Under the pieces are notes generated by a model. It had not been told where the DNA came from. It was given only the letters and a program-made list of their open reading frames with translations, and made no database searches. The position numbers and the translations under genes are program-made. From an uncultured Candidatus Peribacteria bacterium (lineage in GTDB: Bacteria; Patescibacteriota; Gracilibacteria; Peribacterales; Peribacteraceae): a stretch of DNA of 64,000 nt. Numbering within the stretch: position 1 is the first letter of the stretch; every line of letters begins with the position of its first letter. Positions 1 through 64,000 of this stretch are shown in pieces. The stretch spans positions 2,116-66,115 of the forward strand of contig CAZKOO010000004.1 of the NCBI GenBank assembly GCA_964554435.1, given 5' to 3'.

Positions 1-11
1 ATACTGTACAT

Positions 12-281
12 ATGACTACAATCTTAACAGCAACTGAGGCAAGAAAAAATTTTTTTACAATGCTGAAAGACATTGAAACCCCTGGTTTTACCATCACAAT
101 TACCCATGAAGGAAAGCCAAAAGGAGTATTTCTTTCCGTTGAGGAATTTGATGGGCTAATGGAAACGCTTGATATTTTATCGGACCCTGAAGAGGTACGC
201 GCTATTAAGGAAGGGATAGAAGATGCTCGTCATGGTCGAGTCATGAGTTTTGAAGAATTACAATCTCGTCTTGGTGTATGA
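12..281 (+). CDS. Type II antitoxin, Phd/YefM family
   Basis: 89-aa ORF with a Phd/YefM-like N-terminus (TATEARKNFFTMLKD) and an acidic C-tail. Its stop overlaps the next start (ATGA at 278-281). Confidence 0.8.
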   Translation: MTTILTATEARKNFFTMLKDIETPGFTITITHEGKPKGVFLSVEEFDGLMETLDILSDPEEVRAIKEGIEDARHGRVMSFEELQSRLGV

Positions 282-538
282 AGCGTGAGTATCAATTGAT
301 CATCACAGAAAAAATCTATAAAGAAATCGATCGTTTGCCAAAAAGAGATCAACAGAAAATACTCGCATCCCTTGCAAGGCTTATTCATGATCCTTTTATC
401 GGAAAAAAACTTGAAGGACAATTTTTAGGGTACTATTCCCTTCGCATTTGGTCCTATAGAGTGCTATATTCCATCAATAATGTTGCCGTGACTGTGACCG
501 TTATTCGCATCGGTCATCGAAAAAATGTGTATCAGTAA
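278..538 (+). CDS. Type II toxin, RelE/ParE superfamily
   Basis: 86 aa with RelE/ParE hallmarks (KKLEGQFLGYYSLRIWSYRVLYSI...IGHRKNVY). Translationally coupled to the upstream antitoxin. Confidence 0.8.
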   Translation: MKREYQLIITEKIYKEIDRLPKRDQQKILASLARLIHDPFIGKKLEGQFLGYYSLRIWSYRVLYSINNVAVTVTVIRIGHRKNVYQ

Positions 539-558
539 CCCCTTCCCTTTCTAAGTCT

Positions 559-1653
559 ATGTCTCTCCAAATTGGTATCGTCGGGCTTCCAAACGTCGGT
601 AAATCGACCCTGTTCAACGCACTCACGCGTAGCCATGGCGCGCAAGCCGCAAACTATCCATTCTGCACCATCGAACCAAACGTGGGCATTGTGGAAGTGC
701 CAGATGCACGTCTCAAACAACTTTCAGAGATCGTCCATCCTGAAAAAGTTGTCCCAACGATTGTGGAATTTGTGGATATTGCAGGGCTTGTGAAGGGTGC
801 CAGTAAAGGCGAGGGTCTTGGAAACGCATTTCTCTCGCATATTCGTGAAGTGAATGCCATTTGTCATGTTGTCCGCATTTTTGAAAATGATGATATCATT
901 CACGTCGAAGGCTCCATCAATCCTGTTCGCGATCGTGAGATTATTGAAATGGAACTCGTGATGAGTGATCTTGAAAAGGTATCGAAGCGCATCGAAAAAT
1001 TACAAGGTGGCGCGCGCAGTGGTAACAAAGAACAGCTCAAAGAACTTGCAGTGCTTGAAAAAATCAAACTCGTGCTCGATACAGGAAAGCTTGCATCGAC
1101 AAGCATTCTCGAAAAAGATGAGTTGCCATTTCTTGAATCGGCACAATTGCTCACTGGTAAAAAGATGATCTATGCGCTCAACACCGACGAGAAGGGAATT
1201 GGAACCATCTCTCTTGCTGATGCAAAAAAGAAAGCTGGTCTTTCTGACGACGATACTGCCATCATTGTCTCTGCAAAACTTGAGGAAGAGCTCATCACTC
1301 TGTCTCCCGAAGAAGGACAAGAGATGCTCACTGCTCTCGGCATTTCCTCTTCTGGTCTCGATGGACTCATTCGCGCAGCATATAGCGCACTTGGACTCGA
1401 AACCTACTTCACCGCAGGAGTGAAAGAAGTGCGAGCATGGACCATTCACAAAGGCTCCACTGCACCGCAGGCTGCAGGGGTGATTCATACCGATTTTGAG
1501 AAGGGATTCATCCGCGCCGAAACCATCGCTTTTGATGATTTTGTGCGTTGTGGCGGAGAACAAAAAGCAAAGGAATCTGGAAAAATGCGTACCGAAGGCA
1601 AGGAATACATCGTGAAAGATGGTGATGTATTGCATTTTCGATTCAATGTGTGA
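559..1653 (+). CDS. ychF: Redox-regulated ATPase YchF
   Basis: 364 aa with P-loop GLPNVGKSTLFNALT and a YchF C-terminal domain (KGFIRAE...DGDVLHFRFNV). Confidence 0.95.
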   Translation: MSLQIGIVGLPNVGKSTLFNALTRSHGAQAANYPFCTIEPNVGIVEVPDARLKQLSEIVHPEKVVPTIVEFVDIAGLVKGASKGEGLGNAFLSHIREVNAICHVVRIFENDDIIHVEGSINPVRDREIIEMELVMSDLEKVSKRIEKLQGGARSGNKEQLKELAVLEKIKLVLDTGKLASTSILEKDELPFLESAQLLTGKKMIYALNTDEKGIGTISLADAKKKAGLSDDDTAIIVSAKLEEELITLSPEEGQEMLTALGISSSGLDGLIRAAYSALGLETYFTAGVKEVRAWTIHKGSTAPQAAGVIHTDFEKGFIRAETIAFDDFVRCGGEQKAKESGKMRTEGKEYIVKDGDVLHFRFNV

Positions 1654-1724
1654 GAGAAAGGAACAATAGGAACGATATGAGTAATAGAACAAAAAGATAA
1701 AAGTGATTATGATATACTTTTCCT

Positions 1725-2084
1725 ATGCAAGAGCGACCCTATGAAAAACTCATTGCTTGGCAGGAATCATTTTCACTCTGTATTTGGATATACAAAATTA
1801 CAAAAAATTTCCCAAATGAAGAAAAATTTGGACTCATTAGCCAGATGAGACGCTCTGCATCTAGTGTTCCAATGAATATTGCAGAAGGTAATTCACGGTA
1901 TTCAAATAAGGATAAAATTCGATTTTTTGAAATAGCACTTGGATCAATTGAAGAATTACATTGTCAATTACGTATCGCTCTAGAACTTGAATTTATTGAT
2001 ATAAATGTTATGGAAAAAGCAAATAGCCGTATTAATAGAACTGCTTTTCTTATTACAAAGCTTAGTACATCATTTCGAGAATAA
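1725..2084 (+). CDS. Four-helix-bundle protein (23S rRNA intervening-sequence protein / Avd-like family)
   Basis: 119 aa with family motif FPNEEKFGLISQMRRSASSVPMNIAEG. A paralog of roughly 55-60% identity by eye lies at 27711-28067. Confidence 0.85.
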   Translation: MQERPYEKLIAWQESFSLCIWIYKITKNFPNEEKFGLISQMRRSASSVPMNIAEGNSRYSNKDKIRFFEIALGSIEELHCQLRIALELEFIDINVMEKANSRINRTAFLITKLSTSFRE

Positions 2085-2137
2085 TTCTTCTCTCCTTTAG
2101 TTCCTATCTTTCCTATTTTTCCTTTTGTTCCTCTACC

Positions 2138-2446
2138 ATGTTTATCGCTCGCGAAGAACCCTTCATCTGCGAACACTGCGGAGAGCAGGTTCAGCCCTTG
2201 CTAAAGGGAACGTATCGTGACCACTGTCCAAAGTGCCTCACCTCCAAACATGTTGATCGTGATGGCCCTGGCGATCGCCTTTCAGAGTGCCTTGGTCTAC
2301 TCAAACCAATTGCCATTGATAGTGATAGTAAAAAAGGCTTTGTGATTGTGTATGAATGCGAAAAGTGCCATAAAACCCATCGCAACAAAGCAAGTGAAGA
2401 CGATGACCTTATTGGATTTCTGAAGACAATAGACAGTAGATTGTAG
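2138..2446 (+). CDS. RNHCP-domain zinc-ribbon protein
   Basis: 102 aa with CxxC pairs and an RDHCPKC motif typical of the RNHCP domain. The last codons and the TAG stop lie inside a word-repeat tract. Confidence 0.7.
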   Translation: MFIAREEPFICEHCGEQVQPLLKGTYRDHCPKCLTSKHVDRDGPGDRLSECLGLLKPIAIDSDSKKGFVIVYECEKCHKTHRNKASEDDDLIGFLKTIDSRL

Positions 2447-2511
2447 ACACTAGACTTCCTTCTCTATGTAAACCACTATTTTCTAATTTTTTTCTATAAT
2501 CTATTGTCTAT
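2429..2511. repeat. Opposed word-repeat arms forming a long stem
   Basis: Arm 2429-2447 (ATAGACAGTAGATTGTAGA) pairs with 2493-2511 (TCTATAATCTATTGTCTAT). The stem is 19 bp including 2 G-U pairs and covers the stop codon of the upstream gene. Confidence 0.7.
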
Positions 2512-2711
2512 AATCTATGATCTCGTTAAATGTAAGAATTTCCATTGATCACTAAAATTGTTCTTTTAAAAGATTATTGATTAGGGCTCAAGTCCATTTA
2601 CTTGCTCTGTAATAATTTGAGAGTAGAGTTCCGTTCCATGCAGTGGTTCGTCTTCTTCGCCCTCTTCGGCTGTTTGTTCATTTCATTTTAGTTGACACAT
2701 AGAAAATACAC

Positions 2712-2739
2712 TTGACAAAAAGTAATATGTTAGTATAAA
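2712..2739 (+). promoter_or_regulatory. Sigma70-like promoter (TTGACA-16-TATAAA)
   Basis: Lies in a 60-bp module (2669-2728) that is duplicated at 3148-3207. Sits 34 nt upstream of the ATG at 2773. Confidence 0.55.
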
Positions 2740-2772
2740 ATTGTATTAAATTTTATTATAACAAAATTCCAA

Positions 2773-3075
2773 ATGGATTTTCTTAATGAGCGGCCTAATC
2801 TTTTATTTACAGTTCATGGCAATAGTCCTGATTCTAACCAGGTGCGTTATATACATGCTTTTATATCAAACTTTAATAAAAGGGTTGGTGTCTGTTTTGT
2901 CTTGTCAGATGATTCAACACCTTATGGATCTAGTGTTCCTCATCAAACAGCTCTCAAGGGACCAATTTATGAAATAAATAGTGAAAATGCTCAATTAGAG
3001 AATTTAATTAATGAATCTATTCGAATGGCAAGGGGAATATTGATAAAAGCCGGTTATTGGGTACCAAAAGAATAA
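2773..3075 (+). CDS. Hypothetical small protein (AT-rich island)
   Basis: 100-aa ORF behind a consensus-like promoter. Loosely resembles the next ORF in layout. No recognisable domain. Confidence 0.5.
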   Translation: MDFLNERPNLLFTVHGNSPDSNQVRYIHAFISNFNKRVGVCFVLSDDSTPYGSSVPHQTALKGPIYEINSENAQLENLINESIRMARGILIKAGYWVPKE

Positions 3076-3190
3076 ATCATATAAGGAGTCAGCCTGAAAT
3101 TAAAAGAAGTTCATATAAGTATTATGATGATGTATTCTTTTCCTCATGCTGTTTGTTCATTTCATTTTAGTTGACAAATAGAAAATATAC

Positions 3191-3218
3191 TTGACAAAAA
3201 GTAATATATATATATAAT
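3191..3218 (+). promoter_or_regulatory. Sigma70-like promoter (TTGACA-16-TATAAT)
   Basis: Second copy of the 60-bp promoter module. Sits 30 nt upstream of the ATG at 3248. Confidence 0.6.
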
Positions 3219-3247
3219 GGAATCATATTATTTCCCAATATAAAAAT

Positions 3248-3610
3248 ATGTCTCAACATTTAAAAGATACTCCTACTCTCCAGACTTCGAGTGCTGGTGA
3301 ATCTATTGCAGTTATTCATGGAAAAGTACCAGGAAATCATGCTGAAAGTATCCATTACGAAGATGTATTTGCGCATATTATTGATATTTCAGATGGACAA
3401 CGAGCTAAATTTGCATTGTTCTTTACTGATTCTCCAGATTTGAATGCTCAATCATCATTATCAACCGGTGATATGATATCGGCAGCACCATTAGAAGTGA
3501 CTTTTTCAACGCTAGAAACAGGAACCCATGAACCTACTCTCGAACAGGCAATAAAAAATGCAAAAGATCAACTTCAAGCAATGAACTTAGAAGTCGTAGA
3601 AAATGAGTGA
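3248..3610 (+). CDS. Hypothetical small acidic protein
   Basis: 120-aa ORF with a promoter upstream and a perfect palindromic terminator downstream. Confidence 0.55.
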   Translation: MSQHLKDTPTLQTSSAGESIAVIHGKVPGNHAESIHYEDVFAHIIDISDGQRAKFALFFTDSPDLNAQSSLSTGDMISAAPLEVTFSTLETGTHEPTLEQAIKNAKDQLQAMNLEVVENE

Positions 3611-3619
3611 CTTTGAAGC

Positions 3620-3649
3620 GTTAACCCCCGAATTAATTCGGGGGTTAAC
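3620..3649. terminator. Bidirectional hairpin (30-nt perfect palindrome)
   Basis: GTTAACCCCCGAATTAATTCGGGGGTTAAC lies between convergent genes. It forms a 13-bp stem with a 4-nt loop. Confidence 0.7.
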
Positions 3650-3659
3650 TTCGATAACT

Positions 3660-6600
3660 TTACGAACACCCACTCGTCCCTCCACAATCGAGGCACAACT
3701 CACACGAGCCGTTGCGCTTCATCTTGCTCGATCCACACGCAGAACAGGTGGTGCCTGTGTAGCCTTGTAGCTTCGCTTTCTCGAGAGGAGAAAGAGAGTC
3801 GTCATCTGTAGTGTGCGTGTCTGGAGAGTGTAATGCACTGAGAGGCATCTGCTCTTGCATGCCTTCATCGATCACTGGAAGGCGCATGGCAAACGCATCG
3901 CGGCTCTTGGTGCCTTCGCTGTAGGACTTCTCGACAAGCTCTTTGTTGTGGTACTTCATTGCCTTTTCCTTGGTAAGGAACTTGAGAGCAAGCCAACGGC
4001 CGAGGTAATCCATCAGGCTTTTTACCATCGGAATTTCACGGTTTGTGGTCATGCCCATTGGCTCGAAACGAGTGTGTGCAAGCTTTTCACAGAGCACTTC
4101 CAGTGGCACGCCGTACTGCAAGTTCATGGAAAGCGAGAGAGCGAGTGTATCCATCACTCCTGAAAGTGTTGAACCTTCTTTACTCATTTTGATGAAGATT
4201 TCGCCTGGTGTGCCATCTTCGTACATGCCAACGTGAAGGTAGCCATCGTGTCCTGCAACGGAGAACTTATGTGTCAGAGAAAGGCGCTCATCGGGCAGCT
4301 TCCTGCGACGTGGCACTTCTTTGATCACAATTTTTTCCACAATTTGCGTCTCTACTTTTTCTTCTTCCTCCTTCTTTTCGTCCGACGCAGTGCTTAAGGC
4401 TTGGCTCATCTTACTACCATCACGGTACAGAGCATTGGCTTTGATGCCGAGTTTCCAGGAAAGGAAGTACGCACTCTTGAAATCTTCGACTGTTGCTTCG
4501 TTTGGAAGGTTGATGGTTTTGCTGATGGCACCAGAGATGAACGATTGAGCAGCAGCCATCATGCGGATGTGACCTTCGGCAGAGATGGAACGCTTACCAA
4601 TTTTTCCACAACGGTTTGCGCAGTCAAACACTGCAAGATGTTCTGGCTTGAGATGTGGCGCGCCTTCAACGGTCATGTTTCCACAGATGATGGTGTTTGC
4701 TTCATCAATCTCTTTGCGCAAAAAACCAAGTGCAGAGAGAAGATCAAATGTTGGGCTTTCGATTTGCTCTTTTGTACATCCAAAGCGAAGAAGTGCATCA
4801 TCACCAAGGACCCATCTATTGAATGCAAAAGGAATTTCAAACACAGAAGGAAGTGTCTTCTCAATTTTTGCGATGTCTTCATCGGTAAAACCCTTTGCCT
4901 TCAGTGATGTTCGGTTGATGTGAGGAGCTCCTTCGAGTGTGAGCGTGCCAAGAACATACTTCATGATGTCGTTCATTTGATCATCAGTGTAGCCAAGTGT
5001 TTTGAGAGCTGGTTGAATGGATTGGTTTGCGATTTTCATGTATCCACCACCGGCAAGCTTCTTAAATTTGACGAGTGCAAAATCGGGTTCAATACCTGTT
5101 GTGTCGCAATCCATAAGAAGTCCGATGGTTCCTGTTGGCGCAACAACTGTTACTTGCGCATTACGATACCCATGACGCTCACCGAGTGCGAGAGCCTTGT
5201 CCCATGCCTCTTTTGCTGCTTCTTGCAAATCTTTTGAACAAATTTTTTGATCAATACCAACTGGCTTTACCGAAAGCGCTTCGTACTGCGATTCTGGCGC
5301 GTTGTAGGCCGCTCGACGGTGATTGCGAATGACACGAAGCATGTGTGCTTTGTTCTTTTCATACCCTGCAAATGTTCCAAGACTCTCTGCCATTTCTGCG
5401 GATGTGCTGTAGGCATCTCCTGTGAGGATGGCTGTGAGTGAGGCACAAATGGCACGACCTTCCTCGGAATCGTAGGGAATGCCCATCTGCATGAGCATTG
5501 CGCCAATGTTTGCGTACCCTAAACCTAGAGTACGGAAGCGGTAGCTGAGTTCTGCAATTTCCTTGCTTGGAAACTGTGCCATGAGCACAGACACTTCAAG
5601 AACGATGGTCCAGAGGCGAGTAGCGTGGCGATACGCGTCGATGTCGATCTGCTTCTTTCCAGATGCATCTTCTTTTACAAATTTGAGAAGATTCAGAGAT
5701 GCTAAGTTACACGCTGTGTTGTCGAGGAACATATACTCGCTACATGGGTTGCTTGCGTTGATGCGACCATCAGCAGGACATGTGTGCCAATCGTTGATGG
5801 TTGTGTCGTACTGCACTCCTGGGTCAGCACAGGACCATGCAGCGTACGCAATTTGATCCCAGAGTGCTGATGCCTTCATGGTCTTGCACGCCTTTGCAGG
5901 ACGCTGTTCTTTGACTGCCTTGCGAAGCTCTGTTCTCCAATACAAATTCCACTCACTGTCTGTTTCAAGAGCATGAAAAAATTGATACGGAATACGCACA
6001 GAGTTATTGGAGTTTTGGCCAGATACTGTGCTGTAGGCTTCTCCGTTGAAATCGCTATCGTAGCCTGCCTTTACGAGTGCTGCGACCTTCTTCTCTTCGT
6101 CTACTTTCCAGTTGATGAACTGCTCAATATCGGGGTGATCGAGGTCAAGACACACCATTTTTGCAGCTCTGCGAGTGGTTCCACCAGATTTAATGGCTCC
6201 TGCAGCACGATCTCCAATTTTGAGGAAACTCATGAGGCCAGAACTTTTTCCTCCTTGAGACAGTGGCTCTCCATCGCCGCGGAGATTGCTAAAGTTTGTT
6301 CCTGTTCCAGAACCATACTTAAAGAGACGCGCTTCACGAACCCAGAGATCCATGATGCCTCCTTCATTGACCATATCATCATCCACACTTTGAATGAAAC
6401 ACGCATGTGGTTGAGGGTGTGTATATGCATCTTCACTACGACGCATTTCGCCTGTTGTTGGATCGCAGTAGTAGTGTCCTTGTGCAGGACCTGTAATGCC
6501 ATAGGCAAAGTGAATACCTGTGTTAAACCACTGCGGACTATTGGGTGCTGCCATCTGATGTACGAGCATGTACTTCATCTCATCCTCAAATGCTTGCGCA

Positions 6601-7085
6601 TCTTGCTTGGTATGGAAATATCCATACGCCTCACCCCAATAGCGCCAACATCCTGCCAAACGACGAATCACCTGTTTTACTGATCGTTCTGGACCTGTGA
6701 GAATAGAACCATTTGCATCTTTCAGCACATTCCCCTTCTCATCAAATTGTGGAACACCTGCTTTACGGAAATATTTACTCACGACAATGTCGGTTGCCAC
6801 CTGACTCCAACTTTCTGGAACTTCTGCATCTTTCATTTCAAAGACGATGGATCCATTGGTATTCACAATGCGACTTGTGCGCTTTGCATAGACCACCTCT
6901 TCGAGTGGGTCGATGCCTGGAGTTGTGAACAATCGTGAAATTTTCAAACCTTTCTGCTCTTCAGAACGGGTGACATCCTCCTTATCGTCATGTTTCGATG
7001 ACGACAGATCACGTGGGGTTGGCACTTTCTCTTCTGTACGCTGTATATCATACTGAGTGGATTGAAAAGAAGCTTGAGGGTTCAT
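3660..7085 (-). CDS. nrdJ: Adenosylcobalamin-dependent (class II) ribonucleotide reductase
   Basis: 1141 aa with the NPCSEYMFLDNTACNLASLNL active-site block, TVVAPTGTIGLLMDCDTTGIEPDF, and a C-terminal Cys-rich tail CSACGS...CLDCGGTSGCS. Confidence 0.9.
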   Translation of the reverse strand: MNPQASFQSTQYDIQRTEEKVPTPRDLSSSKHDDKEDVTRSEEQKGLKISRLFTTPGIDPLEEVVYAKRTSRIVNTNGSIVFEMKDAEVPESWSQVATDIVVSKYFRKAGVPQFDEKGNVLKDANGSILTGPERSVKQVIRRLAGCWRYWGEAYGYFHTKQDAQAFEDEMKYMLVHQMAAPNSPQWFNTGIHFAYGITGPAQGHYYCDPTTGEMRRSEDAYTHPQPHACFIQSVDDDMVNEGGIMDLWVREARLFKYGSGTGTNFSNLRGDGEPLSQGGKSSGLMSFLKIGDRAAGAIKSGGTTRRAAKMVCLDLDHPDIEQFINWKVDEEKKVAALVKAGYDSDFNGEAYSTVSGQNSNNSVRIPYQFFHALETDSEWNLYWRTELRKAVKEQRPAKACKTMKASALWDQIAYAAWSCADPGVQYDTTINDWHTCPADGRINASNPCSEYMFLDNTACNLASLNLLKFVKEDASGKKQIDIDAYRHATRLWTIVLEVSVLMAQFPSKEIAELSYRFRTLGLGYANIGAMLMQMGIPYDSEEGRAICASLTAILTGDAYSTSAEMAESLGTFAGYEKNKAHMLRVIRNHRRAAYNAPESQYEALSVKPVGIDQKICSKDLQEAAKEAWDKALALGERHGYRNAQVTVVAPTGTIGLLMDCDTTGIEPDFALVKFKKLAGGGYMKIANQSIQPALKTLGYTDDQMNDIMKYVLGTLTLEGAPHINRTSLKAKGFTDEDIAKIEKTLPSVFEIPFAFNRWVLGDDALLRFGCTKEQIESPTFDLLSALGFLRKEIDEANTIICGNMTVEGAPHLKPEHLAVFDCANRCGKIGKRSISAEGHIRMMAAAQSFISGAISKTINLPNEATVEDFKSAYFLSWKLGIKANALYRDGSKMSQALSTASDEKKEEEEKVETQIVEKIVIKEVPRRRKLPDERLSLTHKFSVAGHDGYLHVGMYEDGTPGEIFIKMSKEGSTLSGVMDTLALSLSMNLQYGVPLEVLCEKLAHTRFEPMGMTTNREIPMVKSLMDYLGRWLALKFLTKEKAMKYHNKELVEKSYSEGTKSRDAFAMRLPVIDEGMQEQMPLSALHSPDTHTTDDDSLSPLEKAKLQGYTGTTCSACGSSKMKRNGSCELCLDCGGTSGCS

Positions 7086-7100
7086 GAAGAAGAGGGGAAA

Positions 7101-7148
7101 ACACTAGATATAGTGTTGTGAAACTTTTTAGGACACAACATCTGTGTA
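7101..7148 (-). promoter_or_regulatory. Two NrdR-box-like palindromes
   Basis: ACACTAGATATAGTGT (7101-7116) fits the acaCwAnaTaTwGtgt consensus. ACACAACATCTGTGT (7133-7147) is imperfect. Their centres are about 31-32 bp apart, 16-63 nt upstream of the nrdJ ATG. Confidence 0.5.
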
Positions 7149-7386
7149 TTGTAGAGAAATATTTGGACACCTCAAGTTGATTATTTTTGTTTTTCTGCTG
7201 GAAAGATATATTCACACATTGAGTATTGTTTCTGCTATAGAAAGACATTCTTATGAGGAAAAAAGATTATTTTGTTCAAAAAAGAAACACACACTACGCT
7301 ATATTTGTGAAAAACTTCCTAGACATTTTCCCTTCATCAATTTTTACTCTTCCACTTTCTATTGAAAACATGTGTATACTCATTTC

Positions 7387-8073
7387 ATGAATCTCCTTAA
7401 AAATATCGCGATTGTTGTTGCAGGAACAAATGATGTGAGTAATACGTACTATCTTGCAGAGACAATGGCAGATGCCATGAAAGCAAAACATCCTCATCTT
7501 TCTGTACAAATCATTCGATTGAAAGATAAAAACATTCAGCAATTTACACTTGCATGCTACGGAAGTGAGTGTATATCCGATGATTGTTCTCTCATCCAAA
7601 AAATGATTGTGAGTGCAGATGGCGTCATTTTGGCGACACCAATTTGGAACTTCTCTGTTCCTGCACATCTCAAAAACTTCATCGACTGCATGGGTGTATT
7701 TGCTTTGGATGCAACTCATTCCATTGGTGTGCTCAATAAAAAGCCATTCTTCCTTCTTTTCTGCGGAGGGGCCCCAAAGAGTGCATGGCCACTCCTCAAG
7801 CGCACCACAAGTCACATAGGTGCTGCTGTGAATTATTTTGGAGGGATCATCCTTGGCACGCACTACGAAGGAAGTTGTACAAAAGGAAGAGGGCAATTTG
7901 GACTTGTGGTAAACGAGAGGCCTGCAACACTCAATGCTGTCCGTGAAAAAGCACTAGAATTTATTCGTACTATTGAGACTGTCAAGGAAACAGGATCTCT
8001 TCCTCTTCGCTATCAACTATCATTTTGGATCATTCAAAAAGCACAGAAAGTAAGGAGATGGTTAGGCTTATGA
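7387..8073 (+). CDS. NAD(P)H-dependent FMN reductase-like flavoprotein
   Basis: Flavodoxin-like fold pattern (IAIVVAGTND...ADGVILATPIWNFSVPAHLKNFIDCM). The start was chosen at MNLLKN; the ORF opens at 7372. Confidence 0.7.
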   Translation: MNLLKNIAIVVAGTNDVSNTYYLAETMADAMKAKHPHLSVQIIRLKDKNIQQFTLACYGSECISDDCSLIQKMIVSADGVILATPIWNFSVPAHLKNFIDCMGVFALDATHSIGVLNKKPFFLLFCGGAPKSAWPLLKRTTSHIGAAVNYFGGIILGTHYEGSCTKGRGQFGLVVNERPATLNAVREKALEFIRTIETVKETGSLPLRYQLSFWIIQKAQKVRRWLGL

Positions 8074-8630
8074 AGGATAATATCTCCAATATTGGCAAAT
8101 TTACAAAAGACTTTACTGAATTTTTTAATAACGAAAACTATGAATATGCCTTAATTGCAATATGTCGAGCTATTGATGCAACTGCAAAAAAAATATTTCC
8201 AAAAGAAAAACCAGGAAAAAGAATAAAGAATATGATTAAAAAATACGAAAGATTTATTTATCAATTTTGGACTACAAACTCTTTACAAGTTTCACCTGGT
8301 GCAAAGATCTTTATTGCTAAAGAAAAACAGCTCGATGATTTTATTTATCTTATAATTAGAAACTCATTAATGCATGGTGATGATTTCGATGAAAAAATCA
8401 ATATATCAAAAGAATTGGAAAATGGCATTGCATGGAACGGTGGGAAAGTTGTTATCAACAAAAAATTTGTACTATCATTATTCTTAATCGTGATCCTTGA
8501 TCCTATTAATTCTCATGAAAGGACGGATGATAAAATATGTTTTTATTTTGAAAAAAAAGAATGGATGATCAATAATTTATGGGGTAAATTTGATATTTTT
8601 TTGAAAAATATTAATTGGCCTATTAATTGA
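8070..8630 (+). CDS. Hypothetical protein with HEPN-like RNxxxH motif
   Basis: 186 aa, visibly AT-richer than the neighbours. RNSLMH (8358-8375) sits in a predicted helical context. An ATGA overlap joins it to the upstream gene, and an AAGGAG lies 12 nt upstream of the ATG. Confidence 0.5.
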   Translation: MKDNISNIGKFTKDFTEFFNNENYEYALIAICRAIDATAKKIFPKEKPGKRIKNMIKKYERFIYQFWTTNSLQVSPGAKIFIAKEKQLDDFIYLIIRNSLMHGDDFDEKINISKELENGIAWNGGKVVINKKFVLSLFLIVILDPINSHERTDDKICFYFEKKEWMINNLWGKFDIFLKNINWPIN

Positions 8631-9729
8631 TCATCACCACCTCCTCATCTACCATCCCCGCACTCTGAAAACTCTCCCATGTCTTTGCTCCACCTTCGAC
8701 GAGAATTGAGCTAATGCCAAAGAAATGATCTGTTGGAGTGGTAAGAGCTTTCCACAGAGATGGGTAATCGAAATGATTGTCGTGATATGGGATTTCGATA
8801 ATTCTCACTCCTTTCTCTTGAAGAAATTTCTTTTTTTCTTTGACATCCGCAGGTAGAAACCTGCTCCCATGTTGCCTATTCTTCATCTCATTGATTTCTT
8901 TGTTTTCTTCGATTCCCTTGATTTCTTTTACACAAAGAATTGTCCTCTCCCTCCACTCATCACTCACCACCGTTGCATCGAGTGGGATGCGAAGGTGCGG
9001 ATCGAGAATAATACGATACGGTTGAAATATTCCCTCTCCCCTCGGGAGAGGGTTAGGCCTGCCCGCCGGAGCCCGAATGGCGTAGGTGGGGTGAGGGTAA
9101 CGTACTGTTAACTTCGGATCATCACTCATAATTGTGCCAACACCAACGAGAATGGCATCATGTGTTGCGCGGAGATTGAGATGTGCCCATTGGTCCTGCT
9201 CCTCTGATGTAATCTTGAGCGGAGATCCATCACTATTCGCAATACGCCCATCGCGTGTCATTGCTTTTTTGAGCGTAATCCACGGACGGCCCTTCGTTAT
9301 GAACGACACAAAGCCACGATTGAGGTACTGACATTGAGGCAAAAGAATAGGGCCAATTACTGTTACTCCTGCATCTTTCAACATCTGAATCCCCTTTCCA
9401 GAAACTTGAGGATTTGGATCGTTCATGCCATAGATCACCGTTTTCACTCCCCTTTCGATAACCATCTGTGCACACGGCGGAGTCTTTTTGTTCGTGTGAC
9501 AACACGGTTCTAGGTTGACGTACAGAATATCATCTGAACAAATTTTTTGATCAAATTTTTCCAATAGATGACGCTCTGCATGCGCACATCCAAAGCCTGC
9601 ATGCCACCCCTGCGCAATCACTTTCTCATCTCGCACTAATACAGCGCCCACAAGAGGATTGATGCCCGTCTTTCCTCTCCCGCGCTTAGCAAGAGAAAGG
9701 CAGTGGTGGATAAAATCTTGATGGGACAT
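8623..9729 (-). CDS. ribD: Riboflavin biosynthesis protein RibD (deaminase/reductase), with repeat insertions and a short C-terminus
   Basis: Deaminase Zn motifs (HAERHLL, PCCHTNKKTPPC) and a reductase domain (DPKLTVR...ILVEGGAKTW). It ends at VVMIN, about 45-50 aa before the usual C-terminus. The start was chosen at MSHQDF. Confidence 0.8.
   Translation of the reverse strand: MSHQDFIHHCLSLAKRGRGKTGINPLVGAVLVRDEKVIAQGWHAGFGCAHAERHLLEKFDQKICSDDILYVNLEPCCHTNKKTPPCAQMVIERGVKTVIYGMNDPNPQVSGKGIQMLKDAGVTVIGPILLPQCQYLNRGFVSFITKGRPWITLKKAMTRDGRIANSDGSPLKITSEEQDQWAHLNLRATHDAILVGVGTIMSDDPKLTVRYPHPTYAIRAPAGRPNPLPRGEGIFQPYRIILDPHLRIPLDATVVSDEWRERTILCVKEIKGIEENKEINEMKNRQHGSRFLPADVKEKKKFLQEKGVRIIEIPYHDNHFDYPSLWKALTTPTDHFFGISSILVEGGAKTWESFQSAGMVDEEVVMIN
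8845..8868 (-). repeat. REP hairpin copy (GGGAGCAGG-TTTCTA-CCTGCGGAT) inside ribD
   Basis: Same family as the hairpins flanking the RAYT gene. Translated in-frame as GSRFLPAD. Confidence 0.75.
9032..9097 (-). repeat. GC-hairpin element inside ribD
   Basis: CCCTCTCCC-ctc-GGGAGAGGG (9-bp stem) followed by GTTAGGCCTGCCCGCC...GGGGTGAGGG. Related copies lie at 27396-27434, 28823-28858, 33817-33873 and 50874-50932. Confidence 0.75.
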
Positions 9730-9832
9730 TGATAAAAGTATGGCAGAAAACAGAGAATTACAAAATCCCTCAATCAAATACATTACTGCATTCAATTGAG
9801 GGATGATTGTTGTTGCTACACAGGAATAATAA

Positions 9833-10171
9833 CTACGTTAATACAAAATGATAGCCCTGATCGTATCCACTCGCCTTGAGCGAGCCGATAAGATCATCAA
9901 TGTGACATTGAAATAGATAGATCTTTCTGCCGTCTTTCAGGTCTACCATCCGAAATGGCATCAGATTCGTAGTCCAATCTTGATGCATACCAAGCGTCGA
10001 TTCATCGATTGTGTTGCGTGGATGAATCAGCAATTCTGAATTCTTCTCGATCCAAGACTCAAGCGATGTACCGAGGAGTTCGCACGCATACTCCAATACA
10101 TTTACGAGCGTTTCATTCGTCAATTCCTTGTACCACAGAGGTAGCCATCCGGCCATTCCAATTTGTTTCAT
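9833..10171 (-). CDS. Hypothetical protein (start uncertain)
   Basis: The ORF is open from 10459, but its upstream part overlaps the yerC-like frame. The start was chosen at an internal ATG (MKQIGMAGW). No domain recognised. Confidence 0.35.
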   Translation of the reverse strand: MKQIGMAGWLPLWYKELTNETLVNVLEYACELLGTSLESWIEKNSELLIHPRNTIDESTLGMHQDWTTNLMPFRMVDLKDGRKIYLFQCHIDDLIGSLKASGYDQGYHFVLT

Positions 10172-10268
10172 TCTTTTTCTCCGTTGATGAAAATGATCAA
10201 TGTCTTGTTGTGTAGCAACAACAAAATTCCCCCTCACTACGAGGAGGAACTGACATCGATCTTCTCTT

Positions 10269-10721
10269 CTACTTCTTGCCTTTTTCGAGATATTTTTGGA
10301 GCATCGATACCGGTTTCTCCCCGCGCGGGGAAGTGTGATGTGGCTCTCCATGCTGATTTTCACTCGATTTCGATCGATATTCCTGATCATCACCAACATG
10401 CAGAGCCATGCGATGATGCCGATGGGTATTGAGTACTGCTCGGTACCCACCTTCTCCATTCTCTAAGAATTTGGCAACACGCGAGACAGTCGTTGTACTT
10501 GCGCCAGTGTTTTCTGCAATATCACGATAGAAACGACCTTTGCTTAATTGCTTTGCCACTTCAAATCGCTCACTCCATGCTTGTAATTCGGAGAGAGTGC
10601 CAATATCACGCAGAAAATTTGCGAGCTCTTCTTCTGTCTCACACGATTTCATGGCAGACACCAAGGACTTAAACCACGGTTCTTTACGCCAGCCATCTTC
10701 TGTAAAACGTCGTTTAGACAT
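10269..10721 (-). CDS. YerC/YecD-family TrpR-like regulator (with unusual ~50-aa His-rich C-extension)
   Basis: SERFEVAKQLSKGRFYRDIAENTGASTTTVSRVAKFLENGEGGYRAVL matches the YerC/TrpR-like HTH core. Confidence 0.7.
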   Translation of the reverse strand: MSKRRFTEDGWRKEPWFKSLVSAMKSCETEEELANFLRDIGTLSELQAWSERFEVAKQLSKGRFYRDIAENTGASTTTVSRVAKFLENGEGGYRAVLNTHRHHRMALHVGDDQEYRSKSSENQHGEPHHTSPRGEKPVSMLQKYLEKGKK

Positions 10722-10744
10722 ATGTTTAATAGAGTGTAGGACTC

Positions 10745-10773
10745 ATTGTATTAGCGTATTAATACGCTGTCAA
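10745..10773 (-). promoter_or_regulatory. Sigma70-like promoter TTGACA-17-TACAAT with palindromic spacer
   Basis: The minus strand reads TTGACAGCGTATTAATACGCTAATACAAT, 24 nt upstream of the yerC-like ATG. The spacer holds the palindrome AGCGTATTAATACGCT. Confidence 0.65.
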
Positions 10774-10818
10774 GAGGAAACGTAAAGAAAAAGGTCAGTT
10801 TCCTGACCTTTTTCCTCT
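10773..10818 (-). terminator. Rho-independent terminator downstream of fusA
   Basis: GGTCAG-tttc-CTGACC extended by A/T pairs, with a T-run on the minus strand and outer AGAGGAAA/TTTCCTCT arms. Confidence 0.7.
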
Positions 10819-10859
10819 TGTGTCTATTATCTACTGTCTACTATCTATTTCTCTGCATA

Positions 10860-12956
10860 CTACTTTCCTCCCTGACGTGCTTCGATGATGCCATCGGCAA
10901 CGTTCTTTGGAACTTTTGCGTAGTGGCTTGGCTCCATGGAGTAGCTCGCACGACCTTGTGTCATGGAACGAAGCTCTGTTGCGTATCCGAACATGGATGA
11001 GAGTGGGACTTCTGCGAGGATTGTCTTCGCCATACCACGGTTTCCTGTGTCTTTGATGAGGCCACGACGAGCGCTTAAGTCACCCATCACATCTCCGAAG
11101 TACTCTTCTGGGCTTACTACTTCTACCTTCATCACAGGCTCAAGGATGACAGGGTCTGCCTTGCGTGCTGCTTCCTGTGCACCAATAGATGCACAGATTT
11201 TGTACGCCATTTCAGAGGAGTCTACATCGTGGTAGCTACCATCAGTCAGTTCAACACGAACGTCAACAATCTGGAAGCCTGCAAGTGCACCACGAGAAAG
11301 ACCTTCTTGGAAACCCTTGTTACATGGTTCAATGAATTCACGAGGAATGCGTCCTCCAACCACTTGGTTATCGAACTCATAACCCTTTCCTGGCTCTTGA
11401 GGAATGAGGCGGAACAAACAGTGACCGTACTGACCACGTCCACCTGTCTGCTTGATGTACTTCGACTCATGCTCTACCGCTTTTTGAATGGTCTCACGGT
11501 ACGCTACCTGTGGCTTTCCTGAGTTGCTCTCTACTTTAAATTCACGCTTCATACGATCCATGATGATATCGAGGTGCAATTCACCCATTCCAGAAAGAAT
11601 GGTTTGACCTGTTTCTTCATCGGTACGAACACGAAGTGTTGGATCTTCTTCTGAAAGTTTCTGCAGTGCAAGGCCCATCTTTTCCTGATCTGCCTTTGTC
11701 TTTGGCTCAACAGCAAGACTGATCACTGGCTCTGCAAAGGTAATGCTTTCAAGAAGAACAACGCTATTTTCTGCGCAGAGTGTGTCTCCTGTGCGTGTTT
11801 CCTTAAGTCCAATGACAGCACCGATGTCTCCTGCTTCAATTTGATCAATTTCTGTACGCTGGTTTGCGTGCAAGCGAACGAGACGACCAATGCGCTCCTT
11901 GTTTCCTGTGCGTGCATTAACAACGTACGAACCAGACTTGAGAACGCCAGAATACACGCGAACGAAACAGAGCTTACCCACGAATGGATCTGTTGCAATT
12001 TTGAATGCAAGTGCAGAGAGTGGCTCAGTATTTTCTGGCTTGCGTGTAATAGACTCTCCAGATGTTTGATCTACGCCCTTCACTGGGGGTGTGTCGAGTG
12101 GAGTTGGCAAGAAATTGACAACTGCATCGAGAACAAGCTGCACACCCATGTTCTTGAGAGATGAACCACACAGAACAAGGAACACCTTACCTGACACAAC
12201 GCCTGCGCGAAGAGCCTCTTTGATCTCTTCTTTTGTAAGCATTTCTCCACCAAGGTACTTCTCCATGAGCGCATCGCCACCAAACTCCGCTGCCTTTTCA
12301 ACTAAGATCGTGCGATACTTTGCAACTTGATCTTTCATATCCTCTGGCACAGGGTGATGAACGTGATTTTCACCATGTGCTCCTTCAAAAGTGATCATCT
12401 CCTCTTCAATAAGATCGATGATTCCACTGAAATCGCTTTCTGCGCCTACTGGGAGCTGAATAGCAACAGCGTCTTTACTTAAGCGATCGTGAATGCTTTG
12501 CAGTGACATGTAGAAATCGCCACCAATCTTGTCCATCTTATTGACGAATGCAAGACGTGGAACGCCGTACTTATCTGCCTGACGCCACACTGTTTCAGAC
12601 TGTGGCTCTACACCCTGTGAACCATCGAACACTGCAACACCACCGTCGAGAACACGAAGAGAACGCTCTACTTCTGCAGTAAAGTCCACGTGTCCTGGAG
12701 TGTCGATCAAGTTGATAGTTGTTGTTGTGTCTACGCCACGGAACTTTGACTTCCATGTACACTGTGTTGCTGCAGATGTGATGGTAATACCACGCTCACG
12801 CTCTTGTTCCATCCAGTCCATTGTTGCCTCTCCTTCGTGTACTTCACCAATTTTGTAGTTCTTTCCTGTGTAGAAAAGAATGCGCTCTGATGTGGTTGTC
12901 TTTCCAGCATCAATATGCGCGATAATTCCGATATTACGAACATTTTTTAAATCCAT
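10860..12956 (-). CDS. fusA: Elongation factor G
   Basis: 698 aa starting [21 protein letters not shown], with the full EF-G domain set through to the C-terminus. Confidence 0.95.
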
Positions 12957-13412
12957 ACAAAGAGAGAAAAAGAGATAAGAAACGAAAAAAGTGCACATAG
13001 TGTAGGGAATATGCACGTGAAAAGAAAGAGATTTTATAGATGTTTTTGAGGGAAATATTGACTTATAAAAATATTTTTGTATGATATATTTATGGAATTT
13101 CGTGATACTACAGATGACTGGACAGGCTATCGCGCATTATTATCGCCAGAACAAATAAAAGAAGAAAGATCTCATTGTTTCCCTAGTTCTACAGCATTGC
13201 TTCATTGTGAAAGGATACTTACTGAATCTCAAATTGCTATTCAAGAGTATCAAAGAGCTCTTGGTCTCGTGATTTTTCAAAATACTGCACGCACAAACCC
13301 TCGCTCTCCTCGTTTTGAAAGAACCGCTAGATCTAGGGTTGTGGAAAGTTGTCAAGACGCTACTGGTAGCGTGTCATCATTTTCAAGAACAACACCAACC
13401 TATGCGTAACAC

Positions 13413-13679
13413 TCATCTTCGTTCGTAGATGGCGTGTGTGCCAATGGATATCAACAGATAGGTATTGTCCTCTAATGGCTGTAGAATAATCCGATTTTTT
13501 CGATCAAGCGATATGCTCCAATACCCTGATAATTCTCCTGATAATTTATGAAGACGAAGAGATGGATGCAGTGGATTTTGTAAAAATAATTCGATTGATC
13601 GTGCTGCTTTCTTTTTCATGTCATATGCAATGTTTTTGTGCTGTTTTTTAAATCGCTCTGAATAGACTAATGTCATCAT
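13413..13679 (-). CDS. Type II toxin, RelE/YafQ-like mRNA interferase family
   Basis: 88 aa with HPSLRLHKLSGELSGYWSISLDRKNRIIL, typical of RelE/ParE-superfamily toxins. Lies 10 nt downstream of the antitoxin ORF. Confidence 0.7.
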   Translation of the reverse strand: MMTLVYSERFKKQHKNIAYDMKKKAARSIELFLQNPLHPSLRLHKLSGELSGYWSISLDRKNRIILQPLEDNTYLLISIGTHAIYERR

Positions 13680-13689
13680 ATACTATCAA

Positions 13690-13929
13690 TTACGGCAACT
13701 CAGGCAATAAAAGATCTTGAGGATTCAATAATTTTTTTGTTTTTCCTGAAAGAAAATCTTTCCTTGCTTCTTTCGCATAGAACAACAATTCATCTTCATT
13801 AATAAGATGCTCCTCCTCATCCACTCTTTGTAGAATATAGGCACTAATGGTCATATTTGCTAACTGCGCCTTCTTTTTCAGAGCAGCAAGTTTTTCTGGA
13901 GGAATAGAGATACTAAGGACTGCACGCAT
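13690..13929 (-). CDS. Putative antitoxin (ribbon-helix-helix-like)
   Basis: 79 aa. The N-terminal SISIPPEKLAALKKKAQLANMTISAYIL resembles an RHH DNA-binding fold. Positioned upstream of the toxin. Confidence 0.6.
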   Translation of the reverse strand: MRAVLSISIPPEKLAALKKKAQLANMTISAYILQRVDEEEHLINEDELLFYAKEARKDFLSGKTKKLLNPQDLLLPELP

Positions 13930-13943
13930 AGAAGAAAAAGAAG

Positions 13944-13963
13944 TGTATTACAATTGTAATACA
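13944..13963. promoter_or_regulatory. 20-nt perfect palindrome, candidate TA operator
   Basis: TGTATTACAATTGTAATACA lies 15-34 nt upstream of the antitoxin ATG. Confidence 0.55.
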
Positions 13964-13981
13964 GATTTCTCATAAAATCAA

Positions 13982-14004
13982 GAAAAATCCTTCTTGGAAG
14001 GATC
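13982..14004 (-). terminator. Rho-independent terminator after rpsG
   Basis: ATCCTT-cttgg-AAGGAT stem followed by TTTTT on the minus strand. Confidence 0.6.
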
Positions 14005-14036
14005 TTTCAAGTATTGTTGATAGAATAAGATGAATA

Positions 14037-14495
14037 CTACGCCATCTTTGCAAAGTGGGCGTACGCCTTGTTTGCTTGAGCCATCTTGTACACATCTTCC
14101 TTCTTCTTCACTGCAGCACCTTGTTCTGCAGACGCATCGAGGAGTTCAAGAGCGAGTTTCTCTGCCATGCGAACACCTTTGCGAGCGCGAGCTGCAATGA
14201 GAATCCAGCGAATAGAAAGAGATTGTTGACGCTTTGGGTTGACTTCTGTTGGCACTTGGTACACCGCTCCAGCAACACGCTTTGGACGCACTTCGATGAG
14301 TGGCGTTGTGTTGATGAGAGCTTTGCTAAAGACTTCCATTGGCTCGTCTTTTGTGCGAGTTTTGATGACCGCAAGAGTATCTGCAAAGATCTGACGAGCA
14401 ATAGACTTCTTTCCCTGCTTCATGAGACAGTTAATGAACTTCTCAATGAGAGTGTCGGAACCTTTTGGAATATATGCTTTAGGGAGTGTAGCCAT
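14037..14495 (-). CDS. rpsG: 30S ribosomal protein S7
   Basis: 152 aa, S7 signature throughout (KFINCLMKQGKKSIARQIF...EVRPKRVAGAVYQVP). Confidence 0.95.
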   Translation of the reverse strand: MATLPKAYIPKGSDTLIEKFINCLMKQGKKSIARQIFADTLAVIKTRTKDEPMEVFSKALINTTPLIEVRPKRVAGAVYQVPTEVNPKRQQSLSIRWILIAARARKGVRMAEKLALELLDASAEQGAAVKKKEDVYKMAQANKAYAHFAKMA

Positions 14496-14498
14496 AGG

Positions 14499-14556
14499 GA
14501 GATAGTAGATTGTAGACGGTTAGTTAGTGAGTAGTAGTTAGTGGGTAGTAGATAGC
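14499..14556. repeat. 7-nt-period TAG-word array
   Basis: GATAGTAGATTGTAGACGGTTAGTTAGTGAGTAGTAGTTAGTGGGTAGTAGATAGC. Shares the 14-mer AGTAGATTGTAGAC with 2435-2448. Confidence 0.75.
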
Positions 14557-14569
14557 TTTCTTCATTTTT

Positions 14570-15004
14570 CTATTTCTTCGCAGCGCCTGCTTTTGGTCGC
14601 TTTGCTCCATAGAGAGAGCGTCCTTGCTTACGATCGCGGACACCTTCACAGTCGAGAACACCACGAATGATGTGGTAACGCACACCTGGCAAGTCTTTCA
14701 CACGACCTCCACGCACGAGAACAACGGAGTGCTCTTGAAGATTGTGGCCCTCTCCTCCAATGTATGCTGTTACTTCTTCTCCATTGGTAAGACGCACACG
14801 AGCAATTTTACGAAGAGCGGAGTTTGGCTTCTTTGGAGTCATGGTTGTTACCTTGAGACATACACCACGTTTCTGAGGAGCTCCCTTTGGAAGAGGGATA
14901 GAAGAAAGCTTGAGAGCATTCCAGGTTGCTTGCAAGTTTGGAGCTTTTGTACGGCTCTTTTGAACCTTACGTGGATGACGGATGAGTTGATTAATAGTTG
15001 GCAT
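14570..15004 (-). CDS. rpsL: 30S ribosomal protein S12
   Basis: 144 aa starting [13 protein letters not shown], with ...[19 protein letters not shown]. Confidence 0.95.
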
Positions 15005-15066
15005 GGGCTGATGGATTCTACTGAATCAGAAGGAAAGAGTAAAGAGAAAATGAAGAGTTTATGAGC

Positions 15067-18000
15067 CTAGGCATCTTCATCGGAAGATGTCTCTGCTTGT
15101 TTATCGGCTTTTGCGCCTTCAAGACGGCTGCGGAAGATTTCACCGGCAGGAATAAGGCGACCAATAATCACGTTTTCCTTGAGACCCTTCAAGTAATCGA
15201 TGTTACCTGTTGTTGCAGCTTCGACAAGAACACGAATTGTTTCTTGGAAAGACGCACCAGCAAGCCAAGAGTCGGTAGCAAGAGAAACACGAGTAAGACC
15301 CAAGAGCATTTGTTCGTATGTTGCTTGCTTTGCATTCTTGTTTGTCTTTTTTGCAACTGCATCTGCACGGCGTACGTCGGAAATGTCGACAACTTCTCCA
15401 GCAAGGAGCATGGTGTCTCCACCATCGACAATACGCACTTTGCTAAACATCTTGCGTGCAATGATTTCCAAGTGTTTGTCGTTAATCGTTTGCCCTTGAG
15501 ATGCATAGATGTGTTGTACTTCTTGAATGATGTAGCTCTGCACTGCGTGCGGACCTTGCTTCTCGAGTAATTCTTGCAAGTTATAGTGACCTGCATTGAT
15601 GGCCTGTCCTGCCTTGATCATGTCACCATTCTTCACAATGAGCTGTTCACGAGCATGGAATTCGTAGGTACGATCTTGCATTTCGCTATGCTTCACGACA
15701 ATTTTTCCACCTTCGATGCTGTCTACTGTTCCTCCAATCATGGTCTTAAGAGCAGACTTATCGGTCAGAGAGCGTGCAAGTACAGACTTCTCTTTCACTT
15801 GATCACCTTTTTTCACGATGACTTCGTATCCTGCAGGAATGAAGTAATGATCGAAATCGAGCTCTTCGCCTGAAATTTGCACAGTTGTTTGACCTCCTTT
15901 GTGTACAATTTTCACGCGACCTGAAATATCGGAAAGAGTTGCTGGCGTGCGTGGGGAACGTGCTTCAAAAATTTCTTCTACACGAGTCAAACCTTGTGTA
16001 ATATCTGAGCCTTCTGCGACTCCTCCCATGTGGAAAGTACGCATTGTAAGCTGTGTACCCGGCTCACCAATGGACTGTGCGGCCATGATACCAACTGGAG
16101 TACCCAGTTTAACTGTCTTATTATCGGCAAGATCGCGTCCATAACACTTCTGACAAATACCTCCATCTGTTTGACAAGTAATGACTGCGCGTACATTGAC
16201 ACCATCGATCTTATTTTCGGTGAAGAGATCAATCATTGCTGCATCAATTTCATCGTTGCGCTTTGCAATGACTTTTTTACCAGAAACAACATCGGTATTG
16301 AGCACGCGTCCAAAAATGCGATGCTCAAACTTTTCTCCAATGCGCTCTGAGTCTTCACGAGTAATGTCATATCCAATATCGGTACCACAATCTTCTTCAA
16401 TGATCACGATGTCTTGTACTGCATCGACCAAACGACGAGTGAGGTATCCGGCTTCTGCTGTTTTGAGAGCGGTGTCGGACTTACCCTTGCGTCCTCCGTG
16501 TGTCGCAATGAAGTACTCAAGAATGGTGAAACCTTCCTTCAGGTTACTCTGAATTGGAAGTTCAATGGTGCGACCAGATGGGTTGGCAACAAGTCCCTTC
16601 ATACCAGCGAGCTGTGTAATTTGACCCCAGTTACCACGAGCGCCAGAGTCGATCATGTAGGTAATGCTATTACGATCGTGTGATGTAAATTGCTTAATCA
16701 TCACTGCTGCAACCTCGTTCTTTGTTTTGCTCCAAATGCGAATTGCATGCTGATAGCGTTCATCTGCAGTAATCCATCCTTTCATGAAGAGTGTGTTGAT
16801 GTCTTGAATTTTCTTGTTTGCCTCTGCAAGAATCTCCTTCTTCTCTGAAGGAATGAGCATATCGCTCATAGAAATGGAAAGACCAGACTTTGTTGCGTAC
16901 TTGAAGCCAACGTTTTTAATGTCATCCGCAAGACGTGCTGTTCGCTCTGGTCCAATGAGATCAAGCGCACGAGCAATAATCTTACTGAGAACGCCTTTCT
17001 TGAGGGTCTCATTGATGATGCCAAGTTCTGGTGGAACAATCTGTTGGAAAATGAGCCTTCCTGCTGATGTTTCCATATATTCATACTCCCCTTCTTCGCC
17101 TCCTTGCTTTGGAAAGCGTACTTTAATTTTTGCTTTGAGATCGATGGCACCATGTTCATACGCCATCATTGCCTCATGTGCAGAGCCATAGACGCTACCA
17201 TGTCCCTTGTATCCATCGTGTACTGCAGTGAGGAAGTAGCAACCAAGCACCATGTCTTGCACTGGAGTGATGATTGGCTCACCTGCAGATGGCTTCAAAA
17301 CGCTTCGTGCTGCGCTCATGAGTTCACGAGCTTCTTTTTGTGCCTGATCGGAGAGTGGTACGTGAACGGCCATTTGGTCTCCATCGAAGTCGGCATTGAA
17401 CGCTGTACAAACGAGTGGATGCAATTGAATAGCAAGACCTTCAACAAGACGTGGTCGGAATGCCTGAATACCAAGACGGTGAAGTGTTGGAGCACGGTTT
17501 AAGAGAACGTACTTTCCTTGAATAACTTCTTCAAGGATGTCCCACACACGCTTGCCTCCATCGAACACCATGCGCTCTGCTGTTTTCACGTTGTGTGCCA
17601 ATTCTTCACGAATGAGTTGACCGATGACAAATGGCTTGAAGAGTTTCATTGCCATATCTTTTGGCAAGCCACATTCATCAATTTTGAGTGTTGGACCGAC
17701 AACGATGACGGAGCGACCAGAGTAGTCCACGCGCTTACCAAGCAAGTTCTGACGGAAGCGACCTTGCTTTCCTTTTAACATATCGGAGAGAGATCGAAGT
17801 TTGCGGCGATCTCCTGCGGTAAAGAGTGCCTTTCCTGCACGAGCGGAGTTGTTGAGGAGTGTATCAACCGCTTCCTGCAACATGCGCTTTTCATTGCGGC
17901 AGATCACTTCAGGAGCACCGATGCTCATGAGTTTGCGAAGACGATTGTTACGGTTGATGACGCGACGGTAGAGATCGTTCAAATCGGATGCAGCAAAACG

Positions 18001-18954
18001 CCCACCATCGAGCTGCACCATTGGGCGAAGATCAGGTGGAAGAATAGGCAAACGAGTGAGAATCATCCATTCTGGCTGAATGTTTGCTTGCTTGAGTGAC
18101 TGGATGAGCTTGAGACGTTTCATGATTTTCTTGAGCTTCTGTCCACTACTCTGCTGACGCTCGACCATGAGTGCTTCTACGAGTGTATCGTAGTCCATGC
18201 TTGCGATGATCTCACGGAGAGATTCTGCACCTGTTCCTGCACGGAAGAGATGCCCGAATTTCATGTTCATTTCGCGGAATTTCAGCTCAGATAGAACGGA
18301 GCCAATGTGCAAATTTTCAAGATCTTCAAGAGCATCTTTGTGGTTCACTTTGAGTTGATCGAGACGCTCTGCTGTGGATGCCTCAAGTGCATCGAGCTGA
18401 TCGCGACTTGGGTTACCAGACTTGAGCGTTTTCATGGCATCATCATGCTCACGCTTAATTTGATTGCGGTGTGCATCGTACTCTTTGCTTAGCTCTTTCT
18501 TCACTTCTTCCTTGCCTTCCTCATCGACCGTCACAACGACGTATGCTGAGAAATAGACGATTTGTTCGAGTGTTTTGATGGAGAGATCGAGAAGGAGCCC
18601 AAGACGAGATGGTGAACTACGAAGGAACCAAATGTGCGTCACAGGTACTGCAAGGTTGATGTGACCCATGCGCTCACGACGAACGATGGAACGTGTGACT
18701 TCTACGCCACATTTCTCACATACAACGTTGTTGTAGCGAATGCCTTTGTACTTTCCACAGAAACACTGAAAGTTCTTTGTAGGACCGAAGATGCGCTCAC
18801 AGAAGAGCCCATCTGGTTCTGCACGCTGGGTGCGGTAGTTTACTGTTTCTGGCTTCGTGACTTCACCACGAGACCAACCAAGAACATCTTCAGGACTTGC
18901 GACGCTGAGAGCAACAGCATCGAATGAATCGGACGTGCGAGGAACGTAGGACAT
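15067..18954 (-). CDS. rpoC: DNA-directed RNA polymerase subunit beta-prime
   Basis: 1295 aa with the Zn-finger CFCGKYKG...CEKCGVEV, catalytic NADFDGDQM, and the bridge-helix and trigger-loop blocks. Confidence 0.97.
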   Translation of the reverse strand: MSYVPRTSDSFDAVALSVASPEDVLGWSRGEVTKPETVNYRTQRAEPDGLFCERIFGPTKNFQCFCGKYKGIRYNNVVCEKCGVEVTRSIVRRERMGHINLAVPVTHIWFLRSSPSRLGLLLDLSIKTLEQIVYFSAYVVVTVDEEGKEEVKKELSKEYDAHRNQIKREHDDAMKTLKSGNPSRDQLDALEASTAERLDQLKVNHKDALEDLENLHIGSVLSELKFREMNMKFGHLFRAGTGAESLREIIASMDYDTLVEALMVERQQSSGQKLKKIMKRLKLIQSLKQANIQPEWMILTRLPILPPDLRPMVQLDGGRFAASDLNDLYRRVINRNNRLRKLMSIGAPEVICRNEKRMLQEAVDTLLNNSARAGKALFTAGDRRKLRSLSDMLKGKQGRFRQNLLGKRVDYSGRSVIVVGPTLKIDECGLPKDMAMKLFKPFVIGQLIREELAHNVKTAERMVFDGGKRVWDILEEVIQGKYVLLNRAPTLHRLGIQAFRPRLVEGLAIQLHPLVCTAFNADFDGDQMAVHVPLSDQAQKEARELMSAARSVLKPSAGEPIITPVQDMVLGCYFLTAVHDGYKGHGSVYGSAHEAMMAYEHGAIDLKAKIKVRFPKQGGEEGEYEYMETSAGRLIFQQIVPPELGIINETLKKGVLSKIIARALDLIGPERTARLADDIKNVGFKYATKSGLSISMSDMLIPSEKKEILAEANKKIQDINTLFMKGWITADERYQHAIRIWSKTKNEVAAVMIKQFTSHDRNSITYMIDSGARGNWGQITQLAGMKGLVANPSGRTIELPIQSNLKEGFTILEYFIATHGGRKGKSDTALKTAEAGYLTRRLVDAVQDIVIIEEDCGTDIGYDITREDSERIGEKFEHRIFGRVLNTDVVSGKKVIAKRNDEIDAAMIDLFTENKIDGVNVRAVITCQTDGGICQKCYGRDLADNKTVKLGTPVGIMAAQSIGEPGTQLTMRTFHMGGVAEGSDITQGLTRVEEIFEARSPRTPATLSDISGRVKIVHKGGQTTVQISGEELDFDHYFIPAGYEVIVKKGDQVKEKSVLARSLTDKSALKTMIGGTVDSIEGGKIVVKHSEMQDRTYEFHAREQLIVKNGDMIKAGQAINAGHYNLQELLEKQGPHAVQSYIIQEVQHIYASQGQTINDKHLEIIARKMFSKVRIVDGGDTMLLAGEVVDISDVRRADAVAKKTNKNAKQATYEQMLLGLTRVSLATDSWLAGASFQETIRVLVEAATTGNIDYLKGLKENVIIGRLIPAGEIFRSRLEGAKADKQAETSSDEDA

Positions 18955-19015
18955 AGGGTAGGGGGAGTGAATAGAGGATAGGTGTTAGGTGATAGGTGTT
19001 AGGTGATAGGTTATT
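18955..19015. repeat. 7-nt-period word array (GGTGTTA/GGTGATA)
   Basis: AGGGTAGGGGGAGTGAATAGAGGATAGGTGTTAGGTGATAGGTGTTAGGTGATAGGTTATT lies directly upstream of the rpoC ATG. Confidence 0.75.
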
Positions 19016-19238
19016 GGAATGCTCGACGAGCATTTCTTTTTGTTCATATTGTTCATCTATTTCCTTTTTTTCTTTCCACATAGCAGAGCGAAGCGCATCT
19101 GTAAGCGGAATTCTTTTCCGCGAGGTGCACTCCGATGATAGGCATATCATAGCGAAAAGAACGCCCTTGTAAAGAGATTATTGAGTACAAAAGTTGATCA
19201 ATTTGCTTTTTAATATAATATATGTTTTAATAATATAT

Positions 19239-20237
19239 ATGCCACATACTATTGAATCGCATCGAGAAGAATTTCTACGCACAGTGTCAGATAAAAATCA
19301 TGATAAATGTAATCGAATTTTTGCAATGATGGATGAACATGCTCGATCGACAATGACAGAATGGATGCGTGATAATAGAACCATTGATCGCATCTCTCTA
19401 AGAGAAGCAATAGAAACTGGATATACAATGGGTAGCAATCGATCTCCATATACTAGAAAGAATCAATCTGATAGAACAATTATTGTTCATCCACATGAGA
19501 TTGTAGATGCTAGAACACTCTGCACTCTACGCACTAATGTGAATATTTGTTTTGATAACAGCATAGGTCCCAAGCTTGTGGATAGTATTGTTGGAACGTC
19601 TATAGCAAGAATCGTTACACTCTTTTCTGCAAATCACACAATTGGATGTTTGAGTTCAAGAACAGATAAAAATGTGATTGATAAAGAATATCCTACTATT
19701 CATCAGGTAAAAAAAGTAGTGCAAACAAAGTCAGTACAGTCGGGAGAAATTAAGCAAGAAGACATTGGGAGATTCATCCAACATCTTGATGGACTCCATC
19801 CAGAAGACGAAATTAGTATAAATGGATGTTTTTTTGGTCTTTGTACTCTTGGAACGTTGACATATCTACGACATTTATTCTTAGGAGGAGAAGTATTCAA
19901 TGATCAAGATTATCATACATTCGTAACATTACAAAATACTGCTCATCTGGATAGTACTCCTCATCTCCATTTAGGCGTAGGGTTAGATGCTAGTTTTACT
20001 GGAATGCCATTTAGAGGAGGTACTTCAATATTTGGTTTGCAAATATCACAAGAATCACCTTATGAAATGTCTCGCGATCTTATGGATAAAAGAGCTGAGT
20101 CTTGGCCTACAGATGCTATTATTTCTACATGCCGATTATTAATGGAAGGCAAAAAAGGTACGAACTTTGAGAATATTCTTCATTCTCTTCTCCACAGTAG
20201 AGACGTATTGGGACAATGTATTCAAAATAACTTCTGA
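19239..20237 (+). CDS. Hypothetical protein (orphan, AT-rich)
   Basis: 332 aa from ATG 19239 (the ORF opens at 19194). No motif recognised. Confidence 0.5.
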   Translation: MPHTIESHREEFLRTVSDKNHDKCNRIFAMMDEHARSTMTEWMRDNRTIDRISLREAIETGYTMGSNRSPYTRKNQSDRTIIVHPHEIVDARTLCTLRTNVNICFDNSIGPKLVDSIVGTSIARIVTLFSANHTIGCLSSRTDKNVIDKEYPTIHQVKKVVQTKSVQSGEIKQEDIGRFIQHLDGLHPEDEISINGCFFGLCTLGTLTYLRHLFLGGEVFNDQDYHTFVTLQNTAHLDSTPHLHLGVGLDASFTGMPFRGGTSIFGLQISQESPYEMSRDLMDKRAESWPTDAIISTCRLLMEGKKGTNFENILHSLLHSRDVLGQCIQNNF

Positions 20238-20250
20238 TCAATAGGCCACA

Positions 20251-20817
20251 TTACTCGAAAATGATCTCATCAGAATTGCATACATGCACTCCACAATGGA
20301 GAAATGTGTTTAGGGCATCTATTTTACGATCTCGATACATATCTCCTGTTGTATCTCTTGGTATGATGAGTTGATATCCTAATTTTTTTGCATGCATAGC
20401 AGTTTCTTTGATACAGACAGCTGTTTGAACTCCAGTTAGAATTACTGTTTTGCAACCATCTCTGATAGAGGCTATAACATCTTGAAGACCTCCAGCATGA
20501 AAAATGGAATAGCTATTTTTCATCATCCAAAAATCACCTGCCTCAGGATAAGAATCCTTGTGCCAAGGAGATATATTATTAAAATTCGGAGAACAAATAT
20601 CAATAGAAATTGGAAGGGTTGAAGAAATACGTAAACCATATGCAACATGTAATACTGCTAAATGTGCACTTCTTGCTTTTTTTAGTAATTCATTGATGGC
20701 TCTTTGTGGGAGAAAAAACTCATCTTCATCTTCACGTGAAATATATTCATATTCTATCTCTTGCATATCCACTACTACAATTGCCGTTTCTGCTGCATTG
20801 ACATTGACACTCATCAA
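20251..20817 (-). CDS. Isochorismatase-family cysteine hydrolase (nicotinamidase-like)
   Basis: AIVVVDMQ N-terminal strand and VILTGVQTAVCIKETAMHAKKLGYQLIIPRD (catalytic Cys context). Confidence 0.75.
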   Translation of the reverse strand: MMSVNVNAAETAIVVVDMQEIEYEYISREDEDEFFLPQRAINELLKKARSAHLAVLHVAYGLRISSTLPISIDICSPNFNNISPWHKDSYPEAGDFWMMKNSYSIFHAGGLQDVIASIRDGCKTVILTGVQTAVCIKETAMHAKKLGYQLIIPRDTTGDMYRDRKIDALNTFLHCGVHVCNSDEIIFE

Positions 20818-20930
20818 ATATATATTGACAATTTTTATCTATTTTGTCAAATTGAGCACATTTTTAAATCAATATAACTTATGATAACCGCAGGTGGAAA
20901 ACTTGCTGCTAAAGGAGAATTTTTTTAACA

Positions 20931-20952
20931 AACGCAGGTAGATACCTGCTCC
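20931..20952. repeat. REP hairpin copy
   Basis: AACGCAGGTAGATACCTGCTCC. A degenerate copy lies at 20886-20910. Confidence 0.6.
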
Positions 20953-20984
20953 AATTGTTTTTTACTCTTTTCTCCTCTTGTCTT

Positions 20985-21329
20985 CTATCTTTTATCTTTC
21001 TCTCCAAACATCTTCTCAAAACTTCCACCACTTTCTTTGAGGGACTCTTTGAGAGCAGTGAGATCTGCTTCCGCAACAGTCAGAGTAGACGACACATTGG
21101 TAAACGATGGAACATTGGTGACATCTGCAAGTGCGCCTGCTTTTGTATTAATTTGGAGCACCATAAACGCCGAGCACGATCCGCATTTAATTTCAAGAAT
21201 CATAAAGTCATCACCTGTGACTTTTACTGACTGAAAGTTAATAGGAATGCGAGAGCCACACTGTGGACAACGCACTTGATCACGAACAGTTTCAAGGATG
21301 GTGTTGAGTGCGTGTGGGGTAAGATCCAT
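20985..21329 (-). CDS. Hypothetical zinc-ribbon protein
   Basis: 114 aa from MDLTPH, with CPQCGS...CGSCSA Cys pairs. Confidence 0.5.
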   Translation of the reverse strand: MDLTPHALNTILETVRDQVRCPQCGSRIPINFQSVKVTGDDFMILEIKCGSCSAFMVLQINTKAGALADVTNVPSFTNVSSTLTVAEADLTALKESLKESGGSFEKMFGEKDKR

Positions 21330-21424
21330 GATGCTAGTATAGCACACTTCAATAAAAGAAGGAGGATATAAGACACTATTTTAATTGAATATCAAGCCCT
21401 TTCCTCTACGCAAGGAAGGAGAAA

Positions 21425-22207
21425 TTGAGTACGATAACGACCATGTCTCCTCGCGCATCATCCACTCGCACTCCAACACGTCGTAGTGCGCCAAAAAGTC
21501 CATCTGTACAGAAAAAAAATGTGAAATCTCCTGAGAAGAAGATCTCGGTACAACGTCGCGCGAAGGCAAAGACATCAACAAAAAAGCTTTCTACGATCTT
21601 TGAAAAGAAAGCATCTCCATCAAAAAAAATGACACCAGTGAAGCATGTGACACCTACTACTCATGCACGACCATCTCGCATGAGTTCCATCCTCAAAACA
21701 ATTGGCTTGCAATGCATTATTGCAGGGTCTGCAGCAGTCATTTTAATTATGATGGGGATGATTGAGCGTGATGTGTTTACCACTGGTTCTGGTCGAGCGA
21801 TGAATGTTGTGAGTCCTGCAACCATTGGACTGGAATTTGAGGGACGCCTTGCGCTTTCTTGCGTCGTTGCAGAGAAAGATGAGAATGGATATATCAGCAT
21901 CACCAATACATCGGCAAAGGACATTCATATTTCTCTTCCTTCCTCTTGGTCTCGACTGGAAGTGATGAATGCTTCACTCGAAGAAACAAAAGGCGAACTT
22001 CCTGTATTTGGCTTTACGCGCTATAAATTGCCAAAATTTGCATCCCTCCGATTTGCTGTTCCAGAACTTCCATCAGATTTCTTATTTGACGCTCGTGGCA
22101 CAGGCGTTGCTGCTGTGACAGTAAAGACTGTTCATCTGGATGATTTGAAAACCACCTCTCAGACGGTTCTTGTTCAGAAGCAGACCTTGGTGAGGATTGG
22201 GGAATAG
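21425..22207 (+). CDS. Hypothetical membrane-anchored protein with basic N-tail
   Basis: 260 aa with a Lys/Ser/Pro-rich N-terminus, one TM (LQCIIAGSAAVILIMMGMI), then a globular part. A TTG start follows AAGGAAGGAG; an alternative ATG is at 21443. Confidence 0.55.
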   Translation: MSTITTMSPRASSTRTPTRRSAPKSPSVQKKNVKSPEKKISVQRRAKAKTSTKKLSTIFEKKASPSKKMTPVKHVTPTTHARPSRMSSILKTIGLQCIIAGSAAVILIMMGMIERDVFTTGSGRAMNVVSPATIGLEFEGRLALSCVVAEKDENGYISITNTSAKDIHISLPSSWSRLEVMNASLEETKGELPVFGFTRYKLPKFASLRFAVPELPSDFLFDARGTGVAAVTVKTVHLDDLKTTSQTVLVQKQTLVRIGE

Positions 22208-22247
22208 GTATGACCAAGGTGATAGGTTTTAGGTTCTAGGTTTTAGG
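22204..22247. repeat. Word array (GGTGATA/GGTTTTA/GGTTCTA)
   Basis: Includes the TAG stop of the upstream gene. An opposed partner lies at 22401-22432. Confidence 0.7.
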
Positions 22248-22400
22248 AAACAAAACTCATGTCAAGTTCGTTTAGCGATTCTATACGGCTTTGCCTCAAT
22301 AATTTTGATTCTTCTCTCATAGAGCATTCGTATGAGAAGCCATTATGATGTTTCGGCTACGCCGATATATTCGAAATTATTAAAGCAAATTAGTATAATA

Positions 22401-22432
22401 CCTATGACCTATCACCTAAAACCTAAAACCTG
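22401..22432. repeat. Word array, opposite orientation (TATCACC/TAAAACC)
   Basis: CCTATGACCTATCACCTAAAACCTAAAACCTG. Its units are reverse complements of those at 22204-22247. Confidence 0.7.
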
Positions 22433-22445
22433 ATATTCTGACCTT

Positions 22446-23300
22446 ATGCTTCTTCTTCCCCTCACCACTCCCCTTCTCCGTACTGGTGATGATCTCGCAA
22501 GCATCCTCTTTCAATGCGGATCTCTCCAAGATGGTGATATTCTCGTGCTTTCCTCAAAAGCGCTTGCAGCAGTTGAAGGAGCGCAGATTGATCTGTCTAC
22601 AATGACTGTGACAGATGAAGCGAAGGAATATGCAAAAAAATGCAATCAGGACCCTCGTTTTACGCAGGCGATTCTTGAGGAAACAAAGCGCATGAATGGA
22701 CGAGTGGTTGGCACATGCCCGTACGCACTATTTACCGCACTGAAGCCAAGCGGAATGCAGACTGGAACAATTCTGTGTCCGAATGCTGGACTTGATCAAT
22801 CGAATATCGAGAGTGGTTTTGCCATTGGTTGGCCGAGGGATAGCGTAGGATCGGTAAAACGACTACGAGAGAAAATTATTGGAGCACTGGAAAAGGAAAT
22901 CAATCCGTCTTCGCTCCTGAAGAGCTACGCCGAGATGAATGGAAAAGATACTCTCAACTCTCAACTATCAACTACCAACTTCGCACTCATTCTCTCCGAC
23001 TCGTGTTGCAAGCCTGCGCGTCTTGGAGTGACTGCGTTTGCTCTTGCGTGCTGTGGAATTGACCCTCTCAAGAGTGAAGTGGGCTCGAAAGACATTTTTG
23101 GAAAGCCACTGCGCATGACGCACGAAGCCCTTGCCGATCAACTCGCGACTGCTGGAAACATGCTCATGGGCAACGCAGGGCAATGCACGCCTGCAGCGAT
23201 TATCCGAGATCATGGCATTCCTTTTACGGAGTACAGCGGATGGGTGAATGGCATGGACCCACAGGATGATCTCTTTGCAGATATTCTTCGCTTCGAGTAA
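22446..23300 (+). CDS. CofE/FbiB-like gamma-glutamyl ligase family protein
   Basis: 284 aa. LLRTGDDLASIL...DGDILVLSSKALAAVEG is typical of the F420-0:gamma-glutamyl ligase fold. Contains a translated heptamer tract at 22950-22980. Confidence 0.7.
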   Translation: MLLLPLTTPLLRTGDDLASILFQCGSLQDGDILVLSSKALAAVEGAQIDLSTMTVTDEAKEYAKKCNQDPRFTQAILEETKRMNGRVVGTCPYALFTALKPSGMQTGTILCPNAGLDQSNIESGFAIGWPRDSVGSVKRLREKIIGALEKEINPSSLLKSYAEMNGKDTLNSQLSTTNFALILSDSCCKPARLGVTAFALACCGIDPLKSEVGSKDIFGKPLRMTHEALADQLATAGNMLMGNAGQCTPAAIIRDHGIPFTEYSGWVNGMDPQDDLFADILRFE

Positions 23301-23310
23301 GCTAGCAAGG

Positions 23311-24024
23311 ATGGCAACTCCTCGCTACGAAACAACGTGCATAGAGAAGAAACTTATTGCAACGGACGTGTATCAACTCCGCTTCATAAAGCCTGAAGGT
23401 TTTGCATACAGCGCTGGACAATTTGTGCTGTTCGACACTCCACACGTTGACGATCTGAGCACAACAGAACCACGCGCATACTCCATTGCATCAATGCAAG
23501 ATGAAGAAGATCTTCTCTTTGTCATTAAACTCAAAGATGGTGGTCGGTTTAGTGAATTTCTGCGTCAAAAACTTGATGTTGGTACAGAGATGACATTTGT
23601 CGGTCCACTGGGGTTTTTTACTCCCACGCTCAACGATCACGCGAAAATGCTCATTGGCACTGGAACAGGTATTGCGCCACTCCGAGCTCACCTTCGCTTT
23701 TTTGCACAACATGAGTATTCTCACGTTGTTCACGTGCTCTTTGGCGTACGAGAAAGCACTGACCTCTTTTGGGTTGATGAACTGAAAGCTCTTGGAAGCA
23801 CGCTCCCTTCTTTCTCTTTGCATCTCTGCTTGAGTGCAAAACACATCAATAATGATCATTATCACGGACGCGTGAGCGCACTCCTTCCTTCGCTGATAAC
23901 CGATGCTCTGACGACTGATGTATCCCTCTGTGGAAACCCTGCCATGGTGAAAGAACTGAAAACTCAGTGTATTGATGCGTTGCAGATTCCAAAGAAGCAG
24001 GTACACGGGGAAGGGTATGTGTAG
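23311..24024 (+). CDS. Ferredoxin-NADP reductase-like FAD/NAD(P)-binding oxidoreductase
   Basis: RAYSIAS (FAD RxYS motif) and GTGIAPL (NAD(P) motif). The ATG lies 10 nt after the upstream stop. Confidence 0.75.
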   Translation: MATPRYETTCIEKKLIATDVYQLRFIKPEGFAYSAGQFVLFDTPHVDDLSTTEPRAYSIASMQDEEDLLFVIKLKDGGRFSEFLRQKLDVGTEMTFVGPLGFFTPTLNDHAKMLIGTGTGIAPLRAHLRFFAQHEYSHVVHVLFGVRESTDLFWVDELKALGSTLPSFSLHLCLSAKHINNDHYHGRVSALLPSLITDALTTDVSLCGNPAMVKELKTQCIDALQIPKKQVHGEGYV

Positions 24025-24130
24025 GGAGTGGCTTGTAGCTATTAGCAGTTAGCAATTGGCTTGGCTGGTAGCTTGTAGCTATTGGCAATGAAAGTAGTAG
24101 ATAGTAATTAGTTAGTAGTTGATAGTGGTA
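24022..24130. repeat. Long 7-nt-period word array (two dialects)
   Basis: TAGGGAGTGGCTTGTAGCTATTAGCAGTTAGCAATTGGCTTGGCTGGTAGCTTGTAGCTATTGGCAATG, then AGTAGTAGATAGTAATTAGTTAGTAGTTGATAGTGGTA. It starts with the TAG stop of the upstream gene. Confidence 0.75.
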
Positions 24131-24177
24131 AATATTATCTTTTACAAGAATATCATCACGCTGAAACTACTATAGTT

Positions 24178-24199
24178 TTAGCGTATTAATACGCTGTCA
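24178..24199 (-). promoter_or_regulatory. Second copy of the yerC-promoter core
   Basis: TTAGCGTATTAATACGCTGTCA is identical to 10751-10772. Here it sits in a convergent intergenic region. Confidence 0.4.
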
Positions 24200-24217
24200 T
24201 TTTGTTTTCCTTCCTGC

Positions 24218-24250
24218 AAAAAAGGACCCATTTTTTCATGGATCCTTTTT
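24218..24250. terminator. Bidirectional hairpin terminator
   Basis: AAAAAAGGACCCA-ttttttc-ATGGATCCTTTTT (one mismatch), between convergent genes. Confidence 0.6.
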
Positions 24251-24289
24251 GACCACCCCGAATGAATTCGAGGATTAACACTGAAACGC

Positions 24290-26752
24290 CTAGTTTTGAT
24301 ACTGTGTTCCGTTCACTTGTGTTTCTGGATATTCCACCCAAAGGAATGATGTTTCGCTAGCATTATCTTTATCGAACCACTTAAGATGACTTTCCATAGC
24401 AGATGTTCCAAAGGCAGATGTCATACTATTCTCGAAATTATTCACGCTTACCTGAAGAATAGATGGAAGACTATTTAGTACTTTTGAATTCACAATCGTT
24501 GCTTCAAGAACAAACGTTGCATCGCTTCCTGATTCGATGAATGAATTGATAGAAGAATCCTTCAAGTTTGCACATGTTACTGTTGTTGCTGAACTGAGAG
24601 TGCATCCTGAAGTAACTGTGGGATCGGCTTTGTTGTAGAGCTTGAATGAAGAAGAATCGATAGAAACGTTCTGTGCATTGAGCGTAAAGATGATGCCATC
24701 GAGAACAAACTTGTTCGAGCCATTTTTTGTGTTGTTATGTGCTGCAGTTGCAAACTTAAATTGACCAATAGCCTTCTTCACGCCAGTTGGAATAGCAGTT
24801 CCATTTGCGTTTGGATCGACGCTTGTGATGGACACAATCTTCGAAAGAACAACTGTCTGTGTTCGACTTGTTATTGTGGATCCTGTAGGTGCAGAAAGAG
24901 TGTTAAATGATGTCATGCCACGAGCCTGAGTGAGTGCTGGGTTGAGTGACACTGCAAATTGATGACCAGACACTGCGCCATCCACATCGTAGCGCATGCG
25001 TGCACGAACAATCATTTGTACATCACTACCTTTTTCGATAGTGAATTCCTGATTATTCATCTTCGCACACATAGAATATGAAGGAACACTATCAGATCCG
25101 CAACCAACCAAAGTAGCAACTGCAAATGGAGTTGTTGCACCAACTTTGTAAAGCTCAAGGCGATCAACATCTGTTGTAAAGCTTGATGCATTTGTTCCTG
25201 TGGCAGAGAAGACGAGTGTTGTAACATCGATATCTTCAAATTCTGCATGCGTCGTCAAACGAAGAATGTCATCCGATAGAGTCCCTCCAAGGAGCTGGTG
25301 ACTCTTCATTGGAGTTGTTGCCTTTGTCACGTAGAGGTCACCTTGTGAACGGAGTATGTAAAGAGTGGATGGCACGGTTAAGAGCTGAATTTGATTGCCA
25401 AAAAGAGAAGATCCGTCGGAAGCATTTTCGGCTGCAAGAACAAAAGATGAACTTGTCTTGAATGCAAGTTGCAATTGTGGCTGAGACACATTGAAAGATG
25501 CTGAGATGTCAGCATGGACTTCAAAAATGACAGCTTGATTTTTTGGAATGATATATCCCCCACCAATGATATTGTCAAAACTGACCTCGCCAGCTTGTGC
25601 TGATTTTCCACTTTGCAGAATGGTATCGACAGTTGTATCGTTATTAGTATCGACCCAAAGTGTATAATTTTGCGCATTGATGAGTGTATTTTGTGCACTT
25701 GTTGTAGGGCCATTATTGGTCAAATTTTCTGCGGTAAATGTTGTTCCTGTAAAGAGAAGATCAGCGACTTCATTGGCACGAGCTTCGAAGCGAAGAAGAT
25801 TGACGTTTTTCTGATTTTTTACAACAGTATCAGTCGACGACATCGCTTTTTGTGTAACGGTCAGTTGAGATGGTGTAACTGGACAAGTAATGCCATAGAA
25901 TGACTGCGCTTGGTTATTCATTGTTATTCCATCGGATATAAGACTACTCACCTGAGAAAGAAAAGTAACAGAATGTGGGGTGCAAGGAAGTGTTGTCTTA
26001 TAGGCAATAGGAAACTGCATGGTCTGTCCTACGGTCATAGTCGTTCCATTGCATTGAATAGATCCATTCACTTCTGAACAAAATGGGTATGACCGCTCTG
26101 GAATAAGAGCTAATCCTGAAGGGATAGCCTGTGTCATTTTTACCCCTTGCGCAACGGCTGGACCGTTATTTTTGACAGTCACTGTTGCAATGGTTACATC
26201 TTCACCAAGAATAGAGATAATATTCTGTGTTACTTGCAGATCAGCATTTGTTTGTGATGCACATTGAATAGCTGTATCTGGACGAGCTTTGTTGATGTCA
26301 TTTGTAGCATTGAGATCTGGAGTCAAACGAGAAGCAATTTGTACCTTTGGACTCACTGCAAATGGGCAAGATGTGAGTGTGTCTGGAACGCGGAAAGAAA
26401 TATCTTGGAACTTTGCCTTCCCTGCATCAACACGGAAATACTCACACACAAATGTCTGAGATGGCATGCTGAGGATACAGTTAGAGCCTGCTGCTGGCGC
26501 AACTGGAATGAGTGGCGCAACAGATGATGCCTTCACTGTCGTGTAGACACTATAGGAAGACGCTGTACTTGTTGCTTCATTGAACGCACGAATGCGGTAG
26601 GTCACAATAGATCCTGGAGCGTATGGGCCAGATGTCTGTTCTTTGATAGACACTGAAAGATCTGCAGGCGTTGCAGCGGAAACAGTTGTTGTGAGCCCAA
26701 GACCAAAAACAACAGAAAACACTGCAATCGTACGAACAAAGCGATGCATCAT
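24290..26752 (-). CDS. Secreted cell-surface protein with DUF11-like repeat domains
   Basis: 820 aa with a signal peptide (MMHRFVRTIAVFSVVFGLGLTTTVSA). DUF11-like blocks (ADLQVTQ...VTVKNNGPAVAQGVKMTQAIPSGL). Thr/Ser/Asn-rich beta-type composition. Confidence 0.65.
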   Translation of the reverse strand: MMHRFVRTIAVFSVVFGLGLTTTVSAATPADLSVSIKEQTSGPYAPGSIVTYRIRAFNEATSTASSYSVYTTVKASSVAPLIPVAPAAGSNCILSMPSQTFVCEYFRVDAGKAKFQDISFRVPDTLTSCPFAVSPKVQIASRLTPDLNATNDINKARPDTAIQCASQTNADLQVTQNIISILGEDVTIATVTVKNNGPAVAQGVKMTQAIPSGLALIPERSYPFCSEVNGSIQCNGTTMTVGQTMQFPIAYKTTLPCTPHSVTFLSQVSSLISDGITMNNQAQSFYGITCPVTPSQLTVTQKAMSSTDTVVKNQKNVNLLRFEARANEVADLLFTGTTFTAENLTNNGPTTSAQNTLINAQNYTLWVDTNNDTTVDTILQSGKSAQAGEVSFDNIIGGGYIIPKNQAVIFEVHADISASFNVSQPQLQLAFKTSSSFVLAAENASDGSSLFGNQIQLLTVPSTLYILRSQGDLYVTKATTPMKSHQLLGGTLSDDILRLTTHAEFEDIDVTTLVFSATGTNASSFTTDVDRLELYKVGATTPFAVATLVGCGSDSVPSYSMCAKMNNQEFTIEKGSDVQMIVRARMRYDVDGAVSGHQFAVSLNPALTQARGMTSFNTLSAPTGSTITSRTQTVVLSKIVSITSVDPNANGTAIPTGVKKAIGQFKFATAAHNNTKNGSNKFVLDGIIFTLNAQNVSIDSSSFKLYNKADPTVTSGCTLSSATTVTCANLKDSSINSFIESGSDATFVLEATIVNSKVLNSLPSILQVSVNNFENSMTSAFGTSAMESHLKWFDKDNASETSFLWVEYPETQVNGTQYQN

Positions 26753-27029
26753 ATGAGGGGGGTAAAAGATAGTGTGTGCAGTATATATATTTTTAGATAT
26801 TTGTCAAGTGTTGACACATCTCTTCATGAAGAAAATACTATGATTGTATGCGTTTTTATACTTCTGCTGAAAGAGGGCCTTGTCCACAACTCTCTCCATC
26901 TCTCTGTTGTGGTCCGAGCTTGAATGAAATTAAACGTTTAACAGCAGAAGGGAATGTAAAATATTTTCAATTCCTCATTGACTCCGCTTGGTCTCTTAAT
27001 CAGGGCAATCCAAAACTAGATAGAAGAGA

Positions 27030-27662
27030 TTAACCTGCTATCATCGCAAGAACCTTCGGGTACCACTCTTTTTCGAGTTCTTGCACCTTTTTCTGTAGTG
27101 TTTCCACTGTCTCATCTTCATCAATTGAACACTTTTTTTGTACAATAATTTCCCCTGTATCCACTCCTTCATCCATAAAATGGATGGTAACTCCAGATTC
27201 TTTTTCACCTGTCGCAAGCACTGCCTCATGCACATGGTGACCATACATCCCCTTTCCGCCAAATTTTGGAAGAAGTGCAGGGTGCACATTGATGATCTGT
27301 TTTGCCCATTTTTTGGTAAACCATGGAGAGAAGATCCACATCCAACCCATGCACGCGATAGAAAAGTTGATAGTTGATAGTTGATAGTTGATAGTTCCCC
27401 TCTCCTCGCGGGGAGAGGGGTTAGGGGTGAGGGCATGAATGGCACTATCAATTCTATGATCGTAGCTTTCACGATCTTCATCCTTCTGTTTTTCTACCAC
27501 GATGTAGGGCACATTGTGTGCTTTTGCTTTTTCAATACATCCACGATCGGCGCGATCGGTCACGAGACCAAGGCATGGATTGTTGAGTGTGCCGTTTTGA
27601 ATAGCATGTAGCGTTGCTTCGAATGTTGTACCGCGGGAAGAAGAGAGGACGATGAAGGACAT
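27030..27662 (-). CDS. purN: Phosphoribosylglycinamide formyltransferase
   Basis: 210 aa from MSFIVLSSSRGTTFEA, with INVHPALLPKFGG and GVTIHFMDEGVDTGEII motifs. Carries a repeat insertion. Confidence 0.85.
   Translation of the reverse strand: MSFIVLSSSRGTTFEATLHAIQNGTLNNPCLGLVTDRADRGCIEKAKAHNVPYIVVEKQKDEDRESYDHRIDSAIHALTPNPSPREERGTINYQLSTINFSIACMGWMWIFSPWFTKKWAKQIINVHPALLPKFGGKGMYGHHVHEAVLATGEKESGVTIHFMDEGVDTGEIIVQKKCSIDEDETVETLQKKVQELEKEWYPKVLAMIAG
27366..27434 (-). repeat. Composite element: 4x GTTGATA + GC hairpin + GGTTAGGGGTGAGGGC, inside purN
   Basis: Read in-frame as ALTPNPSPREERGTINYQLSTINFS. A sister copy lies at 28793-28858. Confidence 0.85.
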
Positions 27663-27682
27663 TGTAAGAGGATTCAGAGGAA

Positions 27683-27711
27683 GCAGAAGAGTCAAAGGAA
27701 TCAGAGGAAAC
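27683..27711. repeat. Left inverted repeat of the four-helix-bundle cassette
   Basis: GCAGAAGAGTCAAAGGAATCAGAGGAAAC matches the reverse complement of 28100-28128 at 27 of 29 positions. Confidence 0.75.
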
Positions 27712-28067
27712 TATGATAATGCAGCGCTTAATCGTGTCAAAAGAAAACTGATACGCTTGATTGCGTCATCATAATGCTCAAAATCAGAAATTTTTATATA
27801 GTCTAAATCGGTTGATAGTCGCAATTCACAATGTAATTCTTCAAGTGATGCATGCGCAATTTCTATAAACCGCATCTTTTCTTTTGCAGATTTTTTCGTA
27901 TTTCCTTCTGCGATATTAATGGGGGCACTATATGCCGATCTGCGCATTTGACTTACTAATCCAAACTTTTCTTCAGATGGAAAAGTACATGTTAATTTAT
28001 AAATACTTACACATAATTTGTATGCTTCCTGCCACACTATTAGTTTCTCATATGGTCGTTCATGCAT
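27711..28067 (-). CDS. Four-helix-bundle protein (23S rRNA IVS protein / Avd-like family)
   Basis: 118 aa with FPSEEKFGLVSQMRRSAYSAPINIAEG. Paralog of 1725-2084. Confidence 0.85.
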   Translation of the reverse strand: MHERPYEKLIVWQEAYKLCVSIYKLTCTFPSEEKFGLVSQMRRSAYSAPINIAEGNTKKSAKEKMRFIEIAHASLEELHCELRLSTDLDYIKISDFEHYDDAIKRISFLLTRLSAALS

Positions 28068-28099
28068 AATACTATTATATCATAGGTTCAGGTTCCTCT

Positions 28100-28128
28100 G
28101 TTTCTTCTGACTCCTTTGACTCTTCTGC
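28100..28128. repeat. Right inverted repeat of the four-helix-bundle cassette
   Basis: GTTTCTTCTGACTCCTTTGACTCTTCTGC. Ends 5 nt before the carA stop codon. Confidence 0.75.
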
Positions 28129-28132
28129 ATCT

Positions 28133-29278
28133 TTATAATTGCATCAAGAATTCATCAAACAAATATGCTGCATCTTCTGGCCCTGGTGTTGCTTCGGGGT
28201 GAAATTGAACCGAGAAAAATTTACCAGATTCGTGACGAATGCCTTCCACTGTTCCATCGTTCGCGTTTGTAAACCACACACTCCAACCCTGAGGTAATGT
28301 GGATGCATCCACAGCAAAGCCATGATTTTGCGATGTAATGATGCAACGATCGGTTGCCTTTCCATCTTTCCATTCAATGCATGGCTGATTCAATCCACGA
28401 TGACCATATTTGAGCTTGTACGTATCTCCACCAATCGCAAGCGAGAGAAGCTGATTGCCAAGACAGATGCCGAAGGTTGGAATGTTCTGTTCAATTGCCC
28501 ATTTAATCTGAGTAATTGTTTCGGTGCACTTTTTTGGATCTCCTGGCCCATTGCTGATGAAGAGACCATCGTACTGTAATGATGAATTCTTGAGATCATA
28601 GTTCCATGGAACACGATGCACACGAACGCCTCGAGAAAGCCACGAACGAAGAATGCCACGCTTAATACCACAGTCGTAGACAACCAGTGTTTTTGGCTCG
28701 AGTCCTTCTTCCTTCTTCTCTGGCTCGTAGGTCACAACATCGGTACATGACACCTCCGCAACGAGATTGAGATTGTTCGGATCTAGAAAAGAGTTGGTAG
28801 TTGGTAGTTGGTAGTTGGTAGTTCCCTCTTCCTCTGGGGAGAGGGTCGGGGTGAGGGCACACATTCTCCCCAGCATCACTCCATGTTCACGGAGTTTTTG
28901 CGTGAGAGCTCGAGTGTCGATGCCGGAAATGCCTGGAATGTTGTGATGAACCATCCACTCATGTAGAGAGCTGACGGCCTTATGATGACTAAACTCACGC
29001 ACTTCTGAACTCACGATAATACCACGGACTTGAACAGCCTCACTCTCAAAATTTTTACTAAACCCATACTCATTCTTCTCTTCGCTAGGAACGCCATAGT
29101 TCCCAACAAGAGGATAGGTAAACACGAGTATCTGTCCACGAAAACTTGGATCGGTCATGGAGTCGGGGTACCCAACCATGCCCGTTGAAAACACTACTTC
29201 GCCATCTGTATCAATAGGCGCACCAAAAGACTCACCTTCGAATACTGTTCCGTCGGAAAGAAGAAGAGAAGCTGACAT
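28133..29278 (-). CDS. carA: Carbamoyl-phosphate synthase small (glutaminase) subunit
   Basis: 381 aa with a CPSase small N-domain and a GATase triad context (ICLGNQLL, HGFAV, FSVQFHPEA). Carries a repeat insertion in the interdomain linker. Confidence 0.9.
   Translation of the reverse strand: MSASLLLSDGTVFEGESFGAPIDTDGEVVFSTGMVGYPDSMTDPSFRGQILVFTYPLVGNYGVPSEEKNEYGFSKNFESEAVQVRGIIVSSEVREFSHHKAVSSLHEWMVHHNIPGISGIDTRALTQKLREHGVMLGRMCALTPTLSPEEEGTTNYQLPTTNSFLDPNNLNLVAEVSCTDVVTYEPEKKEEGLEPKTLVVYDCGIKRGILRSWLSRGVRVHRVPWNYDLKNSSLQYDGLFISNGPGDPKKCTETITQIKWAIEQNIPTFGICLGNQLLSLAIGGDTYKLKYGHRGLNQPCIEWKDGKATDRCIITSQNHGFAVDASTLPQGWSVWFTNANDGTVEGIRHESGKFFSVQFHPEATPGPEDAAYLFDEFLMQL
28793..28858 (-). repeat. 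Composite element: 4x GTTGGTA + GC hairpin + GGTCGGGGTGAGGGC, inside carA
   Basis: Read in-frame as ALTPTLSPEEEGTTNYQLPTTNS. Same architecture, orientation and frame as the purN copy. Confidence 0.85.
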
Positions 29279-29326
29279 TAGGTGCAGTGTAGCAAGGAGA
29301 AGGATGATTGGCTAGGGTGTTTTATA

Positions 29327-30069
29327 GAAGCAGGATTCTTTCCTGCGGTCCTTTTTATAAAAAAGATACTTCATATCTTCATTTCTAATGGAGTCACATC
29401 CCATTTTCATGATGCAGAAGACCAAGGATAATCAGATTGACAAAAAGCAATGCCAGCTTTCACAGGATTGGCATGAATGTATGAAAGCACATTGTGTGCA
29501 TCATCTGGAAAAAGAAGGTGAAATCGTGATTGCCAAATTGGTCCTCGATCGATTGCAAATGCAGTTCCCCTTTTGAAGGTATACAATATTTTTGAGATTG
29601 ATCCATTGTCTGGAACACTAACTAAAAGATGTACATGATCTGGCATTATTGCAAATCCATAGAGAAAAAATGGAAAAATTTGCTGAGTACGATAGAGTGC
29701 AAGGACTGCTTCATTTGCATAAGCTGGCACTGAAAAAATAGTCTCTCTGTTTTGGGTATTTGTTATAATAAACATGATGGCACTATGCTGGATAGGATGT
29801 CTTTGAAAAGCCATATGTGTCATTGTAGAACAACCGCGCGAAGGAATCGCGCTCCTGTTTGTGTAAAACTTTGATGATCTCTCAATTTTTTGCTATCTAT
29901 AATCATTTTTTTAGTTCTGTGATGAAAAAGAACAGCTTAAAAAGAAGAAATAGTGTATAAAAGAAGATGCAAGACCACGCGAAAGAATCGCGCTCCTATT
30001 GTAATAAATTGAGATAAACGGTGGCAGGCTTATCATAAAAAACGGGAGCAGGATTCTTTCCTGCGGTCC
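29327..30069 (-). mobile_element. REPtron: RAYT gene bracketed by REP hairpins
   Basis: REPs lie at 29327-29352 (+), 29833-29856 (rc), 29974-29997 (rc) and 30044-30069 (+). The consensus is GGAGC(AGG/GCG)-ATTCYTT-(CCT/CGC)GCGG. Confidence 0.75.
29407..29823 (-). CDS. REP-associated tyrosine transposase (IS200/Y1 HUH family)
   Basis: 138 aa with HUH motif MPDHVHLLV and a catalytic Tyr context SYIHANPVKAGI. Confidence 0.8.
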   Translation of the reverse strand: MTHMAFQRHPIQHSAIMFIITNTQNRETIFSVPAYANEAVLALYRTQQIFPFFLYGFAIMPDHVHLLVSVPDNGSISKILYTFKRGTAFAIDRGPIWQSRFHLLFPDDAHNVLSYIHANPVKAGIAFCQSDYPWSSAS

Positions 30070-30099
30070 TCTTGTAAAAAATCCCCCCCCCACCATCTC

Positions 30100-30128
30100 T
30101 TGACACTTTTGTCAAATTAGCGTATAGT
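30100..30128 (+). promoter_or_regulatory. Sigma70-like promoter TTGACA-17-TATAGT
   Basis: TTGACACTTTTGTCAAATTAGCGTATAGT. The -35 element is part of the palindrome TTGACActttTGTCAA. About a 90-nt leader with two hairpins precedes the ATG at 30226. Confidence 0.55.
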
Positions 30129-30225
30129 ATTAGTAGCTCCTTCACATAGAACAGATGTTGGCGTGTCGCCCTTCTGTTCAAAACGTTTCCGTTTTGTTTC
30201 TCGTTTCCCAGAAAGGAAACACACG

Positions 30226-30846
30226 ATGTCTGCCGAATCAACACCCTCAAAGACAGAGCCAGCAGAGTCCGGAACCGCCCCAGTGGCGGTTACAAACCCA
30301 GGACGACTCATCGTCGTCCTCCTCCTCCTCGCCGCCCTCATCGGCGGCATCTGGTGGCTTGCCACTAGCCGCGGTAGTGGTGGCGACAAGGAAGTCGCCA
30401 CAACTCCTGCTTCCAAACACGTCAAGCCCGCCTTCCTCGTCTCAGCCGAAGCGGCTGGGGCAAAGACTTCCTTCAACCAGGAAACTGGGGATTGGTCCAT
30501 GGAATGGGACCCTGCAAAGGGTCCTGGATTCAAAGAAGAAAACGCTTGCTACACCGATGATGGATCATCGCTTCCAACTGTGATTACGAGTACATGGTGC
30601 TCGCTTTCACTTGTCGGCAATGGCCAAAACGCAAATTACTGGGTAGGGAAACCCAAAAAATGCGAGAAAGAGAAAGTCCTCGACCTCACAGACGATGAAG
30701 AGAAAGCGTGGGTCAATAAGATCTTGAAGGATGGCAAAGGGCGTGATGACGCCCTCGCGATCTTCAAAAAAGCGGCTTCACGCCGCTCACGTGAATTCTT
30801 TTTCCCATCGGCCGGTGGCCCAACAGGGCCACGAAGCGGAAACTAA
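30226..30846 (+). CDS. Hypothetical membrane-anchored protein (GC-rich island)
   Basis: 206 aa from ATG 30226 (an AAGGAA lies upstream), with one TM (LIVVLLLLAALIGGIWWLA). Visibly higher GC than the surroundings. Confidence 0.5.
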   Translation: MSAESTPSKTEPAESGTAPVAVTNPGRLIVVLLLLAALIGGIWWLATSRGSGGDKEVATTPASKHVKPAFLVSAEAAGAKTSFNQETGDWSMEWDPAKGPGFKEENACYTDDGSSLPTVITSTWCSLSLVGNGQNANYWVGKPKKCEKEKVLDLTDDEEKAWVNKILKDGKGRDDALAIFKKAASRRSREFFFPSAGGPTGPRSGN

Positions 30847-30930
30847 GACTTTGCAACGAGACATGTTTTCGTTGCACAATACCCCCCAATCTACTTTTCA
30901 TGAAGGAGTTGTAGAGCGGGGGGATTTTTT

Positions 30931-33387
30931 TTATTGTCTATATTCCTCTAAATTCATTTTCAACGTCGAAAGATTTTTCGTACCATTAATACTTGGTAAA
31001 GCATTAAATGCTTTTATGAATTCAGCGATTAAGAAATTGATGGAATTTTGCGCATCTTTTAGTGGTGTTTTTAGGAAAGAAATCACCTTCATTGTTGGTT
31101 TTAGTGGTGCCCACTCGTCTGCTTCAAAGCCAAATTCAATGAGATCTTTTTTACGAACTGGTTTTTTCAAACTTGGAGTGAATTGCAATGCGTTAAGAGC
31201 ATCAACCATCTTCCTCTCACACATCTTCGTTAACACTTTCTCCAGCGCAACCTTGCCCGAGGAACAGGCGAGGAATTCTTTGAAGGAAAGATACATTGGC
31301 TCAACTCCTTCAAGTCTCATTTCCACACGATCACTCTTATCCTTATCAACTCTCTCAACCCTCATAGAAATAGCCTCTCCATGATAATTCGTCTCTGCTT
31401 CAAGCTCTCGCTTGAGTGTGAAGAATTTTGCATTCTCGGCATCGATGACATCTTGCGTTCGTTTTGGTGTTTTCAGTGCAAGCTTTTTCTGCACATAGGT
31501 CATGAGCTTATCGGAGCTTTCAGTAATGCCTTGTTTCGTAAGCAAGCGCTGACCCTCAAGCATCATTTCTACAAACATTGCATGTGCATTTGTCCATTCA
31601 AGAACACCATCACCATTCACATCATACTGCACAGGTGTATCTGGCAAATTGTTATAGGTACAATCATTCCGACGACGTTCTGCCTCGATAAACGGTACCA
31701 TCTCTCTATACTTCGGGTCGTGATCGAATGCGAGGGAGTAGTAGATAAAACCAAGCCCTTCCCCTGCGCTGAGCATGTTCTCTGTCACAGGGCCCGCAAA
31801 CCCCAATTTTTTTGCTTGTGCTTCAGGGATTGTTGTCTGGCTTTGGGTAAAGAATTGATCGATGGCACGAGGGTCATAGCCCATGCGCTCAAGCATCGGT
31901 CGTGCTTGCTCTTTAAACTCTTTTGTATAATGCAATACCACGCGTCCATCACTCAAAATAGTGGTATAGCGTGCAAGATCACCCAATTTCATTTCAGAGA
32001 GCAGAGAAAAAGCGATGGTCGTGCAATGACAACGGTTGCGTGCTTCTTCTGTTAAGAACTGCTCCATCAAGTCCATGCGCGCAGCTGTTTCTTCAGGTGT
32101 CAATTTCTTGTCTGCAAACTTGATGCCAAGAAGGCGCTCAGTTGGCCCTTGCACGACATCTGTTGCTTTTTGTACAACGCCCCGCGCAAGTGGTGCCCAA
32201 ATTTCATTGAGTGGATCTTCCTGTTTCAGTAAAAACTTCTGGCCAAAATACATCACACCAAGCGTTGCAAACATCTTTGGCATTTTATGGAGCAAAAAAC
32301 CTCCTATGGCAAGCAGTGCTATTTTCTCTGCGCCACCCAAATTGCTAAATGTCTCTCCCAGCGTTTCGCTGTCTCTTTCGCGTGACAACTTATCTACTTT
32401 TGTGAGCTTTCCAAGCTCCTGACGATCGGAAAGCAGAGCAAGTTCACGGTCCATCTTCTTCTGACTGAGGGTATATTCCACTTCTTTGTGCACAGTAGGG
32501 TCCACAATACCCATCAGTGGGTTGAGCACTCCATTGAGAAGTGATGGTTCAAGGGTAGAGCGAAGTGACTGAATAGAGGGCATCATGGCAAAGCCTTTCG
32601 TGTGATCGGCAAGATCTTCATAAAACCCTGCATTCATCTTCCTAGCACTTCTAAGATCTCTATTGCCATACTGTGCCCTCAGTGCCGCTTTTGCAAGAAG
32701 GAATGCAGGTTCAGGAGGAGTGTTTGTTGGGTCAGGATTTTTCTCACCAAGCATGTACTGCAGAGCGATCAGCACATCTTTTTTATTCTCTAGAATTTTT
32801 TCTTTTGTAGAGATCATGTCTGTTTCTGGTCCACTCGCAATAATCAATTGTTGTGGAATGATAGTTCGCACAAAATCCACAAAAATTTGTTTGCGGGCTT
32901 CTGGAGTCTGTCCTGCAAGTAAGCCTTCTGGACCATTTTCCAATGTAAAGCCAATTGATGGATCGGGATTTCTTGGAAAAGTTCCGCGCTCAAAGTATTG
33001 AATCCACTTTCCAAGATTGAACAGTTCTGCACTTTTTTCAAATGATGGTCTTGCTCCTTCTCTGTACCCTTTTTCGATCAACTGCTGAATGCTTGCGGGC
33101 ATCACTTTTGTAAACTCTACGGCAGTGCGCAATTGCTTCTGCTTCAGTGCTTCCGAGCGTCCATCTGCCTCGTACGTTTCTATCCATCCTTTTACGAAAG
33201 AATCATTGAGTCCGCCAAGCACTCCCCGTCCGGCAACCAAGCCTGTGTGAATACCATTTTTTGCTAGCCACCCCGATGCGTACGATAGCCCATACGTGAC
33301 GTTTTCTGTAATACCTTTATTCTCATATATCTCCCTCGCCTCACGCGTGCTATAAGCTTGCCGATGAAGGGAAGAATGAAAAAACAT
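30931..33387 (-). CDS. Hypothetical large protein (818 aa)
   Basis: Long uninterrupted ORF with ordinary codon texture. Its start overlaps the upstream stop (TAATG). No known domain recognised. Confidence 0.6.
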   Translation of the reverse strand: MFFHSSLHRQAYSTREAREIYENKGITENVTYGLSYASGWLAKNGIHTGLVAGRGVLGGLNDSFVKGWIETYEADGRSEALKQKQLRTAVEFTKVMPASIQQLIEKGYREGARPSFEKSAELFNLGKWIQYFERGTFPRNPDPSIGFTLENGPEGLLAGQTPEARKQIFVDFVRTIIPQQLIIASGPETDMISTKEKILENKKDVLIALQYMLGEKNPDPTNTPPEPAFLLAKAALRAQYGNRDLRSARKMNAGFYEDLADHTKGFAMMPSIQSLRSTLEPSLLNGVLNPLMGIVDPTVHKEVEYTLSQKKMDRELALLSDRQELGKLTKVDKLSRERDSETLGETFSNLGGAEKIALLAIGGFLLHKMPKMFATLGVMYFGQKFLLKQEDPLNEIWAPLARGVVQKATDVVQGPTERLLGIKFADKKLTPEETAARMDLMEQFLTEEARNRCHCTTIAFSLLSEMKLGDLARYTTILSDGRVVLHYTKEFKEQARPMLERMGYDPRAIDQFFTQSQTTIPEAQAKKLGFAGPVTENMLSAGEGLGFIYYSLAFDHDPKYREMVPFIEAERRRNDCTYNNLPDTPVQYDVNGDGVLEWTNAHAMFVEMMLEGQRLLTKQGITESSDKLMTYVQKKLALKTPKRTQDVIDAENAKFFTLKRELEAETNYHGEAISMRVERVDKDKSDRVEMRLEGVEPMYLSFKEFLACSSGKVALEKVLTKMCERKMVDALNALQFTPSLKKPVRKKDLIEFGFEADEWAPLKPTMKVISFLKTPLKDAQNSINFLIAEFIKAFNALPSINGTKNLSTLKMNLEEYRQ

Positions 33388-33767
33388 TAGGAATTGGAAG
33401 ATTGAGTACTATGAAATGCAGTATACTCTTTTTCTGCAGATGCAAGAATTTCGTTTCGTGCGCTGGCGAGCGCACCTGCAACACACGTTGTAACCTCAGG
33501 GTTTTGAGTAGTATCCATGTACTTCTCGCACCAGAGAACAATCTGTTCGATGTCACTGCCGTACACTGCCTCGTGCCACTCGCTATAAGCACTGCCCCCT
33601 AGCCTCAGAGCAATTTCTTGACAACAAATCTGCATTGTCTTCGTTGCAAGATATTCCAAGAAATCCCCATCATTCTCGTGTGAAAAAATGGGAAGTTCAG
33701 CAGCTGCTTCACCAACAATTTTGCTGATTTCTGCAGTGAGCGCCTGTGGGGAGAAGAGAGAGTCCAT
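33387..33767 (-). CDS. Hypothetical protein (126 aa)
   Basis: ORF translationally coupled to the 818-aa gene. Confidence 0.5.
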   Translation of the reverse strand: MDSLFSPQALTAEISKIVGEAAAELPIFSHENDGDFLEYLATKTMQICCQEIALRLGGSAYSEWHEAVYGSDIEQIVLWCEKYMDTTQNPEVTTCVAGALASARNEILASAEKEYTAFHSTQSSNS

Positions 33768-33873
33768 GTGTTAGGTATTAGGTGTTAGGTATTAGGGGTT
33801 AGGTATTAGGGGTTAGGGGAGAGGGGTTAGGCCTGCCCGCCGAAGTCCGAAGGACGTAGGAGGGGGTGAGGGC
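33768..33873. repeat. Intergenic composite element (heptamer array + GC element)
   Basis: GTGTTAGGTATTAGGTGTTAGGTATTAGGGGTTAGGTATTAGGGGTTAGGGGAGAGGGGTTAGGCCTGCCCGCCGAAG...GGGGGTGAGGGC. Confidence 0.8.
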
Positions 33874-33883
33874 GGAGGAAGAA

Positions 33884-36800
33884 CTATGCATTCACAAGAT
33901 AGTATGCTCCTACTCCGAGCGGTCCTGCGAGGGCAAAGCACGCCGCAAGAGCAAGGGCTGTTTTCTTATGCGTATTGGCAAATTCTGCTGTCTTTTTTGT
34001 TGCTTTCAATGCATTGCTACCAGACCAGAGTGTTGCCGTGCTTACTCCTGCCCACGTTGCTTTGAGCGCTCGCTTTCCTCGAGTAGTGACGGATTTTTTC
34101 TCTTTCATATCCAAATGATCGAGAATGCGGTTGATGCGTGGTTGGTACTTTTCAGGCGCAGAACCAAGGAGGAAGTCCTCCGTTGCACGTACAATTTTTT
34201 CGTGAGTGTTTCCAAGCTCCTTTCGTTCTTCATCAATCAGATTATAACTTAATTCCTTCGACATCTTTTCTGCGTGCTTCTGTGTCAGTACTTTCGCAAT
34301 GATCTTCATTTCATCACGAATGCGCTTGGAGTCTTTCAAATTTTTTGTATACTCAGGACCCGTTCCTTCGTAAAGTTCTTTGAAGGTAAAGTACGCCGTC
34401 ACAAGGTTAGGGTAACTCGCGCGTTGCCATTGAATGCGACGATCATCGATAGGATCATCTAAAACATTACCCTGCTGAAGACGAGTAAAGCCTGTTGGGA
34501 CTTTTAACATACTTGCCACTCTATTCACTGCATTATGTTCTCTTTCTCTTTGTAAAATATTTGCCTTATCTATAAACCATTCTTCTACTGCCTCCAATCC
34601 TCCCTGTGGCGTACTATCCTCAAGATCATCTGAGAAGATGTTGCCTGACAAGGTGCCTAGAGTTCTATCGAGCTCAGCACTAATGTATCCTTGTGCAAGA
34701 AGTTGCTTCGCACACTTTTCCGATTCCTTTTGCGACAAACCTTGTAACTTAAAATGCTCTGTTGCAATGCGCAGTTGAAGTGCATCTCCAGAGTCTCCTC
34801 CTTTTTCAATCACTTGAAGCTCTGCCTCTTTCTTTTTGATCTTCTCCGTCAATTGATCATCACTTTCCAGCGCAAATTCTTTCTCAAGTTTTTCTGCTAT
34901 CTGTATAGGTGTTTCTTCTGATGTTAATTTTGATGGATCAACTTTATTACCATCAATATAAGCGCTCATCTTCTCTTCCAATTTTGCTTTTTGTGATTCA
35001 ATAAAAATTCGTATCAATATATCAGATGTCTTATCATATTTTGCAATTTCATCACTTACCAATTTTAATTGTCCTGTAATTTTATTTTGTGCATCACGTC
35101 TTTCGGAATCTTTATTCACTCCTGGAGTATTGGGGCCAGTTAAATCTACTGGCGAATTTGGCAAAACACTGCCTTGAATCGCAAAATTACTACTCCAACT
35201 TGTTGCTCTTGTTGTAAAGCCAATTGATTGCAAATCTGTGCGAAGCGCATCTCGTTCTTTTTGCAAGACATCTAGACCCTCTTTCATTGAAGGGCTAAAC
35301 GTTAATTCTCGTAATTTTGAGAGTAATAGCGCAAGATTCTTCTTTGCTTTTAGTCCCACCACTTCTTCCTTTAACTTTTTCGCATCCCCTCCACCTTGCA
35401 CCCTTGCCATGATGCTTGGGTTTTGGAGCGCCAAATGCGCTGCAATATTCGCACCAGTTGTGTTGACACTTCCTTCTTTAAGCTTTTCAACAAATGCCAT
35501 ACTCTCCTCATGCTCTCTTCGGACTTCTTTATGAAGGCCTAAAAGAGAAGTCGTATTTTGACCTATAATATCTCCAGATACTAAAGCGGTATTTCTAGCA
35601 ACACCTCGTATCACTGCATTTAATTGTAAGGCTGCACGATTTGCAAAGTCATCGGTATTAGGGGGGTATGGAGATGTTGTTGTGGGTGCTGTTATTCCAT
35701 GTGGTAAATCCATGGGATTTTTTGTTCCGGCGTCAACATACTTCTTCCAAAATGGGAAATCTCCAGTCACTCCACGGTGGCGCAATAAATCTCGCAATTC
35801 ACTATATGTCAACCCCGCCACTGGTCTATTTTGCAACCCTACTGGTGCATCTGGCCCAGTATTTGCAGCAAGTAGTTCATCAGATTTAATCTTGAGTTCT
35901 ACTTCGCCTGTGAGCGTGACAGTTTCTTTGGTATTTTTCCATTGATACCAATAAGCAGACAATCTTTGTATGACTATTTGTCCATATGGATTATCATTCC
36001 TATCTGTTTCATATGGAGAAGATGTGGTATTTACTAAAATTCTCCAATATGGAAAAGATTGATCAGGTCGAGATGGGCTTGGATTTTCTATTTGAATAAC
36101 TCGATTTAAATCATTCATTGCTAATTCTGCTATTTTTTTACCACGTAAATCCTCTGGAATAAATGCATCATTTCCAATTTTTGTAGATAAAAATAATTTT
36201 GGATTGATTGAATATCTTACGCCATTTAAACTGCAACGATTTACTCTCCAAATTTGAGATTCTTTGATTACCTTTGCTGCTACAATTTCAGAAAGCCTTC
36301 TTGTGCCTGTAGAATCTAATTGATTTGGTCCTTGTCTTGGGTTTCCAGATTTTACAAAACTTTCCCAATATGTATGTCGACCATTTGCAGGGTCTACATA
36401 TTGAAATAATCTTTCAAGTTCTGGTTCTGTTAATTGTGAAATAGGATAATTATTCGGATATGGTGTTAATCCAATATGAGCAAGTGCATTTGGCCCCATG
36501 GTTGCATTCATCATCGCCTCAATGTCCACCTCCAGCTCCACCTGCCGTGTATCTGCAGGCACTCGTTCAGTTAAGACTCCGCGCTTGGGGGGAATGGAAA
36601 TAGTAGAAAAAGATGCATTAGCTATAATATCTGCAGTCGTTTGCTGTATTGGTCTATCTAATGATATAGATGGATGAATAAATACAATTCCAATATTACT
36701 AAGTGTAGTATTTCTTAATGCTGCAGATAAATCAGTGGGATCTCGATAATCTTGTCCTTTCCAAAATGGATGATCTAGATCAAAATGAATATTGTAAGCT

Positions 36801-37366
36801 GTCCCATTAATGTTTGGAAAATTTATCTGAACGATATTAATCATATTATTTCCTTCAATTATCCTTGGCTTTGTCGGAATTCTTAGGCGCAAATACTGAT
36901 CCATAATATCCTCCGGAATTGCCTTAAATACCGCATCAACAAAAGCAGTAATTCTATTATTTCTATTTAAAGAAGGATTTCCAGTATTCAATGCATTTGC
37001 CCGATAATCTCCATCTGTTAATTGCTCCAATCTACTTTGTATTTCTTCATTCAGTACATTATGTAATTCCAGATTTTGCATTGATGCTCTTGTTTGATCA
37101 ACTACTGAAAAAATTTTATCAACAATTACACCACTGTCTAATGTGTCAAAATTAAATGGTCCAAAACACTCTTGAAAAAATCGCTTTTTTGCATTCAGCG
37201 CTTGACTTTGCACGGCAGAACTCTCCTCCTGATCAGTCAGTTCAAAGTGGTTACTTCCAAGGCCGGAATTGGTATTTGGTGAGTACAAGATATTGGTATG
37301 AAATCTCCATATTGTACCACAAAAGACATCAGAAAAAAAGTGGAAATGGTGTAAATTTCTTGACAC
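33884..37366 (-). CDS. Hypothetical giant tail-anchored protein (1160 aa)
   Basis: Long ORF with a C-terminal TM (ALALAACFALAGPLGVGAYYLV) and coiled-coil-like Lys/Glu-rich stretches. No known domain recognised. Confidence 0.6.
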   Translation of the reverse strand: MSRNLHHFHFFSDVFCGTIWRFHTNILYSPNTNSGLGSNHFELTDQEESSAVQSQALNAKKRFFQECFGPFNFDTLDSGVIVDKIFSVVDQTRASMQNLELHNVLNEEIQSRLEQLTDGDYRANALNTGNPSLNRNNRITAFVDAVFKAIPEDIMDQYLRLRIPTKPRIIEGNNMINIVQINFPNINGTAYNIHFDLDHPFWKGQDYRDPTDLSAALRNTTLSNIGIVFIHPSISLDRPIQQTTADIIANASFSTISIPPKRGVLTERVPADTRQVELEVDIEAMMNATMGPNALAHIGLTPYPNNYPISQLTEPELERLFQYVDPANGRHTYWESFVKSGNPRQGPNQLDSTGTRRLSEIVAAKVIKESQIWRVNRCSLNGVRYSINPKLFLSTKIGNDAFIPEDLRGKKIAELAMNDLNRVIQIENPSPSRPDQSFPYWRILVNTTSSPYETDRNDNPYGQIVIQRLSAYWYQWKNTKETVTLTGEVELKIKSDELLAANTGPDAPVGLQNRPVAGLTYSELRDLLRHRGVTGDFPFWKKYVDAGTKNPMDLPHGITAPTTTSPYPPNTDDFANRAALQLNAVIRGVARNTALVSGDIIGQNTTSLLGLHKEVRREHEESMAFVEKLKEGSVNTTGANIAAHLALQNPSIMARVQGGGDAKKLKEEVVGLKAKKNLALLLSKLRELTFSPSMKEGLDVLQKERDALRTDLQSIGFTTRATSWSSNFAIQGSVLPNSPVDLTGPNTPGVNKDSERRDAQNKITGQLKLVSDEIAKYDKTSDILIRIFIESQKAKLEEKMSAYIDGNKVDPSKLTSEETPIQIAEKLEKEFALESDDQLTEKIKKKEAELQVIEKGGDSGDALQLRIATEHFKLQGLSQKESEKCAKQLLAQGYISAELDRTLGTLSGNIFSDDLEDSTPQGGLEAVEEWFIDKANILQREREHNAVNRVASMLKVPTGFTRLQQGNVLDDPIDDRRIQWQRASYPNLVTAYFTFKELYEGTGPEYTKNLKDSKRIRDEMKIIAKVLTQKHAEKMSKELSYNLIDEERKELGNTHEKIVRATEDFLLGSAPEKYQPRINRILDHLDMKEKKSVTTRGKRALKATWAGVSTATLWSGSNALKATKKTAEFANTHKKTALALAACFALAGPLGVGAYYLVNA

Positions 37367-37398
37367 TCGCCTCCAGAAAGGAGTACGATCGTCCTCCT

Positions 37399-37704
37399 AT
37401 GAGCAATGCATCTTCTCCATCTTCGCATGATTTTCAGTATCTCATCGAACTCATGCACCAAATGATGGAAAAGCAAGACATCATGCAAGAGCAACTCGAT
37501 GATGTAAAAGATGAATTAGTGATCATCAATTCTCGTCTTGATTCCACAAATGCGCGTATTGATGGCGTTGAAATAAAAGCAGAGCTTCGTCATTGTGACC
37601 TGATGGATGCACTGAATGAGAAAGTGGAGTTACTGAAAGATACAACCATCAATCATGAGCATCGGATTGTACGCGTTGAGCATAAACTAGAGCTTGCAGT
37701 GTAA
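37399..37704 (+). CDS. Hypothetical small coiled-coil protein, twin 1
   Basis: 101 aa from ATG 37399. Shares a 94-bp near-identical core with twin 2. Confidence 0.55.
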   Translation: MSNASSPSSHDFQYLIELMHQMMEKQDIMQEQLDDVKDELVIINSRLDSTNARIDGVEIKAELRHCDLMDALNEKVELLKDTTINHEHRIVRVEHKLELAV

Positions 37705-37731
37705 TTCTCTTCATTTCTTTTTTTCACTCCT

Positions 37732-38010
37732 ATGAGTACCCACATTACCTCCGACGACTCTCAATACATTATTTCACTACTACATCAAGTCATTGAAAAA
37801 CAATCAGAGCATGATCAGAAATTTGAATCTATAGAAGATCAATTTGATACAGTGAATGCGCGTATTGATGGCGTTGAAATAAAAGCAGAGCTTCGTCATT
37901 GTGACCTGATGGATGCACTCAATGAGAAAGTGGAGTTACTGAAAGATAAGACTCAAAATCACGAGCATCGTATTACTCATATAGAGCATGCACTTGGTCT
38001 TGCTGTGTAA
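37732..38010 (+). CDS. Hypothetical small coiled-coil protein, twin 2
   Basis: 92 aa with the shared core NARIDGVEIKAELRHCDLMDALNEKVELLKD. Confidence 0.55.
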   Translation: MSTHITSDDSQYIISLLHQVIEKQSEHDQKFESIEDQFDTVNARIDGVEIKAELRHCDLMDALNEKVELLKDKTQNHEHRITHIEHALGLAV

Positions 38011-38014
38011 CACT

Positions 38015-38287
38015 CTACTTCTTTTCCTCTTTCTTCGGCTCTTCTTTCTTTGCTTCTACTTTTGGTTCTTCTTTTGGCTTTTCTGCTGATGGCTCTGGCT
38101 TCTTTGGTTCTGACGCTGGAGGTGTAGAAGCTCCTGATAGTAAGTCCTTCATTTTTCCACTACAGTGTGAAAGTATATTTCGCAAAAATTGAGCCATCCC
38201 TCCACCTTTTGGAAGATTTGCTACACCTTCTGTAAGAGATCCTTTCTGTCGTAGATCTGTAAGTTGTGACATTGAACAGTGTCCCAT
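38015..38287 (-). CDS. Hypothetical protein with Lys/Glu/Pro-rich tail
   Basis: 90-aa ORF with a low-complexity C-half. Weak support. Confidence 0.3.
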   Translation of the reverse strand: MGHCSMSQLTDLRQKGSLTEGVANLPKGGGMAQFLRNILSHCSGKMKDLLSGASTPPASEPKKPEPSAEKPKEEPKVEAKKEEPKKEEKK

Positions 38288-38355
38288 ACTTGACAGTATA
38301 TCATTTTATTTTAAATTTATCAAATATTTCTGCATCAAAAGATTTTGAGCTCATT

Positions 38356-40542
38356 CTACAGCCATCTTTTTGAGATGAAGGAACCTGCAATTCCTGCAAG
38401 GAGAGATAGTGCAACAGATGATAGACCTCCTTTTCCTTCTCTCTGTTCTGGTTCTTGTGTCAGTTCAAGTGTTGGCGTGTGCTGCTCTGCAAGAAGATCT
38501 TTCCGATACATCTCCGTGTAATAGACTTGTTTTTTACTGGTTTTCTTTGCAACTTTCTTCTTTACCGCTTTTTTCGATGATACTTTTTTCTCTTTTTTCG
38601 ATCCGTCATCATTCTTTTTCTGCATGGATGTGTCTTCTCCAATCTTTTCTTTAGTCTCATTTTGTACTATTTCTTCCTCATCACTTTCTTGCCATATTCC
38701 AAGGCTTTTTTCTTGAGAATCCTTCTCTGCTTGTGTATACTCTGACCTTCTTTTGTATTCTTTCTTCTTTTCAGCTTCTAACAGACCAATACTGATCAAC
38801 TCTTTCGCACTATCTTTCATGGTAGAATTTGAAAGATATGCTTGTAATTTTCCTTCTTTTGACCACAATTCTGTATCAAATTGTAGTTCAACTTTTTGAT
38901 CTTTTAAAAGGGCTCGAATAGTTTCTACTACTTCACTATTTTCCTCTGAAAATAATGCTCCAATCATCTGAAGAGGAATTTGCTCTTCGTTAAAGTATTT
39001 CTGAGCTGAAAGATCTGGTTGAAACAGGAGTGTTCCGTCGTCAAAGACTTCTACAAGTGTTCCGGTTATTTCTCCATCTCTACAGTCAGCGGAGTAATAC
39101 CTTCTCCCCTCTTCTGCTTTCTCCCAATCAATCGTCGAGACAGAAGCATCGAGTGGTGACACCAGCGTGACATGGCCAATGCTATTTGGAAGACTGATCT
39201 TCATTTCGCTAGAAAACAATATCCGCTCTTCACTTGGTGCAAGATCTCCTGTGAGTGCATACGTCGATAGCGTCGTATTACCAATCTTGAGCTTCCAGCC
39301 ACTCAAATGTACTGTGTCCTCTCCTCTATTTTTAATGATGACGGATTCTTTTCCACTATCGACTGAGTCGGGGTTTGGTAGTGCGGAAACGAGGAATAGA
39401 TTTGCAAAGGGTGAAGGATACGTGATAGGCATGCCGTCCGAGAGTGAGGCCTGCTTTGATGAACTCAGGACAATCTCTTTTGTCAAAATAGATGTTCCAC
39501 AGCTATTCTTCGCCTCGAGCGTCACCTGCGTTGTACCAATCTGGACAAACGCATGCGGTGGTGGATTACAACTCTCACTTGTGTATCCATCGGAAAACGT
39601 CCAATGACATGTACTGTCGGAAATGGACCCTGTGATGGCAACCGCCTGAAAGTTGACAGTGGTTTTATCGATACCAGTGAGTTCTCCGTCTTGGATGATG
39701 ATGGAAAGATTGGGAAGGAAACATTCAGAGGTTATAGGTTCTAGGTGATAGGCACTAGAAGCAAATGATGATTCAGGGGAGACAGATGGAGAAGAATCAG
39801 AGGAAGCAGAGGAAGCAGAAGAGGCAAGGGATGAAGAGGAAGTAGAGGAAAGAGAGGATGTGATTGACGGAGAAGAGACAGATGATGCAGGCGATGATTG
39901 CATACTTGATGATAAGGAACTATCGACGAGCAGAGCGGCATTTCTTGCCGCGATGTCAGATGATACAACAGCAAATGATGACACCGAATTCTGCACACCA
40001 GGCGTTGCAAGAACATTTGCACCGCCATCCATGTTGATTATCTCAATTGCTGATGACCAGTTTGAGGCATCAATTCCTGAGCCAAGTGGATCGATGCGCT
40101 CCATGCTTGCCTTCACTCCACCACTAGGATTGAGCCCTGCAAACGGGTTCCCCACCGCATCATCCACAGTATCAATGAGCAAAGAAGATTGATCAAATAA
40201 TTTGATCAATAATTTTGTATTCGGAAGAGAAATACTTGTAGTGACGAGAAAAGGATCGATGGCAAGACGCGAAGAATGTTGATCTTTATTCGAAAGAATA
40301 ATGTACTCATTGGGCGCGATCACTGACCCACTGGGAAATGTCACCATCACGCTTTCTTGTCCTGTGCTTTTGAGTGAAGTGATGGTGTAGCCAGAAAGAT
40401 CAATTTCAACGTGATCGGGATTATAGAGCTCTATCCATTCATCAGCAGTACTCAGGTCACTCCCCATCCACATCACTTCATTAATCACAACGTGCGCAGA
40501 GCAGAGAGATGGTATCAGAAAGAGAAATGCTGAAAGCATCAT
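38356..40542 (-). CDS. Membrane-anchored lamin-tail-domain (x2) protein with SNase-like C-terminal domain
   Basis: Signal peptide MMLSAFLFLIPSLCSA. LTD motifs VVINEVMWMG...EWIELYNP...LSGYTI and ALPNPDSVDSGKESVIIKN...LSGWKL. An SNase-like block (LQAYL...ELISIGLLEA...SLGIWQ), a Ser-rich linker and a C-terminal TM. Confidence 0.7.
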   Translation of the reverse strand: MMLSAFLFLIPSLCSAHVVINEVMWMGSDLSTADEWIELYNPDHVEIDLSGYTITSLKSTGQESVMVTFPSGSVIAPNEYIILSNKDQHSSRLAIDPFLVTTSISLPNTKLLIKLFDQSSLLIDTVDDAVGNPFAGLNPSGGVKASMERIDPLGSGIDASNWSSAIEIINMDGGANVLATPGVQNSVSSFAVVSSDIAARNAALLVDSSLSSSMQSSPASSVSSPSITSSLSSTSSSSLASSASSASSDSSPSVSPESSFASSAYHLEPITSECFLPNLSIIIQDGELTGIDKTTVNFQAVAITGSISDSTCHWTFSDGYTSESCNPPPHAFVQIGTTQVTLEAKNSCGTSILTKEIVLSSSKQASLSDGMPITYPSPFANLFLVSALPNPDSVDSGKESVIIKNRGEDTVHLSGWKLKIGNTTLSTYALTGDLAPSEERILFSSEMKISLPNSIGHVTLVSPLDASVSTIDWEKAEEGRRYYSADCRDGEITGTLVEVFDDGTLLFQPDLSAQKYFNEEQIPLQMIGALFSEENSEVVETIRALLKDQKVELQFDTELWSKEGKLQAYLSNSTMKDSAKELISIGLLEAEKKKEYKRRSEYTQAEKDSQEKSLGIWQESDEEEIVQNETKEKIGEDTSMQKKNDDGSKKEKKVSSKKAVKKKVAKKTSKKQVYYTEMYRKDLLAEQHTPTLELTQEPEQREGKGGLSSVALSLLAGIAGSFISKRWL

Positions 40543-40699
40543 CCTTTTATTGAACACATTTTTTATACAATAAAGAGAGGAAAGATAGAGGTCTGAAAAC
40601 ATGCTTCCTAGCATGAGAGAAAAATCATCAATTGAAAGATCGGACAAGAAATTTCAAAACTGCATAGTCATTTTTTGCGCAGAAAAATCATCAATACTG

Positions 40700-40727
40700 C
40701 GTTCTTTTTCGAAAAAGAACGTTTTTT
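40700..40727 (+). terminator. Orphan terminator-like hairpin
   Basis: A 22-nt perfect palindrome CGTTCTTTTTCGAAAAAGAACG followed by TTTTTT. No plus-strand gene lies upstream. About 200 nt upstream of rny. Confidence 0.4.
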
Positions 40728-40925
40728 CTCGCCTTCTGTCGAAAAAAAGTATACAATCGCACTATCTTCTTTTGATTTCCCTCCCTCTGACACCCTGCTT
40801 TCTGGATATGAATCAATCCTTTGCTCTCCTCATGACGCGTCTTTTTTCTCTCTATTCTGAGCAATAGAATACTATTCTTGTTTTGTATATCCATCGCACT
40901 GGTGTGAGGGCTTCCCCTCATCCAT

Positions 40926-42476
40926 ATGATTCTCCCTCTTCTTCTTACGATTCTCGGTCTTGGTGCCGGTATTGTTATTGGTCGCTCTCTTTTCTCTGGA
41001 GCAAAAAACATCACTGCTTCTTTGCAGGAAAAAATTACTGCGAAAGAACACGAACTGCAGGATATTACCGTTAAGGCAGTAGAACTTCGTGGTCAACTCA
41101 AAGCGGAAGAAGCTGAAGCAAAAGCACAAGTAAAAGAGATGCTCTCTCAGGCTCGCATCGATGCACAAGCCATGACACAATCTATTGAAAAAGATCGTGC
41201 TCGACTTGAGGAAAAAGAGAAAAATCTTGATAAAAATGTCAAAGATGTTGAAACCCAACGCACTCAATTGCATGCAAAAGAAGAAGAGATGAAAGAGATG
41301 CATGAAGAACTGAAAAAAGCAGTCTCTGAACATCGTTCTTCTCTTGAAAAAGTCGCAAAAATGTCTACAGAAGAAGCAAAAAATGATCTTCTTGCACAAG
41401 TAGAAACTGAATTTGCAGAAGAAATTGCAAAGAAAGTAAAGTTCCTCAAAGACAAAGCAGAGGAAGAAGCGGAGAATTTCTCAAAAAATCTCATTGCAGA
41501 ATCCATTCACCGCTATGCATCCGAAGTAGCAACAGAATCCACGACGACTATTGTTGAACTCCCTTCTGATGATATTAAAGGACGCATTATCGGAAAAGAA
41601 GGACGCAATATTGTGGCATTTGAGCAAGCCACTGGTGTTGACATCATTATTGATGACACTCCAGGTGCAGTGGTCATTTCGGGGTTTGATCTCGTTCGCC
41701 GCTATGTTGCGAAACTTGCTCTCGAGCGCCTCGTGCAAGATGGACGCATTCAACCTGCAAAGATTGAAGAAGCTGTCAATAAGGTAAAGGAGGATGTATC
41801 AAAGATGATGCTTGAATTTGGAAAGAGAGCGGTAGATGAACTTGGTATTGTTGGCTACCCAACCGATCTTCTCAAGATCATTGGTCGTTTACGCTTCCGT
41901 ACCAGTTATGGACAGAACATCTTGAAGCACTCTGTCGAAATGGCTCATCTTGGTCGTATGATGGCAGAAGAAATGGGCGCAGATGTTTCGATTGTCGTAG
42001 AAGGATGTCTCCTTCACGATATTGGTAAAGCCCTTGACCATGAAGTAGTAGGAACGCATGTGCAAATTGGTACCGAAATTGCAAAGCGCTTCAAGGTACG
42101 ACCAGAAGTTGTCCACTGCATTGCGGCACACCATGAAGATATTCCGATCGAAACAGCAGAAGCATTCATCGTTGCTGCCGCGGATGCTATTTCTGGTTCA
42201 CGCCCTGGTGCACGCCGAGAATCCCTCGAAGCGTACATCAAGCGCCTCACTGAACTTGAAGCAGTGGCAAAGAGCTTTGATGGTGTGTCTCGTGCCTTCG
42301 CCATTTCTGCAGGTCGTGAAGTACGCGTATTTGTGGATACAGGAAAAGTCGATGACCTTCGTCAACTGGAACTTGCCAAGGATATTGCAAAGAAAATTGA
42401 AGCAGAACTCACCTACCCTGGCATGATCAAAGTGAATGTCATCCGCGAAAAGCGCGTGGAGGAGATGGCAAAATAG
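40926..42476 (+). CDS. rny: Ribonuclease Y
   Basis: 516 aa with an N-terminal TM, a coiled coil, a KH domain (GRIIGKEGRNI) and an HD domain (LLHDIGKA...AHHED). Confidence 0.9.
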   Translation: MILPLLLTILGLGAGIVIGRSLFSGAKNITASLQEKITAKEHELQDITVKAVELRGQLKAEEAEAKAQVKEMLSQARIDAQAMTQSIEKDRARLEEKEKNLDKNVKDVETQRTQLHAKEEEMKEMHEELKKAVSEHRSSLEKVAKMSTEEAKNDLLAQVETEFAEEIAKKVKFLKDKAEEEAENFSKNLIAESIHRYASEVATESTTTIVELPSDDIKGRIIGKEGRNIVAFEQATGVDIIIDDTPGAVVISGFDLVRRYVAKLALERLVQDGRIQPAKIEEAVNKVKEDVSKMMLEFGKRAVDELGIVGYPTDLLKIIGRLRFRTSYGQNILKHSVEMAHLGRMMAEEMGADVSIVVEGCLLHDIGKALDHEVVGTHVQIGTEIAKRFKVRPEVVHCIAAHHEDIPIETAEAFIVAAADAISGSRPGARRESLEAYIKRLTELEAVAKSFDGVSRAFAISAGREVRVFVDTGKVDDLRQLELAKDIAKKIEAELTYPGMIKVNVIREKRVEEMAK

Positions 42477-42556
42477 TTGATAGTGGGTAGTAAAGAGTGG
42501 GTAGTAAAGAGCGCTGAAAAAGTCTACTAACTACTACCAACTAACTACTACCAACT
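42474..42556. repeat. Opposed word arrays after rny
   Basis: TAGTTGATAGTGGGTAGTAAAGAGTGGGTAGTAAAGAG, then CTACTAACTACTACCAACTAACTACTACCAAC. The first unit is the rny TAG stop. Confidence 0.75.
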
Positions 42557-42681
42557 TTTCACTCAGCTCCCCTTGACTCCCCCTCTACTCTTCTCTAGAA
42601 TCTCTTCATCTTTTTAAGACTCGATTCCTCTCCTTGAGAGGGTCCGTCATTACTCTCTCATTTCTTTTTCCCATCTCTCTT

Positions 42682-43863
42682 ATGGCTGATGCAAAAAAAT
42701 TTGATCGTTCCAAGCCACACATGAACATTGGTACGATCGGTCACGTTGACCACGGTAAGACTACTCTTACTGCAGCTCTCTCTATGAACTTCTCTCCAGC
42801 GGATGAGAAGAAGGGTTACGCTGATATCGATAACGCTCCAGAAGAAAAAGCACGCGGTATCACTATCAACACTGCTCACGTTGAGTACGAGTCTGAAAAG
42901 CGTCACTACGCTCACGTTGACTGTCCTGGTCACGCTGACTACGTGAAGAACATGATTACAGGTGCTGCTCAAATGGACGCAGCAATCCTCGTTGTGTCTG
43001 CATCCGATGGTCCAATGCCACAAACTCGTGAACACATTCTCCTTGCTCGCCAAGTGAACGTTCCATACATCGTTGTGTTCATGAACAAGGTTGATATGGT
43101 GAAGGATCCTGAGCTCATTGAACTCGTTGAAATGGAAATCCGTGATCTTTTGACAAAGTACGGCTTCCCAGGAGATGCTACTCCAATTATCAAGGGTTCT
43201 GCTCTCAAGGCTGTTGAAGGAGACGCTGAAAACGTTCAGAAACTCAAAGATCTTCTCAATGCTGTTGACACCTACGTTCCAGATCCTAAGCGTGAAACAG
43301 ACAAGCCAATGCTTATGTCTGTAGAAGATGTCTTCTCCATCAAGGGACGTGGTACTGTTGCAACAGGTCGTATTGAGCAAGGTATCGTTAACGTTGGTGA
43401 TGCAGTTGAAATCGTTGGTATTCGCGACACAAAGCAGTCTGTTGTTACTGGAGTTGAAATGTTCCACAAGCTTCTCGATCAGGGTATGGCTGGTGACAAC
43501 GTTGGTCTCCTCCTCCGTGGTATTGAGCGCACAGACATTGAGCGCGGACAAGTCATTGCAAAGCCAGGTTCTATCAAGCCACACACAGACTTCGAGGCTG
43601 AAGTGTATATCCTTACAAAGGAAGAAGGTGGACGCCACACTCCTTTCTTCAAGGGTTACAAGCCACAGTTCTACATCCGCACAACTGACGTAACTGGTGC
43701 AGTAGAACTTCCAGCAGGTGTAGAAATGGTGATGCCTGGTGACAACGTAAAGTTCGTTGTTTCCCTTGGTGCTGCTGTTGCTCTCGACGAGGGTACACGC
43801 TTCGCTATCCGTGAAGGTGGTCGCACAGTTGGTGCTGGTGTTGTCACAAAGATTATTAAATAA
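42682..43863 (+). CDS. tuf: Elongation factor Tu
   Basis: 393 aa from [28 protein letters not shown]. Full EF-Tu. Confidence 0.97.
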
Positions 43864-43877
43864 ATGGACTAGATGGC

Positions 43878-43900
43878 GGAGGGAGGCTTGTCCTCCCTCC
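43878..43900 (+). other. Intercistronic GC hairpin between tuf and rpsJ
   Basis: GGAGGGAGG-cttgt-CCTCCCTCC, a 9-bp perfect stem with no T-run. Confidence 0.5.
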
Positions 43901-43950
43901 CCTTCTCTCCTTTTCCTCTCTTATTCGCTCTTTTTTTTACCGCATCTTGT

Positions 43951-44406
43951 ATGTCTCCTACTAAAAAAACTTCTGCAGATGAAGCAACTCCAAAGAAAGC
44001 TCCTGCTAAAAAAACTACTCCTTCAAAGAAGGTCACTTCTGAGAAGAAAGATGCGGCTCCAAAAACAAAATCTGCTGCAAGTTCTACTGAAACAGCAAAG
44101 ATTGCAGGCATTCGCATCCGTCTTTCTGCTTTTGATCATAGTGTGTTAGATGAAGCAGCGATGAAGATTATCGATACTGCTATGCGTTCTGGTGCAGTTG
44201 TACATGGCCCAACTCCCCTTCCAACAAAGATTCGTAAGTTTACAGTCAACCGCTCCACCTTCGTCCACAAGGACGCTCGTGATCAGTTTGAAATGCGCAC
44301 ACACCGTCGTTTGATTGACCTCAGTGAAACAACTTTCAAGACTGTTGACTCTCTTCAGAACCTCAGCCTTCCAAGCGGAGTAGAGATCGAAATTCGCATG
44401 AAGTAA
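43951..44406 (+). CDS. rpsJ: 30S ribosomal protein S10 with Lys/Ala/Pro-rich N-terminal extension
   Basis: The S10 core is [24 protein letters not shown]...GVEIEIRMK. The only in-frame ATG upstream of the core gives a ~53-aa basic extension. Confidence 0.85.
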
Positions 44407-44436
44407 GCTTTAACCCGCGAATTAATTCAGAATTTA

Positions 44437-44461
44437 CAAAAGCCCGGAAGGGCTTTTTTTA
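44437..44461 (+). terminator. Rho-independent terminator after rpsJ
   Basis: AGCCC-ggaa-GGGCT followed by TTTTTTT. Confidence 0.75.
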
Positions 44462-44965
44462 TTGACCAAAGATAAGACGAAGGTTTCTTTCAATCGCTCG
44501 TAGATGCTTTGATACTGGTGATCTATATAATTCTGAATGTGGATTTGCTACTTCACGCACAACTTCCTCTCCTGTTGGAATGGGCTCAAGAGTAAAGAAT
44601 GGGTTTGCACTTGGCTCATTGTTACCCCTTATATCATCTCCATTTTCATCAAAAAAGACTGTCATTCCTATTTTCTCATCAAATCCAGGGCCAACCTGCA
44701 CCTTGACGTCGGGCCTTAGTCCATCTGAGATGACGTGGAATACATTGTCCACTCCTACGACCTTCACAACTTTTGCCCGTGCCGCTCCTGCAATGATTGT
44801 AAGTCTTAGAGCCTGTTGTCTATCATGTTCACTTTTGATAACTAAACCAATTGTAGATCCCGCCAATAATACTAATGCAAAACCTCCTATTATCGATTTT
44901 TCTAGACTGCGTGTGCGTTCTTTGGTTTCTGAAGAATTGTCCATAGGGAGAAAAAGAGTATTCAA
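44459..44965 (-). CDS. Hypothetical N-terminally anchored protein
   Basis: 168 aa with TM IIGGFALVLLAGSTIGLVI. Loosely similar to the next ORF (NGDDIRGNNEPS versus NGDQIFNPGEPS). Confidence 0.5.
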   Translation of the reverse strand: MNTLFLPMDNSSETKERTRSLEKSIIGGFALVLLAGSTIGLVIKSEHDRQQALRLTIIAGAARAKVVKVVGVDNVFHVISDGLRPDVKVQVGPGFDEKIGMTVFFDENGDDIRGNNEPSANPFFTLEPIPTGEEVVREVANPHSELYRSPVSKHLRAIERNLRLIFGQ

Positions 44966-45020
44966 GAATAAAGGGGCAATAGAATGACCGCCCCTTTATT
45001 TTGAAATTGTATATACTAAA

Positions 45021-45656
45021 CTAAGCATCCATATCACTAAGACCTGGCTTCTGTCTTGGTATTTCTGGTAATTGCTTTATTGCTTGTTCAGGTGGGCTGT
45101 TGCGTCTTTTTTCATCCCCTAATTCAGCATCAAGTTGTTGTATTCTGGCGCCTGGATTGTTTAACGGTGATTTTGGATCAAGAAATTGGTCCTCAAATTC
45201 ATGAAATTGATCATTGCTTAGATTCTTAATAAAGTCTGCAGCACTCTGTGTATCTGTAAATTTTGTTTCACCAGATGGTTCACCTGGATTGAATATCTGG
45301 TCTCCATTTACATCTCGAAATGGAGTGACTGTACCAAGAACCATATTACTTTTTGGTGTAATATGTAAGCTTGGATTCACACCAAGATCTCTAGGGACAG
45401 TTGTGCCATCGTTTAACATAGTATAATAATTTTTTTGATTTGGTATCGCAACTGTATTCTGATTCAAAAGTTGCAATGTTGATGCTCGAACCTGTTTACT
45501 TCCTTCTTGTACTTGAGTAACTGCAGCATCTCCATTATTCTTATTGTCTATAGTACTTATTAGTGCTGCCCCACTAAGAAGTAGCACTCCTGCTGCTGAA
45601 TATCCTAATCCGTTCCTAAGTCCTGATTCTGTAGATTTTGGTGTATGAAAAGACAT
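45021..45656 (-). CDS. Hypothetical N-terminally anchored protein
   Basis: 211 aa with TM YSAAGVLLLSGAALISTI. Confidence 0.5.
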   Translation of the reverse strand: MSFHTPKSTESGLRNGLGYSAAGVLLLSGAALISTIDNKNNGDAAVTQVQEGSKQVRASTLQLLNQNTVAIPNQKNYYTMLNDGTTVPRDLGVNPSLHITPKSNMVLGTVTPFRDVNGDQIFNPGEPSGETKFTDTQSAADFIKNLSNDQFHEFEDQFLDPKSPLNNPGARIQQLDAELGDEKRRNSPPEQAIKQLPEIPRQKPGLSDMDA

Positions 45657-45761
45657 ATGATTGGGGGAGGAAAAAGCAAGTATGTGGTTATAATAATCAT
45701 TTTTATTTTTTTGTCAATTAATCTTTGATCTGTAATCTTCCATCTTTTATCTCATACTATA

Positions 45762-46451
45762 TCACCACCCCTTCGCCTTCAGTCCTTGCTTTGCAGCGTC
45801 TTGTTCAGCTTTCTGCTTGGTGTTTCCTGTTCCTTCTGCAATTTTTTCTTCACCAATGTACACTGCGCAGGTGAAGACTTTCTTATGATCGGGGCCCGAT
45901 TCATCGAGTGTTTGATAGGTGGGAGTGATGCCTGTTTTTTCCTGTGCAATTTCCTGAAATGTACTCTTCTCATCTCTGTGTCTGCCTTTTGCTAGTAGTT
46001 GCTTTAAGTGAGTAAGAATGAAGGTATGAATGAAGCGTTTTGCGCAGTCTAAGCCTTGATCGAGATACATCGCGCCAATAAGAGCTTCTACGGCATTCGC
46101 AAGGGTAGAGTCTTTCTCGCGTCCTCCGCTTGCTTCTTCGCCTCTACTTAAGAACAAATATTCTCCGATGTGTAGTTCACGCGCTACTTCGCAAAGATGA
46201 TTGCCTTGCACAAGTGCAGAACGCCAACTGGTGAGTTCTCCCTCTGGTCGATCGGTGAGCTGATACAAATACTCTGTTGTAATGAGCTGCAAGACCGCAT
46301 CTCCTAAAAACTCCAGACGCTCGTTATGCCCTCTTTTCACGCGATCGACCATGGAAGAGCGATGTGTGAGGGCTTGAAAAAGTAATTCTTTATTCCGAAA
46401 TTTTATGCCAATTTTCTGCTCAAGTGGAGCCAAAGAAAGTGGATTTGTCAT
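45762..46451 (-). CDS. rnc: Ribonuclease III
   Basis: 229 aa with the NERLEFLGDAVL signature and a C-terminal dsRBD. Confidence 0.9.
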   Translation of the reverse strand: MTNPLSLAPLEQKIGIKFRNKELLFQALTHRSSMVDRVKRGHNERLEFLGDAVLQLITTEYLYQLTDRPEGELTSWRSALVQGNHLCEVARELHIGEYLFLSRGEEASGGREKDSTLANAVEALIGAMYLDQGLDCAKRFIHTFILTHLKQLLAKGRHRDEKSTFQEIAQEKTGITPTYQTLDESGPDHKKVFTCAVYIGEEKIAEGTGNTKQKAEQDAAKQGLKAKGW

Positions 46452-46873
46452 GCAGGGGAAGAGGAAGTTCGAACAGCTTTTGCAAGTGCATTGAGCACTC
46501 CATTTACAAATTTTTGACTCTCTTCTGGCCCAAATTCTTTTGCGATATCAATCGCCTCATTCATAATGACTGCAGATGGCGTATCGGAGCAATACAAAAG
46601 CTCATGCGCTGCAATCAGTAAGATAGATCGAGTCATGGTATCCATGCGACTGAGTGGCCATTCTGGTGCATATTTCTCTACTGCTGCACAAATTTCTTCT
46701 TTATGATCTACCACTCCACACACAAGTGTTTCTGTTAATTCTCTATCCACTTCACTCTCTTCATATTCCTCTCTATTTTTTTCCATCGCAACGAGTGGAT
46801 CGATGGTCCTGCATTCCGATTCAAAGATGGTCTGCATTGCGATGATACGAGCAACTCTTCTGCGTGAAGCCAT
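46448..46873 (-). CDS. nusB: Transcription antitermination factor NusB
   Basis: 141 aa with an RRRVARIIAMQTIF start and a NusB-like helical core. A 4-nt overlap joins it to rnc. Confidence 0.8.
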   Translation of the reverse strand: MASRRRVARIIAMQTIFESECRTIDPLVAMEKNREEYEESEVDRELTETLVCGVVDHKEEICAAVEKYAPEWPLSRMDTMTRSILLIAAHELLYCSDTPSAVIMNEAIDIAKEFGPEESQKFVNGVLNALAKAVRTSSSPA

Positions 46874-46936
46874 ACAAAAAATAAGGGAAAAAACCTCTCC
46901 TATTATTCATGGAAGTATGTACGATAGCAAGGCTCT

Positions 46937-47122
46937 CTAGGCTTGAATCTTTGTAATCTTCTTCAGAGCCTTTGTTGCTTTGCTCTTCAACGCAACAGGA
47001 CCAGCATAGGGAGATGCTGACAATTCTGTCAAACGCTTGACTTCTTCTTGAAGATACACAGAATGACGACGATTGCTTCTATCTTTACTGAGCCGCTTTT
47101 TGGGGGTGGGTTTCTTAGCCAT
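46937..47122 (-). CDS. Small basic protein, possibly S20-like
   Basis: 61 aa. KKRLSKDRSNRRHSV resembles the S20 N-terminus, but the ORF is shorter than typical S20. Confidence 0.35.
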   Translation of the reverse strand: MAKKPTPKKRLSKDRSNRRHSVYLQEEVKRLTELSASPYAGPVALKSKATKALKKITKIQA

Positions 47123-47166
47123 ACGATGGGGAGAGTGTAGAGAAGAGGAAAGGGAGAGTCAAGAGC

Positions 47167-47227
47167 AACTAGCGACGAGCGAGTAGCGTTTCGTTGGTAG
47201 TTGATAGTGGGTAGTTGTTCGTTATTA
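47167..47227. repeat. Word array
   Basis: CAACTAGCGACGAGCGAGTAGCGTTTCGTTGGTAGTTGATAGTGGGTAGTTGTTCGTTATT. Confidence 0.65.
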
Positions 47228-47255
47228 CAGAGAGGCTTTTCTAGCCGCGATTGGT

Positions 47256-47942
47256 TTACCTTCTTCTGCCCGATGTCGCAAGCATAAAGCGCACGACGTA
47301 GAGGAAAAGATTGAATAAATCGAGGTAGACTGTGAGCGCAAGAAGGAATGGAGAATCGCCCGATCGGCGCAAGACTCTTTGGAAGTCGATGGCTGTATAG
47401 ACTGAAAATATCACAATTCCAATGCCCGATGCCATCACCTCTACAACCCCTCCACGAAGAGATGGAATAAACATCTGTAGTACGCCAAAAATAATCAATC
47501 CTAAGAGTCCTTGAAAGGCAATCCAGCCGTAGGACTGACTCAAATCAGTCTTGGCTTGAGAAGCAATGACTCCAGATGCCAGTGACAGTAAGGCTGTTGC
47601 AATGCTCGCATTGAGGAGAATGGTGGCTCCATTCACGTATTGATAGGATACAGAGAGAAGGAATGGCGTAAGGGAAATGCCAGAAAAGAGAGGAAAGAGT
47701 GCAAATAAGATGATATTGAGCGGTGAGCGGTGCATCCATGCTGGAGCACTCAGAATAAGCGCAATTTCAGCAATCAGTAGAATCATCATCCATCCTGTCG
47801 TGAGGAGATAAGGAGCGAATAATGCGCCGAGAACAACACCAACGCCTGTCAGAAAAAACGCAAGCGCAAGCAAAAAATAGACTGTTGCCATGGCACCTTT
47901 CGTGCGTGGCGTTACGTCGATGATGGTAGAAGAAGTATTCAT
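47256..47942 (-). CDS. Bax inhibitor-1/YccA family membrane protein
   Basis: 7-TM pattern ending in YLDLFNLFLYVVRFM, typical of BI-1. Confidence 0.8.
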   Translation of the reverse strand: MNTSSTIIDVTPRTKGAMATVYFLLALAFFLTGVGVVLGALFAPYLLTTGWMMILLIAEIALILSAPAWMHRSPLNIILFALFPLFSGISLTPFLLSVSYQYVNGATILLNASIATALLSLASGVIASQAKTDLSQSYGWIAFQGLLGLIIFGVLQMFIPSLRGGVVEVMASGIGIVIFSVYTAIDFQRVLRRSGDSPFLLALTVYLDLFNLFLYVVRFMLATSGRRR

Positions 47943-48008
47943 AGGAAAAATGATAGGACGTTTTGTGGAAAATACAAGTTGTTTCATCATCATTTTTCTG
48001 CTATAATA

Positions 48009-48866
48009 ATGAGATTTATGCGCATTCTTCGCGTTTGCCAGTGGCTTCTAATTCTTTCTCTGTTCATTCTCATGCCAGACAGCGTTCTGGCAGGGCCAGG
48101 TGCTATTGCCTTTCGCGACTTCGTGCAAAATCGCATCATTAGTCAAGCTTTAACAGCATTTTATGGCATTACCGCTGTGGGAGTGTTCTATCTTGGGCTC
48201 AAAACTATCGTTGAGTCAGATAAAGAAGACTCCTATTCAACGCTCAATAATGCCACTCTTACCATGTTTATTGGGTTTGGCATCATTGCAACAGCATCCA
48301 TTTTTGCCAACACGTTCACAAGCAGTGGATTTAGTTCAGATGTTGTGTCGAGCATCAATCTGTCTGGCTTAACAGGTTCCATTTATGATGTTGGTCGATT
48401 CTTACGAAACCTTTCATTTGCACTGTTTGTACTGATGATTACGCTTGCAGGCGTGCAAATTGTGTCCAATCCGGGAGATGAAGGCACTGTCAGTTCTCAG
48501 AAAAAAATTCTTACTGGAAGTTGTATTGGTGTGATGATCATGCTCATTGCACAAGCCATTGTGACAAGCGTGAGCTCTACAAGCCCCAATGCCATTCTCA
48601 CCGAACTCGCGGGCATTGCGCAATTTACACTGACATTTATCGGCTTTCTTGCTGGTGCTGCCCTTATTCTTGCGAGCATCTTTCTTATTGTTTCCATCGA
48701 TGAAGGACTTCAAGGAAAAGCCAAAACCATCATCATTGAGACACTCATTGCACTCCTTGTTACCATTGTTTGTTACGGTATCATCCGAACATTTGTGCCA
48801 GAAAATACATTTGTCACATTCCTGATGCACACAATTGCACAACATCCTACCACTCTCTGTACATGA
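48009..48866 (+). CDS. Polytopic protein built of three VirB2/TrbC-like (T4SS pilin-like) modules
   Basis: Signal peptide followed by three TM-loop-TM units with acidic turns (VESDKED, SNPGDEG, VSIDEG), each followed by a K-containing helix and a second TM. Confidence 0.5.
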   Translation: MRFMRILRVCQWLLILSLFILMPDSVLAGPGAIAFRDFVQNRIISQALTAFYGITAVGVFYLGLKTIVESDKEDSYSTLNNATLTMFIGFGIIATASIFANTFTSSGFSSDVVSSINLSGLTGSIYDVGRFLRNLSFALFVLMITLAGVQIVSNPGDEGTVSSQKKILTGSCIGVMIMLIAQAIVTSVSSTSPNAILTELAGIAQFTLTFIGFLAGAALILASIFLIVSIDEGLQGKAKTIIIETLIALLVTIVCYGIIRTFVPENTFVTFLMHTIAQHPTTLCT

Positions 48867-49669
48867 CTTCTTTTGTGATACTTCTTGGCTTTTTCAGTAC
48901 TTTCCTTGTGCCATTTTCTGTGAGCGCAAATGGTACTGACATCTCCAACATTGCAACGGGATTTATTACAACGCTCCTTCCTATTTGGATTCCTGTTGCA
49001 GTCATTGCTATTGTGATTGCAGGGTTTACACTGTCCATTTCGCGCGAAGAAGGCGCAATGGATAAAGCACGCAGTCAAATTATTCTTGTCGTGATAGGGG
49101 GCATGATCATCACCGTTCTTCTCACAATTGGGCCAACAACATTTATCGGAAAATTTTACAATGGAACAATCAATAATACAAATGCCATTCTTTCTGCACC
49201 AAATTTCATCGAATTTGAAACAATTGGTATTGCAGAGTGGATTATTACGATCATTGCTGCCATTGGCATTCTCATGATCATCCTCTCTCTTTTAGAAGCT
49301 GTCACAAGCCTTGGCGATGAAGGTGCATACACAAAAGTGCGCACTGCTGTCCTCAATGTGACCATTGGACTCATGATCATTGTTGCTGCAAAAGTCATTC
49401 GTACGACCTTCTTCCCACTCAATGGAGGTGTTGCCAATCCTGCGCCACTCATGCTCTATGTCATGGGAAAAATAACAATCATCCTCAATTTTATTCTTGT
49501 GATTGCCGTTGCCATTATTATTTACGCTGGCTTTCGCATGGTTGCAAGTTTTGGCAATGAAGATGATTACAATAACGCAAAATCCCTTGTCTTTCGTGTA
49601 CTGACGGGCATTCTTGTACTGCTTGTTAGCTACTCATTGGTACAGATTGTCATCCGTATTTTTTCATAG
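48863..49669 (+). CDS. Paralogous triple pilin-like module protein
   Basis: An ATGA overlap joins it to the previous gene. Modules: IAGFTLSISREEGAMDKARSQI, LEAVTSLGDEGAYTKVRTAV and YAGFRMVASFGNEDDYNNAKSLV. Confidence 0.5.
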   Translation: MTSFVILLGFFSTFLVPFSVSANGTDISNIATGFITTLLPIWIPVAVIAIVIAGFTLSISREEGAMDKARSQIILVVIGGMIITVLLTIGPTTFIGKFYNGTINNTNAILSAPNFIEFETIGIAEWIITIIAAIGILMIILSLLEAVTSLGDEGAYTKVRTAVLNVTIGLMIIVAAKVIRTTFFPLNGGVANPAPLMLYVMGKITIILNFILVIAVAIIIYAGFRMVASFGNEDDYNNAKSLVFRVLTGILVLLVSYSLVQIVIRIFS

Positions 49670-50039
49670 AATATCACCTGAAAATCGTACCTCTTCGTGA
49701 TGTACCTGATGATGCTAGGATGTATGGATCATTCATGATGTCATTCTTTTTCTTGTGTCAGCGTCTTAGAACTCTATTCTTGTTTCTTACTCATTGTTCT
49801 ATGCTATACTTCCATTTGTATGTTCTCATTTTGGAAAAAAAAGGAAGAAAAAAAAGACAATCAATTTATGAAAAAAATGATTGTTGGCTTTATTATTGGT
49901 GGAGCTATTAGCTCTATTGTTGGGAAAAAAGTGCTCGATGAGAGAAGAAAAAAACATTATGGAGAGAAGGAGGGCGAACTGAAGAATGAAGAATAACAAT
50001 AGGCACTACCACCCACTACTCACGTATAGCCAAAAGCCA

Positions 50040-50846
50040 ATGGCGAATAGCCCTCTCATCGTCGGCATTCTGAATATCACTCCCGATTCTTATGTTGATG
50101 GGGGAAAGTACATGAATGTTGAGATGGCTCTTTCGCATGCACAAAAAATGATAGAAGATGGCGCAACCATCATCGACATTGGCGGAGAGTCGAGCGGACC
50201 CTTGTCAAACGATATTTCTGCTGATGAAGAATGTGCACGAGTCGTTCCGGTGATCACAGCTCTCCATCACCATTTTCCGTCGATTAGACTTTCCATCGAT
50301 ACGACAAAATCTGTCGTTGCAACAGAAGCGCTTCTTGCTGGTGCGACGATGATCAATGATATTACTGCTGGACGAAGTGATCCGCATATACTCCACATTT
50401 GCGCAGAACATGGATGTGACGTTGTGCTAATGTATTCAAAAAATTCTTCTGCACGCACAACTATTGAACAAAAAAATTATACAGATATTATGGCGACTAT
50501 TCATACTTTCTTTGAAGGGAGAATAGAGGCCTGTCTACACGCTGGCATCACACGAGAGCACATCATCATCGACCCAGGGCTTGGACATTTTCTGTCGAGT
50601 GACGCTCGATATTCTTTTGAAGTACTGAACAGACTCTCTGAACTTTCTGATCTTGGGAAGATCTTTATTAGTCCTTCTCGAAAATCTTTTCTTGCAGGCA
50701 AACACAACCTCCCTCCAAGTGAACGTCTTCCTGCCACTCTTGCCGCAACAGTCATCGCCCTTCAAAATGGCGCATCGTTCATTCGCACGCATGATGTGTG
50801 GGAGACAGCAGAGGTGGTACGAGTGTGGGAGGCAATTAGCAATTAG
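50040..50846 (+). CDS. folP: Dihydropteroate synthase
   Basis: 268 aa from MANSPLIVGILNITPDSYVDGG, with IIDIGGESS and FIRTHDV motifs. Confidence 0.9.
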   Translation: MANSPLIVGILNITPDSYVDGGKYMNVEMALSHAQKMIEDGATIIDIGGESSGPLSNDISADEECARVVPVITALHHHFPSIRLSIDTTKSVVATEALLAGATMINDITAGRSDPHILHICAEHGCDVVLMYSKNSSARTTIEQKNYTDIMATIHTFFEGRIEACLHAGITREHIIIDPGLGHFLSSDARYSFEVLNRLSELSDLGKIFISPSRKSFLAGKHNLPPSERLPATLAATVIALQNGASFIRTHDVWETAEVVRVWEAISN

Positions 50847-50873
50847 CTTTTGGCTGTTGATTTTCTTGTTACT

Positions 50874-50932
50874 GCCCTCACCTTAAGCTCCCCGCAGTCG
50901 CGGGGGGAGGGGTTAGGGGTGGGGGCTGAGGG
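50874..50932. repeat. GC-hairpin element (intergenic copy)
   Basis: GCCCTCACCTTAAGCTCCCCGCAGTCGCGGGGGGAGGGGTTAGGGGTGGGGGCTGAGGG. Confidence 0.7.
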
Positions 50933-50940
50933 AAGACATT

Positions 50941-50961
50941 CTCAGGTAGATACCTGCTCCC
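50941..50961. repeat. REP hairpin copy
   Basis: CTCAGGTAGATACCTGCTCCC. Confidence 0.6.
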
Positions 50962-51065
50962 TTTGTATCTTTTCTTTCTCTGAATCCTCTGCCTCTTCTG
51001 TTCCTTCTGGAATCCTTGATTTCCTTGATTTCTTGGATCTCATTGAATTCCTTCCTCTGCATCTC

Positions 51066-51641
51066 CTACCTCTCTATCTCCTCCTCGACACGAGCGATGG
51101 TTGCGTCTAAGGCGCCATCTTTATTGATAATTTGTACGTCTGTTTGTGGTGCAATGGAAAGCTCATGGCGCATGCTCTCTATACGACGCTTCAGTTCCTC
51201 ATCCGCAATCGGTGCACGCTTTGTAATTTGTCGAATCAATTGCTCTTCATTTTCAGGAAGAATGAAGATTGTTTTCAGTGGATATTGACCTCCTTCTTGA
51301 AACAAGGGATGTTGTTTCATGGACAAAAAGCCCTGTACATCCACTTCGCGAATGACAATTTTCCCCTCTTCAATGGGAGGAATGATTTCAGAAATCAATG
51401 TTCCATAGCGTGCACTGTGATGTACTTGTGCCCATTCTAAAAATCTCCCTTCTTGCAGCCACTGCGTAAACTGTTCATCGGAAATAAAATGATATAAATC
51501 GCTCCCCTCACCTTCTCGCGGTGCACGTGTTGTCGCAGATTTTGGAAAAACATACTGCGGATGAACGCTTCGCAAGTGTCGTAAAATAGCGCTTTTTCCA
51601 ACGCCACTTGGGCCAATGAGAAGAATGAATCGACCGTGCAT
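51066..51641 (-). CDS. gmk: Guanylate kinase
   Basis: 191 aa from MHGRFILLIGPSGVGKS, with ...SATTRAPREGE. Confidence 0.9.
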   Translation of the reverse strand: MHGRFILLIGPSGVGKSAILRHLRSVHPQYVFPKSATTRAPREGEGSDLYHFISDEQFTQWLQEGRFLEWAQVHHSARYGTLISEIIPPIEEGKIVIREVDVQGFLSMKQHPLFQEGGQYPLKTIFILPENEEQLIRQITKRAPIADEELKRRIESMRHELSIAPQTDVQIINKDGALDATIARVEEEIER

Positions 51642-51720
51642 ACTGGCATCATAGCAAAAAATAGAAGGAAGAAAAATGGCTTGCGAAAAATGAAGCACCT
51701 GATCTGACAGATCTTATCGT

Positions 51721-52848
51721 ATGATACGATGTTCCAGAATGATTGTGTTTGACTCTCTGTCGCTTGGCTCTGGATGTATGTTACATTGTTCTGTCAGTGC
51801 TGGGGAGTCTGTCTGTTTCAAGGCGGAAAGCCAAAATATCCCACTGCTCCATCAGCTTTTTTCACTCTCTCTCCCTACACACAGTGGTGCATTTACAATC
51901 GAAGGAATGGATGCTTCTAGTCTGCCTGCACCTCTCGTTCAGCTCTATCGACGCAATACACTTTTCATGCGCCGAGAGAGCAATTCACAGAAGACTGTTG
52001 CGGATTTTCTCTTTAGACTTCTTGCGTTTAGCGGAGCATCTCTCTCTTCTATTTCTCTAAATGTTGATGCAATGTTGCGTCGACTCTCTCTTTTTGAGCA
52101 AAAACATACACCTGTTGCACAACTTCGATCGTACGATCTTTTTCGACTCTATCATGAGCGTATTTCGCTTTCGATGCCAAAAATGATTGTATGCGATGAC
52201 TTTTTGAACGATTGCACAGTACTTGAAAAAAAGGAGGTCTGCTCCATGCTTCAAGCTCTTTCTTCTGCGGGCGTTACAATTGTGCTCTTCCTTCGTCATC
52301 CGGAGCTCTTAGCATTTCCTTGTCGAGTGATTGATACACTGAATGAAAAAGGAATACTTGCAGCACAACAGAAACCCTTTCCATCGCTTTCGCTCGCAGC
52401 ATCTCACACTCCTTCTCGATCTACTCTTCGCATTCAATCGGATGATGCGCCTATAGAGACCACCCTGCAACCATCCCCTTCTCGAGACGAGGAATCAACC
52501 ATCGCCATCAACAATGATCAAGAACAGACTTCTACTTCGTGCATCATTACCTCAGTTGCAGAGGACACACTTGTATCAGTGCGCATTCAAGAAGAAATGA
52601 CGTCACATGTGCGCGCAACATACTCACGAGTACTCAGGAAGAAAATGGAGCAAGAAGTGTCTGTGCGTGTGCAAAAAAACGCGTCAACTCCTACCTCAAA
52701 GCCTTCTCGGCGTTCACGCAAAGAACGATCTTTTGAGCCCGCTCGCTACGTTCCAAAAAATAAGAAACTTGCAACACCAGTACTCAAAAATGATGTGAAT
52801 CGTGAGGCAAAAAGCTTGCCAGTGTTTTCGAGGAAATTTGACAAATAA
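51721..52848 (+). CDS. FtsE-like ABC-ATPase fold with eroded motifs plus basic disordered tail
   Basis: Collinear with ABC ATPases, but Walker A reads KAESQNIP, the signature reads LRSYDLFR, Walker B reads MIVCDDF and the H-loop reads FLRH. The C-terminal ~170 aa are Ser/Arg/Lys-rich. Confidence 0.45.
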   Translation: MIRCSRMIVFDSLSLGSGCMLHCSVSAGESVCFKAESQNIPLLHQLFSLSLPTHSGAFTIEGMDASSLPAPLVQLYRRNTLFMRRESNSQKTVADFLFRLLAFSGASLSSISLNVDAMLRRLSLFEQKHTPVAQLRSYDLFRLYHERISLSMPKMIVCDDFLNDCTVLEKKEVCSMLQALSSAGVTIVLFLRHPELLAFPCRVIDTLNEKGILAAQQKPFPSLSLAASHTPSRSTLRIQSDDAPIETTLQPSPSRDEESTIAINNDQEQTSTSCIITSVAEDTLVSVRIQEEMTSHVRATYSRVLRKKMEQEVSVRVQKNASTPTSKPSRRSRKERSFEPARYVPKNKKLATPVLKNDVNREAKSLPVFSRKFDK

Positions 52849-52890
52849 GTTTTATATTGTTATAATATAGATATTCTTATTTTTTCTTAT

Positions 52891-53319
52891 ATGTCACAAA
52901 CCTCTCATAACTCCATTAGTTCTTCTGAATTCAGCGCCACAGATCAAATGCCATTTTTCCAGATGTCTGAGGCTATGAACGGAAAAGACTTGGAGTCTGC
53001 AAAAAAATGCCTTGATTCTATTCTCATGAATGGAGAAATAAATGATTTTACTCAAGAATGGGCAATGATAGGAATACCTGAGGCAAACATTACCCTCAGT
53101 GATGATGAGCGTCAGCGAATCTGTGAATCTGGTTTCGCTGCATTGCCAGACGATAGATTCCGTCAGCTTCTTGTCTCTCCAAGTGAATTACTTGCTCTGA
53201 GTGACTATGTTCTTGAGCATGGTGGTCAGCATTGGAATACCGTTCCTGTTTCTGATGAAATTCAAGCTCTAACTCAACAAAGCTGGGAAAAACTTTCTGC
53301 ACACTTAACTGCAGAGTAA
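52891..53319 (+). CDS. Hypothetical acidic protein
   Basis: 142-aa ORF with no recognised motif. Confidence 0.45.
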   Translation: MSQTSHNSISSSEFSATDQMPFFQMSEAMNGKDLESAKKCLDSILMNGEINDFTQEWAMIGIPEANITLSDDERQRICESGFAALPDDRFRQLLVSPSELLALSDYVLEHGGQHWNTVPVSDEIQALTQQSWEKLSAHLTAE

Positions 53320-53662
53320 GAAGAATAATCTTGATTCATTGTATTTTTCCACTCGATCTTTTACTTGTACCGTATATTTTTACATACTGTACTACTACGC
53401 CAGTACAGTAGTATTTGGATCATTTTCATTCAATCAATCTTTCATCATTTTTTTGATGCTAGAATAAGATCTTACTTAAAGCATAATTTGATGATTCTAT
53501 TTTTTGATATTTGTACTTGTGTACTAGTACGATAGTACAGGATTCCGGCAGGTAGTTGGTAGAGCGATGAATCACGTCTCTACAGTCCCTATTCATTTCC
53601 TTACATACCTTACATCCATTATCTTTCCTTTGAATCGTCTGATTCTTTTGTTTCTTCTCAAC

Positions 53663-53729
53663 CCTTCATTCATCATCCGCAGGTAGAAACCTGCTCCCTT
53701 TTTATTCTTACCTTCCTTACCTACATTAC
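53663..53729. repeat. ~70-bp module containing a REP hairpin
   Basis: CCTTCATTCATCATCCGCAGGTAGAAACCTGCTCCCTTTTTATTCTTACCTTCCTTACCTACATTAC is similar to 63293-63369. Confidence 0.7.
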
Positions 53730-53743
53730 TTCCCTTACCTTCC

Positions 53744-54790
53744 TCACTTGCACCACTTCAGCTCACCCTTCATCTCTACTTTCTTTGAACCTCCATCGAC
53801 AATGACTCCAATTTCTGTACATGGCACACCGTGGCCTTCGATGTGTGCAATGATCTCTTCTTTGTGTTGTGGATCGATGGCAATCGTGAGGCCGGCACCA
53901 AGGTTAAATGTTTGGATCATATCTGCATCATCATTCTTCGACCACTCTTTGATGACGCTAAAAATTGTAGGAATCTTGAGGCGAGATGCATCAATTTCAG
54001 CATTCATGGTACTAGGCAAAATGCGATCTAAATTTCCAGGGATTCCTCCGCCAGTAATGTGTGCCATGCCATGCAGTGCAGGATGTGTGAAGAGATCTTT
54101 CATTGTGTGATAGTAACAGCGATGTGGCGTGAGAATGGCATCGATGAACGTTCCATCATCTACTTTCACGTCTGCAATTTCAGGATATTCTTTGAGGAGC
54201 GCGCGAATGAGCGTGTAGCCATTGGTGTGAAGTCCGCTACTTTCAAGCGCAAGGACAATGTCTCCTGCCTGAATCTTGGACCCATCTACAATCTGATCTT
54301 TCTCAGCAACGCCGATGCAACTTGCGCCCAGAACGTACGTCCCTGCTTCGAGTACTGCTGGCTGTTCCGATGTTTCGCCTCCAGTGAGAACTGCACCTTG
54401 CGCCTTGCAGGCAGAAGCAAGATCGCGCACCAAACTTTTCACAACGTCTTGTTCCAATTTTCCGCACACAATAAGATCTTGAACAAATTTTGGATGCGCA
54501 CCCATCACCATGACATCATTCACCAAGTGATGAATGAGATCGTCGCAAATACCTTTTGTTTTCTTGTACTTAAATGCAAGAATTTGCTTGCTTCCTGGCT
54601 CTTCCATCTTACACACAAGCACGGGGTGCTTGAATTCTGGAAAACTTCCATCGCAGAGCGATGCAAACGCACCAATGCTGTTGAGTACGAGAGGATTATC
54701 AGTCTCTAAACTTTCTGCCATTTGCTCTTTTGTGCGGTCTGCGTTTGCAATATCTACCCCCGCAGAACTGTAGGAAATTTTCTGTGTCAT
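53744..54790 (-). CDS. purM: Phosphoribosylformylglycinamidine cyclo-ligase (AIR synthetase)
   Basis: 348 aa with YSSAGVDI, GAFASL and GLHTNGYTL motifs. Confidence 0.92.
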   Translation of the reverse strand: MTQKISYSSAGVDIANADRTKEQMAESLETDNPLVLNSIGAFASLCDGSFPEFKHPVLVCKMEEPGSKQILAFKYKKTKGICDDLIHHLVNDVMVMGAHPKFVQDLIVCGKLEQDVVKSLVRDLASACKAQGAVLTGGETSEQPAVLEAGTYVLGASCIGVAEKDQIVDGSKIQAGDIVLALESSGLHTNGYTLIRALLKEYPEIADVKVDDGTFIDAILTPHRCYYHTMKDLFTHPALHGMAHITGGGIPGNLDRILPSTMNAEIDASRLKIPTIFSVIKEWSKNDDADMIQTFNLGAGLTIAIDPQHKEEIIAHIEGHGVPCTEIGVIVDGGSKKVEMKGELKWCK

Positions 54791-54860
54791 ACATGGAGTG
54801 TACAGGAAAAAAGATCAAAAGAAAAAGGATGAAATCCAATAATTTATGTTGATCAATATG

Positions 54861-55322
54861 CTATAACCTAGCTTCTTCTACCATATATGCATCTGGATCA
54901 TCAGGTGTTCCCTGATGATGTAAACTTACAACTGATGGAAAGGACCCTCCTAGTTCAGTGAGAGCAATAGGATTAATCATTTTCGCACCCCCCCCTTCAT
55001 CTGTATCTAGTCCAAAGCGATTCGCAATACTTGCAACAACTCTTCTAGCCTCGTTTACAGGTACATTAGGAACTGCTAGGTCAACATCAAAATTATCACC
55101 AATTGGACTTCTGTCTTCTGAATCATCATCGCAACGGACAACAGATTCTCCTGTAGTTACTACATGTTCATCAACTTGAGCAAAAGCACCAGTGCCATTT
55201 AAAAAGTCACGAAGATCTTCAGCTGGCATACCAGGCAAACCCCAATGTGGACTTCCTAGACCGTCGACGACTAGGGTTGGATCATGTTCTGATGATGTGA
55301 CACCATCTTCTAAAGTTGACAT
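54861..55322 (-). CDS. Hypothetical acidic protein
   Basis: 153-aa ORF with no recognised motif. Confidence 0.45.
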   Translation of the reverse strand: MSTLEDGVTSSEHDPTLVVDGLGSPHWGLPGMPAEDLRDFLNGTGAFAQVDEHVVTTGESVVRCDDDSEDRSPIGDNFDVDLAVPNVPVNEARRVVASIANRFGLDTDEGGGAKMINPIALTELGGSFPSVVSLHHQGTPDDPDAYMVEEARL

Positions 55323-55361
55323 ACACCTACTTTAGAACATGTCATACTTTCTTGTCAAATG

Positions 55362-56714
55362 CTACTCTTTTGCAAAATGAAGATCAGATTCTTTGGAGAA
55401 TTGTTCAAGAATGTCGCGCCAGATACTGGAGAAAATCTTCTGCTTTGAACCAATGGGTACAGTAAATTTGAGAGAAAGCGTGATGCCTTTGATGTCGATG
55501 CCAATATCCACTGTTGGATCGCGCACTTCGCTAAAGGTAAAAAAGAGTGCGGTACGACGCTTTTGCTGAGAGCGAGCTGCTTTTGCAAAGGATGCAACGT
55601 GCTTATCGAGAATGCTCATGAGAATGGATTCTGCTTTTTTCCAGTTACTACTGTGTGTGAGGACCATCGATAGCTCGACACCAAAGTAGTCCGATGCTGC
55701 ATTGAAGTTAAGAACTGGTTCACGCAGAACAAGTGCGTTGGGCATAAAGAGAATTTTTCCTGCGCGCTCTTGAGGGTTTGCCACTCCTTGCGTTAATACC
55801 TCACGCATAGTCGTTCGCAGCAAACCAATATCAATGACGTCTCCTGTGTACTGACCAATAGACACTCTGTTTCCGAGAGAATAGAGATGGCGATTGACAA
55901 TGATCACCCATCCAAATACATCTTTAATAATGTCTTGCATGGCAATGGCAAAACCAGCACCCACAATGGCCAGTGAAGCAAGTGCGTTTGGATGATCGAA
56001 TAAAATCTTGGTGAGAACAATGAAAATCGCAAACAGATAGATGCTTCCTGAAATGAGTTTTGAGAGTAAGTATCGACGATAGTTATCTTCAATTGTGCGA
56101 ACAAATCGACGCTTAATCCAACGATCGAGAAGAATGGCAACGACAAGAATGAATACATAGTTCAACGCACCGATAAATTTCTCCGCTTGCTCAAAACGCA
56201 CATCCCACTCCAAAGTATTCACTCTTTTTTGGGCGAGAATTAAGCCATCTTCAAATGCATTTTTCTGCTCCTCAAGAAGGGCAACACGTGTTTGCAACTC
56301 TGCAAGTGACTGTGTTATTTTCAATCCTTCAGGCACGCCATTTGTTTTTTCTGTATACATTTTTTGTTCAGATTTTAATAGATCAAGATCAACTTCTTGT
56401 GCACGAATTCGTTCACTGAGAACATCTACTACTTTCTGCGCCTGTTCAAGGAGTTGTGTATTGGAAAGAAGATGATTTTCTTTTTCTGGCTGTGCGAATG
56501 ACTGGATGATTTTTTGCACATCACTCTCCGCTGTTTTTCGCAACTTCATTCGCAAATCGAGAACTCTTTTTTCAAGATACACATCGGGTTTTTGAATGCC
56601 TTCTTGCGTGAGAAAAACATTATACAACACGCGCTCGTCATATGTTGGGCTCCATGCTGCGTATGCAGAAGAACAGTAGAAAAAGAGTGACAGTGCAACA
56701 ACAAATCTTTTCAT
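55362..56714 (-). CDS. Mechanosensitive ion channel (MscS family) with N-terminal coiled-coil extension
   Basis: Signal peptide and TM helices, plus the MscS beta domain GDVIDIGLLRTTMREV...ILFMPNALVLREPVLNF. Confidence 0.8.
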   Translation of the reverse strand: MKRFVVALSLFFYCSSAYAAWSPTYDERVLYNVFLTQEGIQKPDVYLEKRVLDLRMKLRKTAESDVQKIIQSFAQPEKENHLLSNTQLLEQAQKVVDVLSERIRAQEVDLDLLKSEQKMYTEKTNGVPEGLKITQSLAELQTRVALLEEQKNAFEDGLILAQKRVNTLEWDVRFEQAEKFIGALNYVFILVVAILLDRWIKRRFVRTIEDNYRRYLLSKLISGSIYLFAIFIVLTKILFDHPNALASLAIVGAGFAIAMQDIIKDVFGWVIIVNRHLYSLGNRVSIGQYTGDVIDIGLLRTTMREVLTQGVANPQERAGKILFMPNALVLREPVLNFNAASDYFGVELSMVLTHSSNWKKAESILMSILDKHVASFAKAARSQQKRRTALFFTFSEVRDPTVDIGIDIKGITLSLKFTVPIGSKQKIFSSIWRDILEQFSKESDLHFAKE

Positions 56715-56754
56715 GAAGATAGTATACAGAAAACAACAATCTTTTTCTAAGATA

Positions 56755-57447
56755 TTATGAAATTGAATTTACAAATTCCTGCATCCATCTTTTATACCAA
56801 GGCATTGATTTCTCCATTTTTTCAAAACATCTGAGTGCGTCAAGTCGTAGTAATCGTGCTTCCTCATCTGTTACTCTTACTCTTTGTGCTTTCTCTCCAA
56901 TTTTACCTATTACTAATTGATAATAGTGACCATCATTTCTTCCAATGATGACATTCTTTGGGAGAAGGTCTTCTATAGTCAAATCAGCTGTTGCGATATT
57001 TGGCAGAGAAACTACTGCGTCAGCATACTCTGCAGAAACAGTTCCATTATCCCGCACAAGACATGGCAAAGGAAGACGTTGTAATACAAAGCGTTTAATA
57101 AGAGCTACCATCGATACTGATTGAATAGAATCATTTTGAACAGGTTTTTCGACCTCATTTTTCAGATCATTACTCATCAGCATTTTCGCTATTTTTTCTA
57201 CAACAGAAGGGCAGATTGTTTCTATGCAATCAACGCCATATTCAGCAAAAAAAATTGGAAAGAGCAGAGTCTTAATTGCTGCATTTTCAACGAGGTCCAT
57301 AGAAAGATTTTTTCGTTGAAAGAGAGCTTGGATTTTTTGTAACACAACATCACTTTGCTCTCGAAGAAATTCTTCTACTGCATCTAATTTCTGAGCCAAA
57401 AATTCTGGAGGCTGAGGTGAAGTTTTTAGCCTCGAATATTTATCCAT
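56755..57447 (-). CDS. Hypothetical protein
   Basis: 230-aa ORF with no recognised motif. Confidence 0.5.
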   Translation of the reverse strand: MDKYSRLKTSPQPPEFLAQKLDAVEEFLREQSDVVLQKIQALFQRKNLSMDLVENAAIKTLLFPIFFAEYGVDCIETICPSVVEKIAKMLMSNDLKNEVEKPVQNDSIQSVSMVALIKRFVLQRLPLPCLVRDNGTVSAEYADAVVSLPNIATADLTIEDLLPKNVIIGRNDGHYYQLVIGKIGEKAQRVRVTDEEARLLRLDALRCFEKMEKSMPWYKRWMQEFVNSIS

Positions 57448-57517
57448 AAGGTCTTAGTATAAAAAAGGTGACGCCTTCGCGCCACCTTTTTGACTACATT
57501 TTTTGTTCAATCTACTT

Positions 57518-59629
57518 TTATCCAAGGATACCTGTTCCGTAGAGCCCTGCTGTGAGAACAGAAACGATGGACATCAATTTTACAAGAATGTTGAGAGCAG
57601 GTCCTGATGTATCCTTGAAAGGATCACCAACAGTATCTCCAATGACCGCTGCTTTGTGACAGTCAGAACCCTTGCCACCATGTGCACCAGTTTCGATGTA
57701 CTTCTTTGCGTTGTCCCACGCACCACCAGAGTTTGCCATGGACATACCAAGCATGATGGCACTCACGAGTGTTCCTGCAAGAAGACCACCAAGAGCTTCT
57801 TTACCAAGAAGCATTCCAACGACAATTGGAGAGATCATAGCAAGAAGACCAGGGAGAATCATCTCGCGAATAGCGGCGGATGTTGCAATGGCAACACAAC
57901 GCTCAGAGTCTCCATCTGCTGTTCCTTCCATGAGTCCTTTGATCTCCTTAAATTGACGACGAACTTCTTCGATAATTGCCATAGCAGCGCGACCAACAGC
58001 ACGCATAGTCATGGAAGAGAAGAGGAATGGAAGCATGCCTCCAATGAGAATTCCAATGAGAGTTGTTGGACGAGTGACATCAATCACATCGATGTGTGCT
58101 GCTTCCTTATATGCACCAAAGAGTGCCAAGCACATGAAGCCAGCAACCCCAATGGCAAAGCCTTTTCCAATCGCTGCTGTGGTGTTTCCTGCAGAGTCGA
58201 GAGCGTCTGTTGTCTCGCGTACTTCTTTTGGAAGACCACTCATTTCTGCAATACCACCTGCGTTGTCGGCAACTGGACCGAATGCATCAATGGCAAGAGT
58301 CATGCCAAGAGTCATGAGCATTCCCACTGCACCAATTCCAATACCATACATTCCTGCAACTTTGAATGCGATGCCGATTGCACCTGCCATCACAAGAACA
58401 GGAAGTGCTGTGGACATGTATCCAAGTGCAAGTCCTTCGATGAGCACAGTAGCAGCACCAGTCTGAGAAGCCTTTGCAAGAGATTGCACTGGAGCAAAAG
58501 AGAATGATGTGTAGTACTCAGTGATGAGACCGATGAACACACCAGACACAAGACCTGCAGTTGCTGCATAGAACACACCCATTGCAACCTCTGCTGGAAG
58601 AAGAGCTTTTGCAAGGAAGTATGTTGCGATCATTGCGAACACAGAAGAAAGGAGCATGCCAGTCTTGAGTGCGTTTTGCACGCCAGAAACATTCTTTGTG
58701 CGCACAAAGAAGATGGCAAGAATGGTTGCAAAAATTCCTGTTGCAGAAATGATGAGAGGGAAGATGAGTGCGCGTTCTACTCCCCATGTCACAGTGAGTC
58801 CAACAAGCATGGTTGCGAGAATAGCACCAATGTAACTTTCAAAGAGATCAGCACCCATTCCTGCAACGTCACCAACGTTGTCTCCTACGTTATCTGCAAT
58901 CACTGCAGGGTTACGAGGGTCATCTTCTGGAATATTTTTTTCCACCTTTCCGACGAGGTCCGCACCAACGTCAGCGGCCTTTGTGTAAATACCTCCACCG
59001 ACACGAGCGAAGAGAGCAACACAAGAAGCACCAAAACTAAAACCAGTGAGTGCATTGAGAGCAGAAACATTATCGAGAGAGTAGGAAAACATCAGAAGAA
59101 GTGTTCCGACAAATCCGATGAGACCAAGACCAACAACAGAGAGGCCCATGGTTGCACCACTGAAGAAAGACACACGGAGTGCCTTGGTGATGCTTGTGCG
59201 AGCTGCTTCGGTTGTGCGCATGTTTGCAAGTGTTGCTGTGCGCATGCCAATGAACCCTGCAAGAGCAGAGGTGAATGCACCAACGATGAAGCTGAGTGCA
59301 GTAAATGGAATACCCATTTCTGCATCGATGTTTCGATCGATGAAATACCAAATAAGCAGTGCGGCAACAATCATGAATGGTCCAATGACCATGTATTCCT
59401 GCTTGAGGAATGCCATTGCACCAGCACGAATTTTTCCACCGAGGTGACGCATCAAGTCGTTACCATCGGATTGTTTCAGAATATAACTGCGGAAACAAAG
59501 TGCAGTGAGAATAGAAAAAATTCCCGATGCAAAAGTAATCCACAAAAGTGATGTGAATGAGAGAAGAGAGAGTGAATCAAACATAGGATGGGAAGAAAAA
59601 AGCTCCCTATCATTACCTATAGATGGCAT
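57518..59629 (-). CDS. hppA: Membrane-bound proton/sodium-translocating pyrophosphatase
   Basis: GGGIYTKAADVGADLVGKVE and DNVGDNVGDVAGMGADLFES motifs. The start is uncertain (59629 or 59584). Confidence 0.92.
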   Translation of the reverse strand: MPSIGNDRELFSSHPMFDSLSLLSFTSLLWITFASGIFSILTALCFRSYILKQSDGNDLMRHLGGKIRAGAMAFLKQEYMVIGPFMIVAALLIWYFIDRNIDAEMGIPFTALSFIVGAFTSALAGFIGMRTATLANMRTTEAARTSITKALRVSFFSGATMGLSVVGLGLIGFVGTLLLMFSYSLDNVSALNALTGFSFGASCVALFARVGGGIYTKAADVGADLVGKVEKNIPEDDPRNPAVIADNVGDNVGDVAGMGADLFESYIGAILATMLVGLTVTWGVERALIFPLIISATGIFATILAIFFVRTKNVSGVQNALKTGMLLSSVFAMIATYFLAKALLPAEVAMGVFYAATAGLVSGVFIGLITEYYTSFSFAPVQSLAKASQTGAATVLIEGLALGYMSTALPVLVMAGAIGIAFKVAGMYGIGIGAVGMLMTLGMTLAIDAFGPVADNAGGIAEMSGLPKEVRETTDALDSAGNTTAAIGKGFAIGVAGFMCLALFGAYKEAAHIDVIDVTRPTTLIGILIGGMLPFLFSSMTMRAVGRAAMAIIEEVRRQFKEIKGLMEGTADGDSERCVAIATSAAIREMILPGLLAMISPIVVGMLLGKEALGGLLAGTLVSAIMLGMSMANSGGAWDNAKKYIETGAHGGKGSDCHKAAVIGDTVGDPFKDTSGPALNILVKLMSIVSVLTAGLYGTGILG

Positions 59630-59850
59630 GAAGCGCAAGTGAAAGCCATCATCACTGAATTGATATTTTTACTAAAAATGATGAAATAGATATTCCTGTT
59701 TTTCCATTCTCAGAGCCACGATACGTTAGGTCAACTATGCTTTTTATCACTGCATCGTGAAGACGATTTGCGTCAATAGAATTTATGCATCATTCAGAGA
59801 AAAAATGCATATAATGATATCCAGTCTTTTTATTTCTTCCCCTTCTCACC

Positions 59851-60072
59851 ATGCCAGTTAAGAAAACTGCAAAAAAGGCGGCTCCAAAGGCTGCTAAGAA
59901 GGTAGCTACAACAAAGAAAGCAGCTCCAAAGGCTGCAAAGAAAGTAGCTACAACAAAGAAAGCAGCTCCAAAGGCTGCAAAGAAAGTAGCGGCAAAGAAG
60001 CCAGCTGCGAAAAAAGTAGTAGCAAAGGCAAAGAAGCCAGCTGCTAAGAAAGTCGTAGCAAAGAAAAAATAG
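59851..60072 (+). CDS. Histone H1-like Lys/Ala-rich DNA-binding protein
   Basis: 73 aa with a 42-bp tandem unit encoding AAPKAAKKVATTKK (about 3 copies). Confidence 0.6.
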   Translation: MPVKKTAKKAAPKAAKKVATTKKAAPKAAKKVATTKKAAPKAAKKVAAKKPAAKKVVAKAKKPAAKKVVAKKK

Positions 60073-60095
60073 TGCTACCTTCGTTCTTTTTCGCG

Positions 60096-60126
60096 AAAAA
60101 GAGCCTCGCTTGCGGGGCTTTTTTTA
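60096..60126 (+). terminator. Rho-independent terminator
   Basis: AGCCTC-gcttgc-GGGGCT stem followed by TTTTTTT. Confidence 0.65.
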
Positions 60127-60230
60127 GTTTGTAGTTTGTAGTGGGTAGTAGGTAGAATATCCGAAGAAAAAGAGTAAAGATCTCTTTCTGTCTACTATCA
60201 ACTATCTACTATCTACTATTTACTACCCAC
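60124..60230. repeat. Opposed word arrays
   Basis: TTAGTTTGTAGTTTGTAGTGGGTAGTAGGTAGAAT ... GTCTACTATCAACTATCTACTATCTACTATTTACTACCCAC. Confidence 0.75.
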
Positions 60231-60236
60231 TCTCCC

Positions 60237-60713
60237 ATGTCTTCCCTTGCAACCTTTGGCGCTGGATGTTTTTGGGGAGTGGAAGAAACATTTCTTGCAC
60301 TTGATGGAGTACTTGATACACACGTTGGATACAGCGGAGGAAGAACAAAAGATCCAACCTATGAGGATGTGTGCTGGAATGAAACAGGGCATGCAGAAGT
60401 GGTGCAGATTGAATTTGATCCATCCATCATTTCATACGAAACACTCCTCGATGTTTTTTTTGCATCACACAATCCAACGACCTTGAATCAGCAAGGCCCT
60501 GATTTTGGATCGCAATATCGTTCGGTTATTTTCTACCACTCTGAAGAACAGAAAAAAATTGCCGAACAGAGAAGGACAAAAGAAAGCAACTCAGGAAAGT
60601 GGAACGGAAAATCAATTGTGACAGAAATTGTTCCATTTGAAGTGTTCTATCCTGCAGAGGAGTATCATCAGAAGTATCTTCGAAAAAATGGTCGTTCTTC
60701 TTGCCATCTGTAA
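60237..60713 (+). CDS. msrA: Peptide methionine sulfoxide reductase MsrA
   Basis: 158 aa with the GAGCFWGVE active site. Confidence 0.92.
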   Translation: MSSLATFGAGCFWGVEETFLALDGVLDTHVGYSGGRTKDPTYEDVCWNETGHAEVVQIEFDPSIISYETLLDVFFASHNPTTLNQQGPDFGSQYRSVIFYHSEEQKKIAEQRRTKESNSGKWNGKSIVTEIVPFEVFYPAEEYHQKYLRKNGRSSCHL

Positions 60714-60721
60714 CTCTGTCT

Positions 60722-61210
60722 ATGTCATCGCTCTCACTTCTCTTCATCGTTGCATCGACCAGTGGACACACGCAGTATGTCGTCGAACGTGTCACGGAAT
60801 CCATTCAAAAAAACACTTCATACACTCCTCGTATCGTTCGCGCAGAACATGCCGCTATCGATGATCTTTTGTCTGCAGATGTTCTTATTTTTGCATCAGG
60901 TACATGGAACACCAATGGAAAGGAGGGGCAACTGAATCCACACATGCATGCATTCTTCGAAGAGCGATGCAAAGAGATTGATCTGACAGGGAAAAAAATG
61001 GCCTGCATTAGCCTTGGTGATGATCGATATTACTTCACCACACGATGCACCGAACATTTTTTTGCCTTCCAAAAACGCACACATTTGACGTCGCTGTGCA
61101 TGCCTCTTGTCATTGTCAATGAGCCATATGATCAGCATGAGCGCATCGATGCATGGACAAAGAAATTTGTCACAACTGTACAATCTGTAACACCTCTTCT
61201 TCATTCTTAA
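60722..61210 (+). CDS. Flavodoxin-like protein
   Basis: LLFIVASTSGHTQ FMN-phosphate loop and ...LIFASGTWN. Confidence 0.7.
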   Translation: MSSLSLLFIVASTSGHTQYVVERVTESIQKNTSYTPRIVRAEHAAIDDLLSADVLIFASGTWNTNGKEGQLNPHMHAFFEERCKEIDLTGKKMACISLGDDRYYFTTRCTEHFFAFQKRTHLTSLCMPLVIVNEPYDQHERIDAWTKKFVTTVQSVTPLLHS

Positions 61211-61231
61211 TTCTTCATTTTTCATTTCTGT

Positions 61232-61747
61232 ATGGACATTCACCCAATCGTCGTGCATTTCCCCATCGCACTTCTCACCATCTATTCTGGCATGGAATTG
61301 TTTGTCTATGGAACACTTCAACAAAAACTGTGGTGGGTGCCAATGAAAAGATTTCTCCTTATTATAGGAACCATTGGAGGTTTTTTTGCGATTCTCACAG
61401 GAGGAGTTGCGGCAGATGTGTATGAACAAACCGATACCATGGCACTTGTAGAAATGCATGAACTCTTCGCACAACTTTCCATTGGACTCTATGCTCTTCT
61501 GATGATTCGCGAGTGCCTTCTTTTAAGTTTGGAAGAAGGATGGATTCACGAACCACTGCGTCTGTGTGGATGTCCTTCACAAAAGTTTGAAACGATGATT
61601 CATCGCTTCTTTCCATCACTTCTCACCCCCTTCTTTTCGAGCATTGCATTCATCGCACTCTCCATTACAGGTGCACTTGGCGGGGCAATTGTGTATGGAC
61701 CAAATGTGGACCCTATTGTGTCATTTTTCTATCACCTCTTTTTCTAA
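61232..61747 (+). CDS. DUF2231-like membrane protein
   Basis: MDIHPIVVHFPIALL start and 4 TM segments. Confidence 0.6.
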   Translation: MDIHPIVVHFPIALLTIYSGMELFVYGTLQQKLWWVPMKRFLLIIGTIGGFFAILTGGVAADVYEQTDTMALVEMHELFAQLSIGLYALLMIRECLLLSLEEGWIHEPLRLCGCPSQKFETMIHRFFPSLLTPFFSSIAFIALSITGALGGAIVYGPNVDPIVSFFYHLFF

Positions 61748-61750
61748 GAG

Positions 61751-62614
61751 ATGTCAGAAGTAGATCTTTACTATGATGCACTGGGCACGACATTTGATGT
61801 GCATCTTTTTTCAGATCATGAGCAGGATGCCGTTGATCAATCTATTCGAGACTATTTGATTCTCTTTGAAAACAACTACTCACGCTTTCGCAATGATTCA
61901 CTACTTTCCTCTTTTGCGCATCAAGTAGGCATCATCGAGGTACCTGAAGAATGTGTGTCGATGATCCAATTTTTTGAAACGATAGAATCTCTGACAGATG
62001 GCATCTTTACACCCTGCATTGGCAGAGCATTGCATGACATTGGGTACGATCGAGACTATTCTTTTGTCGAAAAAAAAGAGAAGATGATCATCCCTCGACT
62101 CTCTGATGTTGTGCGGATGATTGACGAACAGCACATCGAACTACTGCAACCATTCCTCTTTGACTTTGGAGGCATTGCAAAAGGATGGTGCATCGATTCT
62201 ATTGCAACAATTCTTGAGCGCTTTCATCACAGTTCTTTTTTGATCAATGGAAGTGGAGATGTGCTCTATCGCGGAGAAAAAACTCTCCGATGTGGGCTCG
62301 AAGACCCTCACGATGCATTGAAAGCAATTGGCATCTTTCCTCTTACTCACGGCTCTCTCTGCGGATCATCTGGGAGTAGGAGAACGTGGGAAAACCATCA
62401 TCATATTGTGAATCCACGTACGCATGAGTCGCCAACAAACATTCTTGCAACGTGGGTGTGGAGCGAGCGAGCTCTCATTGCCGACACACTGGCAACATGT
62501 CTTTTCCTTGTGGAGCCAGATCTTCTCAGTGAGCATTTTTCTTTCGAATATTGCATTCTTCGAGAAGATTTCTCTGTGTCTTGTTCTCCGCATTTTTCTG
62601 CGGAATGGTTGTAA
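61751..62614 (+). CDS. apbE: FAD:protein FMN transferase (ApbE family)
   Basis: 287 aa with the FDFGGIAKGWCID motif. Confidence 0.8.
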   Translation: MSEVDLYYDALGTTFDVHLFSDHEQDAVDQSIRDYLILFENNYSRFRNDSLLSSFAHQVGIIEVPEECVSMIQFFETIESLTDGIFTPCIGRALHDIGYDRDYSFVEKKEKMIIPRLSDVVRMIDEQHIELLQPFLFDFGGIAKGWCIDSIATILERFHHSSFLINGSGDVLYRGEKTLRCGLEDPHDALKAIGIFPLTHGSLCGSSGSRRTWENHHHIVNPRTHESPTNILATWVWSERALIADTLATCLFLVEPDLLSEHFSFEYCILREDFSVSCSPHFSAEWL

Positions 62615-62639
62615 TGTTGCTGTTCTTTTGCATTTCCTC

Positions 62640-62668
62640 TTGCAAAAAAAGAGAGAAAAGACTATACT
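62640..62668 (+). promoter_or_regulatory. Sigma70-like promoter TTGCAA-17-TATACT
   Basis: Lies 26 nt after the apbE stop. No credible ORF follows. Confidence 0.5.
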
Positions 62669-62674
62669 GGTAAG

Positions 62675-63173
62675 ATTTGTTCCTTCACAACAATCTCTTC
62701 CTACTCTCCTGTTACGCTTGATGAGGTGTGCGCAGGGAGAAGGATGGAATCCTCACAAATACACATACACATTTGTCACGCTACTCTCTCTCGGGGGAAA
62801 GGTGGGTAGCATGATTCCATCTTCCTCCCTGCTTCTAGCCTCTGTACGGAAACGATGAGTCAATGCACTCACGCACGTACTCGACTTCAAGCTCCCAACC
62901 ACTCGTGTTGGGATGACAAACACACATAAACGGCACACTACTAGCCGATAGTAGTCGCGACTTTCAGCGCATGAAAGACTACACAAATACACATATCGAC
63001 GGCGCGGTACCGTCATTAAAAAAATCGCAGGACGGTGTAGGGAGATACTCATCACTGCTTTGTCGACAGAGGTGAGGCATCGCTCAATTCACCTCAAACG
63101 AATTGAGTTTTAAACCGGGCATTCGGTCTTGGTATTTTCTTTCGAGAGTATCAGCACCGGATGCCCGTTTTTT
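62675..63173 (+). ncRNA. Candidate structured noncoding RNA (unclassified)
   Basis: Contains a 20-bp long-range stem (62732-62751 with 62813-62832) and at least 8 further hairpins. It ends in a 12-bp stem plus T6. No plausible ORF. No tmRNA, RNase P, SRP, 5S or tRNA motifs were seen. Confidence 0.3.
63116..63173 (+). terminator. Rho-independent terminator (long hairpin + T6)
   Basis: CGGGCATTCGGT (63116-63127) pairs with ACCGGATGCCCG (63156-63167), giving 12 bp including one G-U, followed by TTTTTT. Confidence 0.65.
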
Positions 63174-63277
63174 GGTAGGTAAAGTAGGTATGGAAGGTAG
63201 AGTAGGTATTGTAAGTATGGAAGGCGACAAAAGAATTTTTTCCTTACATCCCTTACCTGCCTGACCTACCTTACCTT
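63174..63277. repeat. Opposed word arrays (GGTAGG/GGTAAG dialect)
   Basis: GGTAGGTAAAGTAGGTATGGAAGGTAGAGTAGGTATTGTAAGTATGGAAGG ... TCCTTACATCCCTTACCTGCCTGACCTACCTTACC. Confidence 0.7.
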
Positions 63278-63292
63278 CTTTTGCATCTTCAT

Positions 63293-63369
63293 CCTTCATT
63301 CATCATCCGCAGGTCATCTGACCTGCTCTGTTTTATTCTTACCTCCCTTACCCACCTTACATACATTAC
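63293..63369. repeat. Second copy of the ~70-bp REP-containing module
   Basis: CCTTCATTCATCATCCGCAGGTCATCTGACCTGCTCTGTTTTATTCTTACCTCCCTTACCCACCTTACATACATTAC. Confidence 0.7.
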
Positions 63370-63470
63370 CGTCGTCTGTTTCTTCTTATTCCCCTGACTC
63401 TTCTGCTTCCTTATTTCCAACTGTCTCGGCATAGCTCTTTGAGAGCGACGACGGATTGATTTCATTAAAT

Positions 63471-64000
63471 TCATCCCTCTGTCTCTCCTGTATCTGTTAC
63501 TGCTACATCCCCTGCTTGCCCTGTCTGTCTGTTTGCATTGGAGTCCCCGACAATGGACGATTCTTCATTTCGTAAAAAGAGAGGAATAAACTCTTCCCAT
63601 GGAATACTGATTCTCTTTTTTTCCTGATCACGCAATACCACTGCATCCATTCTTACTACATCAATAGCATAATTGACTCCTCTGTATGACAATTGATGAG
63701 AGCGCATCATCCAACGATGTACTCTTTCTCGCTCTTTATCTGTAAGAGTAAGAAACGCCTGAGCATGCGCTAAATAGCTTGGTATCGGTTTGCCTTCTTT
63801 CATATGAGAGTTTTCAGGATGATATTCTAGTGTGCCCTCACTGAGTCGCATACCTGAAACTCTCTCTTTTAAACCATGATATCCTTTTGCTAACTTCTCT
63901 ATTCCACCTTCTTCTTTTATAGCATACATCTGCAGTATTTCCTTTCTTACTGCACGCATTGTAGGGCGATTATTTGGATTGTATGATAGCATTTTTGCAA
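63471..64000 (-). CDS. Partial CDS (5' end outside window), possibly the C-terminal region of a Ser/Thr protein kinase
   Basis: The frame is open to the window edge. LSYNPNNRPTMRAVRKEIL resembles kinase subdomain XI. The remaining ~160 aa are unassigned. Confidence 0.35.
   Translation of the reverse strand, partial: AKMLSYNPNNRPTMRAVRKEILQMYAIKEEGGIEKLAKGYHGLKERVSGMRLSEGTLEYHPENSHMKEGKPIPSYLAHAQAFLTLTDKERERVHRWMMRSHQLSYRGVNYAIDVVRMDAVVLRDQEKKRISIPWEEFIPLFLRNEESSIVGDSNANRQTGQAGDVAVTDTGETEG

Follow-up and report, generated by a model that had tools for sequence, protein, structure and literature searches.

A four-helix-bundle protein gene between carA and purN of a Peribacteria genome lies in a stem-bounded cassette resembling rRNA intervening sequences

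[quoted passage not shown] All three genes are read from the minus strand, and the features of the locus, in the order of transcription, are:

28133 to 29278, minus strand: carA, with CPSase_sm_chain and GATase domains; upstream and co-oriented, with its own -10 box (gctacact) at -13.
28100 to 28131, minus strand: 5' arm of the stem, sense GATGCAGAAGAGTCAAAGGAGTCAGAAGAAAC; purine-rich, made of period-9 words, beginning 1 nt past the carA stop codon.
28074 to 28082, minus strand: predicted extended -10 box TGaTATAAT, in the loop, followed by 6 nt and the IVP ATG.
27711 to 28067, minus strand: IVP gene, 118 aa, a PF05635/TIGR02436 four-helix bundle ("23S rRNA intervening sequence protein").
27713 to 27740, minus strand: sigma-70-like TTGACA-16-TATCAT, an 11/12 consensus match only, at the 3' end of the IVP ORF.
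27680 to 27711, minus strand: 3' arm of the stem, sense GTTTCCTCTGATTCCTTTGACTCTTCTGCTTC; pyrimidine-rich, sharing the last base of the IVP stop codon and ending 17 nt short of the purN ATG.
27658 to 27718, no strand assigned: period-9 word array from repeat analysis, source of the 3' arm.
27030 to 27662, minus strand: purN, with a Formyl_trans_N domain; downstream and co-oriented, with no -10 box before its ATG here.

The 118-aa ORF matched Pfam PF05635 (23S_rRNA_IVP) with an E-value of 9e-34 and 116.3 bits against a curated cut-off of 33.8, and the TIGR02436 profile with 106.1 bits against a cut-off of 24. Over residues 3-113 it is a relative of a solved four-helix-bundle structure, XCC0516 (PDB 2gsc, E 5.7e-21), and this homologue is described as a pentamer (Lin et al. 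2006, as cited in PMC4990558). The dN/dS ratio of the window IVP against its orthologues was 0.17-0.20, within an overall range of 0.05-0.20; by this codon-level measure the protein is under purifying selection and therefore functional. The family is very large: clustering at 50% identity leaves at least 16,453 groups.

A preliminary description of this DNA had placed the gene between 29-nt inverted repeats. These were recovered at 27683-27711 and 28100-28128, agreeing at 27 of 29 positions (93.1%), and could be extended to 32 nt on each side (27680-27711 and 28100-28131), of which 29 positions are complementary (91%), with 388 nt between them. The cassette so defined, 27680-28131, is 452 nt long and lies inside a carA-purN gap of 470 nt on the same strand; since its two ends lie 1 nt past the carA stop codon and 17 nt short of the purN ATG, it nearly fills the gap, as had been proposed. 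The arms are composed of the period-9 purine words AGAGGAAGC, AGAAGAGTC and AAAGGAATC. A search of the 64 kb with an arm, allowing up to three mismatches, returned only the arm itself and its partner, and the number expected from 100 dinucleotide shuffles was zero. In the predicted structure of the sense-strand RNA from 28140 to 27655 the stem closes both the minimum-free-energy and the centroid fold, with a fold energy of -119.8 kcal/mol against -97.5 +/- 5.1 kcal/mol for shuffled sequences (z = -4.4). The element is flanked by carA and purN, and not by an rRNA helix (9, 25 or 45) or 16S rRNA; Rfam and tRNA scans of the 64-kb window gave no match. A third arm-like copy, 84% identical, is present at 63372-63414, and words similar to those of the arms also occur within a gene at 39772-39895.

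The window contains a second PF05635 gene of the same construction on the opposite strand:

1652 to 2132, plus strand: second cassette, between ychF (559-1653) and an RNHCP gene (2138-2446).
About 1652 to 1696, plus strand: 5' arm, from the inverted-repeat search.
1725 to 2084, plus strand: ORF of 119 aa, 58% identical to the first IVP.
2092 to 2132, plus strand: 3' arm, from the inverted-repeat search.

The start region of this second gene reads TGaTATACT, 6 nt and ATG, and the arm sequences of the two cassettes are unrelated to each other. When the flanks of the 65 ORFs in the window were scored for complementarity, the two PF05635 genes alone stood out, with scores of 24.5 and 16.5; no other ORF scored above 11. 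A hairpin lacking an ORF was also seen at 22217-22431, and no IVP remnant was recognizable by eye in its 153-nt loop.

The arrangement carA-IVP-purN, with arms, was found in relatives at loci L081 (IVP 92% identical at the amino acid level), L082 and L083 (77%) and L050 (54%); the closest genome in the species collection has a CarA only 76% identical to that of the window. The bracketing first noted in the window extends to all of the relatives' genes at the carA locus (L081, L082, L050, L085, L084, L090, L007, L042, L037, L025 and L004). Synonymous divergence (dS) is 0.98 between the window and L082 and 2.1 between L050 and L085, and the arms are complementary within each of these cassettes. 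At the sequence level this shows that arm complementarity has been maintained beyond synonymous saturation in orthologous carA-IVP-purN cassettes. Between the window and L081, one G:C pair was replaced by A:T through changes on both arms.

Arms were detected for 55 out of 72 family members on other contigs and for nine of 189 neighboring ORFs. A flank score of 12 was reached by 76% of IVP genes compared with 4.8% of control ORFs at the same loci, and about a quarter of the family members have no detectable arms. Across the 72 cassettes the median score was 16.0 for cognate flanks and 7.5 for non-cognate flanks (Mann-Whitney p 3e-32), the cognate score lying above the non-cognate 95th percentile in 56 and above the 99th percentile in 39. 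Cognate arms thus pair far better than non-cognate arms and are not mere copies of local words. RNAduplex energies of 120-nt flanks had been tried for this comparison and separated the two classes weakly (medians of -56.5 and -42.3 kcal/mol); they were replaced by a Watson-Crick local alignment score because purine-rich and pyrimidine-rich flanks pair promiscuously.

The arm words are locus-specific, tandem and 7-9 nt long, with a period of 7 in 22 of the 28 periodic cassettes, and the median element length is 469 nt. In 48 of 52 cassettes it is the 5' arm that is rich in purines (p 1e-10), and 40 of 43 upstream neighbors share the orientation of the cassette (p 6e-4; baseline 0.72). Both biases depend on orientation and, like the lack of a terminator between carA and purN, favor a function in the sense transcript. 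No G.U excess was seen on the sense strand at the arm positions that depart from Watson-Crick pairing (57 of G.U type and 76 of A.C type, p 0.12), so that wobble-tolerant selection on the sense RNA is not visible. At L132 a variant unit has spread in one arm only (four GGGGAAT units opposite four AGTCCCC units), which indicates that homogenization of an arm can outrun pairing. One word family sometimes occupies three to four consecutive spacers and brackets neighboring genes as well; the arrays may accordingly have a role not tied to the cassette. IVP genes on Nostoc and Picosynechococcus plasmids have the same stem-gene-stem build, and the same arms surround the IVP gene of Picosynechococcus cmr2-IVP-cmr3, which looks like a wedged cassette. 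By sequence comparison, the stem-gene-stem layout is the rule for the PF05635 family, whether its members lie in rRNA or elsewhere. In the open-access literature searched, nothing was found that describes such inverted arms flanking PF05635 genes at sites other than rRNA.

The TGaTATAAT element in the loop is predicted to be the gene's own promoter, giving a leaderless IVP mRNA. Among the 17 IVP cassettes closest to it (Peribacteria-type), 14 have the motif TANNNT at exactly -12, compared with 11 of 64 window ORFs, and in orthologues the -10 box is kept while the arms diverge. Ahead of purN, relatives free of the cassette have GCTACACT followed by 6 nt and the ATG. The sigma-70-like site near the end of the IVP ORF has a counterpart in L081 (TTGACA-16-TATCCT), and this sequence match could provide a purN transcript with the 3' arm alone as its leader. 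No terminator-like site was found on the minus strand from carA to purN. CU-rich leaders precede many of the genes in the window.

The window also encodes the enzyme on which our preferred reading depends:

45762 to 46451, minus strand: rnc (RNase III), full-length, with Pfam Ribonuclease_3 and dsrm domains, 18 kb from the cassette.

This gene was found by tblastn with an E. coli RNase III query (41% identity, E 5e-44). The reading that we consider somewhat probable is that of an IVS-type cassette that carries a conserved, expressed IVP gene, with a leaderless promoter in its loop and a stem that forms in read-through transcripts and is presumably cut by RNase III. The cassette is wedged in the 3' untranslated space of the co-oriented carA, directly ahead of purN. 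IVP would be translated from a leaderless mRNA that starts at the extended -10 promoter of the loop and lacks the 5' arm, whereas read-through from carA would carry both arms and form the 32-bp stem. RNase III would then cut this stem, just as it cuts rRNA IVSs and the processing stems of 16S and 23S rRNA, freeing the cassette RNA and parting the carA message from the purN message. Such release would allow the cassette to reside harmlessly within a transcription unit or an rRNA. The arms would evolve by turnover of tandem units, one arm following the other, and inheritance of the cassette would be mostly vertical, with gain, loss and replacement being rare. It counts against this model that IVP transcripts started in the loop, should they be the majority, would be without the 5' arm and so unable to form the stem. 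The missing G.U excess, the one-armed spread of a unit at L132, the family members with no detectable arms and the arrays that also bracket neighboring genes weigh against it as well.

A much broader version seems quite unlikely to us. PF05635 genes and locus-specific word arrays may be parts of one widespread, structure-defined system that punctuates operons and rRNA for RNase III, with an Avd-like pentamer as a trans partner that binds the stems; rRNA IVSs, many STRR arrays and the "CRISPR-associated" four-helix-bundle genes would then be faces of this system. At L106, L123 and L148, arrays of one word family alternate in orientation in successive spacers. Under this broader version, arrays might pair across genes, and the protein could even have a part in copying one arm from the other, on the model of Avd, which acts in templated cDNA synthesis in diversity-generating retroelements (DGRs).

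A rather unlikely alternative is that the element is a quasi-palindrome at the DNA level with no role in RNA. During replication, intramolecular template switching or gene conversion from one array to the other, plus slippage within the arrays, would keep the arms alike, and the stem would be a by-product or would act as a cruciform or as a hairpin in single-stranded DNA. This explanation accommodates a sense strand not enriched in G.U pairs and arms that change by turnover of whole units and homogenized variants, as observed between L114 and L132 and between L101 and L102. Concerted evolution could likewise explain complementarity that lasts at dS > 1, and a promoter in the loop would exclude the 5' arm from the gene's own mRNA. 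A symmetric DNA structure, however, predicts neither the purine bias of the 5' arm (48/52) nor the co-orientation of upstream genes (40/43), and the same arms occur in rRNA, where they are a demonstrated RNA substrate (PMC4990558).

The stem might instead regulate its neighbors in cis with no part for RNase III, which we judge improbable. Pairing would hide the CU-rich leader of purN, a Rho-loading site or the Shine-Dalgarno-like 5' words, so that the neighbors are translated or transcribed in step with read-through and with translation of IVP. In 23 of 54 cassettes the 3' arm begins no more than 3 nt from the stop codon, and at that distance a terminating ribosome would melt the stem. The CU-rich leaders before many window genes, the GGAG within the 5' words of cyanobacterial cassettes, and the loss of the purN -10 box at the locus with the cassette also fit such regulation. 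Against it, a 32-bp duplex with 29 of 32 positions paired is a generic substrate for RNase III, which the window encodes, and the same arms are found in rRNA, where no neighboring gene is regulated.

Active mobility of the cassette as a MITE-, foldback- or IS-like element, its arms serving as terminal inverted repeats for transposition, appears very doubtful. Its distribution is patchy, IVP lying directly 3' of carA at six of 47 Peribacteria genome loci, and at least four IVP lineages share the carA site: the main clade, L037 (about 40% identical), L025 (29%) and L004. The two copies at L037 are each other's closest relatives (62% compared with at most 50%), word hairpins lacking an ORF at the carA site of six loci (L012, L021, L030, L035, L039 and L043) could be footprints or targets, and mobility of IVSs has long been suspected (PMC4990558). 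However, the arms differ at every locus, even between the two window copies, and therefore offer no sequence-specific end to a transposase; the unit encodes none, and its protein is under purifying selection. Inspection of the window cassette by eye revealed no target-site duplication, the arm ends being fuzzy. Where a protein recurs unchanged, its context recurs with it (P0106 and P0063, on five to six contigs each, always have the same one), no near-identical copies were found at different sites, the window paralogues being 58% identical, and close relatives (82-92% at the amino acid level) are orthologous with conserved flanks. The suggestion that the cassette is mobile is weak: recent mobility is not supported, given these shared contexts and orthologous flanks, and past insertions are suggested only by the deep patchiness and by the several IVP lineages at carA.

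An inverton, in which inverted repeats flank a promoter-bearing segment that flips, would fit repeats of about 30 bp around a segment of about 390 bp with a promoter-like box, but is very improbable given a single orientation in 12 of 12 carA-site cassettes, the 5' position of the purine-rich arm in 48 of 52, arms that are not common to the loci and so provide no shared recombinase site, and no adjacent invertase or recombinase gene. Chance pairing of low-complexity word repeats, despite the nature of the arms and the similar words at 63372-63414 and 39772-39895, is refuted by the shuffles (zero expected), the window ORFs (only two IVP genes bracketed among 65), the cognate comparison (p 3e-32) and the controls (4.8% compared with 76%), which leaves it a negligible prospect.

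These data recast the classical rRNA IVS: an rRNA location, seen at one of 60 related loci, is a special case of a general stem-gene-stem cassette found mostly at gene junctions. This gives a testable handle on a very common protein of "function unknown", whose conserved partners are the word stems around its gene and, presumably, RNase III. Part of the tandem heptamer arrays of cyanobacteria and CPR bacteria may be explained in the same way, and arms that remain complementary despite complete sequence turnover represent natural concerted evolution of a long-range helix. The layout is also a warning about guilt by association, as four-helix-bundle genes have been listed as CRISPR-linked because of their location between cas genes (PMC3936711, PMC10910872).

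Several known systems share parts of this architecture. Avd, the DGR accessory protein (bAvd, PDB 4DWL), has a homologous four-helix-bundle fold, but the profile matches are weak and below cut-off (PF22296, 31.2 bits against 40; NF033474, 35.7 against 80), and neither a reverse transcriptase nor a template or variable repeat adjoins the IVP gene, whose immediate neighbors are carA and purN. In integron cassettes (attC), too, a small gene unit poor in promoters goes with an imperfect inverted repeat whose structure, and not its sequence, defines it; attC, however, is one contiguous 3' hairpin recombined by IntI, whereas the arms of the window cassette flank the ORF and no integrase is present. 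Cyanobacterial STRR arrays are likewise tandem heptamers in intergenic DNA. Arrays of GGGGACT, which we take to be the complement of the STRR1 unit CCCCAGT, form the arms in L108, L114 and L121, and arrays of CAGGAGT are found in the Nostoc and Trichormus cassettes. In the literature searched, STRRs are described as dispersed repeats and fingerprinting targets, and nothing was found that treats them as inverted pairs enclosing the genes of one particular family.

RNase III stems that bracket 16S and 23S rRNA, and sites between the early genes of phage T7, are established (PMC8708148). There, too, flanks pair over a long range around a functional unit in a longer transcript and cutting frees the unit, but here the stem encloses a small protein gene, and tandem words peculiar to each locus make up its arms. 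The closest likeness is to the IVSs of rRNA, as in Coxiella burnetii and Leptospira (S23p ORF). The Coxiella IVS is 428-444 nt long, with a 28-bp stem in which an RNase III cut has been mapped and three AG-rich GACAGAT heptamers (PMC4990558). Words of this kind are also seen in the 23S IVS of Azospirillum lipoferum (GACAGAG/GACGGAG) and at L127, the one locus of 60 within LSU rRNA and a bona fide 23S IVS, with 57-nt arms of GGGGCGA words. The host of the window cassette, by contrast, is the protein-coding carA-purN junction; the Coxiella ORF is reported to be decaying and untranslated, whereas the window IVP is preceded by a -10 box of its own and evolves under purifying selection, and excision by RNase III, known for the rRNA IVS, is predicted for the window cassette. 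In both, a PF05635 ORF lies in the loop in the sense of the host transcript, terminal arms form a stem of about 28-32 bp, AG-rich tandem short repeats of variable copy number precede the ORF, and the total length is about 430-470 nt. With its PF05635 gene, stem of about 30 bp, purine-rich 5' tandem words and length of about 450 nt, the anatomy of the window cassette matches the proposal of an IVS-like cassette outside rRNA.

The carA-purN gap of the window holds a gene of the four-helix-bundle family PF05635 (hereafter IVP, for intervening sequence protein) between two complementary arms, which confirmed the stem-bracketed cassette reported in the preliminary description. All parts of the locus lie on the minus strand:

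29278-28133, minus strand: carA, the upstream host gene; one base separates its end from the 5' arm
28131-28100, minus strand: 5' arm, purine-rich, 32 nt, followed by a 32-nt spacer before the ORF
28067-27711, minus strand: IVP ORF, 118 aa, PF05635 match
27711-27680, minus strand: 3' arm, pyrimidine-rich, 32 nt, overlapping the last base of the ORF stop codon
27662-27030, minus strand: purN, 17 nt beyond the 3' arm

An inverted-repeat search found the arms complementary at 29 of 32 positions, and re-computation returned the same coordinates and the same 27 matches for the 29-nt repeats described before. No further match to an arm with three or fewer mismatches was found in the 64 kb, where none is expected by chance. 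When the sense strand was folded as RNA, the MFE and centroid structures were both closed by this stem (z -4.4). The 118-aa protein belongs to PF05635 (E 9e-34) and to TIGR02436 'four helix bundle protein', and is related to XCC0516 (2gsc), a solved pentameric four-helix bundle (E 5.7e-21); an Avd identity was ruled out by curated models. The closest CarA relatives, at most 76% identical, came from Candidatus Peribacteria / Peregrinibacteria MAGs, and the closest IVP homologues were labelled likewise.

Tandem words with periods of 7 and 9, degenerate in sequence, abound throughout the window, bearing out an earlier remark on local word repeats, and the arms are made of such words. The pairing of the arms was specific despite this background: when the 105 nt upstream and downstream of 65 non-overlapping window ORFs were scored for complementarity, only the two PF05635 genes stood out (24.5 and 16.5), with every other ORF at 11 or less. 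The second IVP copy (1725-2084, between ychF and an RNHCP gene) is 58% identical to the first, and its arms are quite unlike those of the first in sequence (AAAGGAACAATAGGAACGATA... vs ...TATCTTTCCTATTTTTCCTTT). A third copy of the 5'-arm sequence at 63372-63414 (84% identical to 28094-28136, 88% complementary to 27678-27711) has no PF05635 gene nearby and sits in a spacer crowded with further word arrays, where there is also a GCAGGT..ACCTGC hairpin. Word-repeat hairpins lacking an ORF were seen at 22217-22431, 60140-60231, 53384-53543 and 62732-62832 (arms 20-31 nt, 70-90% complementary; loops 50-153 nt), the first between two co-oriented genes and directly ahead of a -10 box, 6 nt and an ATG; these may be ORF-less counterparts of the cassette, like short IVSs in rRNA. 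The folP gene (50040-50846, Pterin_bind) lies between the two 25-nt arms of an inverted repeat made of AGCCAAA words (50028-50052 / 50831-50855, 84% complementary), which take in its start codon and its stop codon.

A profile search built on 46 homologues yielded 80 loci from metagenomes (35-61% identical), and the 72 cassettes for which both flanks were available were scored. Median complementarity was 16.0 for cognate flanks and 7.5 for non-cognate flanks; 56 of the 72 exceeded the non-cognate 95th percentile and 39 the 99th (p 3e-32). A score of 12 was reached by 55/72 IVP genes vs 9/189 other ORFs in the same loci. Of these nine, two are IS elements whose terminal repeats are genuine, one is the second IVP in locus L037, and the rest neighbour an IVP gene and share its arrays. 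Detectable arms were absent in about a quarter of family members. Among 54 clearly bracketed cassettes, the 5' arm was purine-rich on the coding strand in 48/52 (p 1e-10), the 3' arm started 3 nt or less from the stop codon in 23, the word period was 7 in 22 of 28 with clear periodicity, and the median arm-to-arm length was 469 nt. The upstream neighbour was co-oriented in 40/43 cases, vs 64% of adjacent window ORFs (p 1e-5; p 6e-4 against a generous 72% baseline); downstream co-orientation (24/36) reflected the usual bias only. Purifying selection acts on the proteins (dN/dS 0.05-0.20), and clustering the family at 50% identity gives no fewer than 16,453 clusters. In four loci (L106 at 700-4200, L123, L148 and L132) one word family can fill three to four successive spacers in alternating orientation, as in [TATTCAA]-pilB-like-[TTGAATA]-IVP-[TATTCAA]-pilC-like-[TTGAATG] of L106; an array before the IVP can thus pair to either side, bracketing neighbour genes too.

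The order carA-IVP-purN is shared by metagenome contigs L081 (IVP 92% identical) and L082/L083 (77%) and by genome locus L050 (54%), and arms were present in all of them. Orthologues align well over the ORF and over the box TGnTATAnT + 6 nt + ATG, whereas their arms diverge fast. A comparison of the window with L081 (dS 0.20) showed one G:C pair converted to A:T through a change in each arm, two pairs turned into G.U and two lost; against L082 (dS 0.98; arms 41 nt in L082), the window arms were barely alignable, yet each cassette was internally complementary. Further cassettes lie directly 3' of carA in L084, L085, L090, L007, L042, L037, L025 and L004, the word differing per locus (GAGGAGTCC in L007, AAAGGACT in L042, GAATACA in L037, TAGTTGA in L025, AATTGAAAA in L004). 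A species-level genome scan found an IVP at this site in 6/47 Peribacteria loci. In IVP-less relatives with same-strand carA and purN (L001, L002, L022, L026), the gap measures 60-210 nt and a GCTACACT/GCTATCCT box lies 6 nt ahead of the purN ATG; this box is absent where the cassette is present. ORF-less word hairpins occupy the site in L012, L021, L030, L035, L039 and L043, and a word stem with non-coding cargo in L017. In L050 (7131-7310) and L096 (1879-2100), the carA stop is followed by a hairpin element of about 160 nt, a second copy of the 3' end of carA (residues 330-378, 47% identical) and, after it, the cassette 5' arm.

The carA-site proteins are not monophyletic: the L037 copy is nearest to the other copy of its own genome (62% vs at most 50%), and the copies in L025 and L004 belong to distant lineages. 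The deep patchiness, together with the several protein lineages found at a single site, speaks for past gain or replacement of cassettes. Mobility formed part of the original proposal. Active mobility was not supported: identical IVP proteins were found only in identical contexts, close-relative cassettes were orthologous (flanking proteins 79-98% identical), within-genome copies were old (58-62% identical) and did not have arms in common, so there is no sign of current transposition or of a sequence-specific end. The other part, an IVS-like cassette outside rRNA, was upheld by the anatomy and extends across the family.

TANNNT occurs exactly 12 nt before the ATG in 11/64 window ORFs, a sharp peak, and at the same position in both window IVP genes and 14/17 of the closest IVP cassettes. 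This peak points to -10 boxes set for leaderless mRNAs, and thus to an IVP promoter inside the loop, and suggests that this genome makes frequent use of leaderless mRNAs. CU-rich leaders without a Shine-Dalgarno sequence precede many of the other window genes. The IVP would be transcribed from its own loop promoter, giving transcripts without the 5' arm. No terminator-like site was found on the coding strand between carA and purN; with the preferred co-oriented upstream gene, read-through transcripts with both arms are expected, and carA read-through RNA would form the stem. A 32-bp duplex paired at 29 positions is a generic RNase III substrate, and a full-length rnc gene is present at 45762-46451. 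By analogy with rRNA IVSs and 16S/23S processing stems, RNase III would cut the stem, releasing the cassette RNA and uncoupling the carA and purN messages; such processing is plausible. A TTGACA-16-TATCAT match where the IVP ORF ends may in addition act as a promoter for purN. The arms would evolve through tandem-unit turnover: orthologues L114 (GGGGACT) and L132 (GGGGAAT) differ by one substitution in every unit, which in L132 is confined to one arm.

A purely DNA-level explanation, in which template switching acts on a quasi-palindrome, is a serious alternative. On the sense strand, mismatches comprised 57 G.U vs 76 A.C, and this lack of G.U enrichment, the loop promoter that bypasses the 5' arm, and the armless quarter of the family are points against an RNA-level role. 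Template switching leaves both the strand asymmetry of the arms and the orientation bias of the neighbours unexplained.

The window carries other repeats as well. One in-frame insert, a GC-rich hairpin (CCCTCTCC...GGAGAGGG) with ACCAACT/ATCAACT heptamer words, is shared by carA (28788-28858) and purN (27354-27434) and translates as ..LTPxxSPxEExGTTNYQLPTTN.. within a hypervariable linker; L082 has it in both genes, and other relatives carry different word-like inserts there (e.g. SKDSKDSE and GTKVIEGTEGTD). Such colonisation of coding linkers is reminiscent of Rickettsia palindromic elements. Just upstream of carA, an IS200-like Y1 transposase ORF (29407-29823; Y1_Tnp, E 6e-9) is flanked by two 35-nt hairpin repeats (29329-29363 and 30047-30081; AGCAGGATTCTTTCCTGCGG, 89% identical), an arrangement like REP/RAYT; four further copies, which belong to a related hairpin family (GCAGGTAGAAACCTGC), lie at 8844, 20929, 50937 and 53674. 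Direct repeats of 70 nt (2669-2738 / 3148-3217, 91% identical, with TTGACA...TATAAT-like boxes, preceding small ORFs 2773-3075 and 3248-3610) and 182 nt (37538-37719 / 37844-38025, 82% identical) were also observed.

Ribosomal RNA IVSs with S23p ORFs have long been known, and so has the common occurrence of PF05635 genes elsewhere than in rRNA. In Rfam scans of 60 of the loci, one cassette (L127) lay within a 23S rRNA gene, and its arms, GGGGCGA words over 57 nt, were the best of any cassette. Two further cassettes, from unrelated loci, sit immediately 5' of tmRNA and a third adjoins 5S rRNA (these three in L116 183-1026, L146 2489-3314 and L120 728-1251). Stable-RNA genes beyond 23S and 16S may be favoured hosts. 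PLSDB entries of the family, most of them from Nostocales, bear the annotation 'four helix bundle protein' or 'S23 ribosomal protein', and the following cases were inspected:

Nostoc punctiforme pNPUN01: between co-oriented genes; arms of CAGGAGT/CAGAATT words vs TGACTCCTGA...
Trichormus variabilis plasmid C: between co-oriented genes; arms of the same word type as in N. punctiforme (CAGGAGT/CAGAATT)
Picosynechococcus PCC 7003: cmr2-IVP-cmr3; arms of GGAGATA words
Azospirillum lipoferum p2: inside 23S rRNA; arms of GACAGAG/GACGGAG words
Nostoc PCC 7120 alpha plasmid: not wedged closely between genes, since the record lists a transposase upstream, about 550 nt away and on the opposite strand, and no gene downstream; no detectable arms (score 7.5)

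PF05635 genes were reported earlier inside cas loci (PMC3936711, PMC10910872) and in CPR rRNA insertions (PMC11270868); no description of inverted word arms as a family-wide trait outside rRNA was found in the open-access literature. The Coxiella IVS, which has been studied experimentally, has a 28-bp terminal stem as well as an AG-rich stretch and then three GACAGAT heptamers, whose number differs among strains, and is cut by RNase III at the first repeat (PMC4990558). This known IVS is matched anatomically by the window cassette in every respect; the two differ in their host.

Follow-up and report, generated by a model that had tools for sequence, protein, structure and literature searches.

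BoxC, also known as the PIT element and as TMECO, is a GC-rich repeat with the consensus CCCTCNCCC N3-6 GGGNGAGGG N3 GGGNGAGGG, and in vitro it folds into an intrastrand triplex (Holder et al. 2015, PMC4666352). The same motif has been argued to be an HPGQ G-quadruplex-hairpin switch (Kaplan et al. 2016, PMC5100583). It has been found in over 260 genomes at loci that are unstable, and neither its function nor a gene for its mobility is known (Holder 2015, PMC4666352; Kaplan 2016, PMC5100583); in E. coli K-12 it is described as “always” intergenic (PMC4666352, PMC5100583). A second relevant class is that of heptamer arrays. The TAACTGA direct repeats of Beggiatoaceae and cyanobacteria carry stop codons in the three forward frames, and their reverse strand is translatable with a 7-residue period (MacGregor 2015, PMC4679880); other examples are the cyanobacterial STRR and the GGGNATC repeats (Rehm 2015, PMC4692102). 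Such 7-nt tandem arrays are mostly intergenic, beside start or stop codons (MacGregor 2015, PMC4679880; Rehm 2015, PMC4692102). Finally, the Rickettsia palindromic elements (RPEs) are short palindromic repeats found in frame in unrelated metabolic genes, with a peptide that is tolerated by the fold; they are about 100-150 bp long, Rickettsia-specific, and encode conserved peptides (PMC10969869).

Here we describe a repeat insert in the carA gene (carbamoyl-phosphate synthase small subunit; 28133-29278, minus strand) of the window, i.e. the whole 64-kb stretch of DNA that was analysed. The gene is an intact ORF of 381 aa in which Pfam identifies a CPSase_sm_chain domain (residues 5-138) and a GATase domain (residues 199-378), and the homologues of its product point to a host in the Peregrinibacteria/Peribacteraceae (CPR). 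The insert spans 28792-28858 on the plus strand and consists of a heptamer microsatellite, (AGTTGGT)x4.6 (28792-28823; TRF period 7, 4.6 copies, 100% matches), followed by a GC-rich triplex motif, hereafter TM (28824-28858), with the architecture CCCTCTTCC-TCTG-GGGAGAGGG-TCG-GGGTGAGGG-C. The three blocks of this BoxC/TMECO-type TM occupy 28824-28832, 28837-28845 and 28849-28857, and the final C completes it. Its G-rich strand is the plus strand, and its C-rich strand, ALTPTLSPEEEG, is the sense strand of carA; the hairpin is eroded (RNA fold z = -0.85). Six-frame translation places the insert in frame at CarA residues 141-163, within the inter-domain linker, as the peptide ALTPTLSPEEEGTTNYQLPTTNS, of which the heptamer array, read on the minus strand, contributes TTNYQLPTTN. 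When CarA is aligned with human CPS1 from the PDB and with E. coli CarA, gaps face the insert. In the AlphaFold model of the protein (mean pLDDT 85, pTM 0.86), residues 142-166 are coil with a pLDDT of about 57-62, and they connect a strand of the N-domain to the beginning of the glutaminase domain. Judging from this model, the insert probably amounts to 23 extra residues in a disordered linker between the two CarA domains, and does not form a functional domain.

A sister copy is present in the neighbouring gene purN (GAR formyltransferase by Pfam; 27030-27695, minus strand, with the likely true start at the M at 27662). It consists of (AGTTGAT)x4.6 (27365-27396, plus strand, TRF), read as TINYQLSTIN, and a type A TM, so called for its TTA loop (27397-27434, plus strand; CCCCTCTCC-TCGC-GGGGAGAGGGG-TTA-GGGGTGAGGG-C), read as ALTPNPSPREERG; array and TM together (27365-27434) are translated as ALTPNPSPREERGTINYQLSTIN. 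The 9-bp hairpin of the purN TM has a predicted fold of -18.9 kcal/mol (z = -3.0). The insert is in the loop that joins the two halves of the Formyl_trans_N fold, where PDB alignments split around residues 72-97, and PurN orthologues are 196-201 aa long without it. Sequence, Pfam and translation agree in supporting the initial annotation in that carA carries an in-frame insert in its inter-domain linker, with a sister copy in purN. The two copies are 80% identical over 51 nt. The expectation for the 22-nt G-rich string, allowing up to 3 mismatches, was 0.00 in 100 shuffles, and period-7 arrays number 13 in the window versus 0.1 in shuffles (with four arrays of period 6 and none of period 8); the insert is therefore not a product of chance. 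Short GC-rich repeats can be mis-assembled in metagenome bins, and the inserts might in principle be an assembly artefact or mark carA and purN as pseudogenes. This is scarcely credible, given that both ORFs are intact with strong full-length domain scores, that the two copies differ consistently in their heptamer unit, and that independent assemblies from other samples have TMs at the same CarA and PurN sites.

The spacer between carA and purN holds a gene of its own. A 23S_rRNA_IVP (four-helix-bundle) gene, ORF 27711-28067 on the minus strand, is bracketed by inverted repeats of 32-42 nt (27671-27712 and 28090-28131; 91% complementary over 32 nt), the left arm being a 9-nt tandem repeat, AGAGGAATC x4.8. 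In the relatives L001 and L004 there is only a short carA-purN spacer, so the gene looks like an inserted cassette.

Both TMs correspond closely to BoxC. The carA copy departs from the consensus at a single position, in block 1, and the purN copy fits it with 4-G runs and the type A loop. A pan-bacterial scan of one genome per species with the strict 26-base pattern CCCTCTCC N3-9 GGAGAGGG N1-6 GGGGTGAGGG matched at least 120 stretches from many phyla, including Proteobacteria, Chloroflexi, Planctomycetes, Acidobacteria, Verrucomicrobia and Actinobacteria; among the matches listed are the genera Pseudomonas, Xanthomonas, Enterobacter, Klebsiella, Acinetobacter, Akkermansia and Bifidobacterium. 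The ORF context of 140 pan-bacterial copies was unreliable because of long spurious frames in high-GC genomes, and only low-GC or domain-confirmed cases were used. A relaxed pattern finds 7.0 TMs per 100 kb in Peribacteraceae and 0.39 per 100 kb in control carA loci. On the basis of sequence, the GC-rich part is the published, pan-bacterial BoxC/PIT/TMECO motif, and not a new element or a mobile element private to this genome. Two known repeat classes are combined here into a composite that is specific to the lineage. The likeness to BoxC/TMECO extends to the three-block architecture, near-identical sequence, occurrence in multiple copies, inverted pairs and variation of loci between relatives. 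The difference is one of location, always intergenic in E. coli, whereas here three of the five copies are inside housekeeping genes of a CPR bacterium. The carA, purN and ribD copies thus depart from the intergenic location, which is a property of one species and not a structural criterion of the motif. In the literature searched, no paper reports translated BoxC copies, and Rfam gives no family at gathering score anywhere in the window.

The three TMs within intact ORFs, out of five in the 64 kb, are those of carA, purN and ribD; two of the five abut heptamer arrays and two have an inner hairpin module. The ribD TM (9032-9097, plus strand; ORF 8623-9795, minus strand) lacks heptamers, and its blocks 2 and 3 are separated by the module CCTGCCCGCCGGAGCCCGAATGGCGTAGG. 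Its translation is YPHPTYAIRAPAGRPNPLPRGEGI (PHP..PLPRGEG), in a frame unlike that of carA and purN, and a 19-residue gap lies opposite this TM in the alignment with B. subtilis RibD (2b3z); the gap relative to a solved RibD structure indicates that this copy is a true insertion. The other two TMs are intergenic. In the hybrid copy at 33770-33872 (plus strand), GTTAGGT/ATTAGGG heptamers grade into GGGGAGAGGGGTTAGG, followed by a ribD-type inner module and then GGGGGTGAGGGC; the minus-strand ORF 33387-33767 starts 3 nt downstream of this copy. The last, between folP and gmk (50874-50926, plus strand), is palindromic, GCCCTCACC..CTCCCCGC-AGTC-GCGGGGGGAGGGGTTAGGGGTGGGGGC. The G-rich strand is on plus in all five TMs, and GC skew is too weak for assigning the replication strand. 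The inner module recurs as a 29-nt hairpin, CCTGCCCGCCGRAGYCCGAAKGRCGTAGG, lying within two TMs, between their blocks 2 and 3 (9059-9087 and 33826-33854), and a different hairpin occupies the same position in Cysteiniphilum (L208) TMs beside a DUF559 gene.

The heptamer arrays of the window have many different units (AGTTGGT, AGTTGAT, GATAGGT, TAGGTTT, TCTACTA and others). One array without a TM is in frame in a cofE-like F420 ligase gene (22950-22980, plus strand; ACTCTCA/ACTATCA/ACTACCA), read as TLNSQLSTTN. Compared with the TAACTGA and STRR arrays, those of the window share the 7-nt tandem unit, in at least three tandem copies and enriched over other periods, with stops in all frames of one strand and a translatable other strand. 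They differ in that their units are many and other than TAACTGA, that they occur mid-enzyme and not only at protein ends, and that they turn over at orthologous sites. Intergenic arrays are often inverted pairs (2424/2493, 22223/22396, 42482/42524, 60121/60191, 63173/63242). On the mRNA-sense strand, TAG-type arrays come after stop codons, and the stop-free CTA-type arrays finish 11-23 nt short of start codons, at the expected place of a Shine-Dalgarno sequence, as at 60191-60225 before the ATG at 60237 and at 22396-22431 before the ATG at 22446. Tandem repeats of other periods are also present: a 42-nt (or 36-nt) repeat at 59870-60065 lies in ORF 59851-60072 (plus strand), which encodes a Lys/Ala-rich, histone-H1-like low-complexity protein, and the gene for a large LTD/PKD/SNase-domain protein, ORF 38356-40647 (minus strand), has an in-frame heptamer array together with a 9-nt repeat, AGAGGAAGC x7.7 (39729-39858).

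REPs are likewise dispersed short GC-rich hairpins, and a RAYT-like gene lies next door: ORF 29407-29823 (minus strand), 129 nt upstream of carA, matches Pfam Y1_Tnp. The insert could accordingly be viewed as a REP/REPIN-type repeat mobilised by this Y1 transposase. We regard this as highly improbable. The gene has flanking hairpins of its own, GCAGGATTCTTTCCTGC (29329-29351 and 30047-30069) and GCGCGAAGGAATCGCGC (29833-29859 and 29974-30000), which include a REPIN-like inverted doublet and none of which resembles the TM, whereas a REP/REPIN repeat flanks its RAYT gene and matches the dispersed copies. The TM moreover has a third block and a pan-phylum sequence, and occurs in many phyla regardless of RAYTs. 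The RAYT was rejected as mobiliser of the TM, a proposal largely refuted by the different REP hairpins at its own gene.

The initial annotation noted that the carA and purN inserts are in the only stop-free orientation and in the same frame, and suggested selection on translatability or a shared insertion mechanism. Its argument on orientation stands: six-frame translation shows that none of the three plus-strand frames is free of heptamer-derived stops (TAG, or TGA and TAG), and that the minus strand is open. With no open frame on the plus strand, the orientation is explained by a filter on translatability, i.e. survivorship; a shared mechanism is neither needed nor excluded. The shared frame, on the other hand, is no constraint, given that three of three minus-strand frames are open in the carA element and two of three in the purN element, that the ribD copy uses another frame, and that TMs at one loop of PurN orthologues are read in at least three (ALTPNPSPREERG, PSPPTPLPSRRERG and PS..AGRPTLSQKGEG). 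As 7 and 3 are coprime, three or more heptamers in tandem give one and the same cyclic 7-residue peptide whatever the frame, and it is only for the GC-rich part of the element that the frame is meaningful. Among the carA-centred Peribacteraceae loci, nine of the ten intragenic copies with the C-rich strand as sense use the LTPxPSP frame, a bias that could reflect either site- or frame-specific insertion or a selected peptide.

The element is comparable in this respect to the RPEs, with which it shares in-frame palindromic insertion into unrelated metabolic genes. It is set apart from them by description, being 35-66 nt long, present in several frames, and with a peptide that depends on the frame. 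By analogy, then, the carA-type element works like an RPE and is not assigned to the RPE family.

Alignment of 120 CarA orthologues, a check put forward at the outset, confirmed the linker as the site of the insert and at the same time showed that the linker, from GVMLGR to DPN, is hypervariable in both length and sequence. It mostly encodes translated heptamer arrays, and its peptides often have a 7-residue period (KVESGKWKVES, VSGQWSV, LTIDNGQLTID, AISDQRSAIS); in the DNA of related contigs the heptamer units differ (GCGATCA, AATTGAC, CTCAAGT, GAATAAA, GGGAAAA). Among close relatives the linker is 14 to 35 residues long, with unrelated contents as to heptamer unit and presence or absence of a TM. 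The boundaries of replacement are sharp, DNA alignments being conserved in the flanks up to IVQD and again from EDPN on, and unrelated between. In L003 the linker is an inverted TM pair with nothing in between. A second CarA hot spot is a loop of the glutaminase domain near residue 305 (KDGK), with heptamers in several relatives (L127 10882; L131 10901; L132 10878 and 10923; L159 572) and a TM in L126 (6388-6424). The PurN loop has a baseline of about 7 residues and contains heptamer-derived peptides in many orthologues and TM-derived peptides, in three frames, in at least eight. The PurN of P0242, 88% identical to that of the window, has KSQLPQAKSQL without a TM, and that of P0243, 77% identical, has a ribD-type TM. 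Neither site is a clean insertion into a conserved protein: across all Peribacteraceae orthologues both are hypervariable and are hot spots for repeats. The CarA linker, the second CarA loop, the PurN loop and the RibD loop are likely to be repeat hot spots in this family, and sequence comparison suggests, with reasonable confidence, that gain, loss and replacement of the repeat DNA in them far outpace the evolution of the protein around them. L158, L160 and L195, whose CarA is about 50% identical to that of the window, have translated arrays of CTTTCAA and AATTGTC in the linker, so this hot spot extends beyond Peribacteraceae.

The history of the linker TM may be considered in the light of these comparisons. 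A TM is found at one linker position, to within one codon and in the same frame, in the window, L003, L004, L129 and L131, and a degenerate TM is present in L128. Such positional identity, together with the reported instability of TM loci (Holder et al., PMC4666352), would be compatible with a single ancient insertion followed by vertical inheritance and many losses, as opposed to repeated gain. We consider the single insertion rather doubtful, because only about 5% of CarA orthologue clusters carry a linker TM, each nested among non-carriers, and because the loops and second modules of the TMs differ among carriers. The six TM lineages are scattered, and their nearest relatives have heptamers only, at up to 92% core identity (P0052 versus P0082, 92%; P0117 versus P0066, 90%). 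Of the target-site duplication that, along with terminal inverted repeats, characterises a MITE, no sign is visible when TM-bearing and heptamer-bearing alleles are aligned, a comparison in which both alleles are filled.

The insert might also be under selection, either as a Pro/Thr-rich linker tuned for CarA-CarB coupling or as a contingency (phase-variation) locus for carA and purN. The linker TMs of CarA do keep one frame in the six lineages, heptamer arrays are classically prone to slippage, a single unit gained or lost shifting the frame, and the hot spots recur in genes of nucleotide and cofactor biosynthesis (carA, purN, ribD and cofE). The unrelated linker contents of close relatives, however, argue against a selected peptide, and the insert is predicted by AlphaFold to be disordered. 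The arrays are short, with 3-5 units, and all of the 120 CarA and 120 PurN orthologues retrieved are full length, a set in which truncated alleles would be under-sampled. On balance, selection of the insert appears unlikely.

The best reading of the insert, in our judgement with fair probability, is that of selfish or unstable repeat DNA which a disordered loop tolerates and which has passed a filter of translatability. The 66-nt segment would combine a 7-nt microsatellite with a solo BoxC/PIT/TMECO copy, which has a third, G-rich block besides its C-rich arm and its G-rich arm. Three things may account for its persistence: a permissive surface loop, a sense strand free of stop codons, and a length that keeps the frame. 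Heptamer arrays would lengthen and shorten by replication slippage, and inside genes a change would be expected to survive only if its net length is a multiple of 3 nt. The TMs themselves may spread with DUF559-endonuclease cassettes, or be remnants of these.

The association with DUF559 is seen in several settings. In-frame inverted TM pairs flank a DUF559 domain inserted in PriA (L121 2407-2839) and in MetG (L015 2111-2649), while HsdR (L033) has a solo TM. Among the matches listed, DUF559 occurs within 170 nt of the TM in 4 of 119 TM loci, and the control loci, 768 kb in total, have none; in E. coli K-12 (L205) a TM is located 167 nt downstream of ycjD, a DUF559 gene. Conversely, among 120 DUF559 homologues there are 9 whose ORFs run into TM peptides at their ends. 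Five further DUF559 genes were picked on long contigs, none of them with a TM peptide (L208, L209, L211, L212 and L213). All five have a TM-like motif upstream, which ends 3-9 nt before the ATG in L208, L209, L211 and L212 and is farther from it in L213, and inverted TMs are present downstream in four of the five (all but L209). In the typical arrangement, 3-9 nt separate block 3 from the ATG of the DUF559 gene, and the inverted copy is at its stop codon. Searches by tblastn and with a profile HMM over about 272-286 kb of Peribacteraceae DNA, the window among it, gave no DUF559 gene, and no paper in the literature searched links DUF559 with BoxC. By analogy with these loci, the link suggests an explanation of the TM family in general, and for this genome DUF559 is a candidate source only. 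We tentatively propose, at somewhat less than even chances, that TMs are the flanking inverted repeats of a pan-bacterial cassette of DUF559, a Vsr-like PD-(D/E)XK endonuclease, that lands in frame in essential genes, and that solo or paired motifs, those of carA, purN and ribD among them, are its footprints.

The unusual feature of this locus is that known repeats are predicted to be read as protein inside essential enzymes, at loop sites that are recurrently hypervariable. BoxC/triplex motifs have been described as strictly intergenic, with no known function or link to mobility, and the carA, purN and ribD copies of the window are in frame; “intergenic” repeats are thus tolerated inside essential genes of a candidate-phylum bacterium. 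This is a practical warning for the annotation and alignment of CPR proteins, and, as a natural experiment, it can also show which loops of an enzyme accept arbitrary peptides. The DUF559 association offers a testable route by which BoxC may spread, and, if the cassette model is true, a 30-year-old orphan repeat family would gain a mechanism of mobility. In CPR bacteria, the cassette combined with heptamer slippage would then be a generator of hypervariable surface loops in housekeeping enzymes.

Follow-up and report, generated by a model that had tools for sequence, protein, structure and literature searches.

A RAYT gene between its own REP hairpins: a REPtron in a reduced Candidatus Peribacteria genome

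REP-associated tyrosine transposases (RAYTs) and their REP hairpins are known chiefly from Proteobacteria, Cyanobacteria and a few further phyla. The best known counterpart of the locus presented here is the REPtron of E. coli K-12 (tnpA-REP/yafM/rayT; y and z REPs in BIME arrangement; structure 4ER8), whose product is likewise an HUH/Y1 nuclease of about 140-165 aa (PMC3479197). In the E. coli system, the CT at which cleavage takes place is recognised through base pairing with A3 and G4 of the foot, and cleavage goes up when the enzyme lacks its C-terminal tail (PMC3479197). In other genomes REPs form REPINs, for which the criterion is that they occur mostly as inverted doublets with a short spacer (Bertels and Rainey 2011). 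The sample of complete genomes surveyed by Quentin et al. (2018; PMC6006769) contained no genomes of the candidate phyla radiation (CPR), and our full-text literature searches found no published link of RAYT-REP systems to the CPR. The element described below is thus of a well-known kind, in a lineage, the Peribacteria, for which we found no published description.

The gene lies on the minus strand at 29407-29823 of the window (the whole 64,000-nucleotide stretch of DNA that was analysed) and encodes a TnpA-REP-like HUH/Y1 nuclease of 138 aa; it is a member of the RAYT family and fold. The initial annotation had recognised HUH and Tyr motifs in this ORF, and both are present: HVH at aa 63-65 (29629-29637) aligns to H59/H61 of 4ER8, and YIHANPV at aa 115-121 (29461-29481) aligns to Y115. 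The profile models agree with its assignment to the Y1/RAYT transposases, since the ORF scores 36.5 bits with Pfam Y1_Tnp (cut-off 23) and passes NCBIfam NF047646 (REP_Tyr_transpos) marginally, at 80.8 bits for a cut-off of 80; with the IS200 model NF033573 it reaches 27.7 bits, below the cut-off of 55. A phmmer search of the PDB returned 4ER8 (TnpA-REP) as the sole match (E 1e-7, aa 7-136), in an alignment that spans the HUH, IWQ.RF and Y..NP motifs. Judging from the paralogs, the true start is probably M4 (29812-29814); the ORF stops at a TGA at 29407-29409. No tnpB was found adjoining the gene. Its closest homologues are in Candidatus Peribacteria MAGs, which places the source genome in the CPR, as had been surmised, and some homologues already carry the database label "REP element-mobilizing transposase RayT".

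Around this gene stand short hairpins with the layout GGAG-stem-loop-stem-CGG. The pattern GGAGCRSGATTCYTTCSYGCGG, allowing up to 3 mismatches, matches exactly four sites, 29327-29348(+), 29834-29855(-), 29975-29996(-) and 30045-30066(+), and finds 0 matches in 100 dinucleotide-preserving shuffles. The four bracketing hairpins are therefore where the initial annotation had placed them, with 0 expected by chance, and its description of two stem types (GCAGG/CCTGC and GCGCG/CGCGC) sharing flanks and loop is accurate. Read on the RAYT coding strand, a REP in forward orientation stands just ahead of the start and one in inverted orientation just after the stop. The former, of type A2 (GGAGCGCGATTCCTTCGCGCGG, 29834-29855, minus strand), ends 10 nt ahead of the first ATG; the latter, of type A1 (GAAGCAGGATTCTTTCCTGCGG followed by TCC, 29327-29351, plus strand), lies 58 nt beyond the stop codon and has its foot mutated to GAAG. 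A second A2 REP (GGAGCGCGATTCTTTCGCGTGG, 29975-29996, minus strand), also forward on the RAYT strand, and its partner, an A1 REP (GGAGCAGGATTCTTTCCTGCGG followed by TCC, 30045-30069, plus strand), form an inverted, BIME/REPIN-like doublet with a spacer of 48 nt. We considered this doublet as a single long hairpin and rejected it, since shuffled sequences fold about as well (z -1.2 to -1.6). Folded as single-stranded DNA, all four local REPs give stems of 6 bp with loops of 5 nt, at free energies of -6 to -9 kcal/mol (z-scores -2.7 to -4.0). An Rfam search gave no match at the locus.

These results confirm that the locus is a real REPtron, with a RAYT between its own REP hairpins. The functional reading, in which the gene of an HUH/Y1 nuclease acting on single-stranded DNA lies between the REPs cognate to it, we hold with a probability of about 0.85. 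By analogy with E. coli TnpA-REP, the enzyme would bind the single-stranded hairpin in its folded form along with the 5' foot, in which A3 and G4, both invariant, would select a CT dinucleotide. Cleavage at CT may then proceed through a 5'-phosphotyrosine intermediate, the strands could be rejoined, and such cutting and rejoining would spread or maintain the REPs. The RAYT gene itself would be immobile, that is domesticated and devoid of IS-like movement (PMC3479197 for each of these steps). We count against the REPtron reading the NF047646 score at the cut-off, the foot GGAG in place of GT[AG]G, the low copy number of A1 and A2 and of the 16-mers flanking this copy, the truncation of its conserved C-terminal tail by a TGA, and the resemblance of some REPs to intrinsic terminators.

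The initial annotation had also raised the possibility that the hairpin motif is over-represented genome-wide and that doublets (REPINs) dominate. The over-representation is clear, with 122 REPs in the 979-kb genome and none in Markov shuffles when up to 3 edits from any of 11 subfamily consensus sequences are allowed. The dominance of doublets is not borne out: 71 of the 122 copies are singlets, without a REP neighbour within 200 nt, and inverted pairs number only 16, of which 8 belong to the five REPtrons and several combine families. A looser pattern (AGC, three paired bases, loop, GCG) gave 154 matches, compared with 39-56 in simulated genomes; because this background is too high, the subfamily census and a covariance model were used instead. 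The REPs are largely extragenic (108/122), though non-coding DNA makes up only about 12% of the genome, and they show no bias relative to genes in orientation (22:22) or position (24:20). Families comprise 2-35 copies; family A has 32 and A1 has 8, and A2 is found at the locus only. The same 22-mer may occur as many as 19 times. Among 47 distinct REP sequences, A3, G4, C5, G19 and G21 are invariant; across subfamilies nothing is fixed beyond A3, G4, C5 and two Gs of the 3' GCG, and the stems vary through compensatory pairs. The stem pair 9-16, left unconstrained by the way the sequences were selected, is UA in 27 sequences, CG in 12, AU in 6 and unpaired in 2.

We also considered the abundance of 16-mers flanking each RAYT, following analysis 4 of Bertels et al. 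2017, in which heptamer arrays inflate the genomic background of this genome. The best 16-mer flanking the window RAYT has 3 genomic occurrences (60th percentile of all genes) and is not among the most abundant of the genome; the corresponding figures are 30 (94th percentile) for the paralog on contig C9 and 8 for those on C2 and C22. The tRNA-Arg/ribBA spacer was examined as a candidate filled-versus-empty REP site between this genome and a related contig, L056. It represents no clean REP insertion, because the indel of about 300 nt also carries a duplicate of the tRNA 3' end.

Elsewhere in the window, the five dispersed hairpins listed earlier (at 8845, 20931, 50941, 53675 and 63307) all exist. 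Four are type A4 REPs (GGAGCAGGTWTCTACCTGCGG) on the minus strand, at 8847-8867 (GGAGCAGGTTTCTACCTGCGG), 20932-20952, 50940-50960 (3 mismatches) and 53677-53697, the last with a T-run following on the plus strand; the fifth, at 63307-63329 on the minus strand, is of type D2 (AGAGCAGGTCAGATGACCTGCGG) with an AGAG foot. The copies at 63307 and 53677 have matching flanks and different hairpins. We found three further dispersed hairpins: a degenerate C3-like REP at 20888-20909, in direct orientation with the adjacent A4 copy (together 20888-20952, minus strand), and two type B2 REPs on the plus strand, at 39932-39953 (2 mismatches, inside a crude 764-aa ORF call) and 47229-47250 (1 mismatch). On the other hand, the proposed link to intragenic REP copies is not confirmed: carA (about 28793-28858) and purN (about 27366-27434) do contain in-frame inserts, but these belong to a different repeat family, made of a CCCTCTCC/GGAGAGGG-type hairpin and AACTACC/AACTATC heptamers.

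According to tblastn, the genome carries five RAYTs of 45-71% identity, on contigs C4 (the window), C24, C9, C2 and C22, each with a REP subfamily of its own at its flanks. The 5' tetranucleotide that forms the foot reads GGAG in the REPs of C4 and C24, AGAG in those of C9 and C2, and GCAG/GTAG in those of C22; the canonical guide tetranucleotide GT[AG]G is thus replaced by GGAG at the window locus, with only A3 and G4 invariant. The window RAYT is the least typical of the five, with low-copy cognate REPs and a truncated C-terminus; the other four score 87-98 bits with NF047646. Its closest paralog, the full-length 147-aa RAYT on C24, shares 71% protein identity (dS 0.86, dN/dS 0.21), and the remaining ones 45-46%. 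No near-identical RAYT copies were found in the genome by tblastn, only these five diverged ones. Judged from the sequences, recent self-duplication of RAYTs appears to be absent, with one gene per REP class, though C4 and C24 share A1. The AlphaFold2 model of the C24 paralog (pLDDT 93) finds 4ER8 as its best PDB match (E 1.6e-11, TM 0.79), followed by ISDra2 (E 2.4e-6, TM 0.57), and reaches TM 0.50-0.58 with IS200/IS605 TnpA structures. On this paralog, the predicted RAYT fold is closer to TnpA-REP than to IS200/IS605 TnpA.

The same association extends to related genomes. The RAYT family occurs in 30 of 41 of them, and in 21 it scores above the curated cut-off. Searched with the REP covariance model, 11 of the 41 yield at least 10 hits, and all 11 are within the 13 carrying this RAYT clade; the other 28 genomes yield 0-6 hits. 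REP abundance across related genomes therefore follows the presence of this clade. In many relatives a forward REP stands 17-25 nt ahead of the ATG and an inverted REP 0-30 nt past the stop, and a 73%-identical orthologue from another metagenome is flanked by the same A1 REPs. On the RAYT tree, close pairs share their foot type (15 changes, compared with 23 with shuffled labels). The deep branches are unresolved, so that no specificity code can be claimed from the foot types.

Could the REP-RAYT-inverted REP unit instead be an autonomous IS200-type insertion sequence, its hairpins being the ends and the dispersed ones solo ends or MITEs? The tight bracketing by a forward and an inverted hairpin resembles IS200 ends, five copies reside in one small genome, one relative (G004) has two nearly identical RAYTs, and the L056 orthologue sits in a different gene neighbourhood. 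Nevertheless, the closest pair within the genome is as diverged as 71% protein identity and dS 0.86 imply, the ends differ from copy to copy, TnpA-REP is a closer match than IS200 TnpA in both fold and profile, and hairpins outnumber genes by about 24 to 1, mostly as singlets, so that we give this reading very little credence. Slimmer still are the chances of a mainly regulatory role, in which the hairpins would be intrinsic terminators or mRNA-stabilising stem-loops of the host, alike by selection and only incidentally near a transposase. Such a role would account for the terminator-like scores (stem, then T-run) of the four local hairpins and of several A4 and D2 copies, as well as for a REP density about twofold higher between convergent genes (1.7 vs 0.8 per kb). 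However, an A- or T-run is rightly placed in at most 33 of 121 copies, orientation to co-directional genes is even (22:22), and 19 copies lie between divergent genes. The recurrence of identical 22-mers up to 19 times also speaks against it, as do the invariant asymmetric foot (AG) and tail (CGG), which termination does not need, and an abundance that follows the RAYT clade across genomes.

A different question is whether the REPtron of the window is still at work. In its RAYT, the conserved Gly of the SASGKWDV tail at the C-terminus gives way to a premature TGA. Every other clade member inspected keeps this motif, whose Gly is at least 90% conserved among 67 homologues; an in-frame remnant of the tail (KWDVTPLEMKI*) follows at 29371-29406 on the minus strand. 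Related lineages use genetic code 25, in which TGA is read as Gly. We rejected this explanation here: reading through TGA adds a median of 10 codons, no more than through TAA or TAG, so that TGA behaves as an ordinary stop in this genome. With the conserved tail lost, the window copy could be inactive, and it is possible, though we consider it somewhat doubtful, that it is a decaying pseudogene in a relic REPtron, with the four full-length paralogs maintaining the REPs. The position of the TGA and its behaviour as a stop favour decay, and the adjoining A1 and A2 REPs are the least amplified, the downstream A1 with its foot mutated to GAAG. Against decay, the catalytic core is intact and has evolved under purifying selection (dN/dS 0.21), and the post-TGA codons are still readable and differ from the paralog mostly by synonymous changes, which indicates that the TGA is recent. 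Moreover, the E. coli enzyme cleaves more actively, not less, once its tail is removed (PMC3479197). Given its low-copy REPs and lost GKWDV tail, the window RAYT may be deregulated, weakened or decaying. In any case, a stop just before the conserved tail offers a naturally truncated form to compare with E. coli TnpA-REP, whose tail is autoinhibitory.

A more speculative and, in our view, unlikely extension of the REPtron reading is that several orthogonal RAYT-REP systems coexist in this one genome of about 1 Mb. Bases 1-2 of the foot (GG, AG, GC/GT) and the stem would address a REP to one paralog, A3 and G4 would define a cleavage dinucleotide shared by all, and the B-type REPs and the C9 RAYT would be linked mechanistically to the expansion of the 7-nt tandem arrays that occupy the spacers of this genome. 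If true, foot positions 1-2, left unexplained by work in E. coli, would acquire a function, and heptamer arrays like the STRR repeats of cyanobacteria would have a source.

Nothing in our data alters what is known of RAYT-REP elements as a kind. Rather, with five REPtrons and some 122 REPs in about 1 Mb, and with the trait running through its family, this reduced genome shows that streamlined, episymbiont-type genomes still keep this repeat machinery, and in several copies. Furthermore, short hairpins in which only A3 and G4 of the foot are fixed offer a compact natural series for the study of hairpin choice by RAYTs.

Among described systems, the TnpA of IS200/IS605 elements (IS608, ISDra2) shares with the Peribacteria RAYT its superfamily, chemistry and recognition of hairpins with a guide tetranucleotide. 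Profile (27.7 for a cut-off of 55) and fold (TM 0.50-0.58) are weaker matches, however, and here there is no tnpB, there are no near-identical copies and solo hairpins far exceed genes. TnpAY1 subclass 2.5 with its short REPs and the remaining REP-associated subclasses of Quentin et al. (2018; PMC6006769) have in common with our locus short REPs consisting of a foot plus a stem of some 10 nt, the conserved W and Q of the guide-recognition motif, and a REPtron-like layout with more than one REP subfamily per gene; unlike here, GT[AG]G is canonical in their REPs. As in the REPIN-RAYT systems of Pseudomonas fluorescens SBW25 and the multiple REPtrons of Stenotrophomonas maltophilia (PMC3116915, PMC3686654, PMC5581495), several RAYTs, diverged and not duplicated, share a genome, each has its own REP class, and REPs are extragenic; unlike in those systems, singlets predominate, families are small (2-35) and the host is a reduced CPR bacterium.

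The best match in both sequence and fold is E. coli TnpA-REP (4ER8), which shares the IWQ.RF guide-binding motif with the Peribacteria RAYT. In both systems the flanking REPs alternate in orientation, with doublets of two REP subtypes as in BIMEs, and have a 5' tetranucleotide foot, whose A3 and G4, invariant here, select the CT cleavage site there (PMC3479197). Foot positions 1-2 are GG, AG, GC or GT in Peribacteria and GT in E. coli. The Peribacteria hairpins are much shorter, with perfect stems of 6-7 bp, 22-23 nt in total and no stem bulge, and the stem is followed by a conserved 3' CGG tail, often then ATG or TTG, unlike in E. coli. The C-terminal protein tail is short (GKWDV and about 6 aa) and absent in the window copy, in which the metal ligand His123 of E. 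coli TnpA-REP is replaced by Ala. Finally, five paralogs share about 1 Mb here, compared with one in the 4.6 Mb of E. coli.

The locus is a genuine REPtron, that is, the gene of a REP-associated tyrosine transposase (RAYT, or TnpA-REP) together with its REP hairpins, and one of five in this Peribacteria (CPR) genome. The 138-aa ORF (29407-29823) contains the HUH motif (HVH, aa 63-65, 29629-29637) and the Tyr motif (YIHANPV, aa 115-121, 29461-29481), all on the minus strand, and we confirm the initial annotation of this ORF as a RAYT. Profile searches placed the protein in Y1_Tnp of Pfam (36.5 bits, cut-off 23) and, over model positions 6-146, in NF047646, the NCBIfam family of REP-associated tyrosine transposases (80.8 bits, cut-off 80); the IS200 model gave only 27.7 bits (cut-off 55). 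The sole solved structure retrieved by sequence search was 4ER8, the E. coli TnpA-REP (E 1e-7), in an alignment that pairs its HUH, IWQ.RF and Y..NPVK motifs with those of the window RAYT. The 71%-identical paralog, not the window copy, was modelled with AlphaFold2 from 67 homologues (pLDDT 93, pTM 0.87); the top PDB match of the model was also 4ER8 (E 1.6e-11, TM 0.79), and the IS200/IS605 transposases ranked next (E ~1e-6, TM 0.50-0.58).

The hairpins said to bracket the gene were recovered as well. With at most 3 mismatches, GGAGCRSGATTCYTTCSYGCGG occurs in the 64-kb window at exactly four places, two REPs of subfamily A1 on the plus strand (29327-29348 and 30045-30066) and two of subfamily A2 on the minus strand (29834-29855 and 29975-29996), and the pattern had 0 matches in 100 dinucleotide-preserving shuffles of the window. 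On the RAYT strand, an inverted A1, 48 nt, a forward A2, 119 nt, a second forward A2 and 10 nt lead to the ATG, and 58 nt separate the TGA from an inverted A1. Folded as single-stranded DNA, each of the four forms a 6-bp stem with a 5-nt loop (-6 to -9 kcal/mol; z-scores -2.7 to -4.0). Rfam had no match at the RAYT/REP locus. The dispersed hairpins reported elsewhere in the window exist, and three more REPs were found there.

A tblastn search of the source assembly (979 kb, 51 contigs, 43.7% GC) returned five RAYT genes, all encoding the HUH and Tyr motifs and each bracketed by its own hairpin types. The RAYT on contig C24 is 71% identical to that of the window (contig C4), and those on contigs C9, C22 and C2 are 45-46% identical. 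Taking the foot as the 5' tetranucleotide of the hairpin, the window RAYT is flanked by A1 and A2 REPs (GGAG), the C24 copy by A1 and A3 (GGAG), the C9 copy by B1 and B2 (AGAG), the C22 copy by subfamilies C1 and C2 (GCAG or GTAG), and the copy on contig C2 by D1 (AGAG). A census of sequences within 3 edits of any of 11 subfamily consensus sequences yielded 122 REPs in the genome and none in three Markov-shuffled genomes, which substantiates the anticipated genome-wide excess. By crude ORF calls, 108 of them are extragenic, in a genome with a non-coding share of only ~12%, and the 13 "intragenic" copies are mostly within small, doubtful ORFs. B2 is the most amplified type (35 copies, including 19 identical 22-mers); A1 has eight copies, the two GGAG REPtrons accounting for three, and A2 is confined to the window locus. 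With a best flanking 16-mer present only 3 times in the genome (30 times for the C9 RAYT), the window RAYT lacks the abundant flanking 16-mers of the Bertels criterion, and it is the most atypical of the five copies. On contig C2 we also observed a sixth, distant Y1_Tnp-like ORF (30264-30791, minus strand, 278-aa frame) with a two-piece match to the RAYT profile (E 8e-10 and E 5e-6) and falls in a longer, divergent class also present in relatives, in some within very long ORFs.

Two points raised in the initial annotation did not hold. REP doublets (REPINs) do not dominate, as 71 of the 122 REPs have no other REP within 200 nt; eight of the 16 inverted pairs are at the five REPtrons, and several others mix families. 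Likewise, the supposed intragenic REP copies, in-frame inserts in carA (~28793-28858) and purN (~27366-27434), are of another family, a CCCTCTCC/GGAGAGGG hairpin joined to AACTACC-type heptamers.

The general form of the REPs is NNAG, a 6-7 bp stem starting with GC, a T-rich loop of 3-7 nt, the second arm and CGG, with A3, G4, C5, G19 and G21 invariant among 47 distinct aligned copies. Compensatory changes set the subfamily stems apart; the selection pattern imposed pairs 6-8 with 17-19, which therefore do not count as evidence, and pair 9-16, which is free of that pattern, is UA in 27 copies, CG in 12, AU in 6 and unpaired in 2. Because ATG or TTG directly follows 59 of 121 REPs and AAC or TCA precedes many, the repeated unit reaches a few bases past the 22-mer. 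At window position 8847, a REP is directly 5' of a possible start codon. Furthermore, three loci (window 53640-53740 and 63270-63370, and 2920-3020 of contig C32) have ~40 nt of common flank on each side of differing hairpins (A4 at 53677, D2 at 63307 and D2 at C32:2956), the module exchanged being exactly foot, hairpin and CGG.

Other repeats occur in the genome. Of 46 B-family REPs, the type beside the C9 RAYT, 25 adjoin period-7 tandem arrays, compared with 6 of 76 REPs from other families and 14% of intergenic sites drawn at random; the B-family hairpins often lie at the junction between two different heptamer arrays (C10:4524, C15:21713, C33:150; window 47229-47250). A separate ~100-nt repeat with the core ...CATGAACAGTGAATACAAAGCTCATCAAGGCGACAAATGTA... 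occurs at 27 sites in the genome (for example C1:83639, C2:41827 and C8:37006), none of them within the window.

Of 41 related genomes, 30 contain the NF047646 family, 21 of them above the curated cut-off; loci scoring above it were fetched for comparison. A REP covariance model had 107 hits in the source genome; ten relatives gave 11-82 hits, and the remaining 30 had 0-6 each. We defined a close RAYT clade as proteins of 143-156 aa ending ...WSSASGKWDV...; it occurs in 13 genomes, of which 11 are precisely those with at least 10 REP hits, a number reached in 0 of the 28 genomes lacking the clade. The hypergeometric estimate for this association, ~2.5e-8, is not a clean probability because these genomes are not phylogenetically independent. 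Many relatives have a stereotyped layout, with a forward REP 17-25 nt 5' of the ATG, an inverted one 0-30 nt past the stop, and feet of AGAG, GGAG, GYAG or CNAG. Close pairs in the RAYT tree have a common foot type (15 label changes versus 23 when shuffled), in a topology poorly resolved at its deep branches.

In contig L056 of JGI metagenome 3300079086, the RAYT is 73% identical to the window's, with A1 REPs around both; the stem of the REP directly 5' of its ATG is GCAGG instead of the GCGCG of the window, between identical flanks. The neighbours of this RAYT are not carA but an ISL3 transposase and a RelB/YafQ pair, and at 2560-2700 of the contig the loop of an A2-type REP (GGAGCGCGATTCC...CTTCGCGCGG) is interrupted by a ~75-nt GC-rich insert. 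Between tRNA-Arg and ribBA (C19:8635-9057), the source genome is ~300 nt longer than L056; the extra DNA duplicates the 3' end of the tRNA (CCTGCCGGAAGCACCA), contains an A4 REP and looks like the scar of a tRNA-integrated element. One related genome (G004) has two near-identical RAYTs (L031 and L040, branch lengths 0.05 and 0.09), which could reflect recent duplication or strain heterogeneity of the MAG; neither gene had a detectable NNAG-foot REP alongside.

We consider it unlikely that the REP-RAYT-REP unit is an autonomous IS, since the genome's RAYT copies include no close pair, the ends differ from copy to copy, no tnpB is adjacent, and both profile and fold favour TnpA-REP. That the hairpins are only transcription terminators is an unlikely general account too. 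Some REPs, including the four local ones, may still end transcripts, and REP density is twofold higher between convergent genes. However, at most 33 of 121 REPs have a suitable A- or T-run, their orientation relative to genes is 22:22, 19 occupy spacers of divergent genes, foot and tail are invariant as well as asymmetric, and REP abundance tracks the RAYT clade.

A live possibility, concerning this one gene only, is that the window RAYT is a decaying copy. Its frame ends ...WSSAS-TGA, at the conserved Gly of SASGKWDV; past this stop (stop and tail together, 29371-29409, minus strand), the lost C-terminal tail continues in frame as KWDVTPLEMKI, 11 codons followed by a second TGA positioned as in the paralog; the C24 paralog reads ...WSSASGKWDVSPLEMQM in this region. 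SASGKWDV is kept in every other clade member inspected, including the 73% orthologue, and conservation in the 67-sequence alignment is 90% or higher at S135, G136 and D139. TGA read-through extends ORFs of this genome by a median of 10 codons; since TGA thus acts as a normal stop, that of the window RAYT is a GGA-to-TGA change. It probably arose recently, because tail codons differ from the paralog mostly synonymously and the core dN/dS between the two copies is 0.21. In E. coli TnpA-REP, the tail covers the active site and its deletion increases cleavage (PMC3479197). The E. coli and window tails are not alignable, and tail loss could mean loss, weakening or deregulation of the window RAYT.

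The closest genomic matches are "Candidatus Peribacteria bacterium" MAGs, and named homologues belong to Candidatus Peribacteria, Peregrinibacteria and Peribacteraceae; databases already label a few of them "REP element-mobilizing transposase RayT". Full-text literature searches returned nothing relevant tying RAYT to the candidate phyla radiation or REP-associated tyrosine transposase to Peregrinibacteria, and the Peribacteria REPtron is well suited for documenting. Large surveys locate RAYT-REP systems in Proteobacteria, Cyanobacteria, Bacteroidetes, the PVC group (Planctomycetes-Verrucomicrobia-Chlamydiae) and others, and give their feet as GT[AG]G (PMC6006769, PMC3733652, PMC5581495). The doublets at the REPtrons described here, two differing subtypes inverted to each other, recall the y/z BIMEs of E. 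coli. We infer the mechanism by analogy: in E. coli TnpA-REP, A3 and G4 are the only bases of the GTAG foot available for pairing with the CT cleavage site, and what G1 and T2 do is unclear (PMC3479197); the foot seen here, in which AG is constant and the two bases before it vary by family, fits such a mechanism.

Follow-up and report, generated by a model that had tools for sequence, protein, structure and literature searches.

The window, a single stretch of 64,000 nt, comes from a 0.98-Mb Candidatus Peribacteria (CPR) assembly. On its minus strand lie three co-directional open reading frames (genes 1, 2 and 3; Table 1), which a sequence-only reading of this DNA had already described, and each is single-copy in the source genome, of which the trio occupies ∼0.7%. 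That reading gave gene 1 a length of 1160 aa, which is correct from the GTG; the public gene call has 1134 aa from TTG 37288, where the N-termini of homologues align and directly upstream of which lies a TGgTACAAT extended −10 element. The TAATG overlap that it had seen between genes 2 and 3 is present in the sequence. Calling the products giant was an overstatement for proteins of 818–1160 aa.

Table 1. Coordinates of genes and features in the window
Feature	Position	Strand	Description
Gene 3	30931–33387	−	818 aa, mostly helical; N-terminal tag region and central hydrophobic hairpin; Peribacteraceae-specific family
Gene 3 hairpin	32212–32334	−	GAEK-IALLAIGGFLL-HKMPK-MFATLGVMYFG-QKFLLKQEDP (hydropathy, model)
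Gene 3 tag region	33319–33387	−	MFFHSSLHRQAYSTREAREIYEN; decayed copy of the family's His-rich E-x-R-L-C tag
Gene 2	33387–33767	−	126-aa acidic small protein, probably helical, translationally coupled to gene 3
Gene 1–gene 2 spacer	33768–33883	−	Copy of the genome's dispersed composite element
Gene 1	33884–37288	−	1134 aa from TTG 37288, 1160 aa if GTG 37366 is used; mostly helical, predicted C-terminal tail anchor; Peribacteraceae-specific family
Gene 1 tail anchor	33887–33964	−	KTALALAACFALAGPLGVGAYYLVNA; hydropathy, preceded by Lys-rich stretch
Gene 1 insertion	35903–36598	−	Genome-specific; P0004 residues 231–462; AT-rich, not confidently modelled
Two paralogous small coiled-coil genes	37399–38010	+	Absent at the same place in L098 and other relatives
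90-aa protein	38015–38287	−	Lys/Pro/Glu-rich tail; positional counterpart of relatives' small proteins between LTD gene and gene 1
LTD-PKD-SNase surface nuclease	38356–40647	−	Pfam LTD, PKD, SNase; first gene of the putative ancestral five-gene cluster

Hydropathy analysis of the gene 1 protein gave a sole hydrophobic window, residues 1135–1160 of P0001, with lysines before it, which bears out the C-terminal membrane segment proposed earlier as a hydrophobic segment. Lying singly at the extreme C-terminus of a protein without a predicted signal peptide, it has the features of the tail-anchored class; alignment showed that 9 of 13 homologues keep it and that a divergent subclade has lost it. 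The gene 1 model (AF2; pLDDT 60.7, pTM 0.48) is mostly helical, and where coiled-coil-like stretches had been read it shows helical bundles, not one long coiled coil. An insertion of 232 residues is missing from all 13 aligned homologues, and the model falls below a pLDDT of 50 over residues 231–266 and 296–463. GC3 was 0.24 in the N-terminal part of gene 1, 0.21 in the insertion and 0.33 in the C-terminal half, versus 0.41–0.42 in genes 2 and 3, in line with the AT-richer 5′ half reported earlier, which is partly the insertion.

The gene 3 protein was also modelled as mostly helical (AF2; pLDDT 65), the confidence of both models being only moderate. Its central hydrophobic hairpin, another feature of the sequence-only reading, was located at residues 352–392 and is conserved across the family. 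The two segments are only ∼11–14 residues long here, as they are family-wide (11–14 aa), and the ∼5-residue loop between them is strongly basic in the family (K/R 146 versus D/E 8). The family also carries an N-terminal His-rich E-x-R-L-C tag, whose logo from 96 members places the Glu at residue 13–17 in 82 of them, with a P/G/S-rich linker after the tag. Unrelated ORFs in G134, G001, G083, L028, L075 and L077 carry this tag at their N-termini too. In the source genome, the gene 3 tag is E-A-R-E-I, too weak a match for the tag profile to detect; a search with that profile revealed no other tagged ORF in that genome, and gene 1, when aligned with 13 homologues, showed no E-x-R-L-C tag. Many gene 3 relatives have Pro/Ser/Thr/Gly-rich C-terminal tails that resemble wall-spanning linkers, and an N-terminal hydrophobic segment was present in only 2 of 135 relatives.

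Gene 2 encodes a protein with 19 D/E versus 6 K/R. All 14 strong profile matches to it in the family sit between gene 1 and gene 3, and its coupling to gene 3, TAATG here, is ATGA in the metagenome contig L098. It is absent from some genomes that retain genes 1 and 3, and no paralogues of its family were found beside other tagged proteins. The composite repeat noted earlier between genes 1 and 2 was recovered as a GCCCTCACCCC head, a GC-rich piece and a CCCTAAC-type heptamer array (33770–33831, 8.9 copies by TRF). The GC-rich head is also present in the purN and carA inserts, no significant RNA fold was found in the spacer (z = 0), and the gap at this position in relatives is only 6 nt. The element between genes 1 and 2 is a secondary insertion.

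Searches of Pfam, NCBIfam, PHROGs, PADLOC and PDB sequences gave no match for any of the three genes, nor did comparisons with solved folds and, for the gene 1 model, viral folds, and neither a P-loop nor another domain was found in them with Pfam and NCBIfam. The earlier impression of proteins with no recognisable domain thus held in sequence and fold searches alike, and remote-homology searches assigned no ordinary function to any of the trio. A profile search of the PDB with gene 2 returned noise only (best E = 0.13), comparison of the gene 1 model with BFVD viral folds gave no match (best E = 0.09), and an alignment of gene 3 found no relative on the viral contigs of IMG/VR. Phage or mobile-element proteins, for example tape-measure proteins, were ruled against on the combined PHROGs, BFVD (gene 1 model) and IMG/VR (gene 3) results, and anti-phage defence was rejected as no PADLOC model matched genes 1–3. 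The invariant or near-invariant columns of genes 1 and 3 are G, W, L, A, Y, F, K and R; in the family alignments, the bodies of the two large proteins lack a conserved Asp/His/Ser/Cys set, and signal peptides and conserved catalytic residues are absent from both families. As far as these searches reach, the trio families appear to have no relative of known function or fold.

Profiles of gene 3 matched 83 of 200 family genomes and 38 of 84 genera, those of gene 1 matched 54 of the 200, and the gene 3 family comprises 174 clusters among 1.84 billion representative proteins. Gene 3 had no match in ∼260 genomes from other families of the class, and gene 1 had no significant match beyond the family in 301 genomes of the phylum. 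The profile searches of family, class and phylum samples therefore confine the genes to one Candidatus Peribacteria family, which agrees with the lineage-specific character suggested earlier. At least 23 genomes carry gene 3 after gene 1 on the same strand, and the order of all three genes is retained in at least 14 genomes from ∼11 genera, despite identities of only ∼25%. Identity of the trio to relatives was 22–35%, versus 76% for the neighbouring RNase Y and carA. These are real genes, co-conserved as a unit across genomes, and they form a module that is conserved across dozens of genera in one family and that evolves at three times the rate of its neighbours; in a subclade, genes 1 and 3 lie apart on opposite strands. 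The genes are not strain orphans, and by synteny the trio is vertically inherited.

The bounds of a three-gene operon, as first drawn, were too narrow. The gene for the LTD nuclease, whose protein starts with a signal peptide and ends in a membrane anchor, lies upstream of the trio in 11 of the 12 first related loci, and likewise in L082, L083 and L098. In L098, the order is LTD gene, a 99-aa ORF, and genes 1, 2 and 3, with gaps of 13, 74, 6 and −4 nt. Similarity among the small proteins between the LTD gene and gene 1 was detected only between two relatives. The two opposite-strand coiled-coil genes interrupt the ancestral cluster here as interlopers and do not belong to the module. Together, this arrangement suggests a larger ancestral unit made up of the LTD surface nuclease, a small Lys-rich protein and genes 1, 2 and 3, a module genetically tied to a surface nuclease.

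Overall, we tentatively favour, at somewhat less than an even chance, a model where the trio is the source genome's copy of a fast-evolving Peribacteraceae module that builds a membrane-attached, non-enzymatic scaffold. The ancestral string of five genes would supply a membrane-anchored LTD/SNase nuclease, the small Lys-rich protein and the products of genes 1–3. The gene 1 and gene 3 proteins would be non-enzymatic, mostly helical and attached to the cell's own membrane, gene 1 via its C-terminal tail anchor and gene 3 via its short hydrophobic helical hairpin, with the bulk of both on the cytoplasmic side. Gene 2 would be a small acidic partner produced in step with gene 3 through the TAATG coupling, and probably binds gene 3 as an escort or adaptor for the tag or the hairpin. 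The three products might then form a scaffold under the envelope that perhaps organises the surface nuclease next door, or some other site of the envelope. The data show that the genes are real, conserved in their order and confined to one lineage, that the two large proteins have hydrophobic features and no signal peptides, and that nothing known resembles the trio; how the proteins lie in the membrane, whether they form a complex and act as a scaffold, and whether they are linked to the nuclease is what we infer in this model.

The sequence-only reading had pictured a candidate cell-surface or host-interaction system. Both large proteins are cysteine-poor (five cysteines each), and Peribacteria extracellular proteins have been described as cysteine-rich (PMC4736985). 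Together with the missing signal peptides and the lysines before the gene 1 anchor, the few cysteines do not support a surface location and would place the bulk of both proteins on the cytoplasmic side, barring an unrecognised export route. Several observations count against the scaffold. Under the positive-inside rule, which places a basic loop inside, the hairpin's loop would be inside and both large domains outside, or there is no true double span. Such extreme divergence would rather be expected of exposed or conflict proteins, the family tag is common to unrelated proteins, and the small acidic partner upstream resembles secretion chaperone–substrate pairs. The linker-like C-terminal tails of many gene 3 relatives, the loss of gene 2 from some genomes with genes 1 and 3, and the moderate confidence of the two models also weigh against it.

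In a reading that we consider possible but doubtful, the E-x-R-L-C peptide and its flexible linker are the address tag of a new, Sec-independent Peribacteria targeting or export route. Gene 2 would keep the gene 3 hairpin soluble, and gene 3, perhaps also gene 1, would reach the cell surface or a partner cell's membrane, like chaperone and hairpin-effector pairs. The fixed distance of the tag from the start, its linker and its presence on unrelated ORFs would fit such a route, as would the coupled acidic partner upstream, the basic hairpin loop, the very fast evolution, the linker-like tails and the symbiotic lifestyle inferred for the lineage (PMC4736985). In the source genome, however, the tag lacks Leu-Cys and no other ORF is tagged, yet the three genes are intact. 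Gene 1 has no tag, the gene 2 family has no paralogues beside other tagged proteins, and no CesT, LXG or WXG100 match was found. We know of no export machinery for such a tag, and none was found here.

At the level of the family, the positionally fixed N-terminal peptide common to unrelated proteins is a candidate new targeting signal. It is conceivable, if unlikely, that the His-rich E-x-R-L-C peptide is the address tag of a Peribacteria-only pathway that serves several unrelated large proteins, a number of which have small acidic escorts. Gene 3 would then be a cargo whose hairpin enters a target membrane, either in the cell's own envelope or in that of a partner cell, and gene 1 would be a tail-anchored dock. 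If true, tag decay in this genome, the smallest in the family, would be the sign of a lineage losing the pathway.

The nuclease at the head of the cluster raises DNA capture or nucleotide scavenging as a distinctly improbable function. The LTD/SNase ecto-nuclease would bind and cut external DNA, and genes 1–3 would be its partner on the membrane side, holding, regulating or inhibiting it. In B. subtilis, the nuclease NucA has a small inhibitor, Nin, to which the strongly acidic gene 2 might be comparable as a DNA-mimic inhibitor. The tight, conserved co-directional string with the LTD gene and the C-terminal anchors of both the nuclease and gene 1 are consistent with this. On the other hand, genes 1–3 showed no domain for DNA binding or transport, gene 2 is coupled to gene 3 and not to the nuclease, the string is interrupted here by the two opposite-strand genes, and genes 1 and 3 are separated in a subclade. 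Peribacteria are moreover able to synthesise their own nucleotides (PMC4736985), and carA and purN adjoin the region.

That the genes have no common function, being neighbours by a fast-turnover slot between housekeeping genes or remnants of a mobile element or prophage, is very improbable and largely refuted by the conserved gene order: the RNase Y–carA slot does contain a REPtron, a GC-rich island and dispersed repeats in the source genome, and the 5′ part of gene 1 is deviant in composition, but the order persists over ∼11 genera at ∼25% identity, the genes are single-copy and by synteny vertically inherited, and there was no PHROG, viral-fold (gene 1 model) or viral-contig (gene 3) match.

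A large part of bacterial diversity belongs to the CPR, whose lineage-specific genes are for the most part unexplained. The trio is a well-defined target with a proposed function, not the discovery of a mechanism; if a role at the envelope or towards a partner cell were shown, it would offer a handle on the surface organisation of these ultra-small, uncultured, probably symbiotic cells.

Among known systems, type III class I chaperones with their effectors, and chlamydial Inc proteins, share with the trio a ∼125-aa acidic protein upstream of, and coupled to, a large signal-less protein with a central hydrophobic pair and an N-terminal recognition region. However, the trio has no sequence or fold match to them and is chromosomal, single-copy and vertically inherited. 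A CesT/SycE-type chaperone was rejected for gene 2 (no Pfam or NCBIfam match, noise in the PDB profile search), and an Inc-type bilobed domain for gene 3, as that domain consists of two ∼20-aa segments whereas the gene 3 segments, of 11–14 residues around a basic ∼5-residue loop, are too short. The only secretion reported for Peribacteria is type II secretion and type IV pili, with no type III apparatus (PMC4736985). The type VIIb LXG toxins with their Lap/WXG100 partners likewise combine small helical partner genes with large, helical, fast-evolving proteins that have an N-terminal targeting part. They differ in that this part is a 200-residue helical domain, as against a peptide of ∼20 residues here, and in that the small partner of the trio is encoded between two large genes; with neither a toxin domain nor an LXG or WXG100 match in the trio (Pfam, E ≤ 1) and no PDB sequence or fold match, membership of this system was rejected.

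Bacterial dynamin-like and mitofusin-type proteins resemble genes 1 and 3 as two large, tandem, mostly helical proteins held on a membrane by a short hydrophobic hairpin or anchor. The trio lacks their GTPase domain and P-loop; Pfam and NCBIfam gave no domain, fold comparison gave no match (with Mgm1, the best Foldseek hit had E = 3.2 and a TM-score of 0.06), and the trio was not assigned to them. With tail-anchored proteins, gene 1 shares a hydrophobic segment within the last 26 residues, basic residues before it and no signal peptide; this is a topological class and not a family, so it carries no functional information, and the anchor is missing in the divergent gene 1 subclade. Genes 1–3 have no LTD or nuclease similarity themselves, but the first gene of the putative ancestral cluster belongs to the LTD nuclease surface proteins of CPR and other bacteria.

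The trio consists of three co-directional ORFs, the last two joined by a TAATG overlap, just as the sequence-only reading had described it; all three lie on the minus strand. Each gene is present in one copy in this genome (979 kb in 51 contigs, completeness rating 100%), and the neighbours in the window comprise RNase Y, carA, a formyltransferase, an IVS-type four-helix gene, a Y1 transposase and an LTD-PKD-SNase surface nuclease (hereafter LTD protein). The public gene call for gene 1 is shorter than the full ORF (1134 aa, from TTG 37288). As the N-termini of homologues also align at this TTG, and an extended -10 (TGgTACAAT) is located just upstream of it but downstream of the GTG, we took gene 1 as 33884-37288. 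Directly past the stop of gene 3, A7-TCCCCCC is followed after ~28 nt by GGGGGGTATT; this C6/G6 inverted repeat may terminate the unit, though it was not among the sites listed by a consensus scan.

Features of the trio and its surroundings, in window positions
Feature	Position	Strand	Remark
C6/G6 inverted repeat past gene 3	30880-30930	-	
Gene 3	30931-33387	-	818 aa
N-terminal tag of gene 3	33319-33387	-	S-T-R-E-A-R-E-I
Gene 2	33387-33767	-	126 aa
Heptamer array in spacer of genes 1 and 2	33770-33831		8.9 copies
GC-rich head of the same spacer	33832-33883	-	GCCCTCACCCC
Gene 1 ORF	33884-37366	-	1160 aa from GTG
Two paralogous small coiled-coil genes	37399-38010	+	between the 90-aa gene and gene 1
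90-aa gene	38015-38287		
LTD protein	38356-40647	-	
Composite insert in purN	27356-27444	-	in frame, same head as spacer
Composite insert in carA	28783-28868	-	in frame, same head as spacer

Genes 1 and 2 are separated by 116 nt, made up of a GC-rich head and a heptamer array. The head also opens the composite inserts of purN and carA, and in all three elements a heptamer array follows, its unit differing from one to the next. In relatives the corresponding gap measures only 6 nt. Given this and the shared head, the spacer is a copy of this genome's dispersed composite element that was inserted secondarily. It showed no significantly stable RNA fold (z = 0), and its reading as a structured RNA or a terminator was rejected.

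None of the three proteins matched Pfam, NCBIfam, PHROGs or PADLOC, and word-indexed protein searches returned almost nothing but the query itself. Family alignments of gene 1 (14 sequences), gene 2 (7) and gene 3 (8 and 40), used as profiles against the PDB, yielded nothing credible; the only sub-threshold match, 'Cone-shaped protein SC1' (37sl, E = 0.003), was rejected as compositional, this being an evidently designed helical protein rich in Ala, Glu, Leu and Arg. AlphaFold2 models of gene 1 (pLDDT 60.7, pTM 0.48) and gene 3 (pLDDT 65, pTM 0.41) were of moderate confidence and predict mainly helix with small beta elements. Foldseek returned nothing below E = 0.09, whether from the PDB (both models) or from BFVD (gene 1 model). 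The absence of a recognisable domain, claimed from the sequence alone, thus held at the level of remote homology and, for genes 1 and 3, of predicted structure. Genes 1 and 3 are not paralogues (hhalign probability 0.3%). With Pfam, neither 40 gene 3 relatives, nor the five longest ones (up to 2214 aa), nor 10 accessory proteins of related loci gave a useful result, save for one HATPase_c/STAS-like gene. Its product, with wHTH, histidine-kinase-like ATPase and STAS-like (DUF4325) parts, is encoded between genes 1 and 3 in G009 (L077 6241-7251), a member of the subclade in which these two genes face each other; no other annotated domain turned up within the module in any of its versions. An origin from a prophage or mobile element was ruled out by the absence of PHROGs, viral-contig (IMG/VR, for gene 3) and BFVD matches, together with synteny.

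The only hydrophobic window of gene 1 is formed by its last 26 residues, with a Lys-rich stretch ahead, which corresponds to a tail-anchor layout. The anchor is retained in 9 of 13 homologues, and a divergent subclade has a W-x-N-P-x-T-W-P motif in its place. Residues 231-462 of the 1134-aa protein (P0004) are a 232-residue insertion that occurs in no homologue and was left unmodelled by AF2. The insertion is very AT-rich (GC3 0.21), and the whole 5' part of gene 1 has a higher AT content than its own 3' half or the other two genes; together these explain the AT-richer 5' half pointed out earlier. Gene 2 is strongly acidic (19 D/E versus 6 K/R), with A21, P26 and W79 invariant across seven orthologues. 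Throughout its family, gene 3 shows a hairpin pattern consisting of G-x-E-K, 11-17 hydrophobic residues, a K/R-rich loop of 3-8 residues, 11-13 hydrophobic residues ending in Y-F-G, and K-F-L-x-K-x-x-D-P. The loops hold 146 K/R versus 8 D/E, and an N-terminal hydrophobic segment was found in just 2 of 135 members. The conserved columns of both large families (genes 1 and 3) are G, W, L, A, Y, F, K and R, among which no catalytic-looking residue set was seen. Overall, we tentatively favour a model where the trio would form a non-enzymatic complex that is attached to the membrane of the producing cell and lies mostly on its cytoplasmic side. Gene 2 would act as stoichiometric partner of gene 3, and the complex would have a genetic tie to the surface nuclease.

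Past the tail anchor, gene 1 homologues of four related loci (L025, L026, L027, L032) carry (His-Gly)n or His-rich tails, and a tail of this kind is also present in an accessory protein of G010 (L026 5693-6721). Judging from these tails and the His-rich N-terminal tag of gene 3, metal binding is possible.

Compared with its relatives, this genome is about 76% identical in RNase Y and carA, 54-57% in the formyltransferase and about 45-53% in the LTD protein (first LTD only), and 22-35% in genes 1, 2 and 3. A search of 1.84 billion representative proteins with the gene 3 profile retrieved 174 clusters (below 1e-30 for 116), with lengths from about 500 to 2214 aa and no Pfam domain in the long members. 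Three of these (P0146, P0148, P0114; 1692-2214 aa) have C-terminal extensions of more than 1000 residues without a Pfam domain, and many shorter relatives end in low-complexity tails rich in Pro, Ser, Thr, Gly and Ala.

Members of the gene 3 family start with a tag that has a His/aromatic/Arg-rich head, S/L at -3 and R/K at -1, E-x-R-L-C, an aromatic or basic residue, and a Pro/Gly/Ser-rich linker. Because tagged members were collected by searching for the E and R of the motif, both are fixed by definition; L was present in 95 and C in 80 of 96 members, and in 82 of 96 the distance of the Glu from the start is 13-17 residues. A 30-residue tag profile also matched N-termini of unrelated ORFs in three other Peribacteraceae genomes (G134, G001, G083), and tagged unrelated ORFs occur near the locus in L028, L075 and L077. 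Homology of gene 2 to the small partners of tagged proteins elsewhere could not be shown. In this genome, gene 3 has lost the Leu and Cys of the tag, and its nearest relatives are intermediate (R-L-I in G011 and L098, R-L-C in G006). The tag profile detected no other tagged ORF in these 0.98 Mb; larger relatives have several tagged proteins. The main rival to a membrane complex is a targeting or export route not yet described, of which the tag and the small partner would be the hallmarks and gene 3 a hairpin cargo. Such a route would fit a tag common to unrelated proteins, the basic hairpin loop, the linker-like tails and the fast evolution; we nevertheless regard it as less likely than the complex, as it has no known machinery and as the tag has decayed here while the genes are still intact.

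The trio is part of a larger ancestral unit. Upstream of it and on its strand, 11 of the first 12 related loci encode a homologue of the window's LTD protein. Small or disordered proteins usually come next, and on the far side of the LTD gene lies a divergent RNase Y gene. A compact order was seen in L098, a 17.5-kb metagenome contig: divergent RNase Y, LTD protein (924 aa), a 99-aa protein, gene 1 (915 aa), gene 2 (128 aa) and gene 3 (934 aa), with gaps of 13, 74, 6 and -4 nt from the LTD gene onwards. Past gene 3, carA, the formyltransferase and further neighbours follow in the order of the window. In relatives, the small Lys-rich gene and gene 1 are only 74 nt apart. In the window the plus-strand coiled-coil pair has been inserted there, which splits the ancestral five-gene string. 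One gene of the pair weakly matches PHROG families of unknown function (E about 1e-3). In other relatives, two further uncharacterised proteins (about 430-520 and 220-340 aa) are encoded downstream of the LTD gene and ahead of gene 1; both are absent from this genome. The proposed three-gene operon is therefore real as a trio but was drawn too narrowly, as the ancestral string also has the LTD gene and the small Lys-rich gene. Linkage is the sole point in favour of the trio being a membrane-side partner of a DNA-scavenging nuclease, which we consider improbable.

Within its own family, the gene 3 profile matched 83 of 200 genomes (38 of 84 genera) and the gene 1 profile 54 of 200 (27 of 84 genera). 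All 22 gene 3 matches in a class sample (301 genomes) fell within the same family, and in a phylum sample (301 genomes) gene 1 was confined to it apart from one chance-level match of 18.5 bits, in agreement with the suggested lineage specificity. The distribution of both genes within the family is probably underestimated by profile sensitivity, as the proteins diverge so quickly. Coordinates from the two profile searches place gene 3 directly behind gene 1, in the same orientation, in at least 23 genomes, and all 14 strong gene 2 matches in the family lie between the two, which bears out co-conservation. Genes 1 and 3 are retained without gene 2 in G083 and G127. A second subclade (G122, G144, G009, G103, G138, G115, G185) has the two genes in opposite orientation and separated by 1-9 kb. 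In one relative, the syntenic gene 1 lies on C26, and its C-terminal two thirds recur elsewhere in an unlinked partial copy (G168:C21:3805-5277). Mere co-location of three genes is contradicted by the conserved gene order and is hardly credible.

Compared with known N-terminal signals, the tag is none of them, because a hydrophobic core, lipobox, twin-arginine context and Gly-Gly site are all absent; on sequence, lipoprotein, Tat and double-glycine leader readings were thus ruled out. Exported proteins of Peribacteria are cysteine-rich (PMC4736985). The two large proteins of the trio are low in cysteine and have no signal peptides, and the tail anchor of gene 1 is preceded by lysines; these topology signals do not support the cell-surface role first proposed.
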